From: Candidatus Bathyarchaeia archaeon
GTDB taxonomy: Archaea; Thermoproteota; Bathyarchaeia; 40CM-2-53-6
Assembly (NCBI GenBank): GCA_035656295.1
Contig: DASRSU010000008.1
Span: forward strand, 8,110 to 72,109
Reading direction: 5' to 3'
DNA length: 64,000 nucleotides
The translations under genes were made by a program, and so were the position numbers. The notes below the pieces were generated by a model. That model made no database searches. It was given only the letters and a program-made list of their open reading frames with translations, and was not told where the DNA came from. Of this stretch, positions 1-64,000 are shown piece after piece (position 1 is the stretch's first letter; the number at the start of each line of letters is the position of its first letter).

Positions 1-1125
1 AAGTGGGGAAAATGCGATTGCAGATGCGAGTGGTGCAATGTCGCTCATTCTGGGGAGCCTGGACGACCAACGTTATTCTGACCCAATATCGCGAGAGGAT
101 AGGCGTTTATTGCCGACGAAGCCCATTGATTTTACGAGGAGAAATATGACTTGAGTTCCACGGACCAATGTCATATTACAGGATTATTGGACTCCAGTCG
201 TGGCAGAAACATGTGGGAATCACCAGACACCACAGCATTTTTTGCACCAAAGTTCATCTCTCGTGTGCTCTCACGATCCTTCCACGAATATTTCCTGACA
301 TTGCTACGGCTCTGAAATAGTTAGGACTCCACTAGTGACCAAGCCCCGTTCCTCCAGTTCTTTCAACCGTCTCTCCCACTCCCGGAACTGTTGATCGCGC
401 AGTATCGTGTTCGGCACATGCGGTGTGCGCATGTGCGCGGGTCCAGTGTCCTGTTCAGCAAGCGATAGTTCCCGATTCTTCATTGTCTCCTCTGAGATCC
501 GTTGGCTTTCGCGCAGCGGATACAATGGCTCGCGTCGCAGTGTTTCCTGGCTTGGCAGCCTCTTTTTTTTCTTACAGAGATTGTCAACTAGGGTCTGGCT
601 ATCTTCTGTTCTTTCCTGGTTCTCTTCTCGTTCCATTTTCCATTTCTCGCCTTCAGCTTGGGCGTCTCCTTTCGTAGGCGTGTCAATTCTTCTCCCGGAG
701 AAAACTCCCGGAGACCTGGACTAATCAGCCTAGATTAGAGAGGGGACGTTGTCTACGGACGATATCCGTCTCGACTCCTTTTTAAGCGATGTCGTTCCCG
801 AGAATCCGTTTGTCGTCCGGGACGTTAATCGTCTGACAAGGACGAAAAAATACATTGACACACGAGGAAAGAAACGCACCATAACTCGTCTATCAGGGCT
901 AGATAGATATGGCCACATGCAACAGTTTAGCCGAGTTAAGGATCACTTTTCGTCCAATATTTTCCGGGCCGACGTAGAAAAACGTCTATCTCGTATCATC
1001 CTGACGCACATCCAAAGACGTTAGACATCTGACAACGACATCCAGCTACATTTCTCGAAAAAAACGGCGGAGATTCTCAACCACTAGAGGGCATATCCAA
1101 AAAAAATCTCGCGAGACCCCGCGTT

Positions 1126-2304
1126 TCAAAGCTTCAGATCCCCCGTCTCACCGAGGGCCCGGTAGGCGTTCAGCGTTACCCACTTACTAGGCTCTCCGAC
1201 CTTCTCAACTCTGACCGGCTCCTTCCGTCCCTTACCTGAAGGATAGAAGGAATCTCCTTCCGTCCACCAGTCGCCCTCAAGGTTCCATCTACCATCAGGC
1301 CTACGCTTCGACAATACCACTTGCACCGCGCTCCTAGTCCTCTCATCATCCGCAAAGCCAAGCTTCGTCAAAACCCTGAGTCCATGCAGTACATCGTAAA
1401 AGTAGTACATGGGAAAATGCAGCCGTGTAAAGAACGGATACGTCTCACGCCAGTGATGATTATCCGACTTGTACACATGATGCATCAACAAAAACTCCGT
1501 ACCATTCTCAATCGACCTCTTCATCCTCCGCGTCCACTTACTACGCGGAATCTCGCTGTACGCCCACAACGGTTCGATAGTGCTCATGAAGGAGCTGTGT
1601 TTCACCTTCTTCTCTGGAAAATCACAGTTCCAGCCACCATCCTCCAACTGCTGCACCGGCAACCAGTCAACCGCCGTCTTCACTCGCCGATCATTACCAT
1701 ATCCTAACCGGATCAATGTCCGAATCATGTTACCCGTCAAACACGGCTCATCCCACCGCTTCCCACGAGTCTCAAGCCTGCTCGGACAGACGAAAGAACC
1801 TGACTCATTCTGATGCAGATCCATGAATCTCTCAGCCTCAGCCTTGATCCTCTCATCAGCTGGCACAGCCAGCTCAGCCAACAATATCAATGGCCAGACC
1901 GCACTAGTCCATTTCGGCCGGTAACAGGTGTCCTTTGGCGGCCAGAACCCTGATTTGGTCTGCTTCGCCATGATATTCCGGACAATCCGGGACCCCGGAA
2001 TCTTCTTCTTGGCCGCTACCACATCAGTGTCCTTGGGTCCCCGGTGCAGCAGTTCGGTGAGAGCTAGGTATCGTACGGAGGGATTGCTAGGCTCTAGAAG
2101 CCAATCCAGTGTTTGCTTATCGAAAGACGGCACGAACACGGGAGAACAAGGAAGGCCCAAAATAGGTTTTGCTGGCGAACGTATTCTGCCTCGCCCAAGG
2201 GAAGATACTTTAGAAAACAGCCGGGCCACGGACTTGAACCAGTTGAACCCGAAGCAGGAGTCAGACCGACCGGTCAAGAGTCTGGTCAGCGGTGGGATTG
2301 CCAT
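1126..2304 (-). CDS. alpha/alpha-toroid prenyltransferase / terpene-cyclase-like repeat protein (hypothetical)
   Basis: Long minus ORF (listed as 1126..2499) with Trp/Tyr/Gly-rich repeats (EDGGWNCDF, DGRWNLEGDWW) typical of prenyltransferase/squalene-cyclase repeat proteins. Start placed at internal Met (residue 66 of listed ORF) to remove a ~160 nt antisense overlap with the SRPBCC gene; the 5' end is uncertain. Confidence 0.45.
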   Translation of the reverse strand: MAIPPLTRLLTGRSDSCFGFNWFKSVARLFSKVSSLGRGRIRSPAKPILGLPCSPVFVPSFDKQTLDWLLEPSNPSVRYLALTELLHRGPKDTDVVAAKKKIPGSRIVRNIMAKQTKSGFWPPKDTCYRPKWTSAVWPLILLAELAVPADERIKAEAERFMDLHQNESGSFVCPSRLETRGKRWDEPCLTGNMIRTLIRLGYGNDRRVKTAVDWLPVQQLEDGGWNCDFPEKKVKHSSFMSTIEPLWAYSEIPRSKWTRRMKRSIENGTEFLLMHHVYKSDNHHWRETYPFFTRLHFPMYYFYDVLHGLRVLTKLGFADDERTRSAVQVVLSKRRPDGRWNLEGDWWTEGDSFYPSGKGRKEPVRVEKVGEPSKWVTLNAYRALGETGDLKL

Positions 2305-2335
2305 AAAGGAGGTTTCTATCCATGTCGTCCCGTCA

Positions 2336-2803
2336 ATGGTCTTTGCCGCTTTGACAAAGCCCTCAAAGCTGAACACGTGGTTCACAACAGGGGCCAAGGT
2401 TGATCTTCGCGTTGGAGGCCGGTACTCTAACTTTGACAAGGATGCTGGTAGATTCCTCGAGATTGTTCCGAACAAACGACTCAGGTTCACATGGGACAAC
2501 CCTGATCATGCACCTGGTACCATCGTAGAGGTAGTTCTGACAAGAAACCGTGGGAGCACGATCGTCACACTACTACACTACGGGTTTAGCAAGAAGACAG
2601 ATTTCGAACATTACTCTTCACAAGCTTCTGGCTGGGACTGGGCACTATACAATCTAAAGGCCTATCTTGAAAAGAAGACCGTCGTCCAGTACGAAGAATG
2701 GCTCGAGAGGGAGAAATTGGTGTTTTCCAAGTCCGTTTTCGGATCCAACCCGCGGCTGCGAAAGGTCACCGCGAAGGACGAGGCAGAATCCCACGAGCTA
2801 TAG
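2336..2803 (+). CDS. SRPBCC / Aha1-domain (AHSA1-like) protein
   Basis: C-terminal 155 aa of ORF 1928..2803 (ALTKPSKLNTWF...VGGRY...RFTWDNPD...VTLLHYGF) matches the Aha1/SRPBCC fold pattern. Start at the in-frame ATG at 2336; the upstream 136 codons overlap the opposite-strand gene and look non-coding. AGGAGG at 2305-2310. Confidence 0.7.
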   Translation: MVFAALTKPSKLNTWFTTGAKVDLRVGGRYSNFDKDAGRFLEIVPNKRLRFTWDNPDHAPGTIVEVVLTRNRGSTIVTLLHYGFSKKTDFEHYSSQASGWDWALYNLKAYLEKKTVVQYEEWLEREKLVFSKSVFGSNPRLRKVTAKDEAESHEL

Positions 2804-3040
2804 CCACGTCATAGACACGTACGCATGGATAGAATATTTCCGAGCCTCGGGTGAGGGCGAGACGGCCCGAAAGTATATTGAGCAAGAAGTCTCATCAAGA
2901 ATAAGCCATAGCCAGCCGAAGTCCCGAAACTATCCAGAACTAGAGTGACCTACTCAGCACAGGCAGAAGGAATATATCGGCTTATGCTCCGAAACGCGTG
3001 GTGCAGAATGGTTGAAGCCGATTCGTTCGTGCTTGGCGAT

Positions 3041-3325
3041 TCACGCCAGTTCGGCGTCAGCCCGGTGTTCTTCTTCTTTCCAGTCCTTCAGCCTGCCACG
3101 AATCCTCTTCTGAAACCTTTCGAGCCTGAGGTCGGTGCTCAGTGAGAAGATTGGGTCGTTGGGATCTGCTTTCTCCGAGAGGAGGAGTAGTCGTGTGGCT
3201 ACTCTTAGTGCTTCTTTGAGGCTCAGCCCATGTTTCTCGGCGTAGCTCACTAACAGATTGTAGTCGGCCTTAGTAAGTTCCGTCTGGACAACTCTCACGG
3301 TATACGTTCCATGATCATGGACCAT
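3041..3325 (-). CDS. small hypothetical protein (possible ribbon-helix-helix-like)
   Basis: 94-aa ORF with a charged helical composition; no recognised family. Confidence 0.3.
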   Translation of the reverse strand: MVHDHGTYTVRVVQTELTKADYNLLVSYAEKHGLSLKEALRVATRLLLLSEKADPNDPIFSLSTDLRLERFQKRIRGRLKDWKEEEHRADAELA

Positions 3326-4110
3326 TTAAGAAATCGACTGGCCCCGATCAAAGAAGTGGACACGCTATCCTACCTCAAGCGAATTCGCTACGGAGGATCC
3401 GTTCAGCCCCGAATCGACGTTCTACGTAGGCTACACCGTCAACATTTGCTCACTGTACCCTTCGAGAATCTCGACATCCGCATGGGCCGACCAATCATCC
3501 TCGACCAACCCTTGTTCTTCCAGAACATTGTAACGAATTGTCGTGGCGGCTATTGCTACGAATTGAACGGATGCTTTGAGTGGCTGTTGAAGAGTCTTGG
3601 TTTTCAGGTGTCAATGCTCTCCGCGAGCGTGGCAACAAAGAACGACAGTTTCAGCCCAGACTTTGACCATATGCTACTGCTGGTCCATCTCAAGGAGCAT
3701 TGGCTGGCTGACGTCGGGTTCGGCGACCTGTTCACAGAACCAAAACAACTCAACAATTCCAACCCACAAGGGATAATGGGCGGCTGTACAAGATCAAGAA
3801 CGAAAATCGTAGAAGAGTCCTGTCCCGCTGGAACGAAGACACAAGTCAGTGGGAACCTCAGTACCGATTCAGCTTACAATCACGAAAGCTGACAGACTTC
3901 GCTACCAGGAATCGGTATCAGCAGACCTCGCCTATGTCTCATTTTACCCGAGGACGGTTGATAAGCAAACTTACACGTACAGGCAGGGTCACTCTCACTG
4001 ACAAGAGACTCATCGTGACAACTGGCAAGAAGCGCATCGAACGCTCTATTAAGAGCAGAAGAGAGTTCGATCAGCTATTGGCAAAACATTTCCAACTGAA
4101 AGTTGCGTGA
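3311..4110 (+). pseudogene. arylamine N-acetyltransferase (NAT family), disrupted by a -1 frameshift near 3770
   Basis: The N-terminal part (3311..~3780) carries the NAT motifs LTVPFENLDI and RGGYCYELNG (catalytic Cys). The C-terminal part continues in the -1 frame (DNGRLYKIKNE...LTDKRLIVTTGKKRIERSIKSRREFDQLLAKHFQLKVA, stop at 4108-4110) with no start of its own. Confidence 0.85.
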
Positions 4111-4133
4111 GAAACCACTGGTATGCTTAATTG

Positions 4134-4556
4134 TCACGACTCGAGTACGACATTCAATCTTCTAAGAGTCATTTTGTGTCTAAGAATAATGTCTCGCCCA
4201 AGGATGCTGTTGACGTTTTCGAGAAACGCTTTCCTTTCCGCTGGATCATTGCCTTGGAATAACAGAGCTCTCATTGGTTCAAAATCGTAATTCTTTCCAA
4301 CGAGGTTTAGTCTAACATGCTCCGGATACACGTACTGTTTGAGGACGTTTCCTGCTGTGAAGATTACTTCGTCGGTTTCCTGTAGCTTGTCTCTCTGGAT
4401 TCCCAGTTTCAAGAAATCTCCTTCTGAAACCTGAGTAAAAGTTGCACCAGTGTCTATTAGAAACCAGACTACTTCCGTGACATTTGCTGGAAAAATGGTC
4501 ACTCTTACTTGAATGCGGGGGCCCTTCGCAAGATCAACGACCCCGCTCTGTCGCAA
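4134..4556 (-). CDS. retropepsin-like (clan AA) aspartic protease
   Basis: 140 aa with the D-T/S-G-A active-site motif in hydrophobic context (FLIDTGATFTQV) and a length typical of single-domain retropepsin-like proteases. Confidence 0.7.
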   Translation of the reverse strand: MRQSGVVDLAKGPRIQVRVTIFPANVTEVVWFLIDTGATFTQVSEGDFLKLGIQRDKLQETDEVIFTAGNVLKQYVYPEHVRLNLVGKNYDFEPMRALLFQGNDPAERKAFLENVNSILGRDIILRHKMTLRRLNVVLES

Positions 4557-4563
4557 TCGTCCT

Positions 4564-4848
4564 TCAGATTATCATGTTGCGCGGTTTTGCGCCTATGAAT
4601 TCTGTCGCGAATCCGATTGTGCTTCCGTGTTTGTCTTTGAGTCTCTGGAGTAATGGCTCTAGGTCAGAGTCTGAGTCGACAATTTTCTTGTCTTTTACCG
4701 CTATCCATTTGTCTGGATACTCGCCGCGGAGCTTGTTGTAGTTCCTGACTATCCAGTCCATATCCTGGTTCGGAGCAGCAACCTTAGAGCCTTTAGTTAC
4801 TCTCATTTCTACCTGGAGGCCCATTTTGCTAGATTCCTCCCTTTGCAT
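4564..4848 (-). CDS. small hypothetical protein, co-directional and 7 nt upstream of the retropepsin-like protease
   Basis: 94-aa ORF (YPDKWIAVKDKKIV...), tightly packed with 4134..4556, suggesting a two-gene unit. Confidence 0.45.
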   Translation of the reverse strand: MQREESSKMGLQVEMRVTKGSKVAAPNQDMDWIVRNYNKLRGEYPDKWIAVKDKKIVDSDSDLEPLLQRLKDKHGSTIGFATEFIGAKPRNMII

Positions 4849-5064
4849 GTCTCAATAACTCCCGGAATTTGCTCCCACTGTAACCGTCCTAACACCTTGT
4901 CATATTAAGAATGGTAATACCCCAGTAATACGTGTATCCACAATCCAATGCTATCCAACCTTATCGTACAGGAAATTAGCGCCTTATCCAAGTCAAGGAT
5001 GACCGGTACAACGTACTACATCTGCTAGAGCTAGTGTCGAAGGTAGAATAGAACCCGGCATGAC

Positions 5065-5670
5065 CTATGCCCGCTTGTGCGGGGGTGATTGGAGGAATAT
5101 GGCCTTGAACCCTTCGAGCCAGGCCCGTTTAGCTTCTGGAACAGAAAGCCCCGAGACCATGAGCGTCTCGATCCCATTCCACAAACCAATGGCCGCATAT
5201 GTTATGGAGCGCAAGTCTAGCTGATCACTGACAAATCCTTTCTTCTGCAATTGGCCTAAGAAGCTTGTCAGGACATCCACATATTCGTCCTGGGTTTTCT
5301 TGAGCACGCGTCTAAGACTCGGGTTGCGTGACGCTTCCGAGAATATTTCAAAGCCGAGTCCCAAATTCCCCTCGTACCGCTTCACCATCTTATCGAAAAA
5401 TTCGCTGGCGCTCTCGATCGGATTCTTCCTCTCATCGAAGCTTGAGTACAGAATCTCTTTCAGAGCGAGTGGTTCCGTCCGGCTTACTTCTTCGAACAAT
5501 TCTTCCTTACTTGCAAAATACAGGTACAGCGCACCCTTGCTTACGCCAATCTTCTTTGCAACATCGTCCATCGTCGCCTGGCGGTATCCTTTCTCCGCGA
5601 ATACTTGGTTTGCAGCATCAAGGATCCGGCCCTTCGCTTCTTCCTTATACTCCGGCACGACTCGAGGCAT
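5065..5670 (-). CDS. TetR/AcrR-family transcriptional regulator
   Basis: N-terminal TetR HTH ([44 protein letters not shown]). The ORF opens at TTG 5679; the first ATG is at 5670. Divergent from the ABC operon. Confidence 0.9.
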
Positions 5671-5705
5671 TTCTATCAATCCGTACGCTCAACCTGGTAT
5701 TTAAA

Positions 5706-5758
5706 ATGACTGATGCGTCTGTGGAATGACCGATGCGCTTAAATACTGACCAATCAGT
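5706..5758. promoter_or_regulatory. candidate operator/promoter: three direct repeats aTGACyrAT(G/C) with TGAC at 5707, 5727, 5747 (exact 20-bp phasing) plus TTTAAAA / CTTAAATA AT-boxes
   Basis: Read directly in the 102-bp TetR-ABC intergenic region: atgactgatgcgt / atgaccgatgcgc / ctgaccaatcagt. The third unit is palindromic with the first (tgactgat / atcagtca). Confidence 0.35.
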
Positions 5759-5781
5759 CACTTTCACCAAGTGGTAAACAG

Positions 5782-6732
5782 ATGATCAATCCCTCTGCTG
5801 GATCCGACAAGATTGTCCAAGTAGAGAATCTCTCAAAGAAGTACGGAAATATTACAGCGGTCAACGGGATCTCATTCAACCTCACCAAAGGCGAAATCTT
5901 CGCTTTCCTAGGTCCTAACGGAGCCGGGAAAACCACCACCGTGGAAATCCTAGAAACTCTCCGAAACCCGACTGGCGGTCGAGCACATGTCCTCGGTTAC
6001 GACGTTAGCAAACGCACAGACCAAGCCGAAATCCGGAAACGCATTGGTGTCCTCCCACAGGATTTCAATGCAATCGACCGGCTAACAGTCCGAGAGAATA
6101 TCAATTATTTCGGAGCCATGTTCAAACACCAACTGGACGCGGACCAACTCATCGAACAGGTCGATCTAAAGGATAAACGAGACGAACAGTTCAAGAGTCT
6201 CTCTGGCGGGTTGAAACAACGAGTCGGCCTAGCAGTAGCCCTTGTAAACGATCCCACCCTCGTCTTCCTTGATGAGCCCACAACAGGCCTCGACCCACGC
6301 GCACGTCGGGATGTATGGGGCGTTATCGAACGGTTGAAGAAACAGGGAAAGACAGTCTTTCTAACAACTCACTACATGGACGAGGCCGAGTATCTGGCAG
6401 ACATCGTCTCGATCATTAACAATGGCCAAATCATTGCGTTGGGAACACCTGACCAGTTGATAGACTCCTACGGCGGTAAGAAGACGCTAATCATCCGCGA
6501 CGCAGGCCCACAGGGTCTCAAACAGCTACCACCGAACATTTCGAAAGCGGATCTACGCAACGCTGGTGACATCGCAATACCCCTCAACAATGGAGAACTC
6601 ACCAACATACTCCTCGAAATAGGGAAAACCCCGCTTCACGATAAGGAGATCGAGGTCAGACGTCCCACGCTGGACGATGTCTTTCTCAACCTTACCGGGC
6701 GTAGAGTGTCCGAGGAGGGAAACGGTGCATGA
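5782..6732 (+). CDS. ABC transporter ATP-binding protein
   Basis: Walker A GPNGAGKTT, ABC signature LSGGLKQRV, Walker B LVFLDEPTTGLD, H-loop TTHYM. Confidence 0.92.
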   Translation: MINPSAGSDKIVQVENLSKKYGNITAVNGISFNLTKGEIFAFLGPNGAGKTTTVEILETLRNPTGGRAHVLGYDVSKRTDQAEIRKRIGVLPQDFNAIDRLTVRENINYFGAMFKHQLDADQLIEQVDLKDKRDEQFKSLSGGLKQRVGLAVALVNDPTLVFLDEPTTGLDPRARRDVWGVIERLKKQGKTVFLTTHYMDEAEYLADIVSIINNGQIIALGTPDQLIDSYGGKKTLIIRDAGPQGLKQLPPNISKADLRNAGDIAIPLNNGELTNILLEIGKTPLHDKEIEVRRPTLDDVFLNLTGRRVSEEGNGA

Positions 6733-7844
6733 CCCGGGTCACAACCATCATAATTGGCCACTTCAAAGGCTGGTATCGCAGCAGAAGCAACATCTTCTGG
6801 ACAATCGCCTTCCCGCTTCTGCTCATAGTCCTGTTCGGCGCAATCTTCGGAAGCGGCAGCACAAAGTTCGACCTATACCTCCAGAACCAAGACCTCAACG
6901 GGAACGTTCCCACCACGTACTCACAAGGCTATGTACAGGTCCTCAACCATACTGGAGCCTTTAACCTCCGAATGATACCTGCAGAAAACACGAACCCGCT
7001 CGGCTATGTGAAAGATGACGCACAAGTCCACAACAGAGGCCAACGATTACTAGTAATACCCCTTGGCTTCCAGACGGAACTCAATACGAAACACAATGCA
7101 AGCATTCAGCTGTACATGGACAATAGTGATCAAGCTTCTGCAAGCCTCGCTGGCATAGTCACAGCAGCCACAACCTCGTACGCATCCCAATTCGCCACCA
7201 ACCCGGCCAGCCTGACAGTGAGCCAGGTGCCAATTGTTACCAGAAACGTCCGGTACATTGATTTCTTCATACCCGGAGTCATCGGCATGACACTGCTCAC
7301 CACAGGCGTCTTCGGCGCCGTAAACACGAACGGCAGATACAGGGAACTGAAGATCATCAAGAAACTGGCCACTACCCCCTTGAGCAAGATCGAATGGATC
7401 CTGGGAATGGTAGGCTACCAGATGATTCTCGCCACGATCTCGCTCGCGGTCATACTCGTATTTGGCTGGGCCATCTTCGGCGTAAACGCCACCATCACCA
7501 TCTACACCGCGGGACTCGTATTCGCCGCCGCATTACTATTCCCAGGTATAGGAATGGTCCTAGCCAACTTCGTCAGAGAAGCCGAATCAGCCGATGCAGC
7601 CGCCAATGCGATAACATTCCCGATGATGTTTCTCGCGGGCACGTTCTGGCCCCGCGAGACCCTACCTGATATTCTGAAGGTCCTCGCCAACTTCATGCCA
7701 TTGACCTACATCAACGATGGATTACGGGATGCAATGATCTATCTCGCACCAGCCCAGGCATTCAACAACATGATCATAGCACTCGGCCTCGCAGCATTCT
7801 TCATCGTCCTTGGCAGTTTGCTCATGAACTGGAAAGAAGAATAG
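6729..7844 (+). CDS. ABC-2 family transporter permease
   Basis: ATGA start/stop overlap with the ATPase gene; multi-TM 371-aa protein with ABC-2 permease topology (N-terminal TM, large loop, five C-terminal TMs). Confidence 0.8.
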   Translation: MTRVTTIIIGHFKGWYRSRSNIFWTIAFPLLLIVLFGAIFGSGSTKFDLYLQNQDLNGNVPTTYSQGYVQVLNHTGAFNLRMIPAENTNPLGYVKDDAQVHNRGQRLLVIPLGFQTELNTKHNASIQLYMDNSDQASASLAGIVTAATTSYASQFATNPASLTVSQVPIVTRNVRYIDFFIPGVIGMTLLTTGVFGAVNTNGRYRELKIIKKLATTPLSKIEWILGMVGYQMILATISLAVILVFGWAIFGVNATITIYTAGLVFAAALLFPGIGMVLANFVREAESADAAANAITFPMMFLAGTFWPRETLPDILKVLANFMPLTYINDGLRDAMIYLAPAQAFNNMIIALGLAAFFIVLGSLLMNWKEE

Positions 7845-7848
7845 CGAG

Positions 7849-8267
7849 ATGAGCATCCAGGCAATCGCAAACGAGCCCCGAAAACTCACGGTAGTTGTTG
7901 CCGCGAACCTTGCTGTACTTGGCGTGCACGCTACGGCCCACTCGATACTTGGCGTAGTCTTATCAGATTTTCAGTCACTCTTCGTGTTATTGGCAATGAT
8001 TATTGGGCCTATCGTTGCGGTCCCACTCCTGTTTACTCATCTTCGCGTGGGACTGTGGCTGTTGCTACTCTCAATGCTACATCCTTCGTCTTCGGCTTCG
8101 TCTACCATCTCATACTCCCTGGCGTAGACAACATCTTCACTCTCCCAGCGGGTGATTGGAAAATCGTCTTTCAATTCACGACTGTGCTCCTAGGAGTTTT
8201 GGAGGCAGCAGGAGCTCTGCTTCCTGCGTTGGGACTGTTGAAATTCAGGACAGTGAAAATTTCCTAG
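7849..8267 (+). CDS. small hydrophobic membrane protein, possibly split by a frameshift (ORFs 7849..8127 and 8055..8267)
   Basis: Two overlapping hydrophobic ORFs in adjacent frames; the second has no independent upstream context. Confidence 0.3.
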
Positions 8268-8561
8268 TCTCGGCTCCGACGATTACGTCTTGCGATCCTA
8301 CGAGCCTTCCGCTTGGCCTGTTTCTTTCTAACAACTAGAATTAGAGATAGGACCGCTGCAAGTCCTGTGATGATAATTACAGTGTTACTCAAAATTGTAT
8401 TCGCCCCAATCTTCGAACCGACGACCACATTGCCAGGCTACTAGAACAGTCTGTTACCGGAGCTCTACTGCTCGTTGAGTGTGAACTACGCTGCCACAAG
8501 CCGTCGATAGATTTAACCACACATCCCAAAATCCAAGACTATAGGACCAAGTGAAGACCAC

Positions 8562-8972
8562 TTGAAACCAACTCGAATCCTTGCCAACCTAGTCGGCATG
8601 ATGCTCTTCGTCCAAGTGATCCTTGGAGGAGGCGCCGTATTGTTGGGCTGGGACATAAACTATCACACCGCCTGGGGAGTAGTCACTTTCATCACATTGA
8701 TCATTGCCACCGTACTGGCATTCCGGAATTACGGCCAACAGTCGAACATGTTCAAGGTTGGAATCGCCGCCATAGCCGACTATGTTCTCCAGATAGCCTT
8801 AGGCTTCGTTGCCCTGAACGTGACCGTGAACACCGGATTGACTGTCGTCATACATCTCACTAACGCGTTCGTGCCGGGAGTCTTTACAACCTACTTCATC
8901 AGTTTCGCGGACAGCGCTGAGAAAACTGGTGCCATTCTCCATACTGCGACAACTAACCCATTTCAGTCATAG
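8562..8972 (+). CDS. hypothetical integral membrane protein (4 TM)
   Basis: 136-aa ORF with four hydrophobic segments. Confidence 0.45.
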   Translation: MKPTRILANLVGMMLFVQVILGGGAVLLGWDINYHTAWGVVTFITLIIATVLAFRNYGQQSNMFKVGIAAIADYVLQIALGFVALNVTVNTGLTVVIHLTNAFVPGVFTTYFISFADSAEKTGAILHTATTNPFQS

Positions 8973-9051
8973 CTCTAAGATTCTGCAACCACAATCCATT
9001 TTTCACGTGGAAGCATTTCTATTCTAGCTCAAAGCCTGAGACTGACGACAC

Positions 9052-9423
9052 TTGACCCTGATTCTGCACATTGCAACCCGACAAGAGTGGGAGAATGCAC
9101 AGTCTCTCGGAATCTACAGGACGCGATCGCTCGACACGCAGGGTTTCATCTACTGTTCCTATCCAGATCAGCTGGTCAAGATCGCAAACCAGCTATTCCA
9201 TGGACACAAAGATCTCGTATTGCTATTAATCGAATCGAACCGTGTCCATTCTGACGTTCGAGAAGATGAAGGAACAGACACTCACCCATACATCTACGGT
9301 CCACTAAACCTCGATTCCGTGTCAAGAGTACTTGATTTCAGACCCAACAAGTACGGGGATTTTGAAATGCCAGCGAATCTGGCTCAGCCCCCAAAAAAGG
9401 AATCCGCTAAACCTACTGTATGA
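9052..9423 (+). CDS. DUF952-family protein
   Basis: N-terminal pattern MTLILHIATRQEWENAQ...GFIYCSYPDQLVKIANQLFHG..DLVLLLIE matches DUF952 proteins. Confidence 0.6.
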   Translation: MTLILHIATRQEWENAQSLGIYRTRSLDTQGFIYCSYPDQLVKIANQLFHGHKDLVLLLIESNRVHSDVREDEGTDTHPYIYGPLNLDSVSRVLDFRPNKYGDFEMPANLAQPPKKESAKPTV

Positions 9424-9477
9424 TCGGCGTTGAGTCAGCCTCCACAAGCCAATGATCACTGCTAGCCCGAGAACCCT

Positions 9478-9891
9478 CTATTGTTTCTTCTTGGCGTCTG
9501 CTCTCTCGGTAAGCTTTCTTGAGAAACGTACTTTGACATCCTTTCCTTTCACAGCGTGGGAAAGTACTCCTGGCTTTGAGACTGCGTCTTCGACTTCGGG
9601 AGAGATGTTGATTCTAGTCTTGAAGACGGGCATTGGTTCAAGGGTGACGATATCTGGGGCACCGTCTACCTCAATTATGTGAGGGATCCTGATCGCATTC
9701 TCGACGGACATGAGCACGTCCTTTTCTAATGGTAGCTTCGAAATTTCTTTCATAGTATCATCCCCTAAGTAGTAGCTTGCAGTTCCTGCAATCTTCGCGA
9801 TCTGTCGCACTTTCTTAGCGCTGCTCGTCCCCGCGATTTTTGCCAGCTTCCTAGTTGACGAGGGCCCGTTCACAATCAGTGCCTTGACCAT
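9478..9891 (-). CDS. hypothetical protein with tandem helix-hairpin-helix-like repeats (LAKIAGTSSAKKV / IAKIAGTAS)
   Basis: 137-aa basic protein with a duplicated KIAGT motif reminiscent of HhH DNA-binding motifs; no confident family assignment. Confidence 0.35.
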   Translation of the reverse strand: MVKALIVNGPSSTRKLAKIAGTSSAKKVRQIAKIAGTASYYLGDDTMKEISKLPLEKDVLMSVENAIRIPHIIEVDGAPDIVTLEPMPVFKTRINISPEVEDAVSKPGVLSHAVKGKDVKVRFSRKLTERADAKKKQ

Positions 9892-10285
9892 TTTGGCAGT
9901 GATACGAGAATCATCGACTTTCTTCGGCAGCTTTCATGCCTCTGAATATATGACGTGAATACGGACATATATACGCATTGTTAACAAATATTCACTTTCG
10001 GGTCGATGCCCAACTCTTAACTCAGATTTACCCAGACCAACTTCGGGAGCTTGACTGACCAGACAACAGTCGAAGAATGGCATGCCTGCAGGCTACTAAT
10101 CAGAATCGGCACTTACATCCTCACACCCGGGATCGCGTTTGGACTGGTCGGCCTCTACCTATCAGTACAATACAAACCCGTACTCTACCTTCTCGCCGGT
10201 CTAATCATCACTGGCATCGTATTGCTCGCAGGCGGATACGGTTGCAAGCTGGCATGGAAACGAAAATACACGAGCAAGGCCTAGA

Positions 10286-10666
10286 TTGGCAAGACCATGG
10301 ATACCCGTACTCCCCCCAGGAACAAGCGACCGCGCAATAGCCGCCTTCGACAAGATCAGCTCAGACGATGATTTCAGGATCGTTCTGGTAAGCATTTACC
10401 AGAAAAATGTCGCATCACTTCAGTACGTGAAGACGGACTTTCTTCTGAAGATCATGGTCCAGGATCTCCTCGAAAAATTCGACAATCTCGATCGGATCGA
10501 AGTATCGAAAGAAGAATTAGCAGCACTCAGACAGGCAAAACTTGCAGTAGACTCTGCCGCGACTAAATGGAAAGAACAGAGAGCCTACGCTTGCACGCTA
10601 CTCGTTATTCTCACACTGAGAAAGATGGTCCAGGAGAACCTGGTAAAATTAGAGATCCAAGAGTAG
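10286..10666 (+). CDS. hypothetical protein
   Basis: 126-aa ORF; upstream 10051..10284 is a 77-aa 2-TM ORF in the same orientation. Confidence 0.35.
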   Translation: MARPWIPVLPPGTSDRAIAAFDKISSDDDFRIVLVSIYQKNVASLQYVKTDFLLKIMVQDLLEKFDNLDRIEVSKEELAALRQAKLAVDSAATKWKEQRAYACTLLVILTLRKMVQENLVKLEIQE

Positions 10667-10675
10667 CTGTTAGAG

Positions 10676-13167
10676 CTAGCTTGTCTGTCTCTTGTGGGTC
10701 ACCTTCAATGAGATTCGCTTGACAAAGACAATTCCTTTTCCAGTGACGATTTCAAATTCTGCTGGGACAGGCGATGTCTTTCGGCCCGCAAGTCTCTTCA
10801 CACTGATCAGCCTCGCAGTCGATCCTCCCTTCTGAACTGCGTTTAGTTCTATTACTCCGTCCACTAGGTTGTCGACGTTCGATCTTACTTCTTCAGGGAT
10901 CGAACCTCTCGATCCGGCGAGTACCAAGATCCCGTTATTGTTCTTGACCTTGGCGCTGAGGGCTCTGAGAAAGTTGATGGTCGTCTGGGGTTGGACTCCA
11001 TTGAAGATCGGTGCGATAGAGTCCATGACGATCATGATAGGTCCCCCCTTCGCGTTTTCGATCATGCTGGTTACTTGGATCCCGGTCTCCGTGAAGTCAA
11101 CCGGGTCCCTTACCTGTGGATTCTCCACCCCTGCAAGAGCAGAATAACAGTCTAGAATCCTGAAGGTTCCATTCTTCAGATACTCATCCACATCCCACCC
11201 GAACGACTTCATGATCCGTTGAATCTCCGCAGGAAAGGCATCATACGTGATGAGCCCTGCATGCTTTCTGTTGAGAGTTGTCGGTACATCAATTCGAGGC
11301 TAAGCGTTGTAGTTCCAGAGCCGGTGTCACCAAGAATCAATAACGTGGTAGAGGGCGAAAACTCTCCGCCTGTAAGTTTGAAGAGTTCGTCGAACGACCC
11401 CTGTCCCGTGTTGAACCTTCTGACTAGCAGTAGACCTGCCCCTCCCGATCCAGCTATTAGAGCTGCTACGAAAAACCAGAACGTAAGAGACTGTGGAATC
11501 GCCGCTGCGGGCGATGTATTGACAATGACTGACTGCGTCTGCTGACCCGCATTGCCATAAGCATCCATGACTTTGACTGTGGTCACCCACAGTCCAGAAG
11601 GATCCGCTGACCGGACAACGTAGCTTCCCGCCCATCTCGACTGACCCTGAACGTACGAGAGCGACAATGGGGTTCCAGTCGGACTTCCATTAGAGGAAAA
11701 TGTTACAGTCACTGTCCCATTGGTGAAAATCGTACCGTTGGGGTTTGTGATGGTTGCATAGACGGGTATCACTTGCCCGGTCGTATATGTCTGGTTGGGA
11801 ATTGTGAGAATTATGTTGAAAGTTGCGAGTTGTACATTGAAGCCCCGGACAACACTCGTCAACGGGCCCCCGTTCCCGTAGCCGTCGTCGAAACTGTTCG
11901 GCTCAATTGTGGCTACCCATGCTCCCGTTGGAGCATTGATCGGTGTCTTGGACACCGCTTGGTATAGACCCGTACTAGAATTGTAGTTTGCGGTTATGAT
12001 GAACGATGTTGTTCCGTCTGGTGCAGTGATTCGGATGCTGGTCGACCCGGCCTGGACGGGTAGACCATTCAGGTAGAATACGCTGAAAGAATAGTATTGA
12101 GACTGTGTCCGTTGAATTACACCTTGTGCGACCGTGATCTGTGCGATCGTCACGTTCGTCGGATACACTGTAAACTGACGCACAATACCAACTACGGGAC
12201 CAGTGTTTCCATAGCTATCATTGAACATGCCCGGGTCGATGGCCGCCAACCAGTTGCCTTTCTGGCTACTAGCAGGTATCATGTATGTGGCTCGATATGC
12301 TGCGTAGGTCGAGTTGTAGACTGCAGTGGCAAAGACAGAGGTTACACCATCAGATTCCGTTAGCCTAATCTTCGCCGATCCCGTCTGCACAACTGGTCCA
12401 GTAGAGTAACTAACGGTGAAGGATACCGACTGTGTCTGAGTTCTCTGAATAGTTACCTGGCCGAGCAGCAGTGGCGAGATTGTGACATTGGCGGGATTCA
12501 TAGTGAACGCCTGCCTGTCAGGAACAATCTTGCTAGTCTGGCTTCCTGTAAGGGAGACCGTCCAGCCACCAATTGGTGCGTTTACGGGTATCTGCCATGA
12601 TGTTGATAATTGGCCGGTGGAGTCAGCGGTGATCGTGGTAGGATAGCCATTTGCGGAGGTTGAGCCCTGGAAAATATTGATCGTCGTCATTTCCAGGTTA
12701 CGGTAACCTGTGGCCTTGATGGAGACGGTGTTAGTCCGCTGGTAAGTCAGCCTGTCAGTTAGTCCAACTTGGAATTGTCCACTGGCTACGTTTGGGACAC
12801 TGGTTGGCAGGGTCTCGTTGATTATGACATTGTAGTTTCCTATGAGGACGATGCTCGTTGCAAAATCTCTCGGATATTGAAGACTGATAAGGAATGAGGC
12901 AGCTGTAGCAACAGTCTGGTTCGAATGATTCCTCACCACCCCCGACGGGTCCGTTACCCCCCATGTGAACTGGTAAGCGGTCCCGATAGTTGCGCGAGAA
13001 ACATTCATGACCAATACGTCTGCTGCCGTCCCAGTCTCCTGCTGTCTCGCGGGTACCGGCGTGAACGTGAAGACTTCTCCGGCCGCATGAACGTGAGGGA
13101 TAGCTGGGGTAAGGAGTACGAGAAAAGATAGGACCGGAATTCCAATACGGAATAGTTTGGAAATCAA
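10676..13167 (-). pseudogene. surface receptor-like protein with a cytoplasmic KaiC/RecA-like domain, split across two frames near 11213-11300
   Basis: From the N-terminus: signal peptide (LVLLTPAIPHVHAAG), ~520 aa with tandem ~110-aa repeats and many N-x-S/T sequons, one TM helix (FWFFVAALIAGSGGAGLLLV), then a KaiC-like start GSFDELFKLTGGEFSPSTTLLILGDTGSGTTTLSLEL with a degenerate P-loop (Lys->Thr). This frame then stops (11209). The domain continues in the other frame without its own upstream start (GLITYDAFPAEIQRIMKSFGWDVDEY...IMIVMDSIAP...VLAGSR...). Confidence 0.65.
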
Positions 13168-13467
13168 GGACTATGCAGCCTTATCTTAACACCCAGACCA
13201 GTGCGTTACGACCCGCATCGGTCCTTGATTGGACGACGCCTATGGTAAGAGTCCCGTAACTGAAAATGCTAGGACACAGTACCTTGGTCTCGTTTATTTG
13301 CCAGTTTGAGCTGGACTCGTCAGAACTGCGAGTATCTCGTCGAACCGTTGTCTACTGATCTTTCTGGTTGGTTCTATTTGAAGCTCTGACCGACAGCCGT
13401 TCTTCCACAAATCTTATCGCGAAGACCTGTTGCTCTAGTTTGCGAGGCAAGAAAAGGAGGGCATGTG

Positions 13468-13638
13468 ATGGCGTTTGTTTTCTGGTTCAGCTGGGCCCTG
13501 TTCATCGTGTTTGAGAGGATCACGCTCGGCATGCCTTGGCCAGCGAAGGATTTCCTGATTTCGCAGTTTGCAGATGAGTTTGAGGCGCAGCGGCAAGTTC
13601 TCAAAGTCAGGAGTATTTCGAAACATTGGGGCTCTTAG
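13468..13638 (+). CDS. small hydrophobic ORF (56 aa) with a strong Shine-Dalgarno
   Basis: AAAAGGAGGG 6 nt upstream of ATG 13468; MAFVFWFSWALFIVFERITLGMPWPAKDF... Shorter than the ORF-track cutoff. Confidence 0.25.
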   Translation: MAFVFWFSWALFIVFERITLGMPWPAKDFLISQFADEFEAQRQVLKVRSISKHWGS

Positions 13639-13768
13639 CAGTCTAGTAGTTCTCGTGTCGCTCGCTTGCACCGTGGGACTGGACCCTTCTCGGCGCGCAT
13701 ATCAGATTCTTCCTCTGGCTTGAACCGATAGCGATGTTCTGGCTTGTTCGGATGACGCGCACTGTGTA

Positions 13769-14671
13769 TTAAGTCACAGGCGCGACCTGTCCCACGATGG
13801 ATTTTGATCGCAACCCGGCCACCTTCGCCTCAAGTCCGGGAGCATCTAGGCGCTTGCACATGGTCGAGAAAGACTCGTCTGGTCCCTTCCAACTTAGCTC
13901 ATCTGGTGATTTGATCCTCGGCTCGTCCTTCCTAAGTGTCGCTAGGTCTCGGAACAGTAATGCGAGCTTCATGTTCTCCCGCAGCGTCTTCGCCAGCGCG
14001 TCGTATCGACGCGGTTTTATCTTCCACTCTGTTCCATCTGCGGGAATAGCTTCCAGGTGAGTATAGGACGAGAGTACAGCGGAGGTCGATTTTTCTCCCC
14101 AGCCCTCCAAGCCTGGATATCCATCCGAGGTATCTCCGACCAATGCGAGATAATCAGGAATCGACGAAGGCGCGACACCATACTTTTCGATAACGCCAAT
14201 CTCGTCCCGGTAGCGCTGGGCCCGTCGGTCCAGTTGTAAGACACGATCGCTAACGACACACTGGGCCAGGTCCTTGTCCGGCGTGCAGATCAAAACATGA
14301 TGAACTTCACTGAACCTACCCAATGAGGCGGCCGCGCCCGCCAGTGCATCGTCAGCCTCTAATTCCACCATTGGCCAGACCACAACACCCATCGCTGTAA
14401 GAGCCTCCTCCAGCAATGGAAATTGCGCCAACAACTGTGGAGGTACGCCCTCCTCCGTCTTGTATCCGGGCCAGAGATCATTGCGGAAAGAACGGATCAC
14501 GTGATCTGTAGCAACACCGACGTGCGTCACACTATTCTCAAGCATCGACGCCACACTATCGAGCACGCCAACAACAGCCCCAACCTCTTCTCCCACAGAA
14601 TTCACGTGCGAGGGCACTGCGTAGAAGTGTCGGAATAATTCGTATGTGCCATCGACGAGGTAGACGTCCAA
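13769..14671 (-). CDS. bacterial-type 5'-3' exonuclease / flap endonuclease (Pol I N-terminal domain homologue, ExoIX/Xni-like)
   Basis: HVGVATDH, acidic VELEADDALAG, and an H3TH region LALVGDTSDGYPGLEGWGEKSTSAVL. About 300 aa. Confidence 0.8.
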   Translation of the reverse strand: MDVYLVDGTYELFRHFYAVPSHVNSVGEEVGAVVGVLDSVASMLENSVTHVGVATDHVIRSFRNDLWPGYKTEEGVPPQLLAQFPLLEEALTAMGVVVWPMVELEADDALAGAAASLGRFSEVHHVLICTPDKDLAQCVVSDRVLQLDRRAQRYRDEIGVIEKYGVAPSSIPDYLALVGDTSDGYPGLEGWGEKSTSAVLSSYTHLEAIPADGTEWKIKPRRYDALAKTLRENMKLALLFRDLATLRKDEPRIKSPDELSWKGPDESFSTMCKRLDAPGLEAKVAGLRSKSIVGQVAPVT

Positions 14672-14780
14672 CGCGGGAAATACTCGGCTACAATACGGCT
14701 GATCTTCTTGATTATCCCTTCGCCTTCTCCCATCAGCTTAAATCACGTTTCATCATGAGCCAGTCCAGGAGCCAGTCCGC

Positions 14781-15218
14781 ATGGCTACTCGTGCGACTAT
14801 AGCTTTCGTTCTCTCTATCATCGGAGCAACTTATCAGATAATGTCGTTTGGACTAGCAGCGCTTGTCGATTTGAGGGCTTCTTCTCTGTACTTGTACTAT
14901 GGTGGTTTCACAGACACGTTCCTACTGACCCTGGTCACTTTCTGGGCTGCCAGCCATCTCCTGGAAGACTGGAAGGGTCGAGCAACCTGGCCCGCGATAA
15001 TACTCGCGCTAGGCATTGCAAATGTATCCAACCTTGTCATTGCATATTTCCTGCCGTACAATGTACTGGGAACACCCTTGGGCACGAACCCGTCGCTAGC
15101 GCAATTCCTCGTAATAATACCGGGATCAATACTCGCACTGGTCGGAGGCCTCGTCGGGTTCGCGGCCGTACGACAATATTCACGGGAACACGGCCATGTA
15201 ATCGTACACCAGCCCTGA
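14781..15218 (+). CDS. hypothetical integral membrane protein
   Basis: 145 aa, four hydrophobic helices. Confidence 0.45.
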   Translation: MATRATIAFVLSIIGATYQIMSFGLAALVDLRASSLYLYYGGFTDTFLLTLVTFWAASHLLEDWKGRATWPAIILALGIANVSNLVIAYFLPYNVLGTPLGTNPSLAQFLVIIPGSILALVGGLVGFAAVRQYSREHGHVIVHQP

Positions 15219-15287
15219 CACCCTCCTCTCCGCACGAATCCTTATCCATACATGGCTAGGCTCGTTCTTCCAACCAGGTAATCACAA

Positions 15288-16928
15288 ATGTCTGAAATGC
15301 CGATCTATATTTTGAGAGAAGGCACCAACCGCACCCGCGGAAAGGATGCCCAGCGAACCAACATCATGGCCGCCAAGATCATCGCCGAAACAGTCCGCTC
15401 AACCCTCGGTCCCCGCGGCATGGACAAGATGCTGGTCGCCAGCATCGGAGACGTCGTCATAACAAACGACGGCGCCACGATCGTGAAGGAGATGGATGTT
15501 CAACATCCCGCAGCCAAGATGCTGGTCGAAGTTGCCAAGACACAGGATAGCGAGGTTGGAGATGGGACCACGACCGCTGTCGTACTAGCGGGCGAATTAC
15601 TAGCAGGCGCGGAAAAACTTCTCGACAAGGACGTTCATCCCAACGTTATCATCGACGGTTACCGGGACGCAGCGGAGAAGGCCTTAGAGGTTTTAGATGA
15701 TATTGCTGTCAGCATCAAACCTGACGACGTAGAACAATTGAAACAGGTCGCGTTGACCAGTCTAAACACGAAAGGCATCTTCGGATCACAGGAACACTTT
15801 GCGGATCTAGCCGTCGAAGCCATTCGCGATGTAATGGAAAGGACCGGTGACAAGATCAATGTCGACCTCGACCTTGTCAAGGTGATCAAGAAGCATGGAA
15901 AGAGCCTGGACGATACCGAGCTCGTGAACGGGATCGTCATCGACAAGGAACCATCTCATTCCGCGATGCCGAAGGTTGTGAAAGACGCGGCCATCGCATT
16001 GCTGAACGCGAAGCTCGAGATCGAGAAGGGCGAGTTCACTAGCGAGATCAGGATTAACCGGCCTGAAGAGATGCTGCAATACTTGGATGAGGAGACTAAT
16101 CTTCTCAAGAAGATGGTTGACCAAGTCGAAGAATCCGGCGCCAACGTATTACTCACGCAGTCCGGGATTGATGATGAAGCTCTGGCAATGCTTGCGAAGC
16201 GAGGAATATTCGCCATCAAGAACGTCAGCAGCAGCGACCTAGAAAAGCTAGCCAAAGCTACTGGCGCCAAAATAGTTGGCACCGTCAAAGATCTCTCGGC
16301 CGCATCGCTTGGCCAAGCCAAGCTCGTCGAGGAGGTTAAGATTGGCGACGACAAGCTGACCTATGTCCGGGAAGCCAAGAATCCGAAAGCGGTTACGATA
16401 ATGATACGCGGCGGATCCGAACACGTAGTAGACGAGGCAGAGAGGGCATTACACGACGCATTATCCGTTGTCAGAGATGCGGTTGAAGATGGAAAAGTTG
16501 TCGCCGGTGGAGGCGCCCCCGAAGCAGAACTTGCTAAGCGATTGAAAGATTATGGGAGGAATGCTGGAGGCAGAAGTCGATTAGCTATCACGGCCTTCGC
16601 AGAAGCATTAGAGGAAATACCTGTCGCACTGGCCCAGAACGCGGGGTTAGATCCTATCGATATCATGGTCGAGCTCCGGGCGAAACACAATACTCCGACC
16701 AACAAATGGTATGGCGTAGACGTATACACGGGCAACATAGTCGACATGTGGAAACTGAACGTCATCGAACCATTACGAGTCAAGAAACAGGTCGTCAAGT
16801 CGGCCTCTGAAGTCGTAAACATGCTCATACGCGTCGACGACGTGATCGCTTCGAAGGGTGGAGGTCCTAGTTCTAGTGCGCCCAAGGGGCCGCCTGGCGG
16901 CATGCCACCCGGCATGATGGGAATGTAG
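15288..16928 (+). CDS. ths: thermosome subunit (group II chaperonin)
   Basis: 546 aa; [29 protein letters not shown], and a C-terminal [10 protein letters not shown] tail. Confidence 0.96.
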
Positions 16929-17531
16929 ACCCGGAACCTACAAACATTCACAATCCTCTTCCTACTATTCTAGCAGATCCTAGGCATTAGACCGGTCTGG
17001 ATGGTAATGAGAGTATAATGCCGGATCTGCGGACAGACTATCGAGCACGGACTCTTCACAAGGGCCTGGACTATTACCCACTACGGAACCCAACACGCCG
17101 AATATGCGACATGGCTCCGACGCTGGTTCATAACATTCGTAATGGTCGGGGCCGTTGACGCTTCAATTCTCGGACTCTTCCTCTATCTCTACTACAACTA
17201 CTGGACACCCGGCAGTCTAGACTCTCTAGTCTCACTAGCTCCAATTCTATACCTGATACCATTATTGATCCTCATGTTTCGGTTCACGCAAAAGCGCAGA
17301 TTCTACAAGCGACAATGGCAGGAAGAACATCCGCGGAGTCCTTGAATAAACTAGGCTCGATAATCAGTCTCTGGTTTTTCCTTCCTATCTCCTCTCCACT
17401 CTGTCTCCTCGACTTCTCATTCCTCTTCGGTCCGCATACGATCCGGGACCCGGCCACGCACTATGTGAGCATTAACAGTCATTGTCGGAAACAAAAAAGG
17501 CGGGAGTAGTCGATGAGCTATACTAATGCTA

Positions 17532-18065
17532 TTACTGCTTGAAGACTGGTGCATAAGCGAGTAGTGTCTCGCTGCGGAAGAGGCCCCCAACGTTCGTTAG
17601 TTGGTTTATGGAGGTCTTCATAATCTCTTCAGGAGTCCTAGCCTGCCAGAGTGCTACAATATCGAATTGTCCTGGTACTGCGAATGCTTCGACGAATCCT
17701 GGGATATTGCTCAACTGTTTGATACTGTTTCCTAACGGAGAATGCTCGACATGTAATAGGCTAAAGCCTAATGCTTGCTGAGTTTCCAGCTTCTTATTCG
17801 GCTGAATACCGTCCATTGCTGTATGGGTAGTAGTAGTGCGTACGTCGCTGATAGCGCGGATTTGGTTGACTGTATTGTAGACTTCGTTTGGCGCACTGCT
17901 CTTTAATCGTAGAGCGAGGTCGTATCGGCCTGTTACTGGTGCGACAATGTCGATCTGGTTGAATGTCTTTAGCTCGTCGACCACTTTCTGTATTCGGCCC
18001 GGGTTAACGGTCGCGAACACGTAGGTCGGGAATTGCGTATTCGATTGCATATTTATTCCAAACAT
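17532..18065 (-). CDS. Lrp/AsnC-type ligand-binding (RAM) domain protein, tandem double-RAM without HTH
   Basis: Two consecutive AsnC C-terminal-domain-like units (YVFATVNPGRIQKVVDEL...DIVAPVTGRYDLALRLK and GFVEAFAVPGQFDIVALWQARTPEEI). Confidence 0.55.
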   Translation of the reverse strand: MFGINMQSNTQFPTYVFATVNPGRIQKVVDELKTFNQIDIVAPVTGRYDLALRLKSSAPNEVYNTVNQIRAISDVRTTTTHTAMDGIQPNKKLETQQALGFSLLHVEHSPLGNSIKQLSNIPGFVEAFAVPGQFDIVALWQARTPEEIMKTSINQLTNVGGLFRSETLLAYAPVFKQ

Positions 18066-18149
18066 GTAATACCTGTTACTTGCTTATAAGGATTGAATAC
18101 CACCAATCTAATATATTACAATCAGGTAATACTATGTAGAAGACGAGGC

Positions 18150-18839
18150 ATGACCGCCAGCTTCAGCGATACAACCGTCCCGGAAGCAGTACGCCAGATA
18201 CTAACGCGCAACTATCCCGTCTACCAATCCCTCAAGATGAAAGTAGTCAACTTCCACGCCCTCGCCGAACTAATCCAGTCCAAAGTCAAAGAGATCACCG
18301 GTAAAGAATCCAGCATCAATACGCTGGTGGTTGCGATCAAGAGATTCTCCGATACGCTAGAGCCATTGGAGAAACCTGACATTGGAAGCATACTAGGCAA
18401 CGCCCGGATCTCATTAACAAGCGGAATAGTCGACCTGACAATCAAAGCACCGAAGACACAGTTTTCGAATATCGTACGAGACGTCTCCGAGATAGGCGCC
18501 GAGTTATCCGAGTTCCCACACATCTTCCCACTAGCAACCTCGATCAAATTAATCATGCCAAGCGAAGACTATGAACAGGTCAAAGAGAAACTAGGCCAGT
18601 TCACCGGTGGTCACCCCTTGATCCATGCAGCAAAGCTCACCTTGCACATGTCGCCATCGGCGGAGATGAAGCCTGGAATAGCCTCATACCTGACAGAATT
18701 ATTGTACCGTAATGGAGTCAATATCCACGACGCATTCCTCGGCTACGGGGACATAATCATGGTCGTCGACGATCATGATGGTCCACAAGCCTACGAGATA
18801 TTGCAACGAGAAATCAACGATCAAATGAGAAAATTCTAG
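18150..18839 (+). CDS. ACT-domain-containing protein (COG2150-like putative amino-acid-responsive regulator)
   Basis: C-terminal ACT-like unit (AKLTLHMSPSAEMKPGIASYLTELLYRNGVNIHDAFLGYGDIIMVVDDHD). Start set at ATG 18150 (Met20 of listed ORF). Divergent from the double-RAM gene with an AT-rich intergenic region. Confidence 0.45.
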   Translation: MTASFSDTTVPEAVRQILTRNYPVYQSLKMKVVNFHALAELIQSKVKEITGKESSINTLVVAIKRFSDTLEPLEKPDIGSILGNARISLTSGIVDLTIKAPKTQFSNIVRDVSEIGAELSEFPHIFPLATSIKLIMPSEDYEQVKEKLGQFTGGHPLIHAAKLTLHMSPSAEMKPGIASYLTELLYRNGVNIHDAFLGYGDIIMVVDDHDGPQAYEILQREINDQMRKF

Positions 18840-18947
18840 GCCTTCAGCGACGGTGGCACCATGATGGAAACGCGCACCGAAAAAAGTACTAAATCATTTT
18901 TGTTATGGCTCCATAACCCAATTGTTGAACGCCCGCGGAGAAAGTTA

Positions 18948-19343
18948 TCAACCCGACGTTTTTTCTCGGACCCGGCAACCAGGCAGGTTCCAGCTCCGAC
19001 CTAGAAATGAAACAGTGGCACCTAATAGACTAATCCAGAACCCAAAGCCACGACTGTAATGAGTAGGGCCGATGATTGTTGAAAGAAAGAACACGGGGCT
19101 AATCGTGAGATATGCAATCGAGCCACTCATTGTGATGAGGGCCCCGCATCGGGACACTAGAGTTGTTAACCCGCCTACGAGAATCAACCAGGGTATGAAG
19201 GGCATGCCAGGGCTATATTCGAATACGGAGAATGAACGACCCCCTTCGATCGTCAGCCACGGAAGAACTAGAGATACCTCAATAATAACACACCCAATTA
19301 TGTTACAGCCAAGTCTGAGTGTGGAAGGTAACGAGATAGGCAT
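18948..19343 (-). CDS. hypothetical membrane protein
   Basis: 131 aa hydrophobic; co-directional and 15 nt downstream of the phosphoesterase gene. Confidence 0.4.
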   Translation of the reverse strand: MPISLPSTLRLGCNIIGCVIIEVSLVLPWLTIEGGRSFSVFEYSPGMPFIPWLILVGGLTTLVSRCGALITMSGSIAYLTISPVFFLSTIIGPTHYSRGFGFWISLLGATVSFLGRSWNLPGCRVREKTSG

Positions 19344-19357
19344 GGGCGATCGGAGAA

Positions 19358-20359
19358 CTAGGGCTTTGAGGGTGGCGGCTGTAAAGGTTTCTGGTTATAG
19401 TCGAAACAATCCATCATGTCATCAGCGCCCCCATCCCGCTTATTCAACGCGGCCAATCCGAAAATAGACTCGCAGAAGCGTAGGAGGCTGACGTGTGAAT
19501 GCAGTTTTTTCGAGATATAACCAGGTCTAGCATAGGGCCCGATTACGAGACATCCGACACGCGACCCATACCTGAACTCAGTATTCTTGTACGATACCTG
19601 TGGAGCGGCAAGTGTCCACGTCTCCACGTTAGGCGGCTGGACATGATCGTACCAGCCACCCCAATCATCCCACGTAATGAAAATACTCGTCCTGGGCCAT
19701 AGTCCGCCCTTGACAATCGCATTTACCTGGTCCACGGTCCACTGCATCCCCTTCGTCACGTTCCCCATCACCCCAGACATCTTGCCATATGGTGGGTGCT
19801 CGTCGAACTCGCTCGGAGCATACACCCAGGACACGCTCGGCAGCTTTCCAGTGGAAGCATCCTTGGCAAACTGGTCCGAAGTAAACTTCCTCCTACTACT
19901 AACCCCGCTCAGATATTCAAAGGCGTAGCCTCCATAGTTTCCCCAGCTCAGTCGACTTCGCTCAAGAGACAGTGGAAGCGACGCGGATATTGACCGTGGC
20001 GGAGTACCCCCACGCGGCGGATTATCAATAAACGGCGAATCAGCAGCTATGAGCATTAGATGATTTGGTGTCGATGGGCCTGCTACCTCGGTAAAGTATT
20101 GGTCGCAGAGCGTAAACTTGCGCGCATACGCGAAGTATCCCGGAATGTTCGACTCGACAAACTGTTCCCTGACCGAGGTGGTCTCGCGGGTAAGCCATGC
20201 GCTGTGGCGATGGTCTGGGTCATGCAACGGCGGATTCTGCGAAACAGGCATTTTCAACCCGTTAGCGCCGGGAAAGGTTCCGAAGTAATTGTCGAAAGTA
20301 TGATTCTCCTTGACAATGATCACTACATGTTCCGGCTTACTGGAAACGACGTTGGACAA
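19358..20359 (-). CDS. phosphoesterase family protein (phospholipase C / AcpA acid phosphatase family)
   Basis: N-terminal family signature HVVIIVKENHTFDNYFGTF; W/D-rich C-terminal half (ITWDDWGGWYDH). Confidence 0.75.
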   Translation of the reverse strand: MSNVVSSKPEHVVIIVKENHTFDNYFGTFPGANGLKMPVSQNPPLHDPDHRHSAWLTRETTSVREQFVESNIPGYFAYARKFTLCDQYFTEVAGPSTPNHLMLIAADSPFIDNPPRGGTPPRSISASLPLSLERSRLSWGNYGGYAFEYLSGVSSRRKFTSDQFAKDASTGKLPSVSWVYAPSEFDEHPPYGKMSGVMGNVTKGMQWTVDQVNAIVKGGLWPRTSIFITWDDWGGWYDHVQPPNVETWTLAAPQVSYKNTEFRYGSRVGCLVIGPYARPGYISKKLHSHVSLLRFCESIFGLAALNKRDGGADDMMDCFDYNQKPLQPPPSKP

Positions 20360-20376
20360 GTCTATGATCCCTTAGA

Positions 20377-21003
20377 TCAGCGGTTACGGCGACGCTTGGC
20401 CTTCCTCGACTTCATAGAGTTATTGTCTCTCTGGAAAAACAGCCCGAACGCTAGTACAGCAAGAATCCCCGCGAATACGAGTGCGGCATTGTAGCTGAGC
20501 AGTATCTCTCCGATGGCAAAGTTTGCTCGGACCCAGGACTGCATGCTCAGGCTGGACGAATACTCCCCGACCAGTCCAGCATAGATGAGGACTAATAATC
20601 CGGCCTCGACCAGTCCGACCAGCATCGTCCGAGAAACCTTTCTCGTCGGAATATCCTCTGGAGTGAAGATTGCGTGGACACCTTTCATCGATCCAGTCCT
20701 CCCCCAGCTTCTAGCTTCGATCGTGTTCAAGCCAATCGAGTCATCTGACAAGTCATCTCCAGGCAATGAGACATCTGAGTTCTCGCCCCGGATCCAGGAT
20801 CGTACGACAGGTGTCCGTGACTTTCGTTTGAGCAGGGCCCAGCCTGTGCCTGCGAAGACGAGGGCGATTCCTATCGCGGTAAGCCAGAACGGAAGTGGAC
20901 TACTCGCGAATGCCACAGGATCCAGCCTAGCTGAGCCATTGAAAAGTCCATGCTTCGATCGTACACCCGGACGGACAAGAAGAGTAGCTTGCGCATATGT
21001 CAT
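20377..21003 (-). CDS. hypothetical membrane protein
   Basis: 208 aa with a TM near the N-terminus and two at the C-terminus, basic tail. Confidence 0.4.
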   Translation of the reverse strand: MTYAQATLLVRPGVRSKHGLFNGSARLDPVAFASSPLPFWLTAIGIALVFAGTGWALLKRKSRTPVVRSWIRGENSDVSLPGDDLSDDSIGLNTIEARSWGRTGSMKGVHAIFTPEDIPTRKVSRTMLVGLVEAGLLVLIYAGLVGEYSSSLSMQSWVRANFAIGEILLSYNAALVFAGILAVLAFGLFFQRDNNSMKSRKAKRRRNR

Positions 21004-21397
21004 ACGCTCCTGTCGCTAATGTGACAGCTTGGCCCGAAACGAGACCTGTGAAACCCGTACAGCTCGTGGCAGAATGTGGAACATAACCAACACTATTGAT
21101 GTCAGGGGGCAGGTTGAAAGTCGCAGTATCCGTACCACCAGTTGTAACAGTGAAGCCAGCAACCCTCGGCCCGCCACCACAGTCGTACCTCAGAGTTCCG
21201 GCGATCGGAGCACCGTTCAAAACCAGAGAGCCGCAGCATGGAACTGTTGTGCCGGCTGATGGCGCCGGGATGACAGTCTGCGGAATCTGTAATGATGTAA
21301 TCGCCTGAACAGACCCGATCAACAAGATCCCAGTCACAACAACGATCATCGGCTTACCATAACGCCGAGAAAGAAATCGTTCGAGAAAGCTCGCCAT
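20927..21397 (-). CDS. secreted Cys-rich hypothetical protein
   Basis: Signal-anchor (MIVVVTGILLIGSVQA) then Cys/Gly/Thr-rich domain; start set at Met9 (21397) of the listed ORF. Confidence 0.4.
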   Translation of the reverse strand: MASFLERFLSRRYGKPMIVVVTGILLIGSVQAITSLQIPQTVIPAPSAGTTVPCCGSLVLNGAPIAGTLRYDCGGGPRVAGFTVTTGGTDTATFNLPPDINSVGYVPHSATSCTGFTGLVSGQAVTLATGAYDICASYSSCPSGCTIEAWTFQWLS

Positions 21398-21478
21398 GTT
21401 TCGGTTGTGAAAACAGTACACGTCATAAGTCTATCTTGACCACAAGCCTCGCTGTTCAGAAATGCTAGCAACGATTCT

Positions 21479-21910
21479 GTGTCTCTCATGAGAGGCCCCT
21501 CATTATCGAGGGTGTCGATTAGGGACTTCACCCCAAGAACCTACGGAGGTAACGATATCGAGAAAAAGATAGTAATTCGGGACAAGCTTCGTTCGAAAAT
21601 AGGCGACCTAGACTCTCTGAGGAATGTCTGCCGAGGGAAGTCCATTTCACTTGAAGTCTGTTTTTATCTATATGGAAAGTCTTTGGTCGAAAGCAGAGCG
21701 AAAAAGGATTTGGACAACTTGCTCAAGATACTATTGGACACGCTGCCAGACTATATGGACCGCGCCAAAACCGTGAGAGGTCTGGGCCTAATTGAGGAGG
21801 ATAACGATTACTTGGTCTTCGAAATTCATGTGATCAAGAAATTTGTAACAAAAGAAGCTGATGCAGGGCTGGACTTGGAAATATTCGAGTGGCGAGCTGA
21901 AAACATGTGA
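21479..21910 (+). CDS. rusA: RusA-like Holliday junction resolvase
   Basis: SLEVCFYLYG...KKDLDNLLKILLDTLPDYMDR...GLIEEDNDYLVFEIHVIKK matches the RusA D..D..K..D(D) pattern. Confidence 0.6.
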   Translation: MSLMRGPSLSRVSIRDFTPRTYGGNDIEKKIVIRDKLRSKIGDLDSLRNVCRGKSISLEVCFYLYGKSLVESRAKKDLDNLLKILLDTLPDYMDRAKTVRGLGLIEEDNDYLVFEIHVIKKFVTKEADAGLDLEIFEWRAENM

Positions 21911-21955
21911 AAAATGGATATTTGTTATGAAGACGGATTTGAACAGTTCTGCTCT

Positions 21956-22489
21956 TCACCTGAGTAGGTCCCAGTTATTCCAACACTTGTCAATTGACTC
22001 GGTCGATACTCTTGCTCGTAGCAATGCCTCTCCCCCTCGCCCCGACCCACGATGCCTAAGTTGAAACTTCTTCCCTAAGGGAAAGCCGGCTTCAAATTTG
22101 ACCAGTCGTCCCTGACAAGTTCCGACGAATTGACTTTGGAATAGTTTCAGGAGTTCTTGGGCGCGAAATACCAGAAAGCCTGTTGGTGGGTGCCCTTCCG
22201 CCAGGACATAGAACATGTCGGGTTGAGTGCTGTCTTCTTTCAAGTGTCTTTGAGAAATGTTGTTGAACCAACTTCCACCAGTTGGATAGATTCTTGATGT
22301 CTTGACCTGAATCTTCCTTAACTTTTGTTCTTTAGTGAGAATAACCAAGTCAACGCCAGTATCAGCCGCAGGACTGTAGACGTTCCCTATCCAACTCTTT
22401 GAGAGCAATTGAGCCATGACGGCATACTCTCCCATTCGCCCCAGCTGTTGGGATCTGCCTCTCCCGCTTACAGTGTCTTCCTCACTCAT
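21956..22489 (-). CDS. PD-(D/E)xK nuclease-superfamily protein (Hjc/restriction-endonuclease-like fold)
   Basis: GRMGEYAVMAQLLSKSWIGNVYSPAADTGVDLVIL...KIQVKTS fits the G..E...x..D-x(n)-D..-(E/Q)xK core. Confidence 0.45.
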   Translation of the reverse strand: MSEEDTVSGRGRSQQLGRMGEYAVMAQLLSKSWIGNVYSPAADTGVDLVILTKEQKLRKIQVKTSRIYPTGGSWFNNISQRHLKEDSTQPDMFYVLAEGHPPTGFLVFRAQELLKLFQSQFVGTCQGRLVKFEAGFPLGKKFQLRHRGSGRGGEALLRARVSTESIDKCWNNWDLLR

Positions 22490-22524
22490 GACAAGGATGA
22501 TGTGGACAAATCTTTATTCTGTTT

Positions 22525-22845
22525 GTGGTACTGCAAGTTCCCATGGAACGAAGAAAGACCGTGAGAAGCAAGTATTGGCACGCTCCTTCAAAGGAGACTC
22601 AAAAATTGGTGGAAGCAGAACGGCGAGAAGGTCTTACACCGTTAGACCCGGAGATTTGTTCGGCAATTCGGAAGTTCGTGCGTAAGGAATTCGGATTCGC
22701 ACGCTTCACAATGCACTATGTAGATGATGGAGGGACAAGAAATTACACCTCATATGTGGTACGTGCCTTGTCCAACAAAGTCAATGCATCGAAGCACTTT
22801 GACCTTCAAATGCAATTCATGTTGAACAGTAAGGGCGTTGACTAG
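22525..22845 (+). CDS. hypothetical protein
   Basis: 106-aa basic ORF; no family recognised. Confidence 0.3.
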   Translation: MVLQVPMERRKTVRSKYWHAPSKETQKLVEAERREGLTPLDPEICSAIRKFVRKEFGFARFTMHYVDDGGTRNYTSYVVRALSNKVNASKHFDLQMQFMLNSKGVD

Positions 22846-23043
22846 GGGTAGGATTCTAACCCGGGCCTAGTAACGCCGCTTTCTAGGAATCAAAGCATCT
22901 GTAGGTGCATTCCTTCGTCCACTTTCCAGAGCAGTCAAGAACTAGTTTGTCTTGCGAATTAAGTTCGCTGTATTCAAACTGACCGCCACACCTATCGCAA
23001 GCGAACTCCACAAGAACCAACATTGGGACGCTGAGCTTCAGAC

Positions 23044-23907
23044 TTATGGTTTCGCTTGAACTGCGCTTCTCTTCAGGACGCTCCAAAGAGTAGCCAGGTT
23101 ATGCTCCCAAGCATCTTTGCCGCCCGTTTCGATGCTTACAACGATCTTCAGAAATTCTTCTACTTCAAGCGGGACAACCCTGTAGTCATTGTCCCTGCCC
23201 ACCGTGACGAGGATCGTCTGTGTTTTTGCCTCAATCTTTGGGGCTATGAAAACGCCTGATACAGATTTGTCTCGATAAGTCTTCCTGGCATCTTCAATAT
23301 GATCAGGAACAGACGCAGCCTCCTGATTCCATTGTGCTCTTCCTCTTAGAAGGGTAGTCTCCACAACATACACGTTGTTGCCCTGAAAAGCCATTATGTC
23401 GGGCAGTTTCTTTCCAGTCTGTTCCGAAATCTTTTGGGCAGGAGTTGGAAGACCCCACTCTCCGGTCTTGCCGTTCCAAACAACATCATCAAACACGGTT
23501 CCTTTGAATACACGTAAGACCCGAAAGACTAATTCTTCCAGCCTTCCTCCAGCAACCCACCGTAGAGTTTTGGGGTCACTTTTCTCGGTCCCATTTTTCC
23601 ATTCCAACCTAGTCTGAAGGTCTGAATCTGCTTTCTTGGTCACAAGTTCCCGAATCCAGAGTGACAATAATTCGACTGTATCTACCTGGGCGGGCAGGCC
23701 CTCTTCTAGGGATATGGAGAACGTTCTATGCTTCGAGTCAGGTCTTATCATCGCTTTGGATATGGCCTGCCCGTCAGCTGGGCGGATTACTTCAATCTCG
23801 TATTCGCTATTCTCATACAGGCTGAAAATGGCGGAACCATCCTCGTTAGCAAATTGAACCGATTCAGGCTGTTGACCGGACTTCTTTGACTTTGACGACA
23901 AATCCAC
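23044..23907 (-). CDS. restriction endonuclease, C-terminal part (putative catalytic domain), GTG-initiated ORF continuing 23864..24751 in another frame
   Basis: 287 aa. The ORF opens right after an in-frame TAA (~23933). The combined length with the upstream ORF (~580 aa) matches AlwI-family enzymes, so a single gene split by a frameshift is likely. Confidence 0.4.
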   Translation of the reverse strand: MDLSSKSKKSGQQPESVQFANEDGSAIFSLYENSEYEIEVIRPADGQAISKAMIRPDSKHRTFSISLEEGLPAQVDTVELLSLWIRELVTKKADSDLQTRLEWKNGTEKSDPKTLRWVAGGRLEELVFRVLRVFKGTVFDDVVWNGKTGEWGLPTPAQKISEQTGKKLPDIMAFQGNNVYVVETTLLRGRAQWNQEAASVPDHIEDARKTYRDKSVSGVFIAPKIEAKTQTILVTVGRDNDYRVVPLEVEEFLKIVVSIETGGKDAWEHNLATLWSVLKRSAVQAKP

Positions 23908-24751
23908 TGGCTGTGCCCGAGGCGGGCTGGAGTTTTATTTCTACCTTCTGAGGTGGGTGATCACGTGATGTATCTCCGAAATATTCGAACCACTCTTCTT
24001 CATCTCTCCAATCGGTTTTGACATCAATCCGCTCGGAAAGGAGTGACTTTACCTCAGGTTCTTTGCCCGGTGTGATGCTAAGCTGTTGCGTCTTTGGGTC
24101 GAACGTGCATAACCCAGTGGCGAGAATGTAGGGTCTAAGATGTTCTTCGTACTCGTGAATACGAGTATATAGCAGGCCGGTAGACTGTTCCTCTTGGTTT
24201 CTGGCGTCCAGCTTGCGGAAGTCCAATATTGCGTTCCTAACCGTGTCCAGTTCACTCTGTTCCGCTGACATGGTTCGCCAAACGAACAGCGCGGATTCTC
24301 TTTCATGAAGTGACCCAAGCTCGGTCAGAAAATAGAGAATAGTTCTGAAAGGAAATAGCTTGATAGATCGGGTGTAAGGAGCCACGTGGCCCTGTGCCTC
24401 ATATGGATTAGGGTATTGCCACTTCAGGAGCTGAAGCCGTAAGACCTCTTCGACTTTTCCATTGACGAAGAGAGCACCCGCAGGCGTAATAGTAAGAAGT
24501 TCTTCTCGCACCCATGCGAGTCCAAAGTACTCAAATGTTGCGAGTATCGCTCTGGAGGAGCGCTCATCAGAGATTTTGGACACAACGAGTTTCTTCTTCT
24601 GAAGGAGTGTCTTGTAGTAGATTTGCTTCGGCCTCCAAGGCTTACCAGCAAAATCTCTCCCTGCGAGAATACTCAGGGCCAGTCGGGTTTTTTCAACATT
24701 AGTCCACCGCTTGTTCGCGTGCCAGTGCGGATAGTCAGGTCTCTTGGGCAC
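23864..24751 (-). CDS. restriction endonuclease, N-terminal part (AlwI/N.BstNBI-family-like)
   Basis: Immediately downstream of and co-directional with the methyltransferase. N-terminal region (...WRPKQIYYKTLL...SRAILATFEYFGLAWVREELLTITPAGALFVNG) resembles the N-terminal region of AlwI-family type IIS enzymes (similarity recalled from memory, not run). It overlaps the next ORF by 44 nt in another frame. Confidence 0.4.
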   Translation of the reverse strand: MPKRPDYPHWHANKRWTNVEKTRLALSILAGRDFAGKPWRPKQIYYKTLLQKKKLVVSKISDERSSRAILATFEYFGLAWVREELLTITPAGALFVNGKVEEVLRLQLLKWQYPNPYEAQGHVAPYTRSIKLFPFRTILYFLTELGSLHERESALFVWRTMSAEQSELDTVRNAILDFRKLDARNQEEQSTGLLYTRIHEYEEHLRPYILATGLCTFDPKTQQLSITPGKEPEVKSLLSERIDVKTDWRDEEEWFEYFGDTSRDHPPQKVEIKLQPASGTASGFVVKVKEVRSTA

Positions 24752-24780
24752 AGAGCGAGCTTGGAGATAGAGTGTTTAAG

Positions 24781-26145
24781 TCACTTTCTGAAAGTCATGA
24801 CCCATTCAGCGGACATCTTCTCAGATGGACGCATATCATGCGGCCGCATCATAAGGACAGACCCGAAGCTGTCAACTCGCGCAAAACCTAGTTCTTCGGC
24901 TATCTGTCCTATGACTGTGTGCGTGGGGACCGGAATTTTCCTAATCAAGTTGTCAGCAATAGCGTAGCAGAAATGCCCCTCATCCACCAAGACTCGCTTG
25001 ATCTCCAACATTGTCTCCCGCATGTCTCGGAAGAATTGATAAACGACGTACGCTCTCTTTTTGTCGATACTCCATAGTTCCTTGAGGATCGAGTCTAGAA
25101 GTTCGTTTCCATATTTCGGCATCTTGGAGTAAAGAGTTGCAGGAGCCTGTTCATTGCCGATATATGCGCGTTTGAGCTCTCCTAGAGGCCCTTTCCAGAA
25201 ACCAAACCAATACAACTGGAGTTGGTGGGCCCGAGGATAATCAACCGCATTCAGATACGGCGGAGATGTCATAACGAGATTTACTGTGCGGTCTGCCAAT
25301 TGAATCATTCTTGCATCTTCGCCGATGATTTGCGCAAGACTTTCCTTGCTGCAGGCCTTAGAGAATGCTATCATCTTAGGAACCAAGACATTGGTCCGTT
25401 CAATGAAGATCTTCTTGGCGTCGATAGCTCTTTTCGTCTTGGCCCTCATATGCCGGCTTATAGCAAGAGCATAGAGGAACTTAGGGTCAGCATTTGAAAC
25501 CTCTTTCAGAATCGAAGATAGAACGACGAGAAAGAATTCACGAACATCTCTATCCTCAATACGCAGAATAGCGGCGTAGATTATCCCTAGATCCTCTAGA
25601 ACATCGCCTCTGAACCAGTAATCTCGGTTAGGAAAGGAGGGGATTTCAGACTGATTGCTTTTGACAATCTCGTTGAACAGTTTGTTCTGTTGACTTCTTA
25701 GCTTGATCTCGTCAAGGGGAGTCGTTTTGACTTTGGCAAGCAGTCTTGCAAGAGGATCTACATCGATCGCGTAAGAATTCCTTGCCCATAGCTTAGCTTC
25801 TACGTTTGTGGTACCACTTCCACAAAAAGGATCAAGAACAACATTTCCTCTTGTCGTGAATTTGTGAATAGCCCATCGGGGAATTTCTGGTATGTACTTA
25901 GCAGGATACTTGTGAAAACCATGGGTGTAGTTTGACCTGTCGAGACTCACAATTGAAAGCAGTTTTCCCTCGAATACTCTCTCGGTCGATATGTCGCCCT
26001 CAATTGTCCCGGTGAGTGTTTGAGCAAACTTACGCCTCTGCTCTTTATCGTCGAATACATACTGGAGTAACCCTCCCCCTGTGGGTTCGTTGTTCTCAGA
26101 CATGAGTCTGGGCCCTAGCGTTTCAAATGGTTTTGTTAGAGCCAT
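24781..26145 (-). CDS. DNA methyltransferase, N6-adenine/N4-cytosine class (N6_N4_Mtase family)
   Basis: HKYPAKYIPEIPRWAIHKFTTRGNVVLDPFCGSGTT (AdoMet motif) and NLVMTSPPYLNAVDY (catalytic S/D-PPY). Confidence 0.85.
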   Translation of the reverse strand: MALTKPFETLGPRLMSENNEPTGGGLLQYVFDDKEQRRKFAQTLTGTIEGDISTERVFEGKLLSIVSLDRSNYTHGFHKYPAKYIPEIPRWAIHKFTTRGNVVLDPFCGSGTTNVEAKLWARNSYAIDVDPLARLLAKVKTTPLDEIKLRSQQNKLFNEIVKSNQSEIPSFPNRDYWFRGDVLEDLGIIYAAILRIEDRDVREFFLVVLSSILKEVSNADPKFLYALAISRHMRAKTKRAIDAKKIFIERTNVLVPKMIAFSKACSKESLAQIIGEDARMIQLADRTVNLVMTSPPYLNAVDYPRAHQLQLYWFGFWKGPLGELKRAYIGNEQAPATLYSKMPKYGNELLDSILKELWSIDKKRAYVVYQFFRDMRETMLEIKRVLVDEGHFCYAIADNLIRKIPVPTHTVIGQIAEELGFARVDSFGSVLMMRPHDMRPSEKMSAEWVMTFRK

Positions 26146-26297
26146 AAAAAGGGACGGTTTACCGAGTCCGCGAGGACTACCATGATTACGCCGTGGAAGT
26201 GAAAACGGTTCTCGTCGCTGGAGAAACTCTCATGGAGATAGGATTCTATCGAAAGTACAGACTCATCCAAACCCGACATCGTATACAAACCAGACAT

Positions 26298-28508
26298 CTA
26301 GCTCGGATAATCCACGATCGTAGCAACGTTCGTAGGATCCGGCTTCTCCAAGCCAATGTTGTACTCGTCACGTCGTTTCTGTGTCTTGCTGGTCGGCATG
26401 TCCAGGAGCATATTCGACAGTGAGACAGGCGTCAATGCCTGGTAATTCGTCAGATCATCCGTCAAGTCCAATTCCGTAACAAATCCTTCACCGGTTCCGA
26501 ATCGGTGTCGGGCCTCCAGTATTCGAAGCGTAGCTACTGTCAGGTTCGCGCTCGGGGCTGTGACTGTGACTTTCTGTCCAGGCAGGACGTCAGGGATTCC
26601 AGGAACGGTTATTGTTCCCCTTAGCACAGCCCTTTGGCTACGGAAGAGTTCTGCCTTTGCCAGGAGTTGGAGCTCGCTGGGCTCACGGATCTTGTGGTTC
26701 ACCAGGTGTGACTCGCGTAATCCGTAGGATGCTATCTTGGTCGAGTTCTTTGCTATGTAGTGGGTTTGTCCATCAATTCTGAATCCGTCAATCCAGACCT
26801 GGCCGGAAGTTTTCGCTTCTACGAACTGGAAGCCGAACTCTATCACGTTGATGTTGTTCCAATTGGGACTGCCAGTCTTGACAAACTGGTCACCATAGGG
26901 CCCTAAGTTATACTCCCACAAATGCCATTCAGTATTCGTGACTGCGTTTTTCGGATTGCTCGGGCCTGCTCCCGCAACCCCCAACGGTAGCGGCTCGCTC
27001 AAGAACCCATCCGTAGCGTATGTTGTCCAACATTTGATCTGGGGAGCATACATTTTCGCAACTGTGCCCGAAGGGTTAGTGTCACATTTCAGATAGATCT
27101 TCAGACGTGGTGGTACGATTCTTCCACCGAGTTTTGTAACGTCTAGCCCGCCGACCGCCGTAAAGCGAATATCGGCCTCGAGACTGCCCGTTGTCGCTCC
27201 AGTCCAAGAAGCAGTTACTGACTGGGCTCCCACCCGGAAGTTTCCCGCACCGACGTCGTACAAGGGGCCCGTCCTCGTGCCTCCAGTAGCTCCAGAGGAA
27301 AAGGCCCAGTTTCCGATCGGGGTAGTCTCAGTCCACGCATCACCGTCCGGAGGCTTGACCGTGATCGACCAGAAATGCACCTGGTTCACGAGATGTTGAA
27401 TGTCGCTGGTGAGAGCATTTGAGATCTGGTCGCGGCCCACGTTGAGCGCGTTCGGATAAGTTGAAGGGTTGGGATCCGTGCCCCAAGCACCGAGGGCTGC
27501 CAAGTGACAATTTTCAGCATTATCAACCCAGAACTCCACTGGTTGAGTACTTGTCCCGCTTGGATCGTTGTTGCTGGTGAGAAGATCACAAAGCTGCTTG
27601 ATGCAGTTGAAGGCAGGTTCTGTCTTGAAAATGATGTAGGTCAAGGCATTGTTTGCGAATGATTGGATGTAGTTTGTAGTCAGTTGGTAGCCTCCAGCAT
27701 TGACGACTGTGATGATATCGCTGACCGCTCCGGTCATGGTGTTGATGCTATTGTTGATCGACTGGCTTCCGTATTCTTTCAACGAGTAGGCGTTCAATAA
27801 TGCCTGGGCCCAGCCTTGACAATGAAGCTTGATCACGTCTCCCCGAGCCGATAGGTCCGGAGACAGTTCCGTGATTGTGCCACCGAAGACTTTGTTCAGA
27901 CTTTTTGTCTGCGTATCATCCTGGATGTATCCATTGTAGACGTAGAGAATGTCGTTGAGATGAAGAGGGGTAGTTACAAGATAGCGGCCGCCCGTGTTGC
28001 GAAGAGCGAAGCTGACGTCGTTCACAGTGTTCGTTGAACAGTTTGCGACTATTGGGTCGACGTCCTGCTTGGTTAGGACGACTGGTGTGAGATTGCAGAT
28101 GGCAACATAGTCGACATTGTTCGTGCCTGCAACGGACTGGTTTCCAAATTTCACCGAGCTGGTAGTCCTGCCGCTTGTCAGAGTGAACATGAAAACCTGG
28201 TAGCTGCTTGTGAGGGCCATAACGAAAGTATCGGTGCTAGCGCCTTCGACCACGGAGCAGGTGAGATTTCCAGATCCCTTTGCCCGGACCACGACGTAGG
28301 GTGACGTCGTGGTGCTGATTGCAGGCAGTGTCTTGTTGAAACCGTTGGCCCCAGTCGTCCCGCTTAGACTGAGAATGTCGCCGTCCGTCGTTGCAGTGAC
28401 GCCTGCATCTGCGGACCAGGCAATGTTGAAATTGTCATCACGGAAAACGCCATAATTGAAGCGCAGAATATCGATCTCTAGTATGGGACGGAGATAGGGC
28501 TGAGGCAT
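26298..28508 (-). CDS. tail fibre / receptor-binding protein (736 aa)
   Basis: Large beta-rich Gly/Thr/Asn-rich protein at the distal end of the morphogenetic block; its N-terminal module is paralogous to that of 28761..29591. Confidence 0.45.
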   Translation of the reverse strand: MPQPYLRPILEIDILRFNYGVFRDDNFNIAWSADAGVTATTDGDILSLSGTTGANGFNKTLPAISTTTSPYVVVRAKGSGNLTCSVVEGASTDTFVMALTSSYQVFMFTLTSGRTTSSVKFGNQSVAGTNNVDYVAICNLTPVVLTKQDVDPIVANCSTNTVNDVSFALRNTGGRYLVTTPLHLNDILYVYNGYIQDDTQTKSLNKVFGGTITELSPDLSARGDVIKLHCQGWAQALLNAYSLKEYGSQSINNSINTMTGAVSDIITVVNAGGYQLTTNYIQSFANNALTYIIFKTEPAFNCIKQLCDLLTSNNDPSGTSTQPVEFWVDNAENCHLAALGAWGTDPNPSTYPNALNVGRDQISNALTSDIQHLVNQVHFWSITVKPPDGDAWTETTPIGNWAFSSGATGGTRTGPLYDVGAGNFRVGAQSVTASWTGATTGSLEADIRFTAVGGLDVTKLGGRIVPPRLKIYLKCDTNPSGTVAKMYAPQIKCWTTYATDGFLSEPLPLGVAGAGPSNPKNAVTNTEWHLWEYNLGPYGDQFVKTGSPNWNNINVIEFGFQFVEAKTSGQVWIDGFRIDGQTHYIAKNSTKIASYGLRESHLVNHKIREPSELQLLAKAELFRSQRAVLRGTITVPGIPDVLPGQKVTVTAPSANLTVATLRILEARHRFGTGEGFVTELDLTDDLTNYQALTPVSLSNMLLDMPTSKTQKRRDEYNIGLEKPDPTNVATIVDYPS

Positions 28509-28760
28509 TTTCGATCAACGTTTATTTTGATGCGAGAATCACGACAGCATAATGACAGACAGGAAAACATGGGAAGGAAAGGCGACTCGACGGAACGAGG
28601 CGAATGACCACTACTTTGAATGGGGGGGTGCTGGAGCGTGGTGAAGAAGACGTAGATTTGCTGCAGATGTTTAGAGAACTGTTCGGAGATCGTTCATGGC
28701 GTGGAGATCCTTGGGCGGGTAGGAAAGTGCGTGTGACTCTTGAGGAGATCCCCTAATGAA

Positions 28761-29591
28761 CTACTGTATTGCTCCAGTTCCTGTGTTTGACTGGAAGCTT
28801 TGCGTACCAGCATTGATGACGTCGACCTTCACCAGCCGCATCTTGTAACCATAGTAACCGACCTTTCCAGGGTCCTGCGTCGGCATCAACTGTTCAATCT
28901 GATATTTCCCAGCTATGCGATCAGAACCGAGCCATTGCCAGTTAGCCTCCAACCAGGTCCCGACTAGCACGTCCCACCACTGGTTGCCACTGTAATTGTT
29001 GGGAGTAGTAGTCGTGATCAGAGTGCCTGCTAGCTCAACCATGGCACTTTGGGAGCCTAGGTCCTGGGTGACTTCTCCTTCACGGGTTGGGATCGGTAGT
29101 TTAACAAGCCACCTTTGCAGTGTCATGTTCATCGGCTGGCTCGCAGCGGGCAAGACCAGGTATTCTTTGAGGAAGAAGATGAAGTCGATCTTGATGCTGG
29201 AGGCGCCGTTCTGGATAAACTTCATCGAGCTCAGCGTCTTGCCAGCTGTTAGGCCTGTACCATCATTCGGCGAGAAAACGTACGTCTTGTAGGTCGCCGT
29301 GTTGATAGTGATTCCGTAGGTCTGGTTTGTAGCGTCCGCGAAAGTGATTGTTACCTGCGCATTCGTACCATCGACGCCGAGAATTTTGATGGCCCAACCC
29401 TTGTACGTGTTGGTAGAGAGAGATCCGGCAATGTTGCTGGATGCCCCGTTAGAGGCGGTCATGCCGCTGATTGTTAGAATGTCCCCGTCGCTACTGACGC
29501 TTACGCCAGCATCCGTAGTCCAGTTGTTCGCGTTGAGCATGTCATCCCGGTAGCCTACTCCTCGAGTAAGTGATACATCCCCAGCAGCCAT
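28761..29591 (-). CDS. tail fibre-like protein (276 aa) sharing its N-terminal module with 26298..28508
   Basis: YRDDMLNANNWTTDAGVSVSSDGDILTISGMTASNGASSNI aligns with FRDDNFNIAWSADAGVTATTDGDILSLSGTTGANGFNKTL. Confidence 0.45.
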   Translation of the reverse strand: MAAGDVSLTRGVGYRDDMLNANNWTTDAGVSVSSDGDILTISGMTASNGASSNIAGSLSTNTYKGWAIKILGVDGTNAQVTITFADATNQTYGITINTATYKTYVFSPNDGTGLTAGKTLSSMKFIQNGASSIKIDFIFFLKEYLVLPAASQPMNMTLQRWLVKLPIPTREGEVTQDLGSQSAMVELAGTLITTTTPNNYSGNQWWDVLVGTWLEANWQWLGSDRIAGKYQIEQLMPTQDPGKVGYYGYKMRLVKVDVINAGTQSFQSNTGTGAIQ

Positions 29592-29593
29592 GT

Positions 29594-30235
29594 CTATCTC
29601 CTGAGACGTTCACGATCGATGAGGATCTCGAGATGCCTCTTGACTGCAGCAGCCGTCTGTTCGGGGTTGCCGGATCCCTGGATTGTGATGTTGGCCGTCA
29701 CGTTGCTTCCACTACTGATCGGGCTCATGTTGTAGGTTCGGACGTCCATGCCTCCTTGTCCTGGACTAGTAGATGGCCCGGAAGGAGTCGTGGTAGTCCC
29801 TCCGCTTCCCCCGGGATTCTTTGAAATGTACTGTGAGAGTCCCCAGGCTGTGAGAGCTGCTACCGCTCCAGCCAAGAGTGCCCATCCTAGTGGACCGGCA
29901 AGAGCATCAGCAACCGCAGTGGCAGCGTTCATAATGTTCTGTGCGGAAGCTGCCGCGAGAATTGCAGGAACAAGTCTTGCCAAGACATTGATCATTGTCC
30001 CAGCAGCTGCAATGAAACCGAAGACTCGATCGAGAGACTGTGCCGTCTTCTTGTCCAGGAGGCCGAACTGTTCGGCTAGATTCGTGACGAAGAGGCCTGT
30101 TCCACCGAGAACTGCGATCGCTCCTCCTAAGGCGCGTACTTTCGACTGGATAGTGTCAGTTACTTGGCTGACATGGTCGATGCCGCGGAAGATGATGCGT
30201 AGATCGTGTACTGCACCGATAGCGCCGAGACTCAT
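29594..30235 (-). CDS. tail-associated Ala/Gly-rich hydrophobic protein (short tape-measure-like?)
   Basis: 213 aa with Ala-rich helices and a Gly/Ser/Thr/Pro linker; position between tail fibres and tail assembly genes. Confidence 0.3.
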   Translation of the reverse strand: MSLGAIGAVHDLRIIFRGIDHVSQVTDTIQSKVRALGGAIAVLGGTGLFVTNLAEQFGLLDKKTAQSLDRVFGFIAAAGTMINVLARLVPAILAAASAQNIMNAATAVADALAGPLGWALLAGAVAALTAWGLSQYISKNPGGSGGTTTTPSGPSTSPGQGGMDVRTYNMSPISSGSNVTANITIQGSGNPEQTAAAVKRHLEILIDRERLRR

Positions 30236-30607
30236 TCTTTACACCGGGCCCATTCGCGTAATCTGGGGCAAGATCGTTCGTTCTGATGAGCGGCCATCTT
30301 CTCAAACTCAGCTTTCACGTCATCACTCGCGGGATCCCAGATGTTCCTCTGACCGCAATATGGACAATCCGGAATTATTGTCAGACTCAATTCATGCTCC
30401 CTCTTTGTCTCATGATATCCTGTTGGGCCGCCTGTTCTCTGGCCGCAGTAGCTTGCAACAAAAGGAGTAAGCCGGCAACCACTTTCTGTGGCGCATTGTC
30501 AACCTGTTCCGGTGTCCAGCCATATTCTCTGCCCATGATGTGGTAGAGCAGGACCTGGTCGACGTCAAAATCCGGCTCGTCCGGAATAGGCGCCGAGCCA
30601 CGGAATC

Positions 30608-30901
30608 CTAGGTCGATAAAAAAGCAGATTCTGACCTGGAAACGTCGTTCAGCTTCATTGTCTCCTCCATCAGTTTACGCATGAGTCCATGTGGGAGATC
30701 CGCCATTTTCTCCTTCGACAAGGTTCCGAGCGGGCTTGTGCTGACGCTGGCTAGAACGAGATCTTCAATGTATTCCGTAGGATCCTTGGCCTTGATGGCT
30801 TTGCGGAGGAGCTCGCGGCCCAGCTTCCAGGAAATAGTGGACACTACGTAGATGCCCGCGTATTGCTCACCGTACTCCTCCTTGTTGATTTCTAATTTCA
30901 T
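30608..30901 (-). CDS. hypothetical virion assembly protein
   Basis: 97 aa; stop/start overlaps 30898..31521. Confidence 0.3.
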   Translation of the reverse strand: MKLEINKEEYGEQYAGIYVVSTISWKLGRELLRKAIKAKDPTEYIEDLVLASVSTSPLGTLSKEKMADLPHGLMRKLMEETMKLNDVSRSESAFLST

Positions 30902-31521
30902 TGTCTCTTCCTAGCTGCACTTTTTTTCGGAACGTATCCTGGAGGCCTTTGCTGCCGAGGTTTACGCGGGCCCGTGCGCTTCTGTCCTGGTTTCTTGACT
31001 GGTTTCTGAGGCTGTGCTGCAGCGGGCTTTGCGGCGATTGTTGCTCCAAGCGCTACTACTCCAGCAGCCACTGACAAGCCGGCTAGTAATCCGAGAATGT
31101 TGAGGCCCGTATCCCCGAGATCTTCCGGCTCGCCACCACCAGTTGATCGTGGAAGCAGCCCATCAAGTACCCGGTCGACCTCCTCCATGATCTGCGGCTC
31201 GATCTCCTGCGCAGCAGGACCTAGGAAAGGTTGGGCAGCCATTCTATTGGTGCCGTACTCAACATAGGTTGCATACTCTGCTTCTGCACGTACCTGGATA
31301 GGTGCAAATGCTTCTTTGACCTCAGACTGCTCGCCGAGCTCAGCGTGAATGCTAGCCATCAAGTGTCCTGTTCTGACTGGTGCGAGTTCCCGGGCCCTCT
31401 CCGCTAATCTCACACCCCCATTCTGGAGAACCTGCTGTACCCGGACAAACATCTCCTGCGGAAGAGTCTGCAAGAGGCGTGAAATGTCACCGCCGTTTTC
31501 GATTTCGACTTGTAAGCTCAC
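30898..31521 (-). CDS. HK97 gp10-like tail/virion morphogenesis protein with basic C-terminal tail
   Basis: ELAPVRTGHLMASIHAEL...TYVEYGTNRMAAQPFLGPA resembles the HK97 gp10 family signature (..TG.L..S......YA.YVE.GT....A.PFL.PA). Confidence 0.45.
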   Translation of the reverse strand: MSLQVEIENGGDISRLLQTLPQEMFVRVQQVLQNGGVRLAERARELAPVRTGHLMASIHAELGEQSEVKEAFAPIQVRAEAEYATYVEYGTNRMAAQPFLGPAAQEIEPQIMEEVDRVLDGLLPRSTGGGEPEDLGDTGLNILGLLAGLSVAAGVVALGATIAAKPAAAQPQKPVKKPGQKRTGPRKPRQQRPPGYVPKKSAARKRQ

Positions 31522-31525
31522 ACTA

Positions 31526-31903
31526 TCACGGCCTACTAGAAGCTCGTCTCAAAACTAGGTGAACATAACCCCTCAAGTAGGGATGAAGATGATATGCGAA
31601 AAGCTCCGACATTGAATCCCAGATTTTGAGAATCTCCTTGTATCCCATATCCGAGATGTAAATCACAAGACTAGCTCCTGTTGTGGGACCCGTAGGATTT
31701 TCAGGGTTCCTGAGATATTCCAAGCCGGGTTCTTTCAAATAAGAAACATGCTGCTTGTCAAGTTCCTCGGAAACCTTTGCGAGGGCCAGTTCAATTGTCT
31801 CCTCGTAATACGCTGCGGCAATCCCAAGAAGCAGGCGGTCAGTGACTTTTTCAACTGACTTTTTCTCTTCTACGATGCTTGGTTCTTTCTTTTTTCTGTC
31901 CAT
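31526..31903 (-). CDS. hypothetical phage protein
   Basis: 125-aa ORF in the structural operon. Confidence 0.3.
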   Translation of the reverse strand: MDRKKKEPSIVEEKKSVEKVTDRLLLGIAAAYYEETIELALAKVSEELDKQHVSYLKEPGLEYLRNPENPTGPTTGASLVIYISDMGYKEILKIWDSMSELFAYHLHPYLRGYVHLVLRRASSRP

Positions 31904-32242
31904 TGGCTATTTCGACTTGTACGCTCAAACAATGACGCCGCGTTTGACCCAGCGCTTGAACAGTTCGTCAAGACCGTATTCTATCGCGTTTGCCTTGTTC
32001 CAGTCATCACAATATTGTTGAGGTGCTTTCTTTTTGTTGTGCCTTTCGAGTTCTCTGTTTTCCAGCTCGTCCACCCGTTTTAGCAGGTAGTCTATGTCGG
32101 CCTGGTTGCCTGGCTTCACTGATTTCTTTTTCCACTTTCGCATTTTGATCTTGAACCCAGCTGAGATAATATACTGTAGCGCCTCCCAAGAGGAAGCCAG
32201 CGATCAGTAGGACTGCTTCGAACAATTATGAGAGTCTCACGA

Positions 32243-33121
32243 TCACGTAATTGTCACGGTCTTCGCCGTGAAGGCATACTTCTCGTAGACGACCTCTGTC
32301 GGGTCAAACTTCCACGACTCGAGTCGTGTAATGTAGCAGCCTGACAATGTCAACGTCGAGGTCGCGCTCTTGAGGACCCAGCTAATCGTATTGGACGTGG
32401 CGTTGGTGAGATTAGTGTACTGGCCGGTGTCTTCCCAGATGATCGTGAATGTGCCGTTGATACGGCGCTGTTTTGGGGGCATGAACTTTTGCTGTGACTG
32501 GCCGAGAACGTGCAGCTTCTCCACGTTCCGTTCGAAGGTTACCTGAATCTCCCGGACGTCAGGATTAGCGGCACCGATCGTGACCGGGTTGACGCCTCCA
32601 TCGTAGAAGGACCAGGGTGTCACGGCCGGATCCGTTGCATAACTGCCTGAGCCGATTGGAGTACTAGTTGACGGGACAGGAATCGATTTTGCGGTAAGCG
32701 TGCACTTGACCTTAGTCAGGTCCCCGTATCTCGAGGAAATTGTCAGGCTGCCTACTCTACTGCCGAGCAGCTGGACAAAGTTTTCGGTTCCAGACATTTT
32801 CGCGGAGAAGAGTATGCTGAGACTCTTGTCAATCGTGCCAGTACCTCCACCTTGACTACTGATGGCGTATTTTGCGAAGGTAGAGCTCGCCATGGCGTAT
32901 TCCATTTCCATCGAATAGGTCTCTGCGCCTTTGAGAATGTAGACGAGATCTTCAACGCCAAGCTGTGGTACGAGAATGTTCTGCATGTCAGCCTTGACGT
33001 CAGCATTGCCTATTGGTGCGATCCAGGACATTGCCGGATTCGTTGGAAAGACGCCATAGCTGGCTTCTTCGGCATACTGGAGGTTCTTGACAACTAGCCA
33101 GCCTCCGCTGGGACTTGACAT
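32243..33121 (-). CDS. putative major tail / tail tube protein
   Basis: 292-aa beta-rich protein upstream of the gp10-like and tail-fibre genes; positional inference only. Confidence 0.3.
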   Translation of the reverse strand: MSSPSGGWLVVKNLQYAEEASYGVFPTNPAMSWIAPIGNADVKADMQNILVPQLGVEDLVYILKGAETYSMEMEYAMASSTFAKYAISSQGGGTGTIDKSLSILFSAKMSGTENFVQLLGSRVGSLTISSRYGDLTKVKCTLTAKSIPVPSTSTPIGSGSYATDPAVTPWSFYDGGVNPVTIGAANPDVREIQVTFERNVEKLHVLGQSQQKFMPPKQRRINGTFTIIWEDTGQYTNLTNATSNTISWVLKSATSTLTLSGCYITRLESWKFDPTEVVYEKYAFTAKTVTIT

Positions 33122-33125
33122 TTTG

Positions 33126-33965
33126 TTACACTCTGTTGAAGATTAGGATTTGACGGAAGGCATGGCGCTTCTGGCCCATCTTGACCTTGACCGAGTTGTG
33201 GCTTGTTCTGAATGGCAGGAGCGAGAAGCGCTTGTAGAATTCGCGGATCTCTGGCGTATCATCATAGGTCATGATGAACTTGCCATGGATCCCGGCCAGC
33301 AGCTGTGCTAGATCCTTGTGGTCTTGTTCTATGAACGAGTAGTAGCCCTTGCTGACAGTTGAAAGATATGGCGGGTCTAGGAAGAATAGTGTTCCAGCAC
33401 TATCCCAGTTTCTGATGCACTTTCGAAAGTCGAGGTGGTCGATGTTGACGGATCTAAGCCGTTGGCTGAGATAGGCGACACGGCCTGCGATGTTCGTCCA
33501 GCTTGCAGAGCCGCCATGGGCCCCAGAACGATCAAAACGCCATCCTTTAGTGGGATCACCGACAAAAGCGCTGGAGATCGTGTAGGCGGTTCGTACTGCA
33601 GCTTCGACACGGTCAAGGCCAACTGTTTCGATGTCCTCTTCCAGCTGATCTCTCCACTCATAGTACAATTGCCTGCTGTAGTGGAGCCAGCGACATTTCT
33701 CGAGGAACTGAACCGGACTGTTCCTGACCGTCTCGAAAAAGTTGACAAGCCATCCGTTCCGGTCATTGTAAACTTCAATCTCGCTCGGCGGTTTTGCTAG
33801 GAGAACGCTGGCGGCGCCGCCGAATACTTCAACATAGATTTTGTGGGAGGGGAGTAGTCCCGCTATCTTCGGGGCCAAGCGGTATTTCCCGCCTCGCCAG
33901 GGAAACGCTGCGATTCTCTTGCACGCGCTGCTTCCAGTAGCGATGACAGTATCTAGCAAGATCAA
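33126..33965 (-). CDS. dam: Dam-type (D12 class) N6-adenine DNA methyltransferase
   Basis: FPWRGGKYRLAPKI, EVFGGAASV (AdoMet site), FFLDPPYLSTVSKGYY (DPPY). Confidence 0.8.
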   Translation of the reverse strand: MILLDTVIATGSSACKRIAAFPWRGGKYRLAPKIAGLLPSHKIYVEVFGGAASVLLAKPPSEIEVYNDRNGWLVNFFETVRNSPVQFLEKCRWLHYSRQLYYEWRDQLEEDIETVGLDRVEAAVRTAYTISSAFVGDPTKGWRFDRSGAHGGSASWTNIAGRVAYLSQRLRSVNIDHLDFRKCIRNWDSAGTLFFLDPPYLSTVSKGYYSFIEQDHKDLAQLLAGIHGKFIMTYDDTPEIREFYKRFSLLPFRTSHNSVKVKMGQKRHAFRQILIFNRV

Positions 33966-34191
33966 TCAGTGCGACGAAGTGATTCAGGGCTTGGCGCTGC
34001 ACTCTCCCATCTTTGAGCCAGGCGTGATACTTCGTCTGGCATTCTCCACAGAGAAGCATCTCCAGGTAGAGTTTTGGCTCCTCGGCCTTGTTGTGATAGG
34101 ACAGGCCAGAATGCCAGGCACCAGTGCGTGGAGCCGGTACCCTGAGTTCTTCGATGGGCGCTGCCATGTCACAATTATTGCATCGAAACAA
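33829..34191 (-). CDS. Cys/His-rich putative zinc-binding protein
   Basis: CNNC...CGEC...H..H spacing; the 3' end overlaps the Dam ORF by ~137 nt in another frame, so the true boundaries are uncertain. Confidence 0.3.
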   Translation of the reverse strand: MFRCNNCDMAAPIEELRVPAPRTGAWHSGLSYHNKAEEPKLYLEMLLCGECQTKYHAWLKDGRVQRQALNHFVALIDLARYCHRYWKQRVQENRSVSLARREIPLGPEDSGTTPLPQNLC

Positions 34192-34200
34192 TAGTAAGAA

Positions 34201-34692
34201 CTAGGAAGTACTCATTTCGAAGATTTGTCCGATGATGCGGGCTTCCACGTGTAATCGTGGAGGATCTCTATCGAGCTCGCTGCGGTCCTGCCAGGGTCCA
34301 AGGAGGATGTGTTGTATTCCGCTCCCGGCTGTCTCGCCCTGGATTCGAATTATGCGCCGGATCTCCTGCAACATATTGTACAAGCTAGTGTGCGCCTGCT
34401 CGATCGTCAGCTGCGGGTTTGGCAGGATCCAGACGTGAACGGCCATGTTCTCCGGATTATGGTATTTCGTGATCGTGCCCAGCTGCAGGGCCCGGTAGGG
34501 CTTGTTGAGTGGCCGAACAGTGATCTGGAATGGATGAAGCCGCAGCGGTGCGTATGCATACCACCGGTTTGTGAAGTGGACCTTGGTAGGATCCTGTGTC
34601 GCTGCTGTTGCAATGTCTTTGTTTGGTGAGGTTGCTGTCCAGTTGTTGTAGAGCAGGTTGGCTACTGCAACAATCGGTTCTACAGTGCTCAA
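34201..34692 (-). CDS. hypothetical virion protein
   Basis: 163-aa ORF in the operon. Confidence 0.3.
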   Translation of the reverse strand: MSTVEPIVAVANLLYNNWTATSPNKDIATAATQDPTKVHFTNRWYAYAPLRLHPFQITVRPLNKPYRALQLGTITKYHNPENMAVHVWILPNPQLTIEQAHTSLYNMLQEIRRIIRIQGETAGSGIQHILLGPWQDRSELDRDPPRLHVEARIIGQIFEMSTS

Positions 34693-34698
34693 GGACTC

Positions 34699-36210
34699 TC
34701 AGAGACCATACCATTTCCAAGAACTAGGTACAGTGGTCGCATACCAGATTTGTTCACCATAATCGAGCTGGACAACCGTCGGATCAATGCCGACCAGTGT
34801 ATCGACCGGGTTCGCTCCATCGCCCAATGGTCCAGAATCTATGATGTGAGTCCCGCTGATTGTACCGGCTGCGTAGATCCTCACCGGGCGAGGATAGAAG
34901 CATCTGCGTGCATTAGCAACGCCCGTTCCGACCGGGACCGCAGGCACTCTTGTGAGACTCCATCCTGCGGGCGGTGGCTGAAAATCAAACTGTCCCCAAC
35001 CACCAGTCTGTGGATCACCGATCGCAATGGTCGTGCCAGTTAGGAAGTTGTTTTCCCAAGTCAGCTTCTTGCCCATAGTCATGATAGAGCCGGCAGGAGC
35101 ACTGACCCATTTCGGAGTAGCGTCGAGACTGTTGAAGTTGCAGTTCCTGAAGTTGGCATTACTGCAGATGAGTGAGCCCGTTCCGGAGGATGCAAAGGCG
35201 GCGGAGGAATTCTTGAGTCCGATATAGCAGCCCATCCAGTCTATCGTGTTGACAGTGTTGGTCTGGTTTCCGTTGTTGATGAGCTTGTGAACACCTGCCG
35301 GCTGACTGTTGGCAAGGAAGAGGTCACGCAAGGAGAGCAGTATCGTGTTGGTGTACGTGATTGAATTGGCTAGCTGATTCTCGACAACAATCTGGTTCAG
35401 CACGCTATTGTAGACTTTGACCTGGTTGCCGATGACGTGCAGCGCTGCGCTCGTGCCGCCTGGCTGCGGCCAGATGAGGCGACTGACAGTAATGTCTCCG
35501 TTGAAAGTCTTAGCGTAAACCTCGCCCGCCAAGCAGGTAGCATTGTCTGCCCAGATCAGATCCATGACCGAGGCTTCACAGCCCGTCATGTCAACGAGAG
35601 TCGTAAAATTACGGAAGAACTGTAGATCGTGGACAAAGTTGTTTTGTGTTGTCTGGTTGACCTCTTGGTTGGTTTGGTTGAAATCTACACCAGTAACGCC
35701 AGTGAATGTGCCCGAGTCGAAGCCGAAATGCAGCAGTCTGACACTGTTCTGTGGAAGCGCGGTCGCCATGCTGAGAAGTTTGAGATTGTTAGCGTTGGCC
35801 TTGAGAACGGTAGCTGCACTAGTTTCGCCCTCGAGATAGATCCCTGTTTTCGGCGCGATGTTCGTGTTCACGGGGTAAGTTGCGTCTCTGACGAAGACAC
35901 GGCTGTTTGCTCTATCGATAGCTTCCTGGATCCCGTTCTTGTAGTTGCTGTGATGAATGTAGTGTAGTCCATGCAGCCGGTAGAATGTCTTGTTCCCGAT
36001 CTTTCGCCAGATTCCTTCTTCAGGAATTATTATGAGACTCTCATTTCTCGGTTTACGGTCGTCTGCTTCTAGTCTCAGAATGTGAGACTGTATCCGTTCT
36101 GAAAGTGGTTTGACGGGTTTGATTGGTCCCCTTGGAAAACGATGGTTGAAGTCTAGACCATTGAGCGGTGGCCGTGGTGTTGGGTTTGGATTGTCATAGC
36201 CGTCAAGCAT
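34699..36210 (-). CDS. right-handed beta-helix (pectate-lyase-like) tailspike / depolymerase-like protein
   Basis: 503 aa with repetitive N-x-x-N/V-x-N beta-helix rungs (VIGNQVKVYNSVLNQIVVENQLANSITYTNTILL...). Confidence 0.5.
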   Translation of the reverse strand: MLDGYDNPNPTPRPPLNGLDFNHRFPRGPIKPVKPLSERIQSHILRLEADDRKPRNESLIIIPEEGIWRKIGNKTFYRLHGLHYIHHSNYKNGIQEAIDRANSRVFVRDATYPVNTNIAPKTGIYLEGETSAATVLKANANNLKLLSMATALPQNSVRLLHFGFDSGTFTGVTGVDFNQTNQEVNQTTQNNFVHDLQFFRNFTTLVDMTGCEASVMDLIWADNATCLAGEVYAKTFNGDITVSRLIWPQPGGTSAALHVIGNQVKVYNSVLNQIVVENQLANSITYTNTILLSLRDLFLANSQPAGVHKLINNGNQTNTVNTIDWMGCYIGLKNSSAAFASSGTGSLICSNANFRNCNFNSLDATPKWVSAPAGSIMTMGKKLTWENNFLTGTTIAIGDPQTGGWGQFDFQPPPAGWSLTRVPAVPVGTGVANARRCFYPRPVRIYAAGTISGTHIIDSGPLGDGANPVDTLVGIDPTVVQLDYGEQIWYATTVPSSWKWYGL

Positions 36211-36411
36211 TGGTTATCGCCGTCTGAATAACAGTGGCGTCAGTCCCAGTTGCGTCAACTGTACTGCTGCCCTTCATTGTGTCAGCGCGATAATTTGTGC
36301 CATCGTACCAGACGAGATATGCGTAGGAAGCCTGACGTCTCGCCCGGAGTGGTGCAGCGACCCAGCCTGTGCTGCTTGTCGGAGTCTGGTATACTACTGA
36401 GCTCATGAGAA

Positions 36412-37011
36412 CTAACCTACGGCAGCTGGTAGAGACTGGAATCTCGCAAGTAGTCGAGTGACGCGCTCGTCAAGCTTTGTCTTCATGAAGCCCTGGTCTT
36501 CCTGAATATTCAATTGTGAACCCCAGAAGGTGAGAACGTCCCGGGCCGTTATTGTCGCGGAGAGATCTCTGATCGCGTCTGGAACGCTTGCATAGCCCCA
36601 GGTGTATGTTACGCGGTAGCGGAGGGTATCGTCAAGGCGTAGCTTGTGCCACTGGATCTTGCCCTCAGGATAATAGACGTAATAGGTCTGGTTACTAGGA
36701 AATTGAGTTGGGTATCCTTCGACGCCGGCAATCCATGTCTGGGTCCCGGGATCCCAGTATTCGACGGTTGTAACTGAGAGCAGTGGACTATTGCGGAGAA
36801 TTATCTTGCCAGCGCGTGGGCCCGTACCGATCGCGTCATATCGTTCCTGGACGTTGTTCTGGTACCAGTTGTGACCCGTGGCCTTGTCAACATACGAGTC
36901 TGCCCGGGCAATAAGATCCGTAACCTGCGTCGACGTCGGAACTGTCGAACTAGTGAAAGTCAGGTTGAGAATATTGCTGACGTCAGCTGGAGCACTGTAT
37001 GGCAGCTTTTT
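36412..37011 (-). CDS. gp6-like head-tail connector (adaptor) protein; open frame without a canonical start codon
   Basis: Not in the ORF track. Hand translation of the minus strand gives a ~195-codon open frame (...PTSTQVTDLIARADSYVDKATGHNWYQNNVQERYDAIGTGPRAGKIILRNSPLLSVTTVEYWDPGTQ...YYPEGKIQWH...). This fits the gp6/gp15-like connector pattern. There is no ATG/GTG/TTG in the first ~170 codons. Confidence 0.45.
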   Translation of the reverse strand, partial: KKLPYSAPADVSNILNLTFTSSTVPTSTQVTDLIARADSYVDKATGHNWYQNNVQERYDAIGTGPRAGKIILRNSPLLSVTTVEYWDPGTQTWIAGVEGYPTQFPSNQTYYVYYPEGKIQWHKLRLDDTLRYRVTYTWGYASVPDAIRDLSATITARDVLTFWGSQLNIQEDQGFMKTKLDERVTRLLARFQSLPAAVG

Positions 37012-37216
37012 TCACCATTAATTGGTAGACGAGGTCGGGCAGCATCCTATCTCGAGTAGCCGGGTCGTATCTCCAGAGGGCATTTCCAATGGCGAGTACG
37101 CGTAAGCATTCACCGCAGACGAATCGGTTGTGGTGGATGGCGCCACCGGCACCTCTTTGATTCTTGGAAGCACGGCAGAAGGTGCATCCTGTATCAATTA
37201 TTTCCGGGATCATCAT
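36983..37216 (-). CDS. small zinc-ribbon protein
   Basis: CTFC...CGEC; 77 aa. Its last 10 codons overlap the connector frame. Confidence 0.35.
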   Translation of the reverse strand: MMIPEIIDTGCTFCRASKNQRGAGGAIHHNRFVCGECLRVLAIGNALWRYDPATRDRMLPDLVYQLMVKKAAIQCSS

Positions 37217-37569
37217 AGGCGCTTCCGGATCTGCTGCAGCTTGTCAAGTGACTGTTTCATCGAATTGTAACTAGGAACCGGGAAAAACGGGAGGTTGACC
37301 GGCGGCAAAACCTGGTTAGCGGGTGCTCCACGATCGAGCGGTGTAGGCTTCTCCAGCTGCTGCATCAACGGACTTTGTTGAATGTCCTGTGAGTGGGCTT
37401 TGCGATGGGCCTCTTTCGGCGAAAAGCCTGCTTGGATTCCTTCCACGTTCCAGCGGGCGAAGACACACATTGAACAGGTCTTGTTGTCAGCGTACTCGCA
37501 CTGGAGGCATGGATAGGATCCGTCGATCCTGCGCCCATTGCGATAGTGGCGTGCTGGGAGACTGTCCAA
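37213..37569 (-). CDS. Cys/His-rich hypothetical protein
   Basis: 118 aa, CLQCEY...CSMC. Confidence 0.3.
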   Translation of the reverse strand: MDSLPARHYRNGRRIDGSYPCLQCEYADNKTCSMCVFARWNVEGIQAGFSPKEAHRKAHSQDIQQSPLMQQLEKPTPLDRGAPANQVLPPVNLPFFPVPSYNSMKQSLDKLQQIRKRL

Positions 37570-37571
37570 GA

Positions 37572-38042
37572 CTAGCCCTTGGAATCAAGTTCGACTGCGA
37601 CAGTGTTCGTGCCAGAAGTGAAGACGCTACAGGTTTCTGTGATTTTCACAAAGTTACCGAATGGGCCGATGACACTTCCAGTCGACGGAGGACTTGCAGG
37701 AGGATAGACAGCTGCTGATACCGCCCCTCCCATCTCCGAAAGAATTACGACAGTGGTCCCGTTGGCGGTGAGTGAGATGCTGAAGAATGGGTTGCTACCG
37801 ATAGTGTTGCCCTGGCTGTCACAGGGATAGATCTTCACAACGACGGTTGCAGTTCCCCATGCCGAGGCTACAACAGACATCACTATGGACCGGTAAGAAT
37901 CAACAGGTACAATGTCCACAGTCGTTTCGGCTTCTGTTGCTCCAAAGTTGCCACTGTACTTGATGATGCTGGATATAGCACGGCTCGGAAGTTGGGAGGC
38001 CGGGATCTTTGCGATCCTGTCCGCAATATTCATGTTTACCAT
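37572..38042 (-). CDS. hypothetical head protein (possible decoration / Ig-like)
   Basis: 156-aa beta-rich ORF directly downstream of the MCP candidate. Confidence 0.3.
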   Translation of the reverse strand: MVNMNIADRIAKIPASQLPSRAISSIIKYSGNFGATEAETTVDIVPVDSYRSIVMSVVASAWGTATVVVKIYPCDSQGNTIGSNPFFSISLTANGTTVVILSEMGGAVSAAVYPPASPPSTGSVIGPFGNFVKITETCSVFTSGTNTVAVELDSKG

Positions 38043-38131
38043 TGTTTTTCAGACTCATGAAAGGGTGAAGGAGAAACTAGGAAATACGGGAATCGCTCCC
38101 ACGTGAAAATAGATGGGAGGAAGAAAATCAG

Positions 38132-39106
38132 TTACGCGTGCTTGATAGAGCCAGTGAACTCGTCCAGCACAAGCCCCGTTTTTCCGATCGAGTGCGTCAC
38201 GATTCGGAAACCGACCTGTAGCGCCCATCTTTGAATCTCAGAGACAATGTCTTCTGCCTGTGCCCATCCGACAGCCTCGTTCGAAACGAGAATGTGTCCG
38301 ATGGTGTCATTGGCGTTGCTGCCGAAGTTCGCGATGGCACGATCGTACTGCTTGTCAACGTACAATTGCAGGCCGAAAAGACTTGCAATCGAACCTGTTC
38401 GCAGATAGTCTGCAAGTGCCGCCGTGAACTGTACGCTGGTGATGTTGCTCTGGATGAATGGGTACCAGCCGATTTCGACACCGGTCGATACTGCTGGCGA
38501 CTGTGGTACGGTTACGAATGCGTCAGGTCTTCCCCGCTGGCGTTCGATTTGTCCTCTGAGGTTGGTGATGTCGCTGAAAGCATAGTTGGTCGTCCTGCCA
38601 TCGGCTGCTGTGCCGACAGTTCGGCTGTTGACGCTGTTGGTTGTTAGTACGGTGTAGATGTCGTTGTTCATTTGCTGGTTGATGCTGTTGCCGTGTGCGA
38701 TTCCGTAAACCTCTGCGAGGTTGACGGCTGCTTGTCGCTGTGCCATGTCGCTGATGAACGAGCCGACCCTGAACATCACCAGTGTTCCAGTGACGTCCGT
38801 CCCGGTCTCGTCCTGCAGCGTAATGTCCGCTGCTGGTTCTCCAGAGGCGCTGGGCACCTGGGTCACGACTTTCTGGAAGTGGAACACGCTACCTCCACCT
38901 GGAGGCACTAATTCCACACGGCAGAAGCGTCGCGCGTCGACCAATGTGAGCAGCTGTATGGCTGCCCTGGTGGCTACGAGTTGTGCGAGCGAGACGCCGG
39001 CAGTCGATGAGAGTACTTCGCGGACTGTGACGTTGGCGTATTTCTCTGTCAATCGCCCGAAGTCGAGCGATTGAGCGCTCATGCTGGGTCCTACTGCTAT
39101 TGCCAA
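38132..39106 (-). CDS. putative major capsid protein (HK97-fold, by size and position)
   Basis: 324 aa, immediately downstream of the prohead protease/scaffold gene; TTG-initiated ORF (internal ATG at Met9). Motif-level identification not possible by eye. Confidence 0.5.
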   Translation of the reverse strand: MAIAVGPSMSAQSLDFGRLTEKYANVTVREVLSSTAGVSLAQLVATRAAIQLLTLVDARRFCRVELVPPGGGSVFHFQKVVTQVPSASGEPAADITLQDETGTDVTGTLVMFRVGSFISDMAQRQAAVNLAEVYGIAHGNSINQQMNNDIYTVLTTNSVNSRTVGTAADGRTTNYAFSDITNLRGQIERQRGRPDAFVTVPQSPAVSTGVEIGWYPFIQSNITSVQFTAALADYLRTGSIASLFGLQLYVDKQYDRAIANFGSNANDTIGHILVSNEAVGWAQAEDIVSEIQRWALQVGFRIVTHSIGKTGLVLDEFTGSIKHA

Positions 39107-39378
39107 ATTTTCTATTCTTCCTCCTTTGGATTGGTTTCAGAAAACTAGTGTAACGCCGCACTGTATCCCTGGATTACCGATCGAGAGCTTGTCGAGGAAC
39201 TCGCCCGGAGTCCAGTCTCATGTGACAGTGCGGTTGTTACCGGAAATGTAGTGTCCAGGATCCGTCCTCTCGGGTGGGTACCGAGCTCCCACGATCCAGA
39301 TGCTGGACAAGCTACTAGGAAACGCTACACGGTGTGTAGCGTAGTACACAATGATGTGTCTAAGAAAACACAGGAAGT

Positions 39379-41576
<2,198 letters not shown>

Positions 41577-41580
<4 letters not shown>

Positions 41581-41795
41581 AGGTCTAAGACCTCGTGGCG
41601 GTGCGGCCGCTCTTTCGCCGCTGAAACCTTGGTGACGTCTAGAGGAACGTAGACTCCCAAGCTCTCTTTGGACGCGGGCTCTTTCAGTTCTGTAACGACA
41701 AGAATCAGACTGTTAGATCCGCAGTAGGAGCAGAACCGTGCGTTTGGTGAGAGAAGCATTACTTCTCTACAGTTTCCACACTTGTATTCAGTCAA
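41577..41795 (-). CDS. small zinc-ribbon protein
   Basis: CGNC...(17)...CSYC; 72 aa. ATGA overlap with the downstream protease gene. Confidence 0.4.
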
Positions 41796-42010
41796 TGTTT
41801 GATACCTCTGATTGACGATAGACCATCACGTAGGCCGGCCTGCTAGCTAGCTCAAGATGTCGCGAAATTTCCATAGGGATGCCGTCGTGAAGATGATCCT
41901 GAAGCCCGTAGATGTTACGAGTCACGCCAAACTCGCGGGTTTCATAGAGCCAGATGCTGCGAAAAATCTTCCAAATTTCGCGTGGCACAATCATTGAAAG
42001 TGCTACCGGA

Positions 42011-42208
42011 TTACAGCTTGGTCGAGATTCCGGCTAGAACGTGCTCGAGGAGCAGTCCGAGGAACAATACTAGAGCAGCAGCTGAGCCAGCTGCAAGGCC
42101 CGTAGTAACCGGGATTCCAAGCAGTGCTAGCCATGCAGTGAGAGCGACGGTCTCTACGATAGTGAAGAGAACAATCACGGCCAGTGCTTTACGATCTAAC
42201 AGTTTCAA
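42011..42208 (-). CDS. small 2-TM membrane protein (holin-like topology)
   Basis: 65 aa, two hydrophobic helices. Confidence 0.3.
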   Translation of the reverse strand: MKLLDRKALAVIVLFTIVETVALTAWLALLGIPVTTGLAAGSAAALVLFLGLLLEHVLAGISTKL

Positions 42209-42806
42209 GGATCTCGAATATCTCCGGTAATTCTGCGAATTCTAGGAGCTCGTCAACAGGCGTCCAGGTGAATGACTGGGAGAGCTCGGCCGTGCTATTA
42301 CTCACAGCCGAGACTCTGACTACACACGTCGACGAGACAGGCGTCTTCGACGAGAATGAACTACTGTGACTCTTGAGAATGACGCTGCGCTTCGAAAATC
42401 GCATTACTCAAACCGGTACTCTTCTACTGCCCGGGATCTTGCCTGGAGGCGTTTGTGAGAGGGTGCCACCAGGCGAGCTGTCAGGGCCCGTCTGGTAGTT
42501 TTGCGCGAAGTTACTCTGAGAGTGAAGTTAGCCCAGAACTTTGCCGGGTCTTGGAGCATTCGTAGGACAGCCTGCTGGTCCAGGCCGCCCGCGCGCGAGG
42601 CATTGATGAAATCGATGAGTGGAATAAGCACCTTAGGCTTCCTCTGAATATTGGCCAGCCAATTGTGCCAATGCCGTTGGGTTGCCGGTATTCCAAGTAG
42701 TGATTTGAGATTTTAGAGATGCAATTATCGCGTCCCATTGTGCTCGGGTAAGACCTACTATCGAAATCTTGATCTGTCCAGAACTTGCCATTGAATCACC
42801 AACCTT

Positions 42807-43496
42807 TCATGGAACTCCCATGTAGATCGCCAGAATGCTTCCGGCGCCAGTGTACACGGTGCATCTTGGTCTGAAGTACCTGAATGGTCGTGCGATTGCA
42901 TCTACCGAAAACTTGTAGGTACCGGAACCATCCGTGTTCGTATGAGTAAGTATCGTCGACCAGTTAGCGTTGTCAAAGGAGCCTTCTAAAATGACGGTCC
43001 ATGTTGTAGCGCCACTGTTGATTACTACAAACCCATAATATTTTGGGTTCCACCCAAAAGCGGTGAAGTCAAGGCTGACCCCCGTTCCAGTAGCAGTAAA
43101 TGTGTTTTGTTGTGGCGTAGCAAAGCCCGGTGGAAATTGTATTCCGGGAGTAACGCTGAGGATGTTTGTCGAAACAGTATTGAAAACTTGGACTGGTAGA
43201 TCCATCAACGCGGGCGTAAGCGCATCTGGAACTCCGGCGATGCCGCCAACCGTTGTACCATCGAGATAACTTGTCGCTTTTGCTAGCGTCGGCCAGTTCT
43301 GTGCCCCCGAATTGCCTTGGTTCGCAGTAACGGTGCCGGAGGAGATGGTCGTGCTAACAAGGGATACTGTCTGCGTACCACCGGGAATATTGCGGACGAC
43401 TAGAGCCTGCTCGTTACCAACGATCGCTGTCCCTTTGACCGCGGCGAGATTCGCGCTTGTCGTAGGGTCGCCGATTACAACAACATCCATCTCCAC
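42807..43496 (-). CDS. hypothetical virion protein (beta-rich, 229 aa)
   Basis: Gly/Thr/Asn-rich ORF between the portal and protease genes. Confidence 0.3.
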   Translation of the reverse strand: MEMDVVVIGDPTTSANLAAVKGTAIVGNEQALVVRNIPGGTQTVSLVSTTISSGTVTANQGNSGAQNWPTLAKATSYLDGTTVGGIAGVPDALTPALMDLPVQVFNTVSTNILSVTPGIQFPPGFATPQQNTFTATGTGVSLDFTAFGWNPKYYGFVVINSGATTWTVILEGSFDNANWSTILTHTNTDGSGTYKFSVDAIARPFRYFRPRCTVYTGAGSILAIYMGVP

Positions 43497-43750
43497 GACG
43501 ACAGAGTTGGCGGTAACTTCGCGGGTGCGGATTTTCTTGCCGGTATTGTCTGGAGCTACTTGGACGTATTTCTCGGACGTATGGGTTCTTCCCCTGGCTT
43601 CTTAGCCTCTTCTAGTGCTGAATGTTCAACGACCTTGACCTGGACCCATTTCGGGACCACTTTCGCCTGAACGATGATGAATCCATAACCGCATCCACAG
43701 GGGCAGAACGTGATCTGAGAATTTTCTGATTGACTCACAGATCCAGCCTT

Positions 43751-44113
43751 CTAATCACCGAACACGTAGAATTTTCCTTCCAGGGCAAAGTCGAATCGGA
43801 GATCTTCCTCTGCCTTGGCCATGTCCCAGACGATATCCACGGGGATAACTTGGCTGGGCTTGATTATTCGCTTGTCAGCGTTCAGAGCGACTGACAGGTC
43901 GACTCTTGTAGTGACGCGTATGTTGCCGATGTAGTAGGTGCGGTCTCCCTCGTTCTTGAGGTAGAGCTGGAATGTTTTCGTGCCGCCTTCGACATAGCTG
44001 ACTTCGCCTAGATCAACTGGTATCGGCTGCTCGTTTTCGTCGCGGACGTGTTCGACTGGCTGCTTGCAGGTCTCATCCCAGTACATGCGCAGCTTGACTT
44101 TTCCAGGCGCCAC
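43751..44113 (-). CDS. hypothetical head-morphogenesis protein
   Basis: 120-aa ORF immediately downstream of the portal region; a 60-aa CPCGCG zinc-ribbon ORF (43556..43738) follows. Confidence 0.3.
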   Translation of the reverse strand: MAPGKVKLRMYWDETCKQPVEHVRDENEQPIPVDLGEVSYVEGGTKTFQLYLKNEGDRTYYIGNIRVTTRVDLSVALNADKRIIKPSQVIPVDIVWDMAKAEEDLRFDFALEGKFYVFGD

Positions 44114-44116
44114 TAC

Positions 44117-45915
44117 TTCCTCTTCCTCTCAACAACGTATTCCCGGCCGGTAGGAGTACGGATCTTCAACGTCTCCGCTGCGGGATCTTTGGGTTGATCG
44201 TTCAGTGGTTTCGGGACTGCCTGGGGCTGGAACATCGTTCCCTGACCAGCCTCCTCCGGGATCTGCAATCTCTCGCGCACGTATTCCTGGCTGACTATTC
44301 CTCGAGTATAGAGATCTGCTAACGGTGCCTCGTTGGCCCGCCAGTCTTCAGGCGTGATTTCTTTGAAGTTGAAAGTAATGTCTTCCTTGTCGGTCGGCGA
44401 GTCTTTCGCTGCCGGGACGTTGGCTGCTTGTGGTTTTGCTACTTTCTTGGGGGTTGAGATTGTACGTCTACCTCTGGTCCATCGCCAAGCTGTCTACCAG
44501 GACGCAGGTTAAGCAGAATTCTCGGAATCACGTAGTCCATGTGGAGCTGCTCTAGCTTCTCCTGGTTCTCTCGAGTCTCGTCTTCCATCAGTTCGAAGTT
44601 GAGGCTTCCCCACTTGATCTCCTGACCTCCGCCCAGAGTTGCAACTGTGAGAGGGATGCCCATTCCCAGAAGGACACGTTCCTTGTACGCCTGGAGATAG
44701 TTGGCCACACTGTCGCTGGTTCCGCCGGCTTTGTAGAGCTCTTCGCCTTTGACGAGAAAGTTGACCCAGACGTCCTCGCCCTGCTGACGATTTTCGATCG
44801 TAGTCTTCTGGCGCAGAATGTCATCGGTTGCAGGAATACTAGAGACCTGTTGGTGGGTCTCGTCAAAGTACGTGCCTCCAAAGTTCCACACAATCGTCTT
44901 GTCGCCTCTCTTGCCAACGATCGTGGGCAAGTACTGCAGCATTACGAGGTAGCCTTTCAGCGCGAACAATGTTTCGCGGAAAGTACTGTAGCCGTAGATG
45001 CCGCCCGTTATCTTGTTGAACTGGAGACACAGCATCTGATCCGGGTGAAAATCAATCTCCGTCTCGCTACCGATTACTGCAGTCGGTGCAAGAGGCCCGG
45101 ACCATCTCCGCTGAATATACTTGTCCACAAGAACTGTTGCGCGGTCCTTGTCCCACTGCTGTGGCTGGATCTGGATACGGAACGTTCGTGGATCCGTGTT
45201 CTTGAGACCATAGAACTTGGTTGCAGGAGTGAAGCTTACGAGTGGTCGCGGCGCGTAGGTGATGTTACTGCCCTGGTATCCGACTCCTTGGGCAACGTCA
45301 GCAGCGTTTGAAAGACTCCAGGTTGCCGTGCTGTCGTCTACGGACTCAATGTACGCATTGCCCCAGATCAGCGCGTTCTTCGTCGCTTCGAATAGTGAGT
45401 GCTTGATCTTGAGCCGCTTGTACTCTTTGAGAATCTTGTCGGTCAGCTGGTCGCTGCCACTGTTGATCTCAAAACCCGGTTTCCAAACTTGACGAGTTTT
45501 GAGCTTTACCGCGTATGCAACTTCGGGAACGAACAGATATGCGTCGAGGCTAGAGGAGCTTTCTTAGAGCTCTTACTCCCAATACCAACCCCAGTCGTTT
45601 AGCCCTGCTTGGTTTAGCAGACTGGCCAACCGAAGGTTGGTGCATACTGTCCGAGAACGGGCGTCGTGGCTGCAAGGGCGCGATCGTCTTCTCGAATCTT
45701 GGTCCTAACATGCTCAGCGAGTTTCTGACTCGCGACCTGCGGAGAATATTCCCAGCTGTCCCCAAAGCCAATGTCGCTGTTGCGAACATAGCCCTGCTGG
45801 ATGAAACGTATTGGAACCTTCTCAATTATTCTGTTGAAGTCGGGCAGAACGGATGTTGAGAAGACTGGGGTGGGGAGGGTGTTTCGCCCTGGTGTCCGTT
45901 TTTTAAGACCGAATC
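44117..45915 (-). pseudogene. portal protein, reading frame broken at least three times
   Basis: Hand translation gives portal-like segments in different frames, from N- to C-terminus. First, frame q (~45915 to TAA ~45613), ...DFNRIIEKVPIRFIQQGYVRNSDIGFGDSWEY...PVLGQYAPTFGWPVC*. Second, frame c (opens ~45562, ESSSLDAYLFVPEVAYAVKLKTRQVWKPGFEINSGSDQLTDKILKEYKRLKIKHSLFEATKNALIWGNAYIESVDD...ATKFYGLKNTDPRT), switching at ~45176-45186. Third, the listed 229-aa ORF 44439..45128 (...RIQIQPQQWDKDRATVLVDKYIQRRW...GGGQEIKWGSLNFELMEDETRENQEKLEQL...). Fourth, the C-terminal frame 44117..~44490 (...ITPEDWRANEAPLADLYTRGIVSQEYVRERLQIPEE...). None of the upstream segments has a canonical start. Confidence 0.55.
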
Positions 45916-45930
45916 TTTCTAGGAACCTCT

Positions 45931-46394
45931 TTGGTAGATGTAACAGTGCTCACCTCCGACGTGATCGTGAAGTCTTGGTCTGAACCCGAGAAATCCTGGC
46001 TCGCCTGTGCTATCGACAGCGAAGGATCTATCAATTTCCGTCCTGACAAGAGGCACAAGGAAACAATGAGTTTCTCCGTTTGGTTCTGCAATACCAATCG
46101 GCCATTCGCGCACACGTTCGCCAAACTGACTGGAGGGACGCTCTTTTCGCGCGGCCACCGCGCGGTTTCGGCAAGAAGATGCAATTCGAGGTCTATGTGA
46201 CCTCCAAGGCGCGGGTTGGGAAGCTGCTAGAAGCAGTGCTTCCGTATCTGATTGTAAAACAACAACGCGCTCGCGAACTGCTAGCCTGGATCCGTCAGCA
46301 TCCAGAGACTAGAGCCGACAGAATCGTCAGGTTGAACCGGACGCTTCCTCGAAACGAGGCCGGTTCAAACATGCCTCTAGCATCGTCCTACTGA
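45931..46394 (+). pseudogene. LAGLIDADG-family homing endonuclease (single-motif type), frameshifted near 46105-46135
   Basis: KSWLACAIDSEGSINFRPDKRHKETMSFSVWFCNTNRPFAHTFAKLTGG (LAGLIDADG-like motif WLACAIDSEGS). The C-terminal half continues in the +1 frame (FGKKMQFEVYVTSKARVGKLLEAVLPYLIVKQQRARELLAWIRQHP). The break lies at a cttttcgcgcggccaccgcgcgg run. Sits on the opposite strand between the portal and TerL genes. Confidence 0.6.
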
Positions 46395-47864
46395 ACATAC
46401 GTGCCGTCTGCTTTCTTGTGACCGCAGATACAGTCAGTGTTGGGTGGATTCCAGCGTCCACACCAAGTGCACAACACCTTGCCGTGCTTTGTGTTGTCAT
46501 TGTCCCAGGGCTTCTTGGGCCCATTGTCGAATTCGCCCGGTCGCTTGCTCAGATATACTGTGTAATCGATGGGCTTGTTCTCAGGCCTTGAAGCGTACAC
46601 TGCCAAGGCGAACGCCCACAGCTGATCGTCATGTGTCCCGGCGGGGTGAGAGAACTGCATCTGCCCGGTCTTGGTGAGTTCGTACCTTTCCAAATTTAGC
46701 TGGTTGATCAAGTCCTGATCATAGAACACCGCAGCTTTTCCTTCTTGCATCTGTTTCTTGAGATACACCATGATCTGCTGTTTCTGGGGCAGGGAGAGCA
46801 TAACGCCCTCCGAATTTTTCAATCCGGCTTTCGCGGCTTCCTCCACGAAAACTTCGCCAACTCCAGTTTGATCAATGAGGATGCGGACGACTCGGTCATG
46901 TTTCTGATTCGCAAGAGACAGCCAGCCGAGGACCGTCCCATATTCAGTGCCGAGTTTGAACTGTTTCACCTTAACTAGAAGTGCCTGCCCAGCAATCTTC
47001 CGGACTACTGCGATCACCGAATGATTACGCTTCTGGCCAAGGTCTACGCCAATGTAGAACTCGCCATGTTTAGCGTCCTCAGTCGCTGCTGGTGTAGAAG
47101 TCGTCGGGTATAGGCTCCAGATCTTGTCTTATCGATTTGGTGATGAGACTCATTGGGAGCCAGGCGTCTTCGTCTTCGGCGAACTCTGCTTCCATCTCTC
47201 TTTGCCAACGCCACGGATCAACCGACTCAATCTGTTTGCGCAGTTTCTCCAGAATCTCCTCTTTGAGGGGACCGTTGGGTTCGAGGGCTTCACGCCAGGA
47301 AATGTGATGTCGTGAGACATCTCCGTAAGTATCGTTGTCGGTACACATCCGATAGAAGACGCTGTCGCGGCTTCCAGGTGTCGAGGTGGCGAGAAACTTA
47401 CCGTTAGTGGTGGCCAGCGTAAAGACGACTGCGTCGAGTAGATCTGCGTCGTCCCGTACGAAACCGTATTCGTCGATGAATACGAGATTGACTCCGGGCT
47501 CGCCACGTATCGTCTCGGGATTGTTGGGGAAGGCCTGGACGCGGCTGCCGTTGTGGAATTCGATTTTTGTTTGGAGCGGTTTCGGGGCCACATATTTGGG
47601 TAGACGCCTCAGGAAACTAGAAATTTTTCGAATGATGATCTTGCTTTGCCGAAGTGAGGGTGAGACGACTAGGACATTGAATTCACGGTTGCGTAGGCAC
47701 TGAAAGAGTATCAACGCTGCGATGATGTGGCTTTTGCCGCTTTGTCGACACCAGCGAATGACAATGAACTGTGACTTGTCATTGAGAACTTTGTTTTGGT
47801 ATTTTGTGGGTTTGAATGACAATAGTTTCTCGCAAAATTCTACTGCCTCCTCCGGGACATTCAA
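46388..47864 (-). pseudogene. terL: terminase large subunit, ATPase and nuclease domains in different frames (break ~47054-47100)
   Basis: ORF 47079..47864 has Walker A VIRWCRQSGKSHII, Walker B LVFIDEYGFV and an ...AEFAEDEDAWLPMSL end. ORF 46388..47017 is the RNase-H-like nuclease (IDQTGVGEVFVEE, HDDQLWAFALAVYA). The nuclease frame extends upstream with no start (STPAATEDAKHGEFYIGVDLGQKRNHSVIAVV) and overlaps the ATPase ORF end (PDDFYTSSD*). Confidence 0.85.
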
Positions 47865-47889
47865 GCCCTTCTTGCGCGCAAGGCGTCCT

Positions 47890-48204
47890 TCAATCTCGTG
47901 CTTGAGGTTGTGCGTCTCCGTCTCGAAGCTCTTCGACCATATGTCTGAGTTCCGCGAGCTGTCTCTTCGCGACGTTGTTGTCCACGTTTTTCATTAGTCC
48001 GTTTAGGGTTTGTGCAAGATAGGCCAACACGCTATACCAGCTAGTCCTCTGGTTTGCTTCGTACTCCGGTTCATTAGGATTGGTTGGGCCTTTACGCTTA
48101 GTTGGGCCCTTGGCAAGCATCGCTGCTGTTCTGATCGCTTCATGGAGAGTATTGATGATCTCTCGCCTGATGGTTTCAGTAGTGGGACTTCGTTTTTTCG
48201 GCAT
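47890..48204 (-). CDS. putative terminase small subunit (positional)
   Basis: 104-aa ORF immediately upstream of TerL in the same orientation; basic N-terminus (MPKKRSPTTETIRREIINTL...). Confidence 0.3.
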   Translation of the reverse strand: MPKKRSPTTETIRREIINTLHEAIRTAAMLAKGPTKRKGPTNPNEPEYEANQRTSWYSVLAYLAQTLNGLMKNVDNNVAKRQLAELRHMVEELRDGDAQPQARD

Positions 48205-48604
48205 TCAATGAGGCCTGCCAAAGAAGACTCTCAGCCAATCCAATTTGTCGAAGTAATTGTGAGATCAACCGTGAATTAGGTGCCTGCGCAGGTGTCTGCG
48301 GCTGCGTCATCCACGTCCTCGCCCTTTACCGTGATGTATGTTGGTATGTTTCCTAACAAGTTGCAATATTGTAAGATTCATGATTGTCGCTATCGCACTG
48401 AATGCGCTGTTGATCAATATCCCGTCGTGGCCTGTCAGTGTGCCCGCGATTGTGATCGCTGTAATGCCGAGAATCCCCGAGCTACCGAGCATTACTATGT
48501 TGTCCACCAAGATTGAACGCCGAACCATTTCAAGGAGAGACAATTACTAAACCCCGGATGATCTCGACAAAAAATTGGGGAGCCCAGTTCTTCGGACTTG
48601 GTGC

Positions 48605-48814
48605 TCAATACACTTTGCGGTCTCGGAGGAATTTATCGATGAACAGAAGGACCAGCGCGAGGAATGGCACGCCTCCAATCGTGGGTTCTGCCTGCAATCC
48701 TGGAATCAAAGTCTGGAGAAATGTGGCGATGGCTGCTGCGATTGCGACCCGTAGAATTCTTAGGAACGCTCTGAAGCTCGGATAAGCTAGGGCCTTCTGC
48801 CAGAGAGTATTCAC
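48605..48814 (-). CDS. small membrane protein
   Basis: 69-aa 2-TM ORF near the presumed right end of the provirus. Confidence 0.25.
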   Translation of the reverse strand: MNTLWQKALAYPSFRAFLRILRVAIAAAIATFLQTLIPGLQAEPTIGGVPFLALVLLFIDKFLRDRKVY

Positions 48815-50085
48815 TTCTTTGGCTATGCTTAATGTCTACACCTCCAATCGGGTTTTGGTCGCGCGACGGCCAATAGGTCGCGGTCGTAGCCAGGTGAACT
48901 GATTACCTCGCCAACATCAACATCTAGGAGGACACTCTCAACGAGTGAGACAATCTCGCCGAGTTGCCGGTCCCTGAATGTGTTTTGCCGGACCTGGCGA
49001 ACCTCTTGGTCTAGAATTTGTTGTATGCGAGTTTGTCCTCTGATTGTTGGTCCCTCCCCGGTTATTCCGGGCGAGGAGAATCGCTGGCATCACGCCCGAT
49101 TCGGCGTCTACAGCGTTTGTCCGTCGCGGTTTTTCCGCAGACCACTATATGTCGACGGAAATATATTAGGAGAGGCCGCGCAAAAAACCACCGTCCGGGA
49201 TTATCTGGGATTTAATCGAGCCTCTGAGATTCATTCCTTGAACTGTTTCAGATATCCTAACTCGCTTAATCGTTCTCTTACCAATCTTCGTATCAAGAAA
49301 CTTAGCTGATGTTCTCCAATTGCTTCGGAGTACGACCGCAAGGCGTTCCATACATCTGTAGGCATTCTCAGGTGAACCTCAGCCCTCAGTCGGTTTTCTG
49401 GATTGTAAAGCGGGGGTCTTCCTCGCCGCCTAGCTGAGGAAATATCCGATTATCTGCACCGACTTATCTATGGTAACCCTTCGGAAAACATTTTCTCGAC
49501 AACGAAGACCAAGAAGACTAGAACAGATGCCGGGAATATTACTGTCTGCGGCTGAAAAACATCACGCAATTCTCTTCAAAATGAGGATCTTCAGCCGACT
49601 TGAACGCGTCTACGTCAATTCGCGCAAGGCTCTATCAGTATACCACTATTTTTCCTTGTGATTCTCAACTCTATTCCAATCAATGGTTCCGCCATTTCTC
49701 TCGGCAGGTAAACAAAGTAGGATTTGTAGACGTACTCTCCTTTTTTTCTTGTCATGTAGATTTTCCTGTAAGTCTTTACCTGGATCTTAGGCAAGGTGCG
49801 TTCCTCAACGAGACTTCATTGCTGAATACGGAGCTGGCCGACCATTAAGCGAAAGATAGGTGCAAAAGTGACCTCTTGCCAGCGTGGGAAAGGTAAGTTT
49901 TACCTGTCAAACTGTACCCAAATGAACCTGATCCACCACTCGAACGGGTTGATTTCAGCCTTAATCATGTGATCCCAGCTGACTTTAGGCGAGTCATGCA
50001 AGGGGTAGGGGGTGGGGGTCAACCAAAATCATGAGCGAGCCTTGGTAAGGTTAAGGTAGCCCAGACCTTCTGGTCAGGGTTCTTC

Positions 50086-50814
50086 ATGACAGGCATCCCC
50101 AAACCGACCGTCGAACGACTACTCCAGGAAAACCTGGAACATGACTGCAGTAAAGCCCGAGGAGCATGTGTTAGAATCGTTGCCGTTGCTGAGCTTCCGA
50201 CCATTTATGGACATTTCCAGGCGGTAGCGTTCGAGAACAACGTGGACAAGAAAGAGCATGCGGCCCTTGTCAAGGGAGACGTTTTCGACAGAGATGACAT
50301 CCCGGTCAGAATGCATTCCGAATGCCTCACAGGCGACGTCTTCGGCTCCCTGCGCTGCGACTGCCGCGAACAGTTGCAACACTCCCTGAAAGCAATCAAC
50401 GAAATGGAGCATGGCATTATCCTCTACTTGAGACAGGAGGGGCGGGGAATCGGCTTCGTAAACAAGATACGAGCATATCAGCTACAAGACCATGGCAAGG
50501 ATACGTACGAGGCGAACATTGCACTAGGCTTCCGGCCGGACGAGCGGGACTACGATCTAGCCGCACACATGATCGGGTCGTTACATGTCAAGTCGGTCAA
50601 GCTGATGACGAACAATCCTCAGAAGATCAAGGATTTACAATTACACGGTGTCAAGATAACAGGTCGAATCCCCCTTATTATTCCGTCAAACAGGTACAAC
50701 GCGTTCTACCTAGAAACGAAACGCGTCAAAGGAGGACACTTGTTACAGCCGGGTCAATTGCATGACATGTTTCTGGAGCAGGGCGAGCTACCGCCAGACC
50801 AAGATCCAAAATAG
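50086..50814 (+). CDS. ribA: GTP cyclohydrolase II (riboflavin biosynthesis)
   Basis: RMHSECLTGDVFGSLRCDCREQL zinc/substrate motif; ILYLRQEGRGIG. Confidence 0.85.
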   Translation: MTGIPKPTVERLLQENLEHDCSKARGACVRIVAVAELPTIYGHFQAVAFENNVDKKEHAALVKGDVFDRDDIPVRMHSECLTGDVFGSLRCDCREQLQHSLKAINEMEHGIILYLRQEGRGIGFVNKIRAYQLQDHGKDTYEANIALGFRPDERDYDLAAHMIGSLHVKSVKLMTNNPQKIKDLQLHGVKITGRIPLIIPSNRYNAFYLETKRVKGGHLLQPGQLHDMFLEQGELPPDQDPK

Positions 50815-50828
50815 GAATGCTACAATAG

Positions 50829-51497
50829 TCAGTCTAGAACCTCGTAAGACAATACGATATCAGCTCCGTACGATCTAGCTTTTGTAAACCGTAATTTGAC
50901 TGCATCCTCCACTCGCTCGACACCCTCTCCTTCAACCAATGTGACGGCCTCCTCTCCACCAATTATCAACGGACTCACAGCAATACTCACTTCATCCACG
51001 AAACCCTGGGTCAACATATTCCAGTTCAACGTCCCGCCACCTTCCAGGAGTATTTTCCGAATCCCGAGCCGCATGACACTTTTCATCAACATAGGAAGAG
51101 AAACGAGTTTGCCTCTTCCACAAACCAAGACCATAACACCCATCTTCTTGAGTCGACGAATATTCCCTGCAGGTGCCTTGCTCGTTACTGCAATGATTGT
51201 AGGTATTTTCCTGGCCGTCTTGACAACGTAGGCGCCTGCTGGTGTCCTAGCGAGGCCGTCGACGACGATCCGTGTCGGGTTTCGTCCTCGGTAGTATTTG
51301 GTCGTAAGTTTTGGATCGTCTGCTAGTATCGTGCCAAGCCCGACCATTATTCCGTCCACGCTACTTCGTAACCTGTGGACACGCTTGAGATCTTGTTGAG
51401 ATGAGAGTCTTGATTCCCTCCTCTTGGTGGCTATTTTGCCATCAAGGCTCATAGCTGAATTCAAAATTACGTGGGGACGCGAGCCATTCATAGTCAT
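50829..51497 (-). CDS. 2,5-diamino-6-ribosylamino-4(3H)-pyrimidinone 5'-phosphate reductase (RibD C-terminal-domain-type reductase)
   Basis: VILNSAMSLDGKIATKRRESRLSS...RLRSSVDGIMVGLGTILADDPKLT matches the RibD_C / dihydrofolate-reductase-like reductase pattern. Confidence 0.8.
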   Translation of the reverse strand: MTMNGSRPHVILNSAMSLDGKIATKRRESRLSSQQDLKRVHRLRSSVDGIMVGLGTILADDPKLTTKYYRGRNPTRIVVDGLARTPAGAYVVKTARKIPTIIAVTSKAPAGNIRRLKKMGVMVLVCGRGKLVSLPMLMKSVMRLGIRKILLEGGGTLNWNMLTQGFVDEVSIAVSPLIIGGEEAVTLVEGEGVERVEDAVKLRFTKARSYGADIVLSYEVLD

Positions 51498-51517
51498 CCA
51501 GTTGAGACTGTGGTGTA

Positions 51518-52010
51518 TTACCTTGTCAACTCCATTAGAATCTCTTCAATCTCAGCGCCGCGCGCCATAGCGAAGCCCTTTCCCAGGTCGACAATTCTGA
51601 AACCATTCTTTTCCAAAACCCTGATGCTTGCCGTATTGTTTTTGGCCGCACCAGCATAGATGGGACGGGTCTTCAACTCTTGCAGAAATAACGATAAGGC
51701 TTGGTCGCGACCCCCTTGCCCCAGTATTTCTTTTCCAATCCAGTAGGTAACCTCTGGCCTCCCTTCTTCGCACGTATTTGGCGACGCTACTGGCAATACG
51801 TCCATTGTAAAGAACAGACTTGACCACAACATCCTCCTCATTCCTCATTTTTGTCCAGTGTTTGTCGAAAGCCTCTCGCTCGCTCGGGTCTATCCCAATG
51901 AACGCGGCCATGTAATTTGCTTTCGGATCCAGTTGATACTCGTAGAACGCAGGTAGGTCGCTGTCGGGGACAGCTCTCAAAAGGATCCTGCTCACTACCA
52001 CCACTCTCAT
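51518..52010 (-). pseudogene. GNAT-family N-acetyltransferase, frameshifted near 51760-51775
   Basis: N-terminal part in the frame of ORF 51552..52010 (...AFIGIDPSER...VVVKSVLYNGRIASSVAKYV, then nonsense). C-terminal GNAT motifs in the frame of ORF 51518..51841 (RPEVTYWIGKEILGQGGRDQALSLFLQEL...NNTASIRVLEKNGFRIVDLGKGFA) after a nonsense N-terminus. Confidence 0.75.
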
Positions 52011-52170
52011 TTACAAAGGGTAGTTGGCGGTGAGCGCAATGAATGTAGAGTATTGTCGGCCCAATCCCATGACTTACGGTTCTGGTCGGGACTATCAATA
52101 GACCTCGTAGAATATTGTTGTACAGGATATGTCTATCGACACTACCTAGACATGTTGAGCAGGAAGATGA

Positions 52171-52587
52171 ATGGGGAAAGTCGAATTCGTCCTCGCGGTC
52201 GGATTGTACACGTCAAGCATTCTGGGAATCCAACTATTGCTCATGGACAGATGGCTCTGGAATGCTAGCCCAACACACGCAATCGGCCTAGCCCTGTTCG
52301 TAACAGTTGACGTCATGCTCCTAGCAGGTATGCGGAGACAAACACAATTGGCTAGTCCTGGTGCTCTGCTAGTCTCGCTCATCCAGCTTGGGGCGATGAT
52401 AGCTGATTTGGGCAACGGACAACCTGCAGACGTGTCATCAGACTCTTTCCGAGCCTACCTACTCGCTAACACCGGCTTCGTTAGTCTCATGGTGGTCCAG
52501 GCCGCAATACTCATAGTGGCAAGCATGGCAGTAACCTCGTCATTAGTTAGCGATCATAACTTGGTGAGTCCTATCAGAGGACAATAG
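52171..52587 (+). CDS. hypothetical integral membrane protein
   Basis: 138 aa, four hydrophobic helices. Confidence 0.45.
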   Translation: MGKVEFVLAVGLYTSSILGIQLLLMDRWLWNASPTHAIGLALFVTVDVMLLAGMRRQTQLASPGALLVSLIQLGAMIADLGNGQPADVSSDSFRAYLLANTGFVSLMVVQAAILIVASMAVTSSLVSDHNLVSPIRGQ

Positions 52588-53004
52588 CCCGGTGAGAACT
52601 AACTGCAAACAATGATTGTGATGGAGTCGTAGTCTAAAAAATGGGGTGGACTGCTCCCTTATTCTCGCGCAGTCGATAGAGGTTTACTTTTTCCTGGATC
52701 GGGGTGTCCAATATTCGAGGCGTTTCTTGAGTTCTCTGAGTTTGCCCTCGCTCTTTGCTCTAGCGGCGGTGAGCCTTTTCTGCAGTTCTTTGACTTCTTT
52801 GTTGCGCGCAGATGTGACGCTCCGGATGTCTGCCCTTATTCGCCGTACGTAGGCTTCCACTTTCGAACGCTTTGACATTGTTCTGACCGCAGAATCAGAC
52901 CATCTCCTTTTATGATTTTAACATCGTGTCCTTATCATCTAGCGGAAACCTCCGCGAGATCGATCACAGCCATTGTTATCACTATGGGTCCATGATTATG
53001 GACG

Positions 53005-53241
53005 CTAGTTGAACAGCCTCTCCTGACCGTACTTTGTAAGTATCCAGCGATTTTCCCTACCCACTTTGCTGGAAGACACGACTCTATTCTTTCGCAGGAG
53101 CACGAGATGATGACTTACACAACCATTACTGAGACCAGACTTTTCGCTGATCTCGGAGATCCGATTCCAACCTTTTTCCATAACTTCAATAATTCTGGTC
53201 CTCGAAGCGAGTCCTCGCGTCACGTTTCGCATTCCTGGCAA
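53005..53241 (-). CDS. small winged-helix transcriptional regulator (ArsR/MarR-like)
   Basis: 78 aa; NRISEISEKSGLSNGCVSHHLVLLRKNRVV HTH-like. Confidence 0.5.
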   Translation of the reverse strand: MPGMRNVTRGLASRTRIIEVMEKGWNRISEISEKSGLSNGCVSHHLVLLRKNRVVSSSKVGRENRWILTKYGQERLFN

Positions 53242-53284
53242 GTAGGCGCGCGGATGATAGGCGAGACTCAGCTATCTTACCTAC

Positions 53285-56200
53285 TCACGCAAAGTCGCCG
53301 ATCAGGAGTTTCTGCTGTGTCTCCGCTTCTTTTTCGGCGGGGAGTGGTTTGAAGGTCTCGGACAATTCGACCTTGATCAGTCCTAGCCTCTGACGGTAGT
53401 ATTCGCGGATGTTGTAGCGTGCGACCATTTCTGTAGCCACGTCCAAGTATTTTTCGACTCCGCTGCGGAAGACAGTCCCAGTGAGTTTTCCGCCACACCG
53501 GTAACACTTACCGCCTAGCGGGGCGCGTCGAGGTTTCCACCCGCACTTCGTGCATCTTGCCCTTTGCGAAGTAAACGTTCGCAGGTTACCAACTAGATCG
53601 CGTAGGATATGTGTAGACAGGACTTTCACTGCTACTTCTTCTGCTTTGACTGCGACTATCTGGTCCGCCAGTCGCAACTGTTCTTTCACCTTTTCAAGCA
53701 TCGTCGGCAACTCCTTGTAACTACTTACGAGTCGTCCGTCGTCAAGGTCTAATGTGGAGTGCGTGAGCCCTATGTGCCAGTGATTGCCTCCGTTGCCTAC
53801 GCAAACATTCAATGTTGGAACAAGGTTCTCTACATCTTTCGGATGAGTAGACTGCAGCGTCTTCTCATAAAACTCGACTGGGAATCGGTCAACAGTTTCG
53901 ATGTTCAGCGCCTGACGAGCCACTTCTGATGGGTTTAGCACTGGAGAGAGCAGTAGAGGTGCATCCATCAACCCCCCTATTCGGTCAGGCATGAATTCCC
54001 TCGAAAAATTGAGCAGTACGTCGAATAATAGTGACACTGAATCCTCGTCTCCGTCACAGTCCCTGCGCTTGGCAGCGTGCCAGAACGGATGGGCGTAACA
54101 TACGCTCGCCTTGGTGAACCCAATGATCCTGGCTACTACTCCTACCGAAGTGTGCGGCGAGAGTCCTACGACTAGTCGACCGATAAGGTCCTCTTTGGAT
54201 CTGGCTCCGTAGAACTTTTCCTGGCCGTAGTACAGGGTTAAGAGGTCGTCAAGGAATTTCGAGACTTTCACAAGGTACAGTGCGCAGACTTCCGGGACGA
54301 CAAGGTCCTGTAGTTCAAGCGGACAAAGTTGATCAGGAGACTCCAATGGTTTGCCTTCGACATCTTTCGTGTAACCTAGCAAACGTGCTTCTTCGATGGA
54401 GAGTCCGATTTCTCTGGGCCGGAAATGTGTCAGTATCGCGTTGGTGGCATCGAATCGTACTGTGCCGTCTTTGAACACTGAAACGTCATTCTTGGATCGC
54501 AGAATCCCCTTCTCTAAGGGCTCAGGAGTCTTTGACTTGTTGATCAGTCCCTTTACTCCTTTGACAGGCTCAGTAGGCTTGGCAAGTGATAGCCGATGCG
54601 CCGCATCATCGAGTAGACGGTCTAGATCCAGTGGCTTCTCATGGTAAGGTACTGTCTCGAGATTACAGTTTCCGCACACGTCGGAGCCCGGTTGACCGCA
54701 CCGTGGACACCATTTACGTTGAACTGTGTATGAGCCACAAACTGGACACTTGACACGCGGTTCCCACGTATCACACTCCGGACAGATTCTATCCATGATC
54801 TCGAGTGATAGTGAGAGCTTCTTCGAGGCTTCCACAATGTCCCGTCTTGATCCCCCGAACTGCCCTGTGGGAAAAAGTGAGTGTACCCTCGGTGTCATCA
54901 CGCGCTCCTTTGCTTTCTCTGGGCGTCCCATTCTCGCGCCTACGAAAACAGGAGCCTTGTTCTTGATGGGGAAACCGGCAAGTTTGCTGAGATTGTCGAG
55001 CACGGTGTCGCTCGATTGATCCATCAAGAGTTCGGGTCGCTCGGCCCCGAGAAGAGCGTTTACGATGAGAGCATCATCTCTATCGACTATTATTGAACTG
55101 TTCAGAATCTTATGAGGGAGACACAACCGTTCAAGAATAGTTTTTAGCCGTTCATCGTTCGAGAAAACCATTGAGCCGTCTTCCATTTTGGAATGGCTCC
55201 CTACTCGGTGATGGAAATGCTTCAGATCCTCAAGTTTTATCGAATCCCAAAACCAAGTATGGAAGGGATGAAGCGGTAAACTTAGGATCCGGGATATTTC
55301 GAGGGCTTCCTCAGCGGTAGGCCTCGTTGACAGTGGGTCGTCAACCATTTTTTTCAGTCTGGAAAAGGGAACTGTCAAGGATTCTGGGACGGTCTGGCCT
55401 TCCAGCTCTACAAGTTTCGTGGTCAAGAGTTGGGCCCACCATTCCTCTACAAACCCCGACGCGACAAGGATTCGATTGTTCTCGAGAAATTCTCCGTATC
55501 CAACCATCAAGTCTCCGATGAAGAGAATCTCTTCGATACGGGTCTTGATCGCTTTGGCTTCAGTGACATTGCCGACTCGCAATACTGAGCCGTCGGTCAA
55601 CTTGACAACTGGGGGCTCGATGCTGTCGACGGCTGTGACGATGCCGGCTTTTCCTGGCCTCTCCATCTTTAGCTGCACTCCTACTGCGAGAAATCCTCCA
55701 AGAATCTCCATTGTGCATGGGTGTACCCCTACGCTGGCAAGGCCAGTGTTCCTGGCGTGACCATAACGTATCCGGAATCCACCATGCGCGCTTGGAAATG
55801 CGAAGATGGGACGTCCGCCAACAACGTCTTCCATGAACATGAACTCCTTCGCCTCTTCCCCATCGGCGGAAGATGTTTTCAACTGGGCGAGCCAGTCCCA
55901 TCCCTCAAGTCCCAGTCTCTCGACTATCCTCAGGACTTTCGTCGATCTGCCAAGCAGTCCATCGTTGACGACTCGTAGCGCGCCGCCACGTACACGGTTC
56001 GTCTCTATTCTGGGAAGGTTCCGGTTGACGACCACCTCGACAGGATCTGTCTCGACTCCATTCGGCTCGATTGGAAGGCTCATCATCGTATTGTGCAATA
56101 CATCATCCGGGTTGCGATATTGAAAGCGTGCAACCATCCGTTCGTAGAGTCGCAGTTCTTCGACGAATCTGCGTGCTTCTTGTTCTGTGGCACGGTAGGG

Positions 56201-56713
56201 CTGAAGGTTCAGTTTTCTTCGGACATGGTCCGCCACTATCATCGTAAGACCCATTTCTGTTCCACCGGCCGATCTCATGGGACCAGCAAAATACACGGCA
56301 AGATGTTTAGTTCGATCTGGGTTCGTCCGGATCTTTACGTCGTAGATTCCTTGGATTGGGGCAACGGTCACTGCCTCATCCAAGACAGCTAGGGCAGTCC
56401 GTACGGCCCGTTCAGCCGCTTCCTCCTCGTCGAAGCTTCCGAAACGTCCCAGCACAATCTCTTCACTGATTTTCAGCGCTGTCTCTTCGCGCGAGATCAC
56501 GTTGTTCAGTTCGCGGATTCTTGCAGCTACACCAGGGGGACCAACAGCTTTCTCAACGCGGTCGGCTAGGTCATAGGTAGTCTGTGATTCTACTTTTATT
56601 GAAGGGTCTAGACCTTTGCCGCGGCAGAGAGTTGCTATCGCATACTGCCGTTCATACTCTTCATGCAGCCCTTTCACATAATCGGATTCAGGTCGTGTTT
56701 CATGGCTCTGCAT
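53285..56713 (-). CDS. polD: DNA polymerase II (PolD) large subunit DP2
   Basis: 1142 aa without intein; conserved DP2 blocks including the Cys clusters (CPECDTWEPRVKCPVCG, CPRCG...CGNC, CTKCGWKPRRAPLGGKCYRCGGKL) and GGRPIFAFPSAHGGFRIRYG. Confidence 0.95.
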   Translation of the reverse strand: MQSHETRPESDYVKGLHEEYERQYAIATLCRGKGLDPSIKVESQTTYDLADRVEKAVGPPGVAARIRELNNVISREETALKISEEIVLGRFGSFDEEEAAERAVRTALAVLDEAVTVAPIQGIYDVKIRTNPDRTKHLAVYFAGPMRSAGGTEMGLTMIVADHVRRKLNLQPYRATEQEARRFVEELRLYERMVARFQYRNPDDVLHNTMMSLPIEPNGVETDPVEVVVNRNLPRIETNRVRGGALRVVNDGLLGRSTKVLRIVERLGLEGWDWLAQLKTSSADGEEAKEFMFMEDVVGGRPIFAFPSAHGGFRIRYGHARNTGLASVGVHPCTMEILGGFLAVGVQLKMERPGKAGIVTAVDSIEPPVVKLTDGSVLRVGNVTEAKAIKTRIEEILFIGDLMVGYGEFLENNRILVASGFVEEWWAQLLTTKLVELEGQTVPESLTVPFSRLKKMVDDPLSTRPTAEEALEISRILSLPLHPFHTWFWDSIKLEDLKHFHHRVGSHSKMEDGSMVFSNDERLKTILERLCLPHKILNSSIIVDRDDALIVNALLGAERPELLMDQSSDTVLDNLSKLAGFPIKNKAPVFVGARMGRPEKAKERVMTPRVHSLFPTGQFGGSRRDIVEASKKLSLSLEIMDRICPECDTWEPRVKCPVCGSYTVQRKWCPRCGQPGSDVCGNCNLETVPYHEKPLDLDRLLDDAAHRLSLAKPTEPVKGVKGLINKSKTPEPLEKGILRSKNDVSVFKDGTVRFDATNAILTHFRPREIGLSIEEARLLGYTKDVEGKPLESPDQLCPLELQDLVVPEVCALYLVKVSKFLDDLLTLYYGQEKFYGARSKEDLIGRLVVGLSPHTSVGVVARIIGFTKASVCYAHPFWHAAKRRDCDGDEDSVSLLFDVLLNFSREFMPDRIGGLMDAPLLLSPVLNPSEVARQALNIETVDRFPVEFYEKTLQSTHPKDVENLVPTLNVCVGNGGNHWHIGLTHSTLDLDDGRLVSSYKELPTMLEKVKEQLRLADQIVAVKAEEVAVKVLSTHILRDLVGNLRTFTSQRARCTKCGWKPRRAPLGGKCYRCGGKLTGTVFRSGVEKYLDVATEMVARYNIREYYRQRLGLIKVELSETFKPLPAEKEAETQQKLLIGDFA

Positions 56714-56795
56714 GACCTAGTCTGGTCCCGGATGCTAGCAGGTCTAATAGGTTATTGCTGATTTGACATTGAGACAGATGAAACTACTGGTCTAG

Positions 56796-57047
56796 TCATG
56801 AGCTTGGGCTATAGCGCATCCAGCCCCGACGTCCCGCCCAAGAAACCCACACTATTGCAATTGCTGCGGCCGCGATTATGAGCGCGACCAGGAAGACGAC
56901 AACTTTCTGAAATATGTCATAGCCGGCAGTATAGAAGCCAAGATAGACCAAGACGCCCACGAGGAATCCAGAGCCAATAATTATGGTTCCGATAATCCTA
57001 GTCAGTGCTCCTCTAGAAGCATTATCAACAATACTCATCCGACACAC
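56796..57047 (-). CDS. small 2-TM membrane protein
   Basis: 83-aa hydrophobic ORF. Confidence 0.3.
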   Translation of the reverse strand: MCRMSIVDNASRGALTRIIGTIIIGSGFLVGVLVYLGFYTAGYDIFQKVVVFLVALIIAAAAIAIVWVSWAGRRGWMRYSPSS

Positions 57048-57388
57048 GCACTCCTCCTTCGGACAATCTCCATCGGGAAGTTAAGCTTTCACACGCTCAA
57101 GAATTACTGCGACAATTCTGTCCCACTTGCTGGCTTAATTTGGACGTGGAGCTGTGGAATCATATGATTGTTCGACCTCCGGCGAAACCGTGCCCCAGTA
57201 GCTGTCGCGGTTACTTGAGGACTCGTGCCGTGAGCCGTGGGTCCCCTGCAAGAAGGAAGAACCCTGCTTCAACTCGAAGTTCTTTCCGCAGAACTCACAG
57301 AAGGCCAATCTTGACGATCACTGCATGAGAACTCAGAGATTATGAACCCTGCGTTGAACGGATTGATGTACTAGGGACGGTCGATGAG

Positions 57389-58483
57389 ATGATCGCGGAT
57401 AAGGTCCGGCCTCGCAGAATCGTGCTTCACTTTGACCTGGACGCGTTCTATCCTAGCTGTGAGATCAGGAGGGATCTATCCCTTGCTGGGAAGCCCTTGA
57501 TCGTTGGTGCAGATCCAAAGCAGGGTCATGGTCGGGGAGTAGTCACGTCCTGCAGTTACGAGGCGCGAAAGTATGGCGTCCGTTCAGGCATGCCTATTTC
57601 AATCGCGTACAAACTTTGCCCTCCCCCCACCGGTATCTACGTGAAACCCGACTTCGAGCTTTACGGTAAAACATCCGACAGGGTCATGCAACTGCTCCGA
57701 AAATACGGCGACAGTTTCGAACAGACCAGCATCGACGAAGCCTTCCTCGACGTTAGCGAAAGGTGCAGAAATTTTGAAAGAGCGGCAGAACTGGCGAAGA
57801 ACCTGAAAAACGACCTGAAACAGTCTGAAGGCCTCACTACGAGTGTTGGCATTGCTCCGAACAAGTCCGTCGCCAAGATGGCGTCTGACATTCAGAAACC
57901 TGATGGTTTAACAGTTGTAACGCAGGAACAGCTTCGTTCATTTCTTGAACCACTCCCAGTCGAAAAAATTAGTGGTGTCGGTAAGAAAACCGCACAGTTT
58001 CTGCATGAACACGGGATTCAAACGATTGGCCAGCTACGGAACGTCCAGGCCAAGAAGCTTACAGATTGGTTTGGAAAGGGGGGTATCTGGCTCTGGGGTA
58101 TAGCGAACGGGATTGAGGAGACTCCGGTCGAAGAGAGGCCGTTGCGAAAGTCGATTAGCGTAGAACAGACGTTCGAACGGGATGTTCAGAACAAGCAGGT
58201 TGTCAAGGAAGCTCTGGAGGCGCTGATCCAAGAAGTACATGAACGCCTTCTCGGTGAGGGACTCTTATTCCGGACCATCGGGATCAAGATCAGGTTCGAA
58301 GGTTTCCAGACGTTTACAAGGGAAAAGACCCACACTGGCTACGTCGACGACCCTCTCGTCGTGAACGACTATGTGAAAGGGCTCTATCGAGAGTTCGAGA
58401 AGGACCGTCGTAAAATCCGGCTTGTCGGCGTGCGACTGTCAGACCTTAAGCCTGCGAAGGGTAAACAGGCGACACTGGCCTAG
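57389..58483 (+). CDS. dpo4: Y-family DNA polymerase IV (Dpo4/Dbh/DinB-like)
   Basis: IVLHFDLDAFYPSCEIRRDLSLAGKPLIVG, SIDEAFLDV, and an HhH region ISGVGKKTAQFLHEHGIQTIGQL. Confidence 0.9.
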   Translation: MIADKVRPRRIVLHFDLDAFYPSCEIRRDLSLAGKPLIVGADPKQGHGRGVVTSCSYEARKYGVRSGMPISIAYKLCPPPTGIYVKPDFELYGKTSDRVMQLLRKYGDSFEQTSIDEAFLDVSERCRNFERAAELAKNLKNDLKQSEGLTTSVGIAPNKSVAKMASDIQKPDGLTVVTQEQLRSFLEPLPVEKISGVGKKTAQFLHEHGIQTIGQLRNVQAKKLTDWFGKGGIWLWGIANGIEETPVEERPLRKSISVEQTFERDVQNKQVVKEALEALIQEVHERLLGEGLLFRTIGIKIRFEGFQTFTREKTHTGYVDDPLVVNDYVKGLYREFEKDRRKIRLVGVRLSDLKPAKGKQATLA

Positions 58484-58636
58484 TGAGGCTAAGTTTCTAC
58501 AAAGTTTCAGGGTCCAATAGGACCAAATTGTAAGTTTTCTCTCCGGAAATGAACCTTCACTATCATGCTTCGGTTTCGACACGAATAAACCGATTCCGGA
58601 CGGTAACGATCACTCCTAGAGCATGGGGCACAGTTA

Positions 58637-59494
58637 GTGGCAACAAGGGTCCCTGAACGGTCTATCGAAATCATTGCTCGAGTATACAATGCACTCGGCG
58701 ACCCTGTGCGGAGGCACATCATCCAGATCCTGCAGGAAAAGGGTGGGGCCGGATTCAGAGAGCTCCGAGAAGCTCTCAAGCTCACTCCAGAAAGTCTGTT
58801 TCGTACCTTGAACACTCTAGAAGGAATAATTACTCAGGACAAGAATGAAAACTATCTACTGTCTGACGAAGGCCGTTCCGCCTTGGAGGCGGTTAGAGCC
58901 GGGAATGCTATTGATACCGGAACGGGTCTTCGAGAAACGAGGCCCGGATTCCTAACACGAGAGCTACTATTCGCCCGTTCAGTCTTTCAATACCTGAACC
59001 GATCACCACTCCGAGCGCTTCCACTTGCCATTGCCATAGTATCGTTTGGTGGCTGGGTTTCGTCTCAGACAAATCTTGAACCTCTATTGTTATTCTACGT
59101 CAATCCTCCGCCGGGCCCAAGCCGTGCCTGGTTTCTACTCATGTTCCCACTAGGATGGCTGGCGACATTTGCGGCGGCCGAGATTTTGAGCATTACAATT
59201 TTCCACCGTCGGGGAGGTGAGCTGCGCCTGTTGAATGGTACTGCGTTCGCGTTGTTGCCCCTCCTAATCGTGCCCGTGTTGTCCCTCGCACAGTTTTTCT
59301 CGGTTGCCAAAACAGCGGGCTATATTGTCATAGTGTTGCCGGTGATTCTCCAAGCCTGGGTGGCTTGTCTATTATCCAGCTCAATATCCATTGCCAAGGG
59401 ATTGAAGATGGAACGGACGGCTCTGGTCAGTCTTGGAATAATGTACCTTAACTCTCTAGTAGTGTTGACAAGTCTAGAGTTAGGCCTCTTCTAG
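58637..59494 (+). CDS. ArsR-type winged-HTH regulator fused to a multi-TM membrane domain
   Basis: N-terminus ARVYNALGDPVRRHIIQILQEKGGAGFRELREAL (ArsR HTH); C-terminal ~150 aa with four to five TM helices; GTG start. Confidence 0.55.
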   Translation: MATRVPERSIEIIARVYNALGDPVRRHIIQILQEKGGAGFRELREALKLTPESLFRTLNTLEGIITQDKNENYLLSDEGRSALEAVRAGNAIDTGTGLRETRPGFLTRELLFARSVFQYLNRSPLRALPLAIAIVSFGGWVSSQTNLEPLLLFYVNPPPGPSRAWFLLMFPLGWLATFAAAEILSITIFHRRGGELRLLNGTAFALLPLLIVPVLSLAQFFSVAKTAGYIVIVLPVILQAWVACLLSSSISIAKGLKMERTALVSLGIMYLNSLVVLTSLELGLF

Positions 59495-59523
59495 AAGATA
59501 GCTTCGGAAGCGAAGCGCTCTGT

Positions 59524-59850
59524 TTATCTTATCTTGAGTAGGATGTTCGGTTCTTGTACTCTGACCTCGTAGCTTGGCTCTGGAGTCCGGGCGGGTCCAC
59601 CCTTCACTTCGCCGGTTCTAAGGTCGAAACGGGAACCATGCCATGGGCACTGTACTTCAAAGCCGTGCAAACGGCCTTCGTCCAACGGACCCCCAACATG
59701 TGTACAGACACTGCTAATCGCATAGTACTTTCCATCAATGTTCGCTATCAGTATCTCATGGTCTCCAACTTCCACTTTCCGCATTATTCCAGGCGGTATC
59801 TCGTCAGTGGAAGCGACCTTGACAAAGCCCTCCTGCAAAGTATCTGTCAA
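59524..59850 (-). CDS. Rieske [2Fe-2S] ferredoxin-type protein
   Basis: CTHVGGPLDEG...CPWHGSRFDLRTGEV (CxH...CxxH). Confidence 0.8.
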   Translation of the reverse strand: MTDTLQEGFVKVASTDEIPPGIMRKVEVGDHEILIANIDGKYYAISSVCTHVGGPLDEGRLHGFEVQCPWHGSRFDLRTGEVKGGPARTPEPSYEVRVQEPNILLKIR

Positions 59851-59924
59851 ATGGCTTCTGCAACATTCCCAGTCTAGGGTCTATTATCCCTTTAGAAACG
59901 TGAAGAGATCCGAACCGTTCGATT

Positions 59925-60752
59925 TCAATGGCCATTGCGATTCGGAAGGATTGATGGGATGGTCGCGAGAACGTCGCTGGCAGTCAAGCCCTCGCCAAAG
60001 ATCCTAGCAGCTTTTTCTCCTGATAGTCCAACAACTAGTGCAGCCGCTCTCGCGGCATCGAAAGGACTGCGTCCCCTTGCAAGATGCGCAGCGAGAACGC
60101 CCGCTAACAAGTCGCCAATCCCTCCCTTAGTCATGTAAGGAGAGCCTGCCCGGTCGACGTGTACACGATCTCCATCTGAGATAAAGTCCAGACCACCCTT
60201 TACGCTTACAGTGCAGTCGTATCTTCTAGCGAGTGACTTTACCGCGCGTCGTCTAGCAGATTCCGTCCAGGGCCATGCCTGCCCTGTTAGTGTTCGATAC
60301 TCTCCTCCGTTAGGGTTTAGCACTATCTTCTTCCCTTTTACCACGGCCGGTTTTTCGGCGATTGCGTGCAACGCCTCGGCATCGGCAACTATGGGTTTCG
60401 TGCAGTTTCTAATGATAGAGACTAATGCAGCATGTGCTTTGCGCGTTTTTTCGACGCCACCGCCTACTACAAGCGAGTCTGCCTTGTCGAGCACTTCAGC
60501 TACCTTGTCAGGCTCCGGATACCGAGTAGTGCATGGTACTGTTATGAGGTCAGGTGAATAACCCGCGGCTATGTTCGCGGCTCGTTCGGGTGCTACAATT
60601 ATTGAGAGGTCGGCACCCGCGCGTAGCGCTGCGAGCCCGTTGAACGCGAGACATCCTGCGTAACGTTCGCTTCCGCCAGCGACAATTATCCTGCCGAAGT
60701 CACCCTTCCGAGACTCCCGATCTCGTTTCGGGTAAAAATCTTCTAGCCTCAT
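59925..60752 (-). CDS. nnrD: NAD(P)H-hydrate dehydratase (YjeF C-terminal / carbohydrate-kinase-like)
   Basis: HKG-equivalent SRKGDFGRIIVAGGSERYAGC, VGGGVEKT, GGIGDLLAGVLAAHLARG. Confidence 0.8.
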   Translation of the reverse strand: MRLEDFYPKRDRESRKGDFGRIIVAGGSERYAGCLAFNGLAALRAGADLSIIVAPERAANIAAGYSPDLITVPCTTRYPEPDKVAEVLDKADSLVVGGGVEKTRKAHAALVSIIRNCTKPIVADAEALHAIAEKPAVVKGKKIVLNPNGGEYRTLTGQAWPWTESARRRAVKSLARRYDCTVSVKGGLDFISDGDRVHVDRAGSPYMTKGGIGDLLAGVLAAHLARGRSPFDAARAAALVVGLSGEKAARIFGEGLTASDVLATIPSILPNRNGH

Positions 60753-60822
60753 TTCGAAATCAACGTGGAAGGTTGACAGCTAAATAAGAGACCTGTGAAA
60801 GAGTAGATTGTTCGTGTAGCTG

Positions 60823-61716
60823 TTGCAGGAGACAGTAGCCCCAGAACTGGCCAGCCTAGCAGCAGAATCGGCCAGGGATGAGTACACTGACGGGGCCGTC
60901 TATCTCGCGCTTTCTCGAAGAGAAAGAAATCAAGAGTTCAAGGCCGCTCTCGAAGGACTCGGCCGCGGAGAACAATCGCACTATGAGTTCTGGAAACACT
61001 TTGCCCCGAACGTCGAAGTGAATGCAAAGCGGCTCAAGCTGTACTTTGTATTGTTGCTACGCTTCACTCTGGGCCTAACTTTTACGATGAAATTCCTGGA
61101 GAGGCATGAGGACAAGCTGCACAAGCGGTACCGGGAGATTGCCAAGATGATTCCTCCTGAAGACATGGCCAGATTCCAGGCGATGATGGAGGAAGAGGAG
61201 AAGCAAGAAGAAGCGTTGATGGGCAAAGTCCATGAAGGACGAGTCAAGTACATGTCTTTCATCGTTCTGGGTCTCGCAGATGCGGTCGTTGAAATATCCG
61301 GAATACATGCAGGGTCCCTTGGAATATACAAGAAAACTGAGCTAGCTGGACTGGCCGGGGTCATTGCGGGAATGGCGGCCTCGGTCGCCATGGCGTCCGC
61401 AGCATATGCCCAGGCGAAACAGGGGTTTGAGGGCTCGGCAAAATGGTCTGCGATCTATACTGGCGTATCCTACATGTTCACAGCGGTCTTCCTAGCACTA
61501 CCCTACTTCCTTACGAGCAACATGATCTCGGCTCTTTCCACATCTCTCGTCATAGGCGTAATCCTCGTAGCGATGATGACCTACTATGACACAGTGATCT
61601 CAGCAAAGCCATTCGCAAGGCAGTTCGCCGAGATCGCGGGTATCATCCTAGCAGCGAGTCTTGCCCTTTACATTGCCGGGACAATCATCAACCAACTGCT
61701 TGGAATAAGCATCTAA
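60823..61716 (+). CDS. VIT1/CCC1-family Fe/Mn transporter with N-terminal ferritin-like domain (MbfA-like)
   Basis: N-terminal ferritin/rubrerythrin-like residues (ESARDEYTDGAVYLALS...EQSHYEFWKHF) then five TM helices; the ORF opens at TTG 60823 immediately after a stop. Confidence 0.55.
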   Translation: MQETVAPELASLAAESARDEYTDGAVYLALSRRERNQEFKAALEGLGRGEQSHYEFWKHFAPNVEVNAKRLKLYFVLLLRFTLGLTFTMKFLERHEDKLHKRYREIAKMIPPEDMARFQAMMEEEEKQEEALMGKVHEGRVKYMSFIVLGLADAVVEISGIHAGSLGIYKKTELAGLAGVIAGMAASVAMASAAYAQAKQGFEGSAKWSAIYTGVSYMFTAVFLALPYFLTSNMISALSTSLVIGVILVAMMTYYDTVISAKPFARQFAEIAGIILAASLALYIAGTIINQLLGISI

Positions 61717-61717
61717 G

Positions 61718-62983
61718 TTAGGTCGTCACGCGTACCAACCGCTCCATCAACATCCATCCATGCTCGAGCAATCCCAAACTACCCTTGACCGCATTCGATT
61801 CAGTAAATCTAGGCCGGCTAACTCCTGGCGCACGAGGTCCCGTGATAAGAACTGGTACTGGGTCGTCACTGTGACCTTTGGTCACCCACGGTGTCGAATG
61901 GTCACAGGTAACACAAATCGTCATTCGCGTGGCTGTTGAGGCTTTGTGGAGGGTCGAAAAGAATCTGGAATCGATCCCTTCAATCCTCTGCTTTTTCAGC
62001 TCGAACATCCCGTCGTGACCAGGTTCATCAGGACCTTTCAGGTGAACATAGACGAAGCTATATTGTCCAGCTAGTTTCAGCACGAGGTCCGCTCGATTGC
62101 GATAATCCGTCGCCGACGTTCCTGCGGAGACCTCCTTGACGTCCATTTTCAACAATCGTCCGATCCCAAGTTCAGCAGGCAAGTCAGCTACCAATGCAGG
62201 ATTCAGATTCCATTTTTCCTGGAAACTCTCAATGTTCGGTATCGAGGTTCCGGGATCCCTCATCAGGACAAAATTGGCAGGTTTCTTTCCCAGACTTTTC
62301 CTTTTCTGATTCACGGGGTGGTTATCGATGGCTTGTCGGGTCTTGTAGCCGAACTCGTTTACCAGGGCTGCGGACGTGATCGATGCATGAGAACCGTCCA
62401 AAGGTTCACACTTGGGAATATCGTATTCTTTCTGTGCGGGTTGTGCGATGCTTATATTGCCCTTTCTCATGTACGCGGGGTCAAAGTTGGAAATGTTCGA
62501 TGAGAAGCTCTGCGAGTCCTTTCGGAAAACTACTACGGCTCTGTGTCCTATGGTTGCTTTGAACTCGAAACGTATGTTCTTCAAACGGAGCTTCTCATTT
62601 ACAGCAATGGCTAGCTCATGCGCCTCTTGGGTAGATAGATCACGGCCGGCTCGACGGTCGACGAGTTTGCCTCCCTGAACAGTTGCGAAGCCTGCGCGGA
62701 GGGCTAGGTCGCCGTCTTCGAACTTGACACCGGCACCAAGGGTCTCGACGATGCCCCTTGATAGGTGGGTCTCCAACGGATCGTATCCGAGGATTGAGAA
62801 TACGCCAGCATCGCTTTCCGGAGCGATACCCCGTCCGACAGTGTACATTGACCCAAGAATGCCGTCTTGGGCGAACTTGTCCAAGTAGGGCGTGGAAGCA
62901 GCTTCAAGCGGGGTCTTATGCGCACTGAGTCTATCGCTTGCTCCGTCCATGACAACGAGAACGATGGGAGACATTTCCGACAC
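61718..62983 (-). CDS. apgM: 2,3-bisphosphoglycerate-independent phosphoglycerate mutase, archaeal type
   Basis: N-terminus IVLVVMDGASDRL, metal-binding CDHSTP, GHDGMFELK; 421 aa. Confidence 0.85.
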   Translation of the reverse strand: MSEMSPIVLVVMDGASDRLSAHKTPLEAASTPYLDKFAQDGILGSMYTVGRGIAPESDAGVFSILGYDPLETHLSRGIVETLGAGVKFEDGDLALRAGFATVQGGKLVDRRAGRDLSTQEAHELAIAVNEKLRLKNIRFEFKATIGHRAVVVFRKDSQSFSSNISNFDPAYMRKGNISIAQPAQKEYDIPKCEPLDGSHASITSAALVNEFGYKTRQAIDNHPVNQKRKSLGKKPANFVLMRDPGTSIPNIESFQEKWNLNPALVADLPAELGIGRLLKMDVKEVSAGTSATDYRNRADLVLKLAGQYSFVYVHLKGPDEPGHDGMFELKKQRIEGIDSRFFSTLHKASTATRMTICVTCDHSTPWVTKGHSDDPVPVLITGPRAPGVSRPRFTESNAVKGSLGLLEHGWMLMERLVRVTT

Positions 62984-63081
62984 AGGAAGAGGACTGTTCT
63001 GCCTTGATAGAAAAAAGAAGTGCTAAAAGAAAACCCGTACAGCCCTCGGCCAGGGTGAACAATCTGCCTCCGACACAGTCG

Positions 63082-64000
63082 TTGCATCGTCCAAGGCTAG
63101 AGAGGACCCATGTCACATCACAGCTGAAAGAGGCGTTGAACTCTGAGGTCGTGTTAGCAGGTTGGGTTCACGATGTCAGGGTCCTAGGCGGCATCTCATT
63201 CATACTACTGCGTGACATTGACGGAATAGTCCAAGTAACGGCACCGAAGTCCAAGACCACGCCTGAGCTTCTCAAACAGGTGGAGGGACTCCATCAGGAA
63301 GACGTGATAATTGTCAAGGGCAAAGTTGTTCCAAGCAAGATCGCGAAGCGGGGACTAGAGGTTATCCCTAGCGAGCTCGAAATTATCAACCGTTCCGAAA
63401 CTCCGCTCCCACTCGATCCCCGCGGAGTACAGAATACTCTGCTTGACACGAGGCTGAACTGGAGATTTCTCGACTTTCGCAGCCAGGAATCGAACGCCAT
63501 TTTCAAGATCCAGTCCCGACTCCTCCAATACTTCCGGGAATTCTTTGTCAAGAGAGGCTACGTCGAAATCCAGCCTCCTGTCATCATAGCCTCGGCTAGC
63601 GAGGGGGGGGCCGAACTGTTTTCCCTGAAATATTTCGAGAAGGAAGCTTACCTTGCCCAGTCGCCGCAATTGTACAAACAGATGTGCGCGATAGCATTCG
63701 AGAAAGTGTACACAGTACTGCCAGTCTTCAGAGCCGAAAAGTTTGAGCAGCCGACACATCTGAACGAGGTACGCCAGATGGACATTGAACAAGCATTCTC
63801 AACAGACGAGGATGTGATGAAAGTTCTTGAAGAGTTCCTCGCATATTGCATAGACAAGATCAGCGAATCCTCCAAGGAACAACTAGAGATTCTCGGGCAG
63901 AAGCTGGAAAAGCTGAGGCTCCCGTTGAAACGCGTAAAATACGAGGAAGCTATCAGGCTTTTGCAAAAGGCAGGCGAGGACATTCAGCAGGGAATGGACT
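63082..64000 (+). CDS. aspS: aspartyl-tRNA synthetase, archaeal type (5' part, runs off window)
   Basis: ERTHVTSQLKEALNSEVVLAGWVHDVRVLGGISFILLRDIDGIVQV..., FRAEKF, NEVRQMDIE: near-collinear with archaeal AspRS. No in-frame ATG; TTG 63082 is the first start-like codon after stop 63055-63057 (ATG 63110 is out of frame). Confidence 0.85.
   Translation, partial: MHRPRLERTHVTSQLKEALNSEVVLAGWVHDVRVLGGISFILLRDIDGIVQVTAPKSKTTPELLKQVEGLHQEDVIIVKGKVVPSKIAKRGLEVIPSELEIINRSETPLPLDPRGVQNTLLDTRLNWRFLDFRSQESNAIFKIQSRLLQYFREFFVKRGYVEIQPPVIIASASEGGAELFSLKYFEKEAYLAQSPQLYKQMCAIAFEKVYTVLPVFRAEKFEQPTHLNEVRQMDIEQAFSTDEDVMKVLEEFLAYCIDKISESSKEQLEILGQKLEKLRLPLKRVKYEEAIRLLQKAGEDIQQGMD

Follow-up and report, generated by a model that had tools for sequence, protein, structure and literature searches.

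The question raised by this locus is whether a methyltransferase gene and the two overlapping reading frames behind it still form a working restriction–modification (RM) system, or whether the nuclease has been lost and the methyltransferase left alone. The window (the whole stretch of DNA analysed, 64,000 nucleotides of a Candidatus Bathyarchaeia archaeon) was taken from a metagenome-assembled genome. On its minus strand the methyltransferase (MTase) gene comes first, and behind it lie two ORFs, one of 295 aa and one of 287 aa, in different frames; the genes are co-oriented, and the gap between MTase and endonuclease (REase) is 29 nt. In the NCBI annotation the two ORFs are separate proteins, each named "AlwI family type II restriction endonuclease". 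The following features were located, and all positions and properties given for the three frames in an earlier note on this DNA match the sequence:

24781..26145, minus strand: DNA methyltransferase gene of the N6/N4 family, 454 aa (Pfam PF01555, 7e-17)

25807..25833, minus strand: MTase motif I (AdoMet binding), DPFCGSGTT, residues 105–113

25255..25266, minus strand: MTase motif IV (catalytic), SPPY, residues 294–297

23864..24751, minus strand: ORF-N, 295 aa, N-terminal half of an AlwI-family endonuclease gene

23044..23907, minus strand: ORF-C, 287 aa as listed, C-terminal endonuclease half; the frame is open from 23934 (23044..23934)

23864..23907, minus strand: overlap of ORF-N and ORF-C, 44 nt, ORF-C being in the +1 frame relative to ORF-N

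The cassette is a type II (type IIS-like) RM system of two genes and belongs to an uncharacterised, apparently mainly archaeal AlwI/N.BstNBI branch. The nuclease gene has probably been inactivated by a small insertion, and the MTase has been left as a solitary enzyme.

The MTase was named in the earlier note as intact on the strength of its DPFCGSGTT and SPPY motifs; both are present and invariant in alignment A2, and the protein is full length and the conserved partner of this REase type. Motif I precedes motif IV (alpha-type), and one copy of each is found in ~440 aa. PADLOC MTase_II was matched at 7.5e-57 over positions 63–423, nearly the full length; identity to the MTases preceding intact REase relatives was 55–60%, all invariant blocks being retained (alignment A2). 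Since these relatives measure 437–444 aa, the true start is probably Met15 (nt 26103), giving 440 aa. The SPPY motif, together with PDB matches to m4C enzymes (PvuII, N4CMT) that were weak, suggests m4C as the modified base. No second MTase gene was found in the four related loci examined. A search of the window for the recognition site through motif avoidance gave no strongly depleted 4–6-mer; GGATC and GAGTC occurred at expectation.

Both nuclease ORFs exceeded the gathering score (23.1 bits) of Pfam RE_AlwI (PF09491): ORF-N – 27.1 bits, profile 13–186; ORF-C – 42.4 bits, profile 347–441, 5.9e-11; intact relatives P0004 and P0017 reach 58–61 bits, and profile positions ~186–347 have no match in the window protein. 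PADLOC REase_II PDLC03422 was matched by ORF-C at positions 344–552 (8.9e-20), the two halves matching complementary parts of one REBASE-derived REase model. ORF-N was aligned to N.BspD6I residues 12–189 which, with the Pfam profile, agrees with the likeness to AlwI-type N-terminal regions noticed earlier; the ORF-N/ORF-C alignment set comprised 16 full-length relatives. By alignment and predicted model, ORF-N contains the winged-helix recognition region and the first two strands of a middle beta domain, and ends with 7 out-of-frame residues followed by TGA; ORF-C contains beta-domain strands 3–7, a three-helix linker and the PD-(D/E)XK cleavage domain, in which the catalytic residues are found:

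23317..23403, minus strand: catalytic motif PD...E-T-T...E (D451, E464, E477, numbering of the repaired protein), intact

These residues align with D456/E469/E482 of N.BspD6I in columns that are invariant across a 27-sequence alignment.

When the two ORFs were joined, the 568-aa protein matched 26 single-chain relatives (564–609 aa) over 93–100% of its length (identity 34–48% to 25 of them and 25% to one; E-values down to 1e-169, well outside anything expected by chance), so that the AlwI/N.BstNBI-type size proposed for the joined ORFs holds. Recognition and cleavage parts in a single polypeptide were present in 26/26 full-length relatives and absent in the window; no split copy occurred among the 26. 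In all four intact-relative loci examined, which are independent of one another, a 437–444-aa MTase lies directly upstream of the single-chain REase, with a gap of 0–4 nt. Pfam, the relatives and the partner MTase thus bear out the earlier reading, in which the AlwI-family REase of an RM module has been broken by a frameshift while its MTase is intact; as the relatives are single-chain, the two ORFs are not independent subunits. The relative loci examined carry archaeal genes, and the hosts of this branch appear to be mainly archaeal. A near-identical intact copy was sought and not found in GTDB genomes (23–35% identity), JGI metagenomes (≤39%) and the protein database (≤48%), so that no close relative displays the gene as it stood before the break.

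The repaired protein was modelled with AlphaFold2 (mean pLDDT 84.9). The model contains a middle domain for which no significant Pfam family was found:

23707..23950, minus strand: seven-strand beta-sandwich domain, repaired residues 268–348 (AlphaFold2 prediction)

Foldseek of the model gave the following: beta-sandwich – resemblance to transthyretin and CBM41; whole model – N.BspD6I, 4e-20; N-terminal region – BpuJI recognition domain, TMt 0.55–0.58; cleavage domain – R.BspD6I small subunit, TMt 0.69; overall model – FokI, E 1e-6. The N-terminal region is thus predicted to have a winged-helix recognition fold like that of N.BspD6I, FokI and BpuJI. The frameshift cuts the predicted beta-sandwich after strand 2 and not at a domain border; as the break lies inside the seven-strand domain, the two pieces are predicted not to be folding units.

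This position of the cut bears on the proposal of a functional two-subunit enzyme, like BstNBI/BspD6I or BtsI/BsrDI, built from the 295-aa recognition fragment plus a cleavage fragment of ~280 aa that is translated on its own. Heterodimeric type IIS enzymes do occur in the family (PMC3017599), the N fragment is predicted to hold a complete BpuJI-like recognition region, and the NCBI listing of the halves as separate AlwI-family proteins is of the same tenor; but the organisation is found in no relative, the cut falls within the beta-sandwich and not between domains, and BspD6I has in its small subunit an additional catalytic domain rather than one half of the large subunit (PMC3017599). Translation of the second frame is a further difficulty: no ATG is found in the +1 frame before residue 53, the GTG/TTG candidates have no distinguishing context (in a window where Shine–Dalgarno motifs seldom mark gene starts), and the GTG "start" listed for ORF-C is a mere artefact of ORF listing. 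A small-subunit gene is not conserved nearby, no conserved small ORF adjoining the intact relatives being found in the four loci examined. A 177-aa PD-(D/E)XK_5-like ORF (21956-22489) was considered as a BspD6I-type partner and rejected; it is unrelated, showing no similarity to the cleavage domain, to 2P14 or to any solved chain. Assembly from two subunits is accordingly regarded as extremely unlikely.

The frame change was confined to a short stretch by comparison with the relatives:

23866..23887, minus strand: interval holding the frame change, 22 nt, aaagaagtccggtcaacagcct; 15 nt in 25/25 full-length relatives

The break amounts to a net gain of 7 nt in a spacing that is invariant in the 25 full-length relatives. 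It falls past codon 288, in the loop of a beta-hairpin, between the conserved VVKV (frame 0) and ESVQF (frame +1). Homopolymers in the interval do not exceed 3 nt (longest run AAA), and a Logan short-read contig, assembled independently with a different assembler but possibly derived from the run that also yielded the metagenome-assembled genome, was 100% identical over 9,826 bp spanning the site. The earlier note did not decide between a true shift and a sequencing error; since the Logan assembly is identical and no homopolymer exceeds 3 nt, a real frameshift, not an assembler artefact, is favoured. If the shift arose in sequencing or consensus building, or belonged to a minority allele, the nuclease gene of the organism would be intact and single-chain and its RM system would work; the metagenomic source of the DNA and the lack of further damage in both halves are compatible with this. 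Against it stand the exact agreement of two different assemblers over 9.8 kb, the lack of any homopolymer above 3 nt, the net +7 nt against an invariant family spacing, unlike a typical single-base miscall, and the large host genes of the window, which are unbroken (e.g., 1142-aa PolD DP2, 546-aa thermosome); an artefact is thus judged improbable. Phase variation was rejected: the shift interval contains no simple-sequence repeat, and the GTCAAA-GTCAAA hexamer pair is in frame.

The cassette adjoins the last tail gene of a tailed-virus-like gene block, the hallmark genes of which are co-oriented:

26298-28508 and 42807-43496: tail proteins, provirus hallmark

32243-33121: tail tube gene, provirus hallmark

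33126-33965: Dam-like MTase of the provirus

46388-47864: TerL halves (large terminase), provirus hallmark

The provirus measures ~29 kb and is tailed (Caudoviricetes-like), its gene block having 80+ relatives in IMG/VR; host genes lie at ≤20359 and ≥50086. The window contains no tRNA, no integrase was found among the ORFs scanned, and no attachment-site repeat was longer than a chance-level 12-mer. The provirus-edge position claimed for the cassette was confirmed, in that it abuts the last tail gene; the cassette is an accessory at the provirus end, inside or just beyond the border. Related viruses lack it; cassettes of this type otherwise sit on chromosomes, and IMG/VR viral contigs yielded a single distant relative (31% identity).

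The large terminase of the provirus also has a +1 break (context GAC TGA G; REase, GCC TGA A), and no canonical start was found upstream of the catalytic Asp in its nuclease half in the window. The break is kept in the closest relatives L055/L056 (GAC UAG G) at 57% identity, with a frame overlap of just 11 nt; as it is kept at this distance, some +1 breaks in this virus–host system are evidently tolerated or decoded. The terminase break was also considered as proof of provirus decay, which was rejected since the same arrangement is kept in the closest relatives.

The terminase bears on a further explanation, according to which ribosomes slip into the +1 frame around the frame-0 stop (…ACA GCC UGA A…), skipping the U as in prfB or antizyme, and so make a full-length endonuclease in amounts kept low relative to the MTase. 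The two halves are open and conserved, as in a functional gene, the catalytic triad is intact, and the terminase break has a similar context (GAC UGA G) and persists in L055/L056. On the other side, 0/26 REase relatives are split; the P-site codon GCC cannot re-pair on CCU; no slippery run and no upstream Shine–Dalgarno-like sequence were found at the break site, Shine–Dalgarno motifs being rare at gene starts across the window; and the RNA fold at the site is no more stable than that of shuffled sequences (z −0.55), i.e., no stimulatory structure was seen. Moreover, frame +1 gives KKSG after VKV, which is nearer to the family turn (xxNG) than the frame-0 KEVR, and this suggests that the frame changes upstream of the stop. 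C-UGA-purine is a common gene ending, and its occurrence at both breaks was spotted post hoc. We know of no established +1 programmed frameshift in archaea. Recoding of the REase is therefore considered quite unlikely. A narrower form is held to be very improbable: the REase break would share with the two-frame terminase of this virus clade an unexplained way of decoding that keeps the terminase functional (stop-associated recoding at …C UGA purine…, throttling a toxic nuclease).

Inactivation of the nuclease gene, the preferred explanation, would proceed as follows. In intact relatives the ~440-aa single-domain MTase would modify the target site; the ~570-aa single chain would bind the site via its N-terminal winged-helix region, and its C-terminal FokI/BspD6I-like PD-(D/E)XK domain would cut near the bound site, probably after transient dimerisation via the cleavage domain, by analogy with AlwI and MlyI. 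In the window the net +7 nt after codon 288 shifts the frame, and translation would stop after 295 residues; the product would be a DNA-binding fragment without nuclease, and for the downstream 280 codons there is no credible separate start. The nuclease gene would then be a recent pseudogene, and the solitary MTase may still methylate host and provirus DNA and, as put forward earlier, protect the provirus. The age of the lesion can be gauged from the family-invariant columns, of which 81.5% are conserved in the window REase (82% and 62% in divergent intact members). Apart from the break both halves are fully open and free of further damage; given the intact catalytic D/E/E and MTase and a conservation like that of the divergent intact members, the lesion is probably young. 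In the relative L054 the REase is interrupted by a nonsense mutation (CAA>TAA) beside an intact 441-aa MTase; loss of R with retention of M is thus a recurring outcome in this REase subfamily.

The case would be one of ordinary RM decay, in which the nuclease goes first and the methylase survives, and the public annotation of the two fragments as separate enzymes is corrected. The analysis also delineates an uncharacterised AlwI/N.BstNBI branch with an extra beta-sandwich spacer domain, as predicted, and a single-domain SPPY methylase; its intact members (e.g., P0004, P0005, P0017) could be a source of type IIS or nicking enzymes with new specificities. If a provirus end carries a solitary methylase, the methylome of host and virus would bear its mark, which is of relevance to methylation motifs in Bathyarchaeia metagenomes.

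Among known systems, the class I type IIS enzymes AlwI, MlyI and PleI share Pfam PF09491 (above the gathering score) with the window family. Its intact relatives are likewise single chains, of ~570 aa, with N-terminal recognition, one C-terminal PD-(D/E)XK site and an adjacent cognate MTase, the small-subunit gene being absent. AlwI and MlyI bind as monomers and cut both strands as a transient dimer (PMC3017599); because the intact relatives share the single chain, the single site, the adjacent MTase and the lack of a small subunit, this mode would be the default expectation for them. Compared with AlwI, the window family is remote and is predicted to carry a transthyretin-like beta sandwich of ~80 residues between the recognition and linker regions. 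The AlwI-family REases of mollicutes and relatives are reported to be partnered by a fused double adenine MTase (PMC12898733); the partner in the window differs from that of characterised AlwI-type systems in being a single-domain ~440-aa SPPY MTase, not a double one.

In sequence (E 4e-12) as in fold, the best solved relative is N.BstNBI/N.BspD6I (large subunit of R.BspD6I; PDB 2EWF, 5LIQ), at an identity of about 16%. For double-strand cuts BspD6I depends on a small catalytic subunit with a gene of its own (2P14), whereas none is conserved beside the window subfamily, and the split in the window divides one chain and adds no second catalytic subunit. The resemblance to FokI and the BpuJI recognition domain lies in the modular type IIS layout and is at fold level only, with no detectable sequence similarity. 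As in +1 frameshifting of prfB and antizyme, frame 0 ends in UGA, the continuation is in +1 and skipping of the U would join the halves; unlike in those genes, neither a slippery P-site codon nor a stimulatory element is present in the window, and the shift is not conserved among relatives.

As with solitary MTases left behind when the cognate nuclease is lost, the window has an intact MTase beside a probably disabled nuclease gene. Stand-alone MTases are carried by the Bathyarchaeia tailed viruses Fuxivirus and Kunpengvirus (PMC10848311), and the window cassette likewise lies on or at a tailed provirus in Bathyarchaeia. It differs from solitary MTases in that its nuclease remains fully recognisable and its MTase is of a type that is paired on chromosomes with an intact nuclease.

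RM cassette: three ORFs of the minus strand were found arranged head to tail (window positions):

24781..26145 (−), N6/N4 DNA methyltransferase ORF, 454 aa (Pfam, PADLOC)
23864..24751 (−), N-terminal nuclease ORF, 295 aa (RE_AlwI profile positions 13–186)
23044..23907 (−), C-terminal nuclease ORF, 287 aa (RE_AlwI profile positions 347–441)

The 287-aa ORF lies in the +1 frame relative to the 295-aa ORF and overlaps it by 44 nt. Profile searches assigned the methyltransferase to Pfam PF01555 (7e-17) and PADLOC MTase_II (7.5e-57); motif I, DPFCGSGTT: residues 105–113; motif IV, SPPY: residues 294–297. Both nuclease ORFs exceed the Pfam RE_AlwI gathering score, match complementary parts of PDLC03422 (REBASE-derived model, 591 positions) and are labelled 'AlwI family type II restriction endonuclease' in GenBank (HZY93786.1 and HZY93785.1), where they are placed on a 1.05-Mb contig of a Candidatus Bathyarchaeia MAG. 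The ORF layout, overlap and methyltransferase motifs described in an earlier note were borne out in all details by the ORF listing, Pfam and PADLOC, and its placing of the split endonuclease in the AlwI family is supported by the scores and complementarity of both halves.

The frame-repaired protein (568/569 aa, the two nuclease ORFs joined; residue numbers refer to it) was used for protein search, and 26 single-chain relatives (P0001–P0026) of 564–609 aa were obtained at 93–100% coverage; identity: 34–48% in 25 of them (E-values down to 1e-169), 25% in one. No half-length homologue besides those of the window was returned; two independent proteins are therefore very unlikely, and the single split gene proposed in the note agrees with all 26 relatives. 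At the four loci examined, which are independent, ordinary archaeal chromosomal settings (neighbours Cdc6, aIF-2, XPF, POR), the single-chain nuclease gene follows an N6/N4 methyltransferase of 437–444 aa in every case, at a distance of 0–4 nt, so the M-then-R cassette is a conserved unit from which only the window copy departs. The window methyltransferase is 55–60% identical to these four, is of full length and retains every invariant block; its start is likely Met15, giving 440 aa.

In the family alignment the conserved G-x-[YV]-V-K-V strand is encoded in frame 0 and E-S-x-x-x-x-x-x-D-G…FSLYEN in frame +1, which confines the change of frame to 22 nt, 23887–23866. This interval is exactly 15 nt in 25/25 full-length relatives, among which the surrounding 28-residue segment is invariant in length; the window gene has thus a net gain of 7 nt. 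The repaired protein was modelled with AlphaFold2 from the family alignment (mean pLDDT 84.9, pTM 0.72), and the following parts were predicted:

residues 1–260, winged-helix, helical recognition region
residues 268–348 (window 23707–23950), seven-strand β sandwich
residues 359–413, three-helix linker
residues 420–565, α/β nuclease domain

Foldseek returned, in this order, N.BspD6I (4e-20), the R.BspD6I small subunit (TMt 0.69), FokI and the BpuJI recognition domain (TMt ~0.58); the predicted sandwich is of transthyretin- and CBM41-like fold, with no Pfam family assigned to it. Catalytic D451/E464/E477 align with D456/E469/E482 of N.BspD6I and are invariant across the family alignment. The frame break falls directly after β-strand 2 of the sandwich, i.e., according to the model, inside a folded domain rather than at a linker. 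A functional two-piece enzyme formed from both nuclease ORFs is argued against by this cut within a predicted domain, by the first ATG of the +1 frame, which does not occur before residue 53, and by the lack of any relative sharing the split arrangement.

A Logan contig (independent short-read assembly of run SRR12347814) was 100% identical to window 20285–30110 without gaps and gave the same 295- and 287-aa products, the Logan and MAG assemblies possibly stemming from the same sequencing data. The longest homopolymer in the shift interval is AAA, and the long host genes of the window are unbroken; the split is thus unlikely to be due to the assembler or to a homopolymer error.

At nearly invariant family columns the repaired protein showed 81.5% agreement (most divergent intact members: 82% and 62%); neither decay beyond normal divergence nor a second lesion was found in the family alignment, which points to a recent event. 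We regard it as probable that the type IIS-like cassette carries a real, recent and most probably inactivating frameshift and that a solitary methyltransferase remains at the provirus end; the orphan methyltransferase suggested in the note accords with the full-length methyltransferase and the broken nuclease frame. Loss of the nuclease with retention of the methyltransferase is the expected decay route of a toxin-antitoxin-like RM pair, and such a state is ordinary for RM systems. It recurs in the subfamily: in L054 (Logan contig, SRR22388033), positions 1590–3236, an in-frame TAA (CAA>TAA) takes the place of the conserved LPxPAQKVSE Gln codon ahead of the catalytic motif and leaves nuclease pieces of 419 and 127 aa; the 441-aa methyltransferase upstream of this gene is intact.

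Large terminase of the provirus: 46388–47864 (−), also two-frame, reproduced in the Logan assembly; the ATPase ORF, 47079–47864, ends with …TSSD and stop (GAC TGA G), the nuclease half is in the +1 frame, and no canonical start precedes the catalytic Asp. Among 75 evaluable relatives in IMG/VR, 68 were one-ORF and 7 two-frame (viral contigs L055, L056, L057/L045, L080, L097/L051, L130/L052, L132), the latter including the three closest relatives, all of 57% identity; every break falls in the linker that joins ATPase and nuclease, and at least 5 lineages are represented. The ATPase ORF of L055 and L056 ends with …ISGD and stop (GAC TAG G) and the frame overlap is only 11 nt; in L132 (TTT TGA A) the exact family spacing is regained if a single T is skipped. 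Since both halves stay open across divergence to 57% identity, the two-frame layout is regarded as conserved and, presumably, as functional; a +1 shift (recoding), coupled restart or a split enzyme could be the mechanism. The break was rejected as a sign of provirus decay, on which it says nothing, because it is kept in the closest relatives; it is a more interesting loose end than the nuclease split.

This terminase modestly raises the chance of +1 decoding in the system, and hence of a programmed shift yielding the full-length nuclease, but we hold such recoding to be very improbable: the split is unique among the nuclease relatives, a +1 slip on GCC UGA A would find nothing to re-pair with, the RNA around the site does not fold more stably than shuffled sequences (z −0.55), and, compared with the frame-0 peptide, the +1 peptide right after VKV (KKSG) is closer to the family hairpin turn (x-x-N-G). 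An inactivating frameshift remains the preferred reading.

Provirus context: a virus-like block of ~29 kb lies between host genes:

up to 20359, left host genes: thermosome, phosphoesterase
from 50086, right host genes: GTP cyclohydrolase II, RibD_C, PolD DP2

Besides large terminase, tail tube and tail proteins, its co-oriented virus genes include a Dam-like D12 methyltransferase; head, tail and packaging hallmarks were identified in 21000–50000. Among the ORFs scanned no integrase was recognisable, and no flanking tRNA or att repeats were found. The cassette (G+C 45–50%, slightly below 50–56% of the block) adjoins the last tail gene (26298–28508) at the left end of the block and is separated from the left host genes by three small ORFs (21479–22845), in support of the provirus-edge location claimed before. 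It was absent from 9/9 related viral contigs, in three of which the tail gene is only ~1–1.5 kb from the terminase, and a single, distant (31%) methyltransferase relative was found in viral contigs among 2.9 million scanned; the cassette is therefore taken as a cellular-type accessory at the provirus end. Gene order in relatives shows where the block is linearised: the point lies between its distal tail gene and the terminase region.

Small ORFs: 177 aa, weak PD-(D/E)XK_5 match (9e-5, below the Pfam cut-off) and phrog_5018 match (3e-7); 143 aa, faint RusA and Csm3-like matches only; 106 aa, no match. Their viral or host origin would decide whether the cassette is inside or outside the provirus. 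Two (−) ORFs at the left border, 20377–21003 and 20927–21421 (208 and 164 aa, predicted membrane/secreted proteins), overlap by 77 nt in +1 relation; they may represent a third case of gene breakage or a true overlap of two genes. The Dam-like D12 methyltransferase, 33126–33965 (−), lies between tail-module genes (Pfam 1e-20, phrog_56 7e-64); with homologues of 41–43% in viral contigs L045 and L052 it is, unlike the RM cassette, core virus cargo. Logan contigs end at ~20285, ~30086–30110 and ~50238; the outer breaks, inside the phosphoesterase and GTP cyclohydrolase II genes, are near the block ends, and branches of the assembly graph at these places might stem from a population in which only some variants carry the element. 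No att-like repeat was found (best common 12-mer, 20281/48249, at chance level).

Comparison with known systems: the block resembles the described tailed Bathyarchaeia viruses of ~32 kb, which encode stand-alone methyltransferases (PMC10848311). The nuclease belongs to the AlwI/MlyI/PleI/N.BstNBI family (PF09491), its branch having ~16% identity to N.BspD6I. As no small-subunit gene is present beside the intact relatives examined, the natural expectation is that they would work in the AlwI/MlyI mode, monomer binding and then transient dimerisation of cleavage domains, rather than as the heterodimeric BspD6I (PMC3017599). Motif-avoidance analysis gave no recognition-site signal. From characterised AlwI-family members the branch differs in the inserted, predicted β sandwich of ~80 residues between recognition region and helical linker and in its hosts, which for the close relatives appear to be archaeal. 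A further difference is the conserved partner, a single-domain SPPY methyltransferase, in contrast to the fused double adenine methyltransferase reported for AlwI-family systems in mollicutes and relatives (PMC12898733). New type IIS or nicking specificities might be obtained from intact members of this branch.

Follow-up and report, generated by a model that had tools for sequence, protein, structure and literature searches.

Positions 45946-46394 (+) of the window, by which we mean the whole 64,000-nt stretch of DNA analyzed here, most likely carry an inactivated, free-standing homing endonuclease gene of the I-CreI type, lying antisense at the junction of the large terminase (TerL) and portal genes of a Bathyarchaeia head-tailed provirus, a reading to which we assign a probability of roughly 0.78. 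The initial annotation had proposed that a free-standing homing endonuclease gene had inserted at this junction and displaced the portal start; our results support that proposal, and both tests put forward with it, alignment with relatives lacking the insert and a fold comparison of the repaired protein, came out in its favor. The endonuclease by itself is an ordinary selfish element, and the main interest of the locus lies in its context, a viral structural gene that carries polymorphic mini-introns. The features of the endonuclease gene and of the adjoining terminase gene are as follows.

45946-46152, plus strand: 5' part of the LAGLIDADG endonuclease gene, in frame 1, recognized from homologues and motif conservation.
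46000-46029, plus strand: LAGLIDADG-type motif LACAIDSEGS, within the 5' part.
46153-46154, plus strand: insertion of two bases (gg) that moves the reading frame from 1 to 3, recognized by comparison with homologues.
46155-46394, plus strand: 3' part of the endonuclease gene, in frame 3, with the PYLIVK helix that holds the invariant K104.
46392-46394, plus strand: stop codon of the endonuclease gene, with a 7-nt overlap between the gene end and the TerL stop on the opposite strand.
46388-47864, minus strand: large terminase gene (TerL), frameshifted (Terminase_6N, E = 2.6e-8; Terminase_6C weak).
47079-47864, minus strand: N-terminal ATPase open reading frame of TerL.

Two plus-strand open reading frames that differ in frame, 45931-46200 and 46080-46394, occupy the junction and together make up a single LAGLIDADG gene broken by two extra bases. 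As the initial annotation had described, this gene is antisense to both TerL and the portal gene (44439-45949), and its overlap with the terminase is indeed 7 nt, since the open reading frame ends at 46394 and the TerL stop is at 46388-46390. The earliest possible start is the TTG at 45931, and the GTG at 45946 is backed by the homologues, which begin MLTS... (GTG-CTC-ACC-TCC in the window). Frame 1 ends in ...GGTLFSR at 46152, and frame 3 resumes with PPRGFGKK... at 46155. The homologues are uninterrupted across this point (GGTLY(T/S)RPPRGFGKK, with the variants LY(T/S/N)R(P/H)PRGFGK(K/R)), and because they read straight through, the gg can be recognized as extra. The frameshift noted in the initial annotation is real when judged against at least eight intact homologues, and we consider it a pseudogenizing lesion, unless it is an assembly error. 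The 3' open reading frame is already annotated (P0004, from a Bathyarchaeia MAG), and the public record carries it as a 104-aa fragment. TerL, which matches a PHROG terminase at E = 3.6e-35, has a frameshift of its own that the initial annotation had missed: the frame breaks between about 47079 and 47128, and the nuclease part, with its EFYIGVDLG motif, and a Cys-rich tail continue in another frame down to 46388. As sequenced, the window copy of the endonuclease cannot be active, and it is probably dead, because TerL is frameshifted too; we infer that the window provirus is defective. The long open reading frames near these lesions are intact. A roughly 900-nt apparent insert in the TerL of L081 was no intein but another short piece of the TerL C terminus.

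The repaired endonuclease has intact homologues of 141-150 aa, which a search with the single sequence recovered at E = 7e-58 to 1e-45, and a profile search with the family gathered 275 proteins, so the open reading frame is not a product of chance. Its AlphaFold2 model (pLDDT 92.3) has an alpha-beta-beta-alpha-beta-beta-alpha core, with the elements H13-26, E27-33, E41-49, H52-62, E65-69, E79-84 and H87-100 and the topology H-E-E-H-E-E-H-H. When this model was compared with the PDB by Foldseek, I-CreI, I-MsoI and I-CvuI led (E = 1e-7 to 1e-6, probability 1.0), and the top 46 matches consisted of these enzymes and engineered enzymes derived from them, such as E-DreI, all at probability 1.0; the archaeal I-Vdi141I was also among the matches. 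The LAGLIDADG fold anticipated for the repaired protein was thus recovered. A phmmer search of PDB sequences matched I-MsoI and I-CvuI over residues 19-131, with E26 aligned to the second Asp of their motif. Among 66 family sequences D24, G27, N49 and K104 are invariant and E26 is at least 90% conserved, and across the motif W18, L19, A20, C21, A22, D24, E26 and G27 are invariant or at least 90% conserved. Searches of Pfam and PHROG with the window protein gave no direct match, and the family profile reaches distant proteins that carry Pfam LAGLIDADG_1 or LAGLIDADG_3 (PF00961 or PF14528). The predicted structure and the conserved residues establish the LAGLIDADG fold and motif of the window gene; they are best explained by a single-motif enzyme of the I-CreI type, predicted to act as a homodimer, and the family is a divergent, new LAGLIDADG subfamily seen in viruses and chromosomes of Bathyarchaeia.

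The distribution of the gene is sporadic. No counterpart was found at any of 80 Bathyarchaeia loci with a related TerL, nor in six virus relatives with the same portal, and the gene is therefore not a conserved structural gene. Relatives that lack the insert were also found: the TerL proteins of L152 and L153 share 87-89% identity with the one in L001, which carries the endonuclease, and in both TerL runs straight into the portal, whereas in L001 the TerL stop is followed at once by about 470 extra nt. On either side of this insert the identity of L001 to L153 falls within about 100 nt, a possible, indirect trace of cleavage and repair. In a second lineage, L088 and L089 differ from L138 by the clean presence or absence of a cassette of about 510 nt, which has its own TATA-like box and lies between a Zn-ribbon open reading frame and the portal ribosome-binding site; in the sense-oriented lineage the endonuclease gene sits between a stop codon and the ribosome-binding site of the next gene. 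The gene adjoins the 5' end of the portal gene in five virus lineages and in both orientations, and homologues of 60-67% identity adjoin cellular genes, between AlkZ-like and aconitase genes, beside NucS and elsewhere. The sporadic distribution, the precise junction differences and the unrelated cellular contexts together lead us to conclude that the cassette behaves as mobile DNA. The endonuclease gene would have arrived as a cassette of about 0.5 kb; where copies are active, the enzyme would cut endonuclease-free genomes near the portal 5' end and the gene would be copied in during repair. Endonuclease and portal identities compare as 63 and 64%, 45-50 and 53-55%, and 38 and 49%, and because the divergence of the endonuclease roughly tracks that of the portal, long vertical co-inheritance with repeated loss is as compatible with these data as recent homing.

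In the window and L001 the gene is antisense to its flanking genes and outside any intron or intein, and no convincing motif for a large bulge-helix-bulge intron around it was found in either. We rejected a model in which the gene lies inside a large portal intron, with a short exon 1 hidden in the 3' end of TerL: a scan of both loci for introns of 380-620 nt gave only chance-level candidates with outer helices of 1-3 bp, and no solution common to both. On these comparative grounds the gene is free-standing and mobile. It is very improbable that the protein is instead a domesticated packaging accessory, for example a terminase partner that binds DNA or cuts ends, in the manner of certain phage HNH proteins. 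Its place between terminase and portal, or directly upstream of the portal, in five virus lineages and the conservation of residues at catalytic positions would suit such a role, but neither the nearest relatives of L001 nor six other viruses that share this portal have the gene, which occurs in both orientations, has close homologues in non-viral contexts and is a pseudogene in the window.

The portal gene that faces the endonuclease is not decayed. Its frame is interrupted by two mini-introns, which the initial annotation had missed, and it is arranged as follows.

45622-45949, minus strand: portal exon 1, whose homology with portal N-termini in relatives extends to ...TTPVLGQYAPTFGWP.
45599-45621, minus strand: mini-intron A, 23 nt (TCTGCTAAACCAAGCAGGGCTAA), at position 46 of a conserved 99-nt segment.
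45574-45598, minus strand: portal exon 2, 25 nt (..DDWGWYWEY), placed by comparison of the spliced product.
45550-45573, minus strand: mini-intron B, 24 nt (AGAGCTCTAAGAAAGCTCCTCTAG), at position 71 of the 99-nt segment.
44439-45549, minus strand: portal exon 3, the protein body, 64-68% identical to the bodies of L001, L140, L141, L143 and L152-154.

Joined, the three exons give 1464 nt, or 487 codons and a stop, and the spliced window segment, TTPVLGQYAPTFGWPDDWGWYWEYLDAYLFVPE (99 nt, 33 codons), is near-identical and equal in length to the uninterrupted segments of L140, L141, L143 and L152-154. Uninterrupted portal alleles measure exactly 99 nt, and removal of the introns restores 99 nt and the conserved peptide at seven of seven loci. 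Sister alleles without the intron independently define the boundaries (L088 against L089, L001 against L152/L153). Under the archaeal splicing rule (PMC2738675), a 3-nt bulge stands at each end of a 4-bp central helix, and the cut follows the second base of the bulge. Both window introns obey this rule in its strict form, as do 12 of the 14 instances overall, with no central-helix mismatches and an inner stem of 5-9 bp; the exceptions are a 23-nt intron of L001, with two central-helix mismatches, and L087, for which the best strict-rule solution, of 28 nt, is out of frame. Intron A has the helix GGCC/GGCT, the bulges AG|T and AA|A and the inner stem CTGCT/AGCAG, and intron B, which carries two in-frame stop codons, has the helix GGAG/CTCT, the bulges TA|A and AG|C and the inner stem GAGCT/AGCTC. 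Both have a weak outer exon-exon helix or none (0-1 bp), and the window introns are therefore of the relaxed bulge-helix-bulge form. Minimum-free-energy folding recovered the bulge-helix-bulge geometry for intron A and not for intron B. Across the window, 592 of 2 x 64000 x 28 candidate pairs satisfy the strict rule (1.65e-4), with no enrichment over shuffled sequences (about 515), so the rule is informative only where the boundaries are independently fixed. The same rule was applied to the break in TerL: there is no strict-rule candidate on the minus strand from 46465 to 48235, and alignment with L002 and L001 leaves no space for an insertion of 12 nt or more. A mini-intron was rejected there, and the break is a simple indel.

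Comparison among viruses shows compensatory changes in these structures. L160-162 have a homologous 24-nt intron at the site of intron A, and between the window and L160 four of the five inner-stem pairs at this position (46) are changed on both sides; at position 38, L088 and L099 differ by four double changes and one in the central helix, each site being represented by 2-4 sequences. It is improbable that the intervening sequences are left unspliced, whether the portals are pseudogenes, are made as two polypeptides or are read by ribosomal frameshifting or bypassing. Gene callers break every intron-containing portal examined into fragments and two instances fall outside the strict rule, as might be expected on such accounts, but the stems covary, excision gives exactly 99 nt and the conserved peptide at all seven loci, and the identical arrangement recurs in four independent assemblies of the same virus (L001 and L084-86), whose TerL and portal segments are 98-100% identical. 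We rejected translational bypassing and programmed frameshifting in particular, because the insertions fall in all three codon phases, without matched take-off and landing codons; the frame offset varies between loci. Comparison of these alleles establishes that the window portal is split by intervening sequences of 23 and 24 nt that obey the archaeal bulge-helix-bulge rule. We propose that the host tRNA-splicing endonuclease and ligase would excise these sequences from the portal mRNA.

The start of the portal gene was described in the initial annotation as an opening near 45915 without a canonical start codon. The lack of a canonical start holds, whereas the position does not: with the introns removed the frame opens at 45949, immediately following the TGA that occupies 45950-45952, and therefore touches or overlaps the 5' end of the endonuclease gene, and it contains no ATG, GTG or TTG until 45128. 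In L153 the portal ATG sits within the 3' end of TerL and has no counterpart in L001; in the antisense lineages (the window and L001) the cassette ends at the first portal codons and the native start codon is gone. The internal ATG of relatives (ATG-ATG in L088 and L099, ATA-ATG in L001) is lost as well, the window reading ATA-ATT. As it stands in the assembly, the window portal would be either dead or unusually initiated. Searches of Pfam and PHROG gave no direct match to the portal, its alignment profile found nothing among PDB sequences, and Rfam found nothing in 44300-48300; one member of the family matches Pfam Phage_portal at E = 3.7e-7, and it is this match, together with synteny, that suggests the portal assignment. 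Portal searches of a viral contig collection returned two loci only, and the useful relatives were taken from the contigs of TerL homologues.

These details bear on whether the endonuclease and TerL frameshifts are errors of assembly or consensus in a real provirus with an intact, active endonuclease and terminase, which we consider unlikely. Both lesions are 1-2-nt indels in G/C-rich runs, no conserved endonuclease residue is lost on either side of the shift, the spliced portal frame runs uninterrupted through its 487 codons and the long neighboring open reading frames are unbroken, as such errors would predict. However, two independent indels would have to fall inside 1 kb, both the native start and the internal ATG of the portal are lost, and the public record has the same endonuclease open reading frame as the 104-aa fragment.

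Introns and endonuclease occur together. All seven endonuclease-bearing relatives have one to three introns, always within the same conserved 99 nt, and six of seven endonuclease-free relatives with the same portal family have none (Fisher about 0.002, uncorrected for phylogeny). The exception, L138, has two introns and lacks the endonuclease gene. Members of the closest pair (L001 against L152/L153) differ in endonuclease and introns together. The introns stand at seven different positions in five virus lineages and therefore do not descend from one inherited intron event. From this association we infer that introns and endonuclease might cooperate, through target-site immunity or trans-homing, and we tentatively propose, at somewhat less than even odds, that they form a cooperative mobile system of archaeal head-tailed viruses. 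In such a system the enzyme would cut portal genes that lack introns, within the highly conserved 99-nt segment at their 5' end. The mini-introns would split this target and render the endonuclease-bearing genome immune, and co-conversion would drag mini-introns into new genomes along with the endonuclease gene. A search of the segment for a palindromic 22-bp target found a pseudo-palindrome matching at 8 of 11 positions (nt 31-52) in L140 and L141, which is not conserved in the others; the endonuclease gene can be up to about 400 nt from an intron and on the opposite strand.

It is also quite possible, if a little short of probable, that the two are unrelated neighbors, their co-occurrence reflecting the shared ancestry of a few lineages. 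The introns would then be independent selfish or neutral insertions, or escape variants that break protospacers or restriction or integration targets where the portal gene is most conserved. The two introns of L138 fit this account, as does the polymorphism in number among endonuclease-bearing sisters (one in L089, three in L088), and genes adjacent to the cellular endonuclease homologues are intact, with no introns seen. Randau and Soll, as cited in PMC4090602, have proposed that tRNA introns shield genes from viral integration, and the putative 12-bp 'introns' of a rudivirus arise without an endonuclease (PMC2738675). Against the view of unrelated neighbors stand the contrast between seven of seven and one of seven loci, even though uncorrected for phylogeny, the seven positions in five lineages and the joint difference between L001 and L152/L153.

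The occurrence of tRNA-type introns in a viral protein-coding gene is unusual. If they are spliced, archaeal viruses use host tRNA-splicing enzymes for their own mRNAs, such genes are systematically fragmented by gene callers, and the association of intron and endonuclease offers a testable system for the mobility of protein-spliced introns and for introns as nuclease immunity.

Among known enzymes the closest are I-CreI, I-MsoI and I-CvuI, which share with the window enzyme a single LAGLIDADG motif, a length of about 145 aa and the same core fold (Foldseek E ~1e-7, TM 0.59, 20-26% identity), and in which, as in the window enzyme with E26, the motif is closed by an acidic residue. N49 and K104 stand at what we take to be the positions of I-CreI Q47 and K98, a correspondence obtained by combining the family and PDB alignments with the known I-CreI active site. 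The window enzyme is too far from these enzymes in sequence for a direct Pfam match, and whereas their genes reside in group I introns that interrupt rRNA genes of algal organelles, the genes of the present family are free-standing and occur in archaeal viruses and chromosomes.

In its arrangement the locus resembles the collaborative or trans homing of T4-like phages and cyanophages, in which mobE acts with the I-TevIII intron (PMC2790892) and F-CphI with the psbA intron (PMC6083498; reviewed in PMC2988022). As with those free-standing endonucleases, the gene is small, wedged between conserved genes and sporadic among close relatives, and it adjoins a conserved gene whose introns have no endonuclease of their own. 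The phage nucleases are of the GIY-YIG, HNH or EndoVII-like type and work with group I self-splicing introns, whereas here the nuclease is of the LAGLIDADG type and the introns are 23-30-nt bulge-helix-bulge elements, predicted to be protein-spliced, with up to three per gene. By likeness to the phage systems, the window-type enzyme might cut at the intron sites, and the cooperative proposal would then describe an archaeal analogue of collaborative homing in which the host tRNA-splicing machinery acts on viral mRNA, a parallel that we draw with the same reserve as the proposal itself. Archaeal rRNA introns with LAGLIDADG genes (I-DmoI, I-Vdi141I) offer the same pairing of a LAGLIDADG enzyme with introns removed by the tRNA-splicing endonuclease, although here the endonuclease lies outside the introns and the host gene is protein-coding rather than rRNA. 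To our knowledge, archaeal mRNA splicing has been confirmed only for cbf5. That case is a pre-mRNA intron of Crenarchaeota, for which the idea was raised that mini-introns are ORF-less derivatives of LAGLIDADG introns (PMC2738675), and the portal mini-introns could, by analogy, be such derivatives of LAGLIDADG-carrying introns. They share with the cbf5 intron cleavage between the second and third bulge bases, here predicted, and lineage-specific gain and loss. In contrast to cbf5, the host gene here is viral and structural, several introns at seven positions fall within 99 nt, and near-identical viruses differ in their introns, which are linked to an endonuclease gene.

The minus strand of the window carries a head-tailed virus morphogenesis module, and a LAGLIDADG homing endonuclease gene lies in the opposite orientation between its large terminase (TerL) and portal genes, as the initial annotation had described:

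24781-26145, minus strand, N4/N6 DNA methylase
32243-33121, minus strand, tail tube protein
33126-33965, minus strand, D12-class N6-adenine DNA methyltransferase
44439-45949, minus strand, portal
45550-45573, minus strand, predicted portal mini-intron
45599-45621, minus strand, predicted portal mini-intron
45931-46200, plus strand, endonuclease ORF, 5' part (89 aa)
46080-46394, plus strand, endonuclease ORF, 3' part (104 aa, in another frame and overlapping the 5' part)
46388-47864, minus strand, TerL (Terminase_6N; PHROG terminase, E = 3.6e-35)
50086, GTP cyclohydrolase II, first host gene past the provirus module
53285-56713, archaeal PolD large subunit, host gene

Further tail proteins are encoded on the minus strand beyond 32243-33121, and both methyltransferase genes are embedded within this tail-gene region. 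The endonuclease gene reaches 7 nt into the TerL 3' end, the same figure as originally reported. Joined, its two parts yield a single protein of ~148 aa. Matches to it from 5.8 billion proteins included three intact homologues of 143-150 aa (61-69% identity, E = 7e-58 to 2e-51) and the 104-aa fragment of the window itself, which is annotated on a 1.05-Mb contig of a Candidatus Bathyarchaeia MAG. The homologues begin with MLTS, which fits the GTG at 45946 and not the first possible start, TTG at 45931. At the lesion their consensus is ...LTGG(T/R/I)(L/I)Y(T/S/N)R(P/H)PRGFGK(K/R)...; in the window, frame 1 gives LTGGTLFSR as far as 46152, and frame 3 takes over with PPRGFGKK at 46155. Because the homologues read through LTGG...PRGFGK in one frame, the two bases at 46153-46154 ('gg') are surplus, and the frameshift noted initially is thus confirmed. 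About 40 nt upstream of the GTG, within portal N-terminal coding sequence of the opposite strand, is a T/A-rich box, TTTTTTAAGA (45899-45908, plus strand); its spacing resembles that of a TATA-like box in the related locus L088, and it may be the promoter of the endonuclease gene.

Pfam gave no direct match for the window endonuclease, and a four-member family profile found 275 proteins, a few of them with Pfam LAGLIDADG_1 or LAGLIDADG_3. A phmmer search of PDB sequences matched I-MsoI and I-CvuI over residues 19-131. The AlphaFold2 model, built from 66 family members (pLDDT 92.3), has the order alpha-beta-beta-alpha-beta-beta-alpha, and its top Foldseek PDB matches are I-CreI, I-MsoI and I-CvuI (E = 1e-7 to 1e-6, probability 1.0, TM ~0.6), with the archaeal intron enzyme I-Vdi141I also among the matches. 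The LAGLIDADG motif is LACAIDSEGS (46000-46029); D24, G27, N49 and K104 are invariant in the 66 members and E26 nearly so. By the phmmer alignments and the I-CreI active site, E26, N49 and K104 correspond to I-CreI D20, Q47 and K98. These results place the window protein among the homodimeric LAGLIDADG enzymes, as such a new member of a known sort of element.

Comparison with relatives indicates that the gene is a mobile insertion and not one of the conserved structural genes. Over 1100 TerL homologues exist, and Bathyarchaeia genomes commonly carry ones with 40-67% identity to the window's; the endonuclease ORF is missing from each of 80 such loci (L002-L081), and the window-type portal family is likewise missing within +/-6 kb of TerL in all of them. 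These TerLs may be relics, may have been domesticated, or may belong to viruses with another portal; in L002 the flanking genes are cellular (aminotransferase-like and GNAT-like, judged from translated ORFs by inspection). In L081 (3297-3404) and L075 (9484-9597) an isolated second fragment of the TerL C-terminus, 36-38 aa long, follows the complete TerL at a distance of 0.8-2.2 kb and may represent a duplicated terminus or a scar of recombination. L087, an endonuclease- and intron-bearing virus with the window's portal family, has a TerL of a different kind (5376-7076; 566 aa, N-terminal helix-turn-helix plus Terminase_6C), which argues that the endonuclease gene follows the portal, not the terminase.

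The insertion itself can be seen in L001, a relative with the window's gene order and orientations, an 18-nt overlap with TerL, and the same arrangement in three more assemblies (L084-86; 98-100% TerL/portal protein identity over the segments compared). In its nearest relatives, L152 and L153 (TerL 87-89%, portal 87% identical), the endonuclease gene is absent and TerL abuts or overlaps the portal gene; a three-way DNA alignment places ~470 surplus nt in L001 directly past the TerL stop. On either flank of the insert, DNA identity between L084 (reverse complement) and L153 drops from ~86-89% to 50-66% within ~100 nt before recovering, compatible with short co-conversion tracts or fast-evolving gene termini. 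A second lineage has the gene in sense orientation: L088 and L089 carry a clean ~510-nt cassette, absent from L138, that includes the TATA-like box and is bounded by the stop of a small Zn-ribbon ORF on one side and the portal ribosome-binding site on the other. In L087 and L160-162 the gene is likewise sense-oriented and immediately upstream of the portal. Homologues of 60-67% identity also occur in cellular contexts; intact ones, about 60% identical to the window's, lie between AlkZ-like and aconitase genes in six independent assemblies (L146-L151; 1432-1863 in L146), 10 nt upstream of the aconitase-family large-subunit gene, and directly past NucS in L159 (1431-1856), and there are other contexts besides. 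Sporadic spread, precise indels, both orientations and several contexts together point to a selfish, free-standing endonuclease gene, in keeping with the interpretation first proposed.

The insertion also appears to have displaced the portal start. In L153 the portal begins at an ATG 46 nt within the TerL 3' end, and L140 resembles it; the matching position in L001 reads GTA, and N-terminal coding sequence picks up only beyond the cassette, behind a stop, where the first ATG, GTG or TTG is an internal ATG (MERVPLNW) 48 codons on. The window portal frame likewise lacks a canonical start where it meets the endonuclease 5' end; it opens at 45949, behind a TGA, and not at ~45915 as first placed. 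Its N-terminus, LPKRFLERFGLKK, is homologous to SLKLLERLRRP or TLKRLLGIKE of relatives; the internal ATG is also missing (ATA-ATT), leaving no canonical start ahead of 45128.

TerL is frameshifted at 47079-47128 (minus strand): the ATPase ORF stops at 47079 (..DDFYTSSD*), and the nuclease motif (EFYIGVDLG; EFYIGVDLGQKRNHS) is read on in a different frame. An intron was ruled out here; the break is a plain 1-2-nt indel. The Cys-rich C-terminal tail of TerL (..KPWDNDNTKHGKVLCTWCGRWNPPNTDCICGHKK.., 46388-46520, minus strand) is, in L141 (6380-6700) and L143 (5700-5965), a separate small Zn-ribbon-like ORF in the TerL-portal gap, and a small ORF with CPxC...CPxC occupies this gap in L088 and L138 too. 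With frameshifts in both the endonuclease gene and TerL, and no start for the portal, the provirus is most likely decaying and the window's endonuclease gene a dead remnant, though an assembly error may be responsible instead.

The portal frame breaks appear to be of another kind, mini-introns rather than decay. The peptide TTPVLGQY...DAYLFVPE is split over two or three frames, with stops between, in the window and every endonuclease-bearing relative; the uninterrupted segment is exactly 99 nt in the endonuclease-free L140, L141/142, L143/144, L152, L153 and L154. Interrupted segments are 23 to 89 nt longer: 23 + 24 nt in the window, 23 in L001, 26 in L087, 30 + 30 + 29 in L088, 29 in L089, 30 + 29 + 29 in L099, 30 + 29 in L138 and 24 in L160-162. 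Sisters give base-exact boundaries for two 30-nt insertions (L088, neither in L089) and one of 23 nt (L001, not in L152 or L153). The archaeal splicing endonuclease recognizes a 4-bp helix between 3-nt bulges, cutting between the second and third bulge base (PMC2738675). At frame-restoring boundaries, 12 of 14 intron instances show a perfect central helix with an adjoining 5-9 bp inner stem, against a background of 1.65e-4 of candidate pairs in the 64-kb window; the L001 intron has two central-helix mismatches, and the rule-fitting solution in L087 is out of frame. Inner stems covary at position 46 of the segment (window CTGCT/AGCAG, L160 GTCGC/GCGAC) and at position 38 (L088 TATCTTCAA/TTGAAGATA, L099 CCCTTTCAC/GTGAAGGGG). 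The window's introns are relaxed forms, because their outer exon-exon helix is weak; removing both restores a 1464-nt frame of 487 codons. No account of such introns turned up in the literature searched, the Bathyarchaeia virus paper included.

The unexpected part of these findings is the intron-split portal and its tie to the endonuclease. Among loci with this portal family, all seven with the endonuclease gene (window, L001, L087, L088, L089, L099, L160) have introns and six of seven without it have none. Seven sites in the most conserved DNA of the portal gene (positions 24, 35, 38, 46, 51, 61 and 71) harbour the introns, at a distance of 250-430 nt from the endonuclease gene. We propose, as an inference, that the introns may either break a putative enzyme target, and so make the endonuclease-bearing genome immune to itself, or travel with the gene by co-conversion. 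Against such a link, L138 has introns and no endonuclease gene, intron number is polymorphic, cellular-context homologues have no introns nearby, and endonuclease divergence about parallels portal divergence; no target was identified in the 99-nt segment. The proposed link has parallels in mobE and I-TevIII (PMC2790892) and in F-CphI and psbA (PMC6083498).
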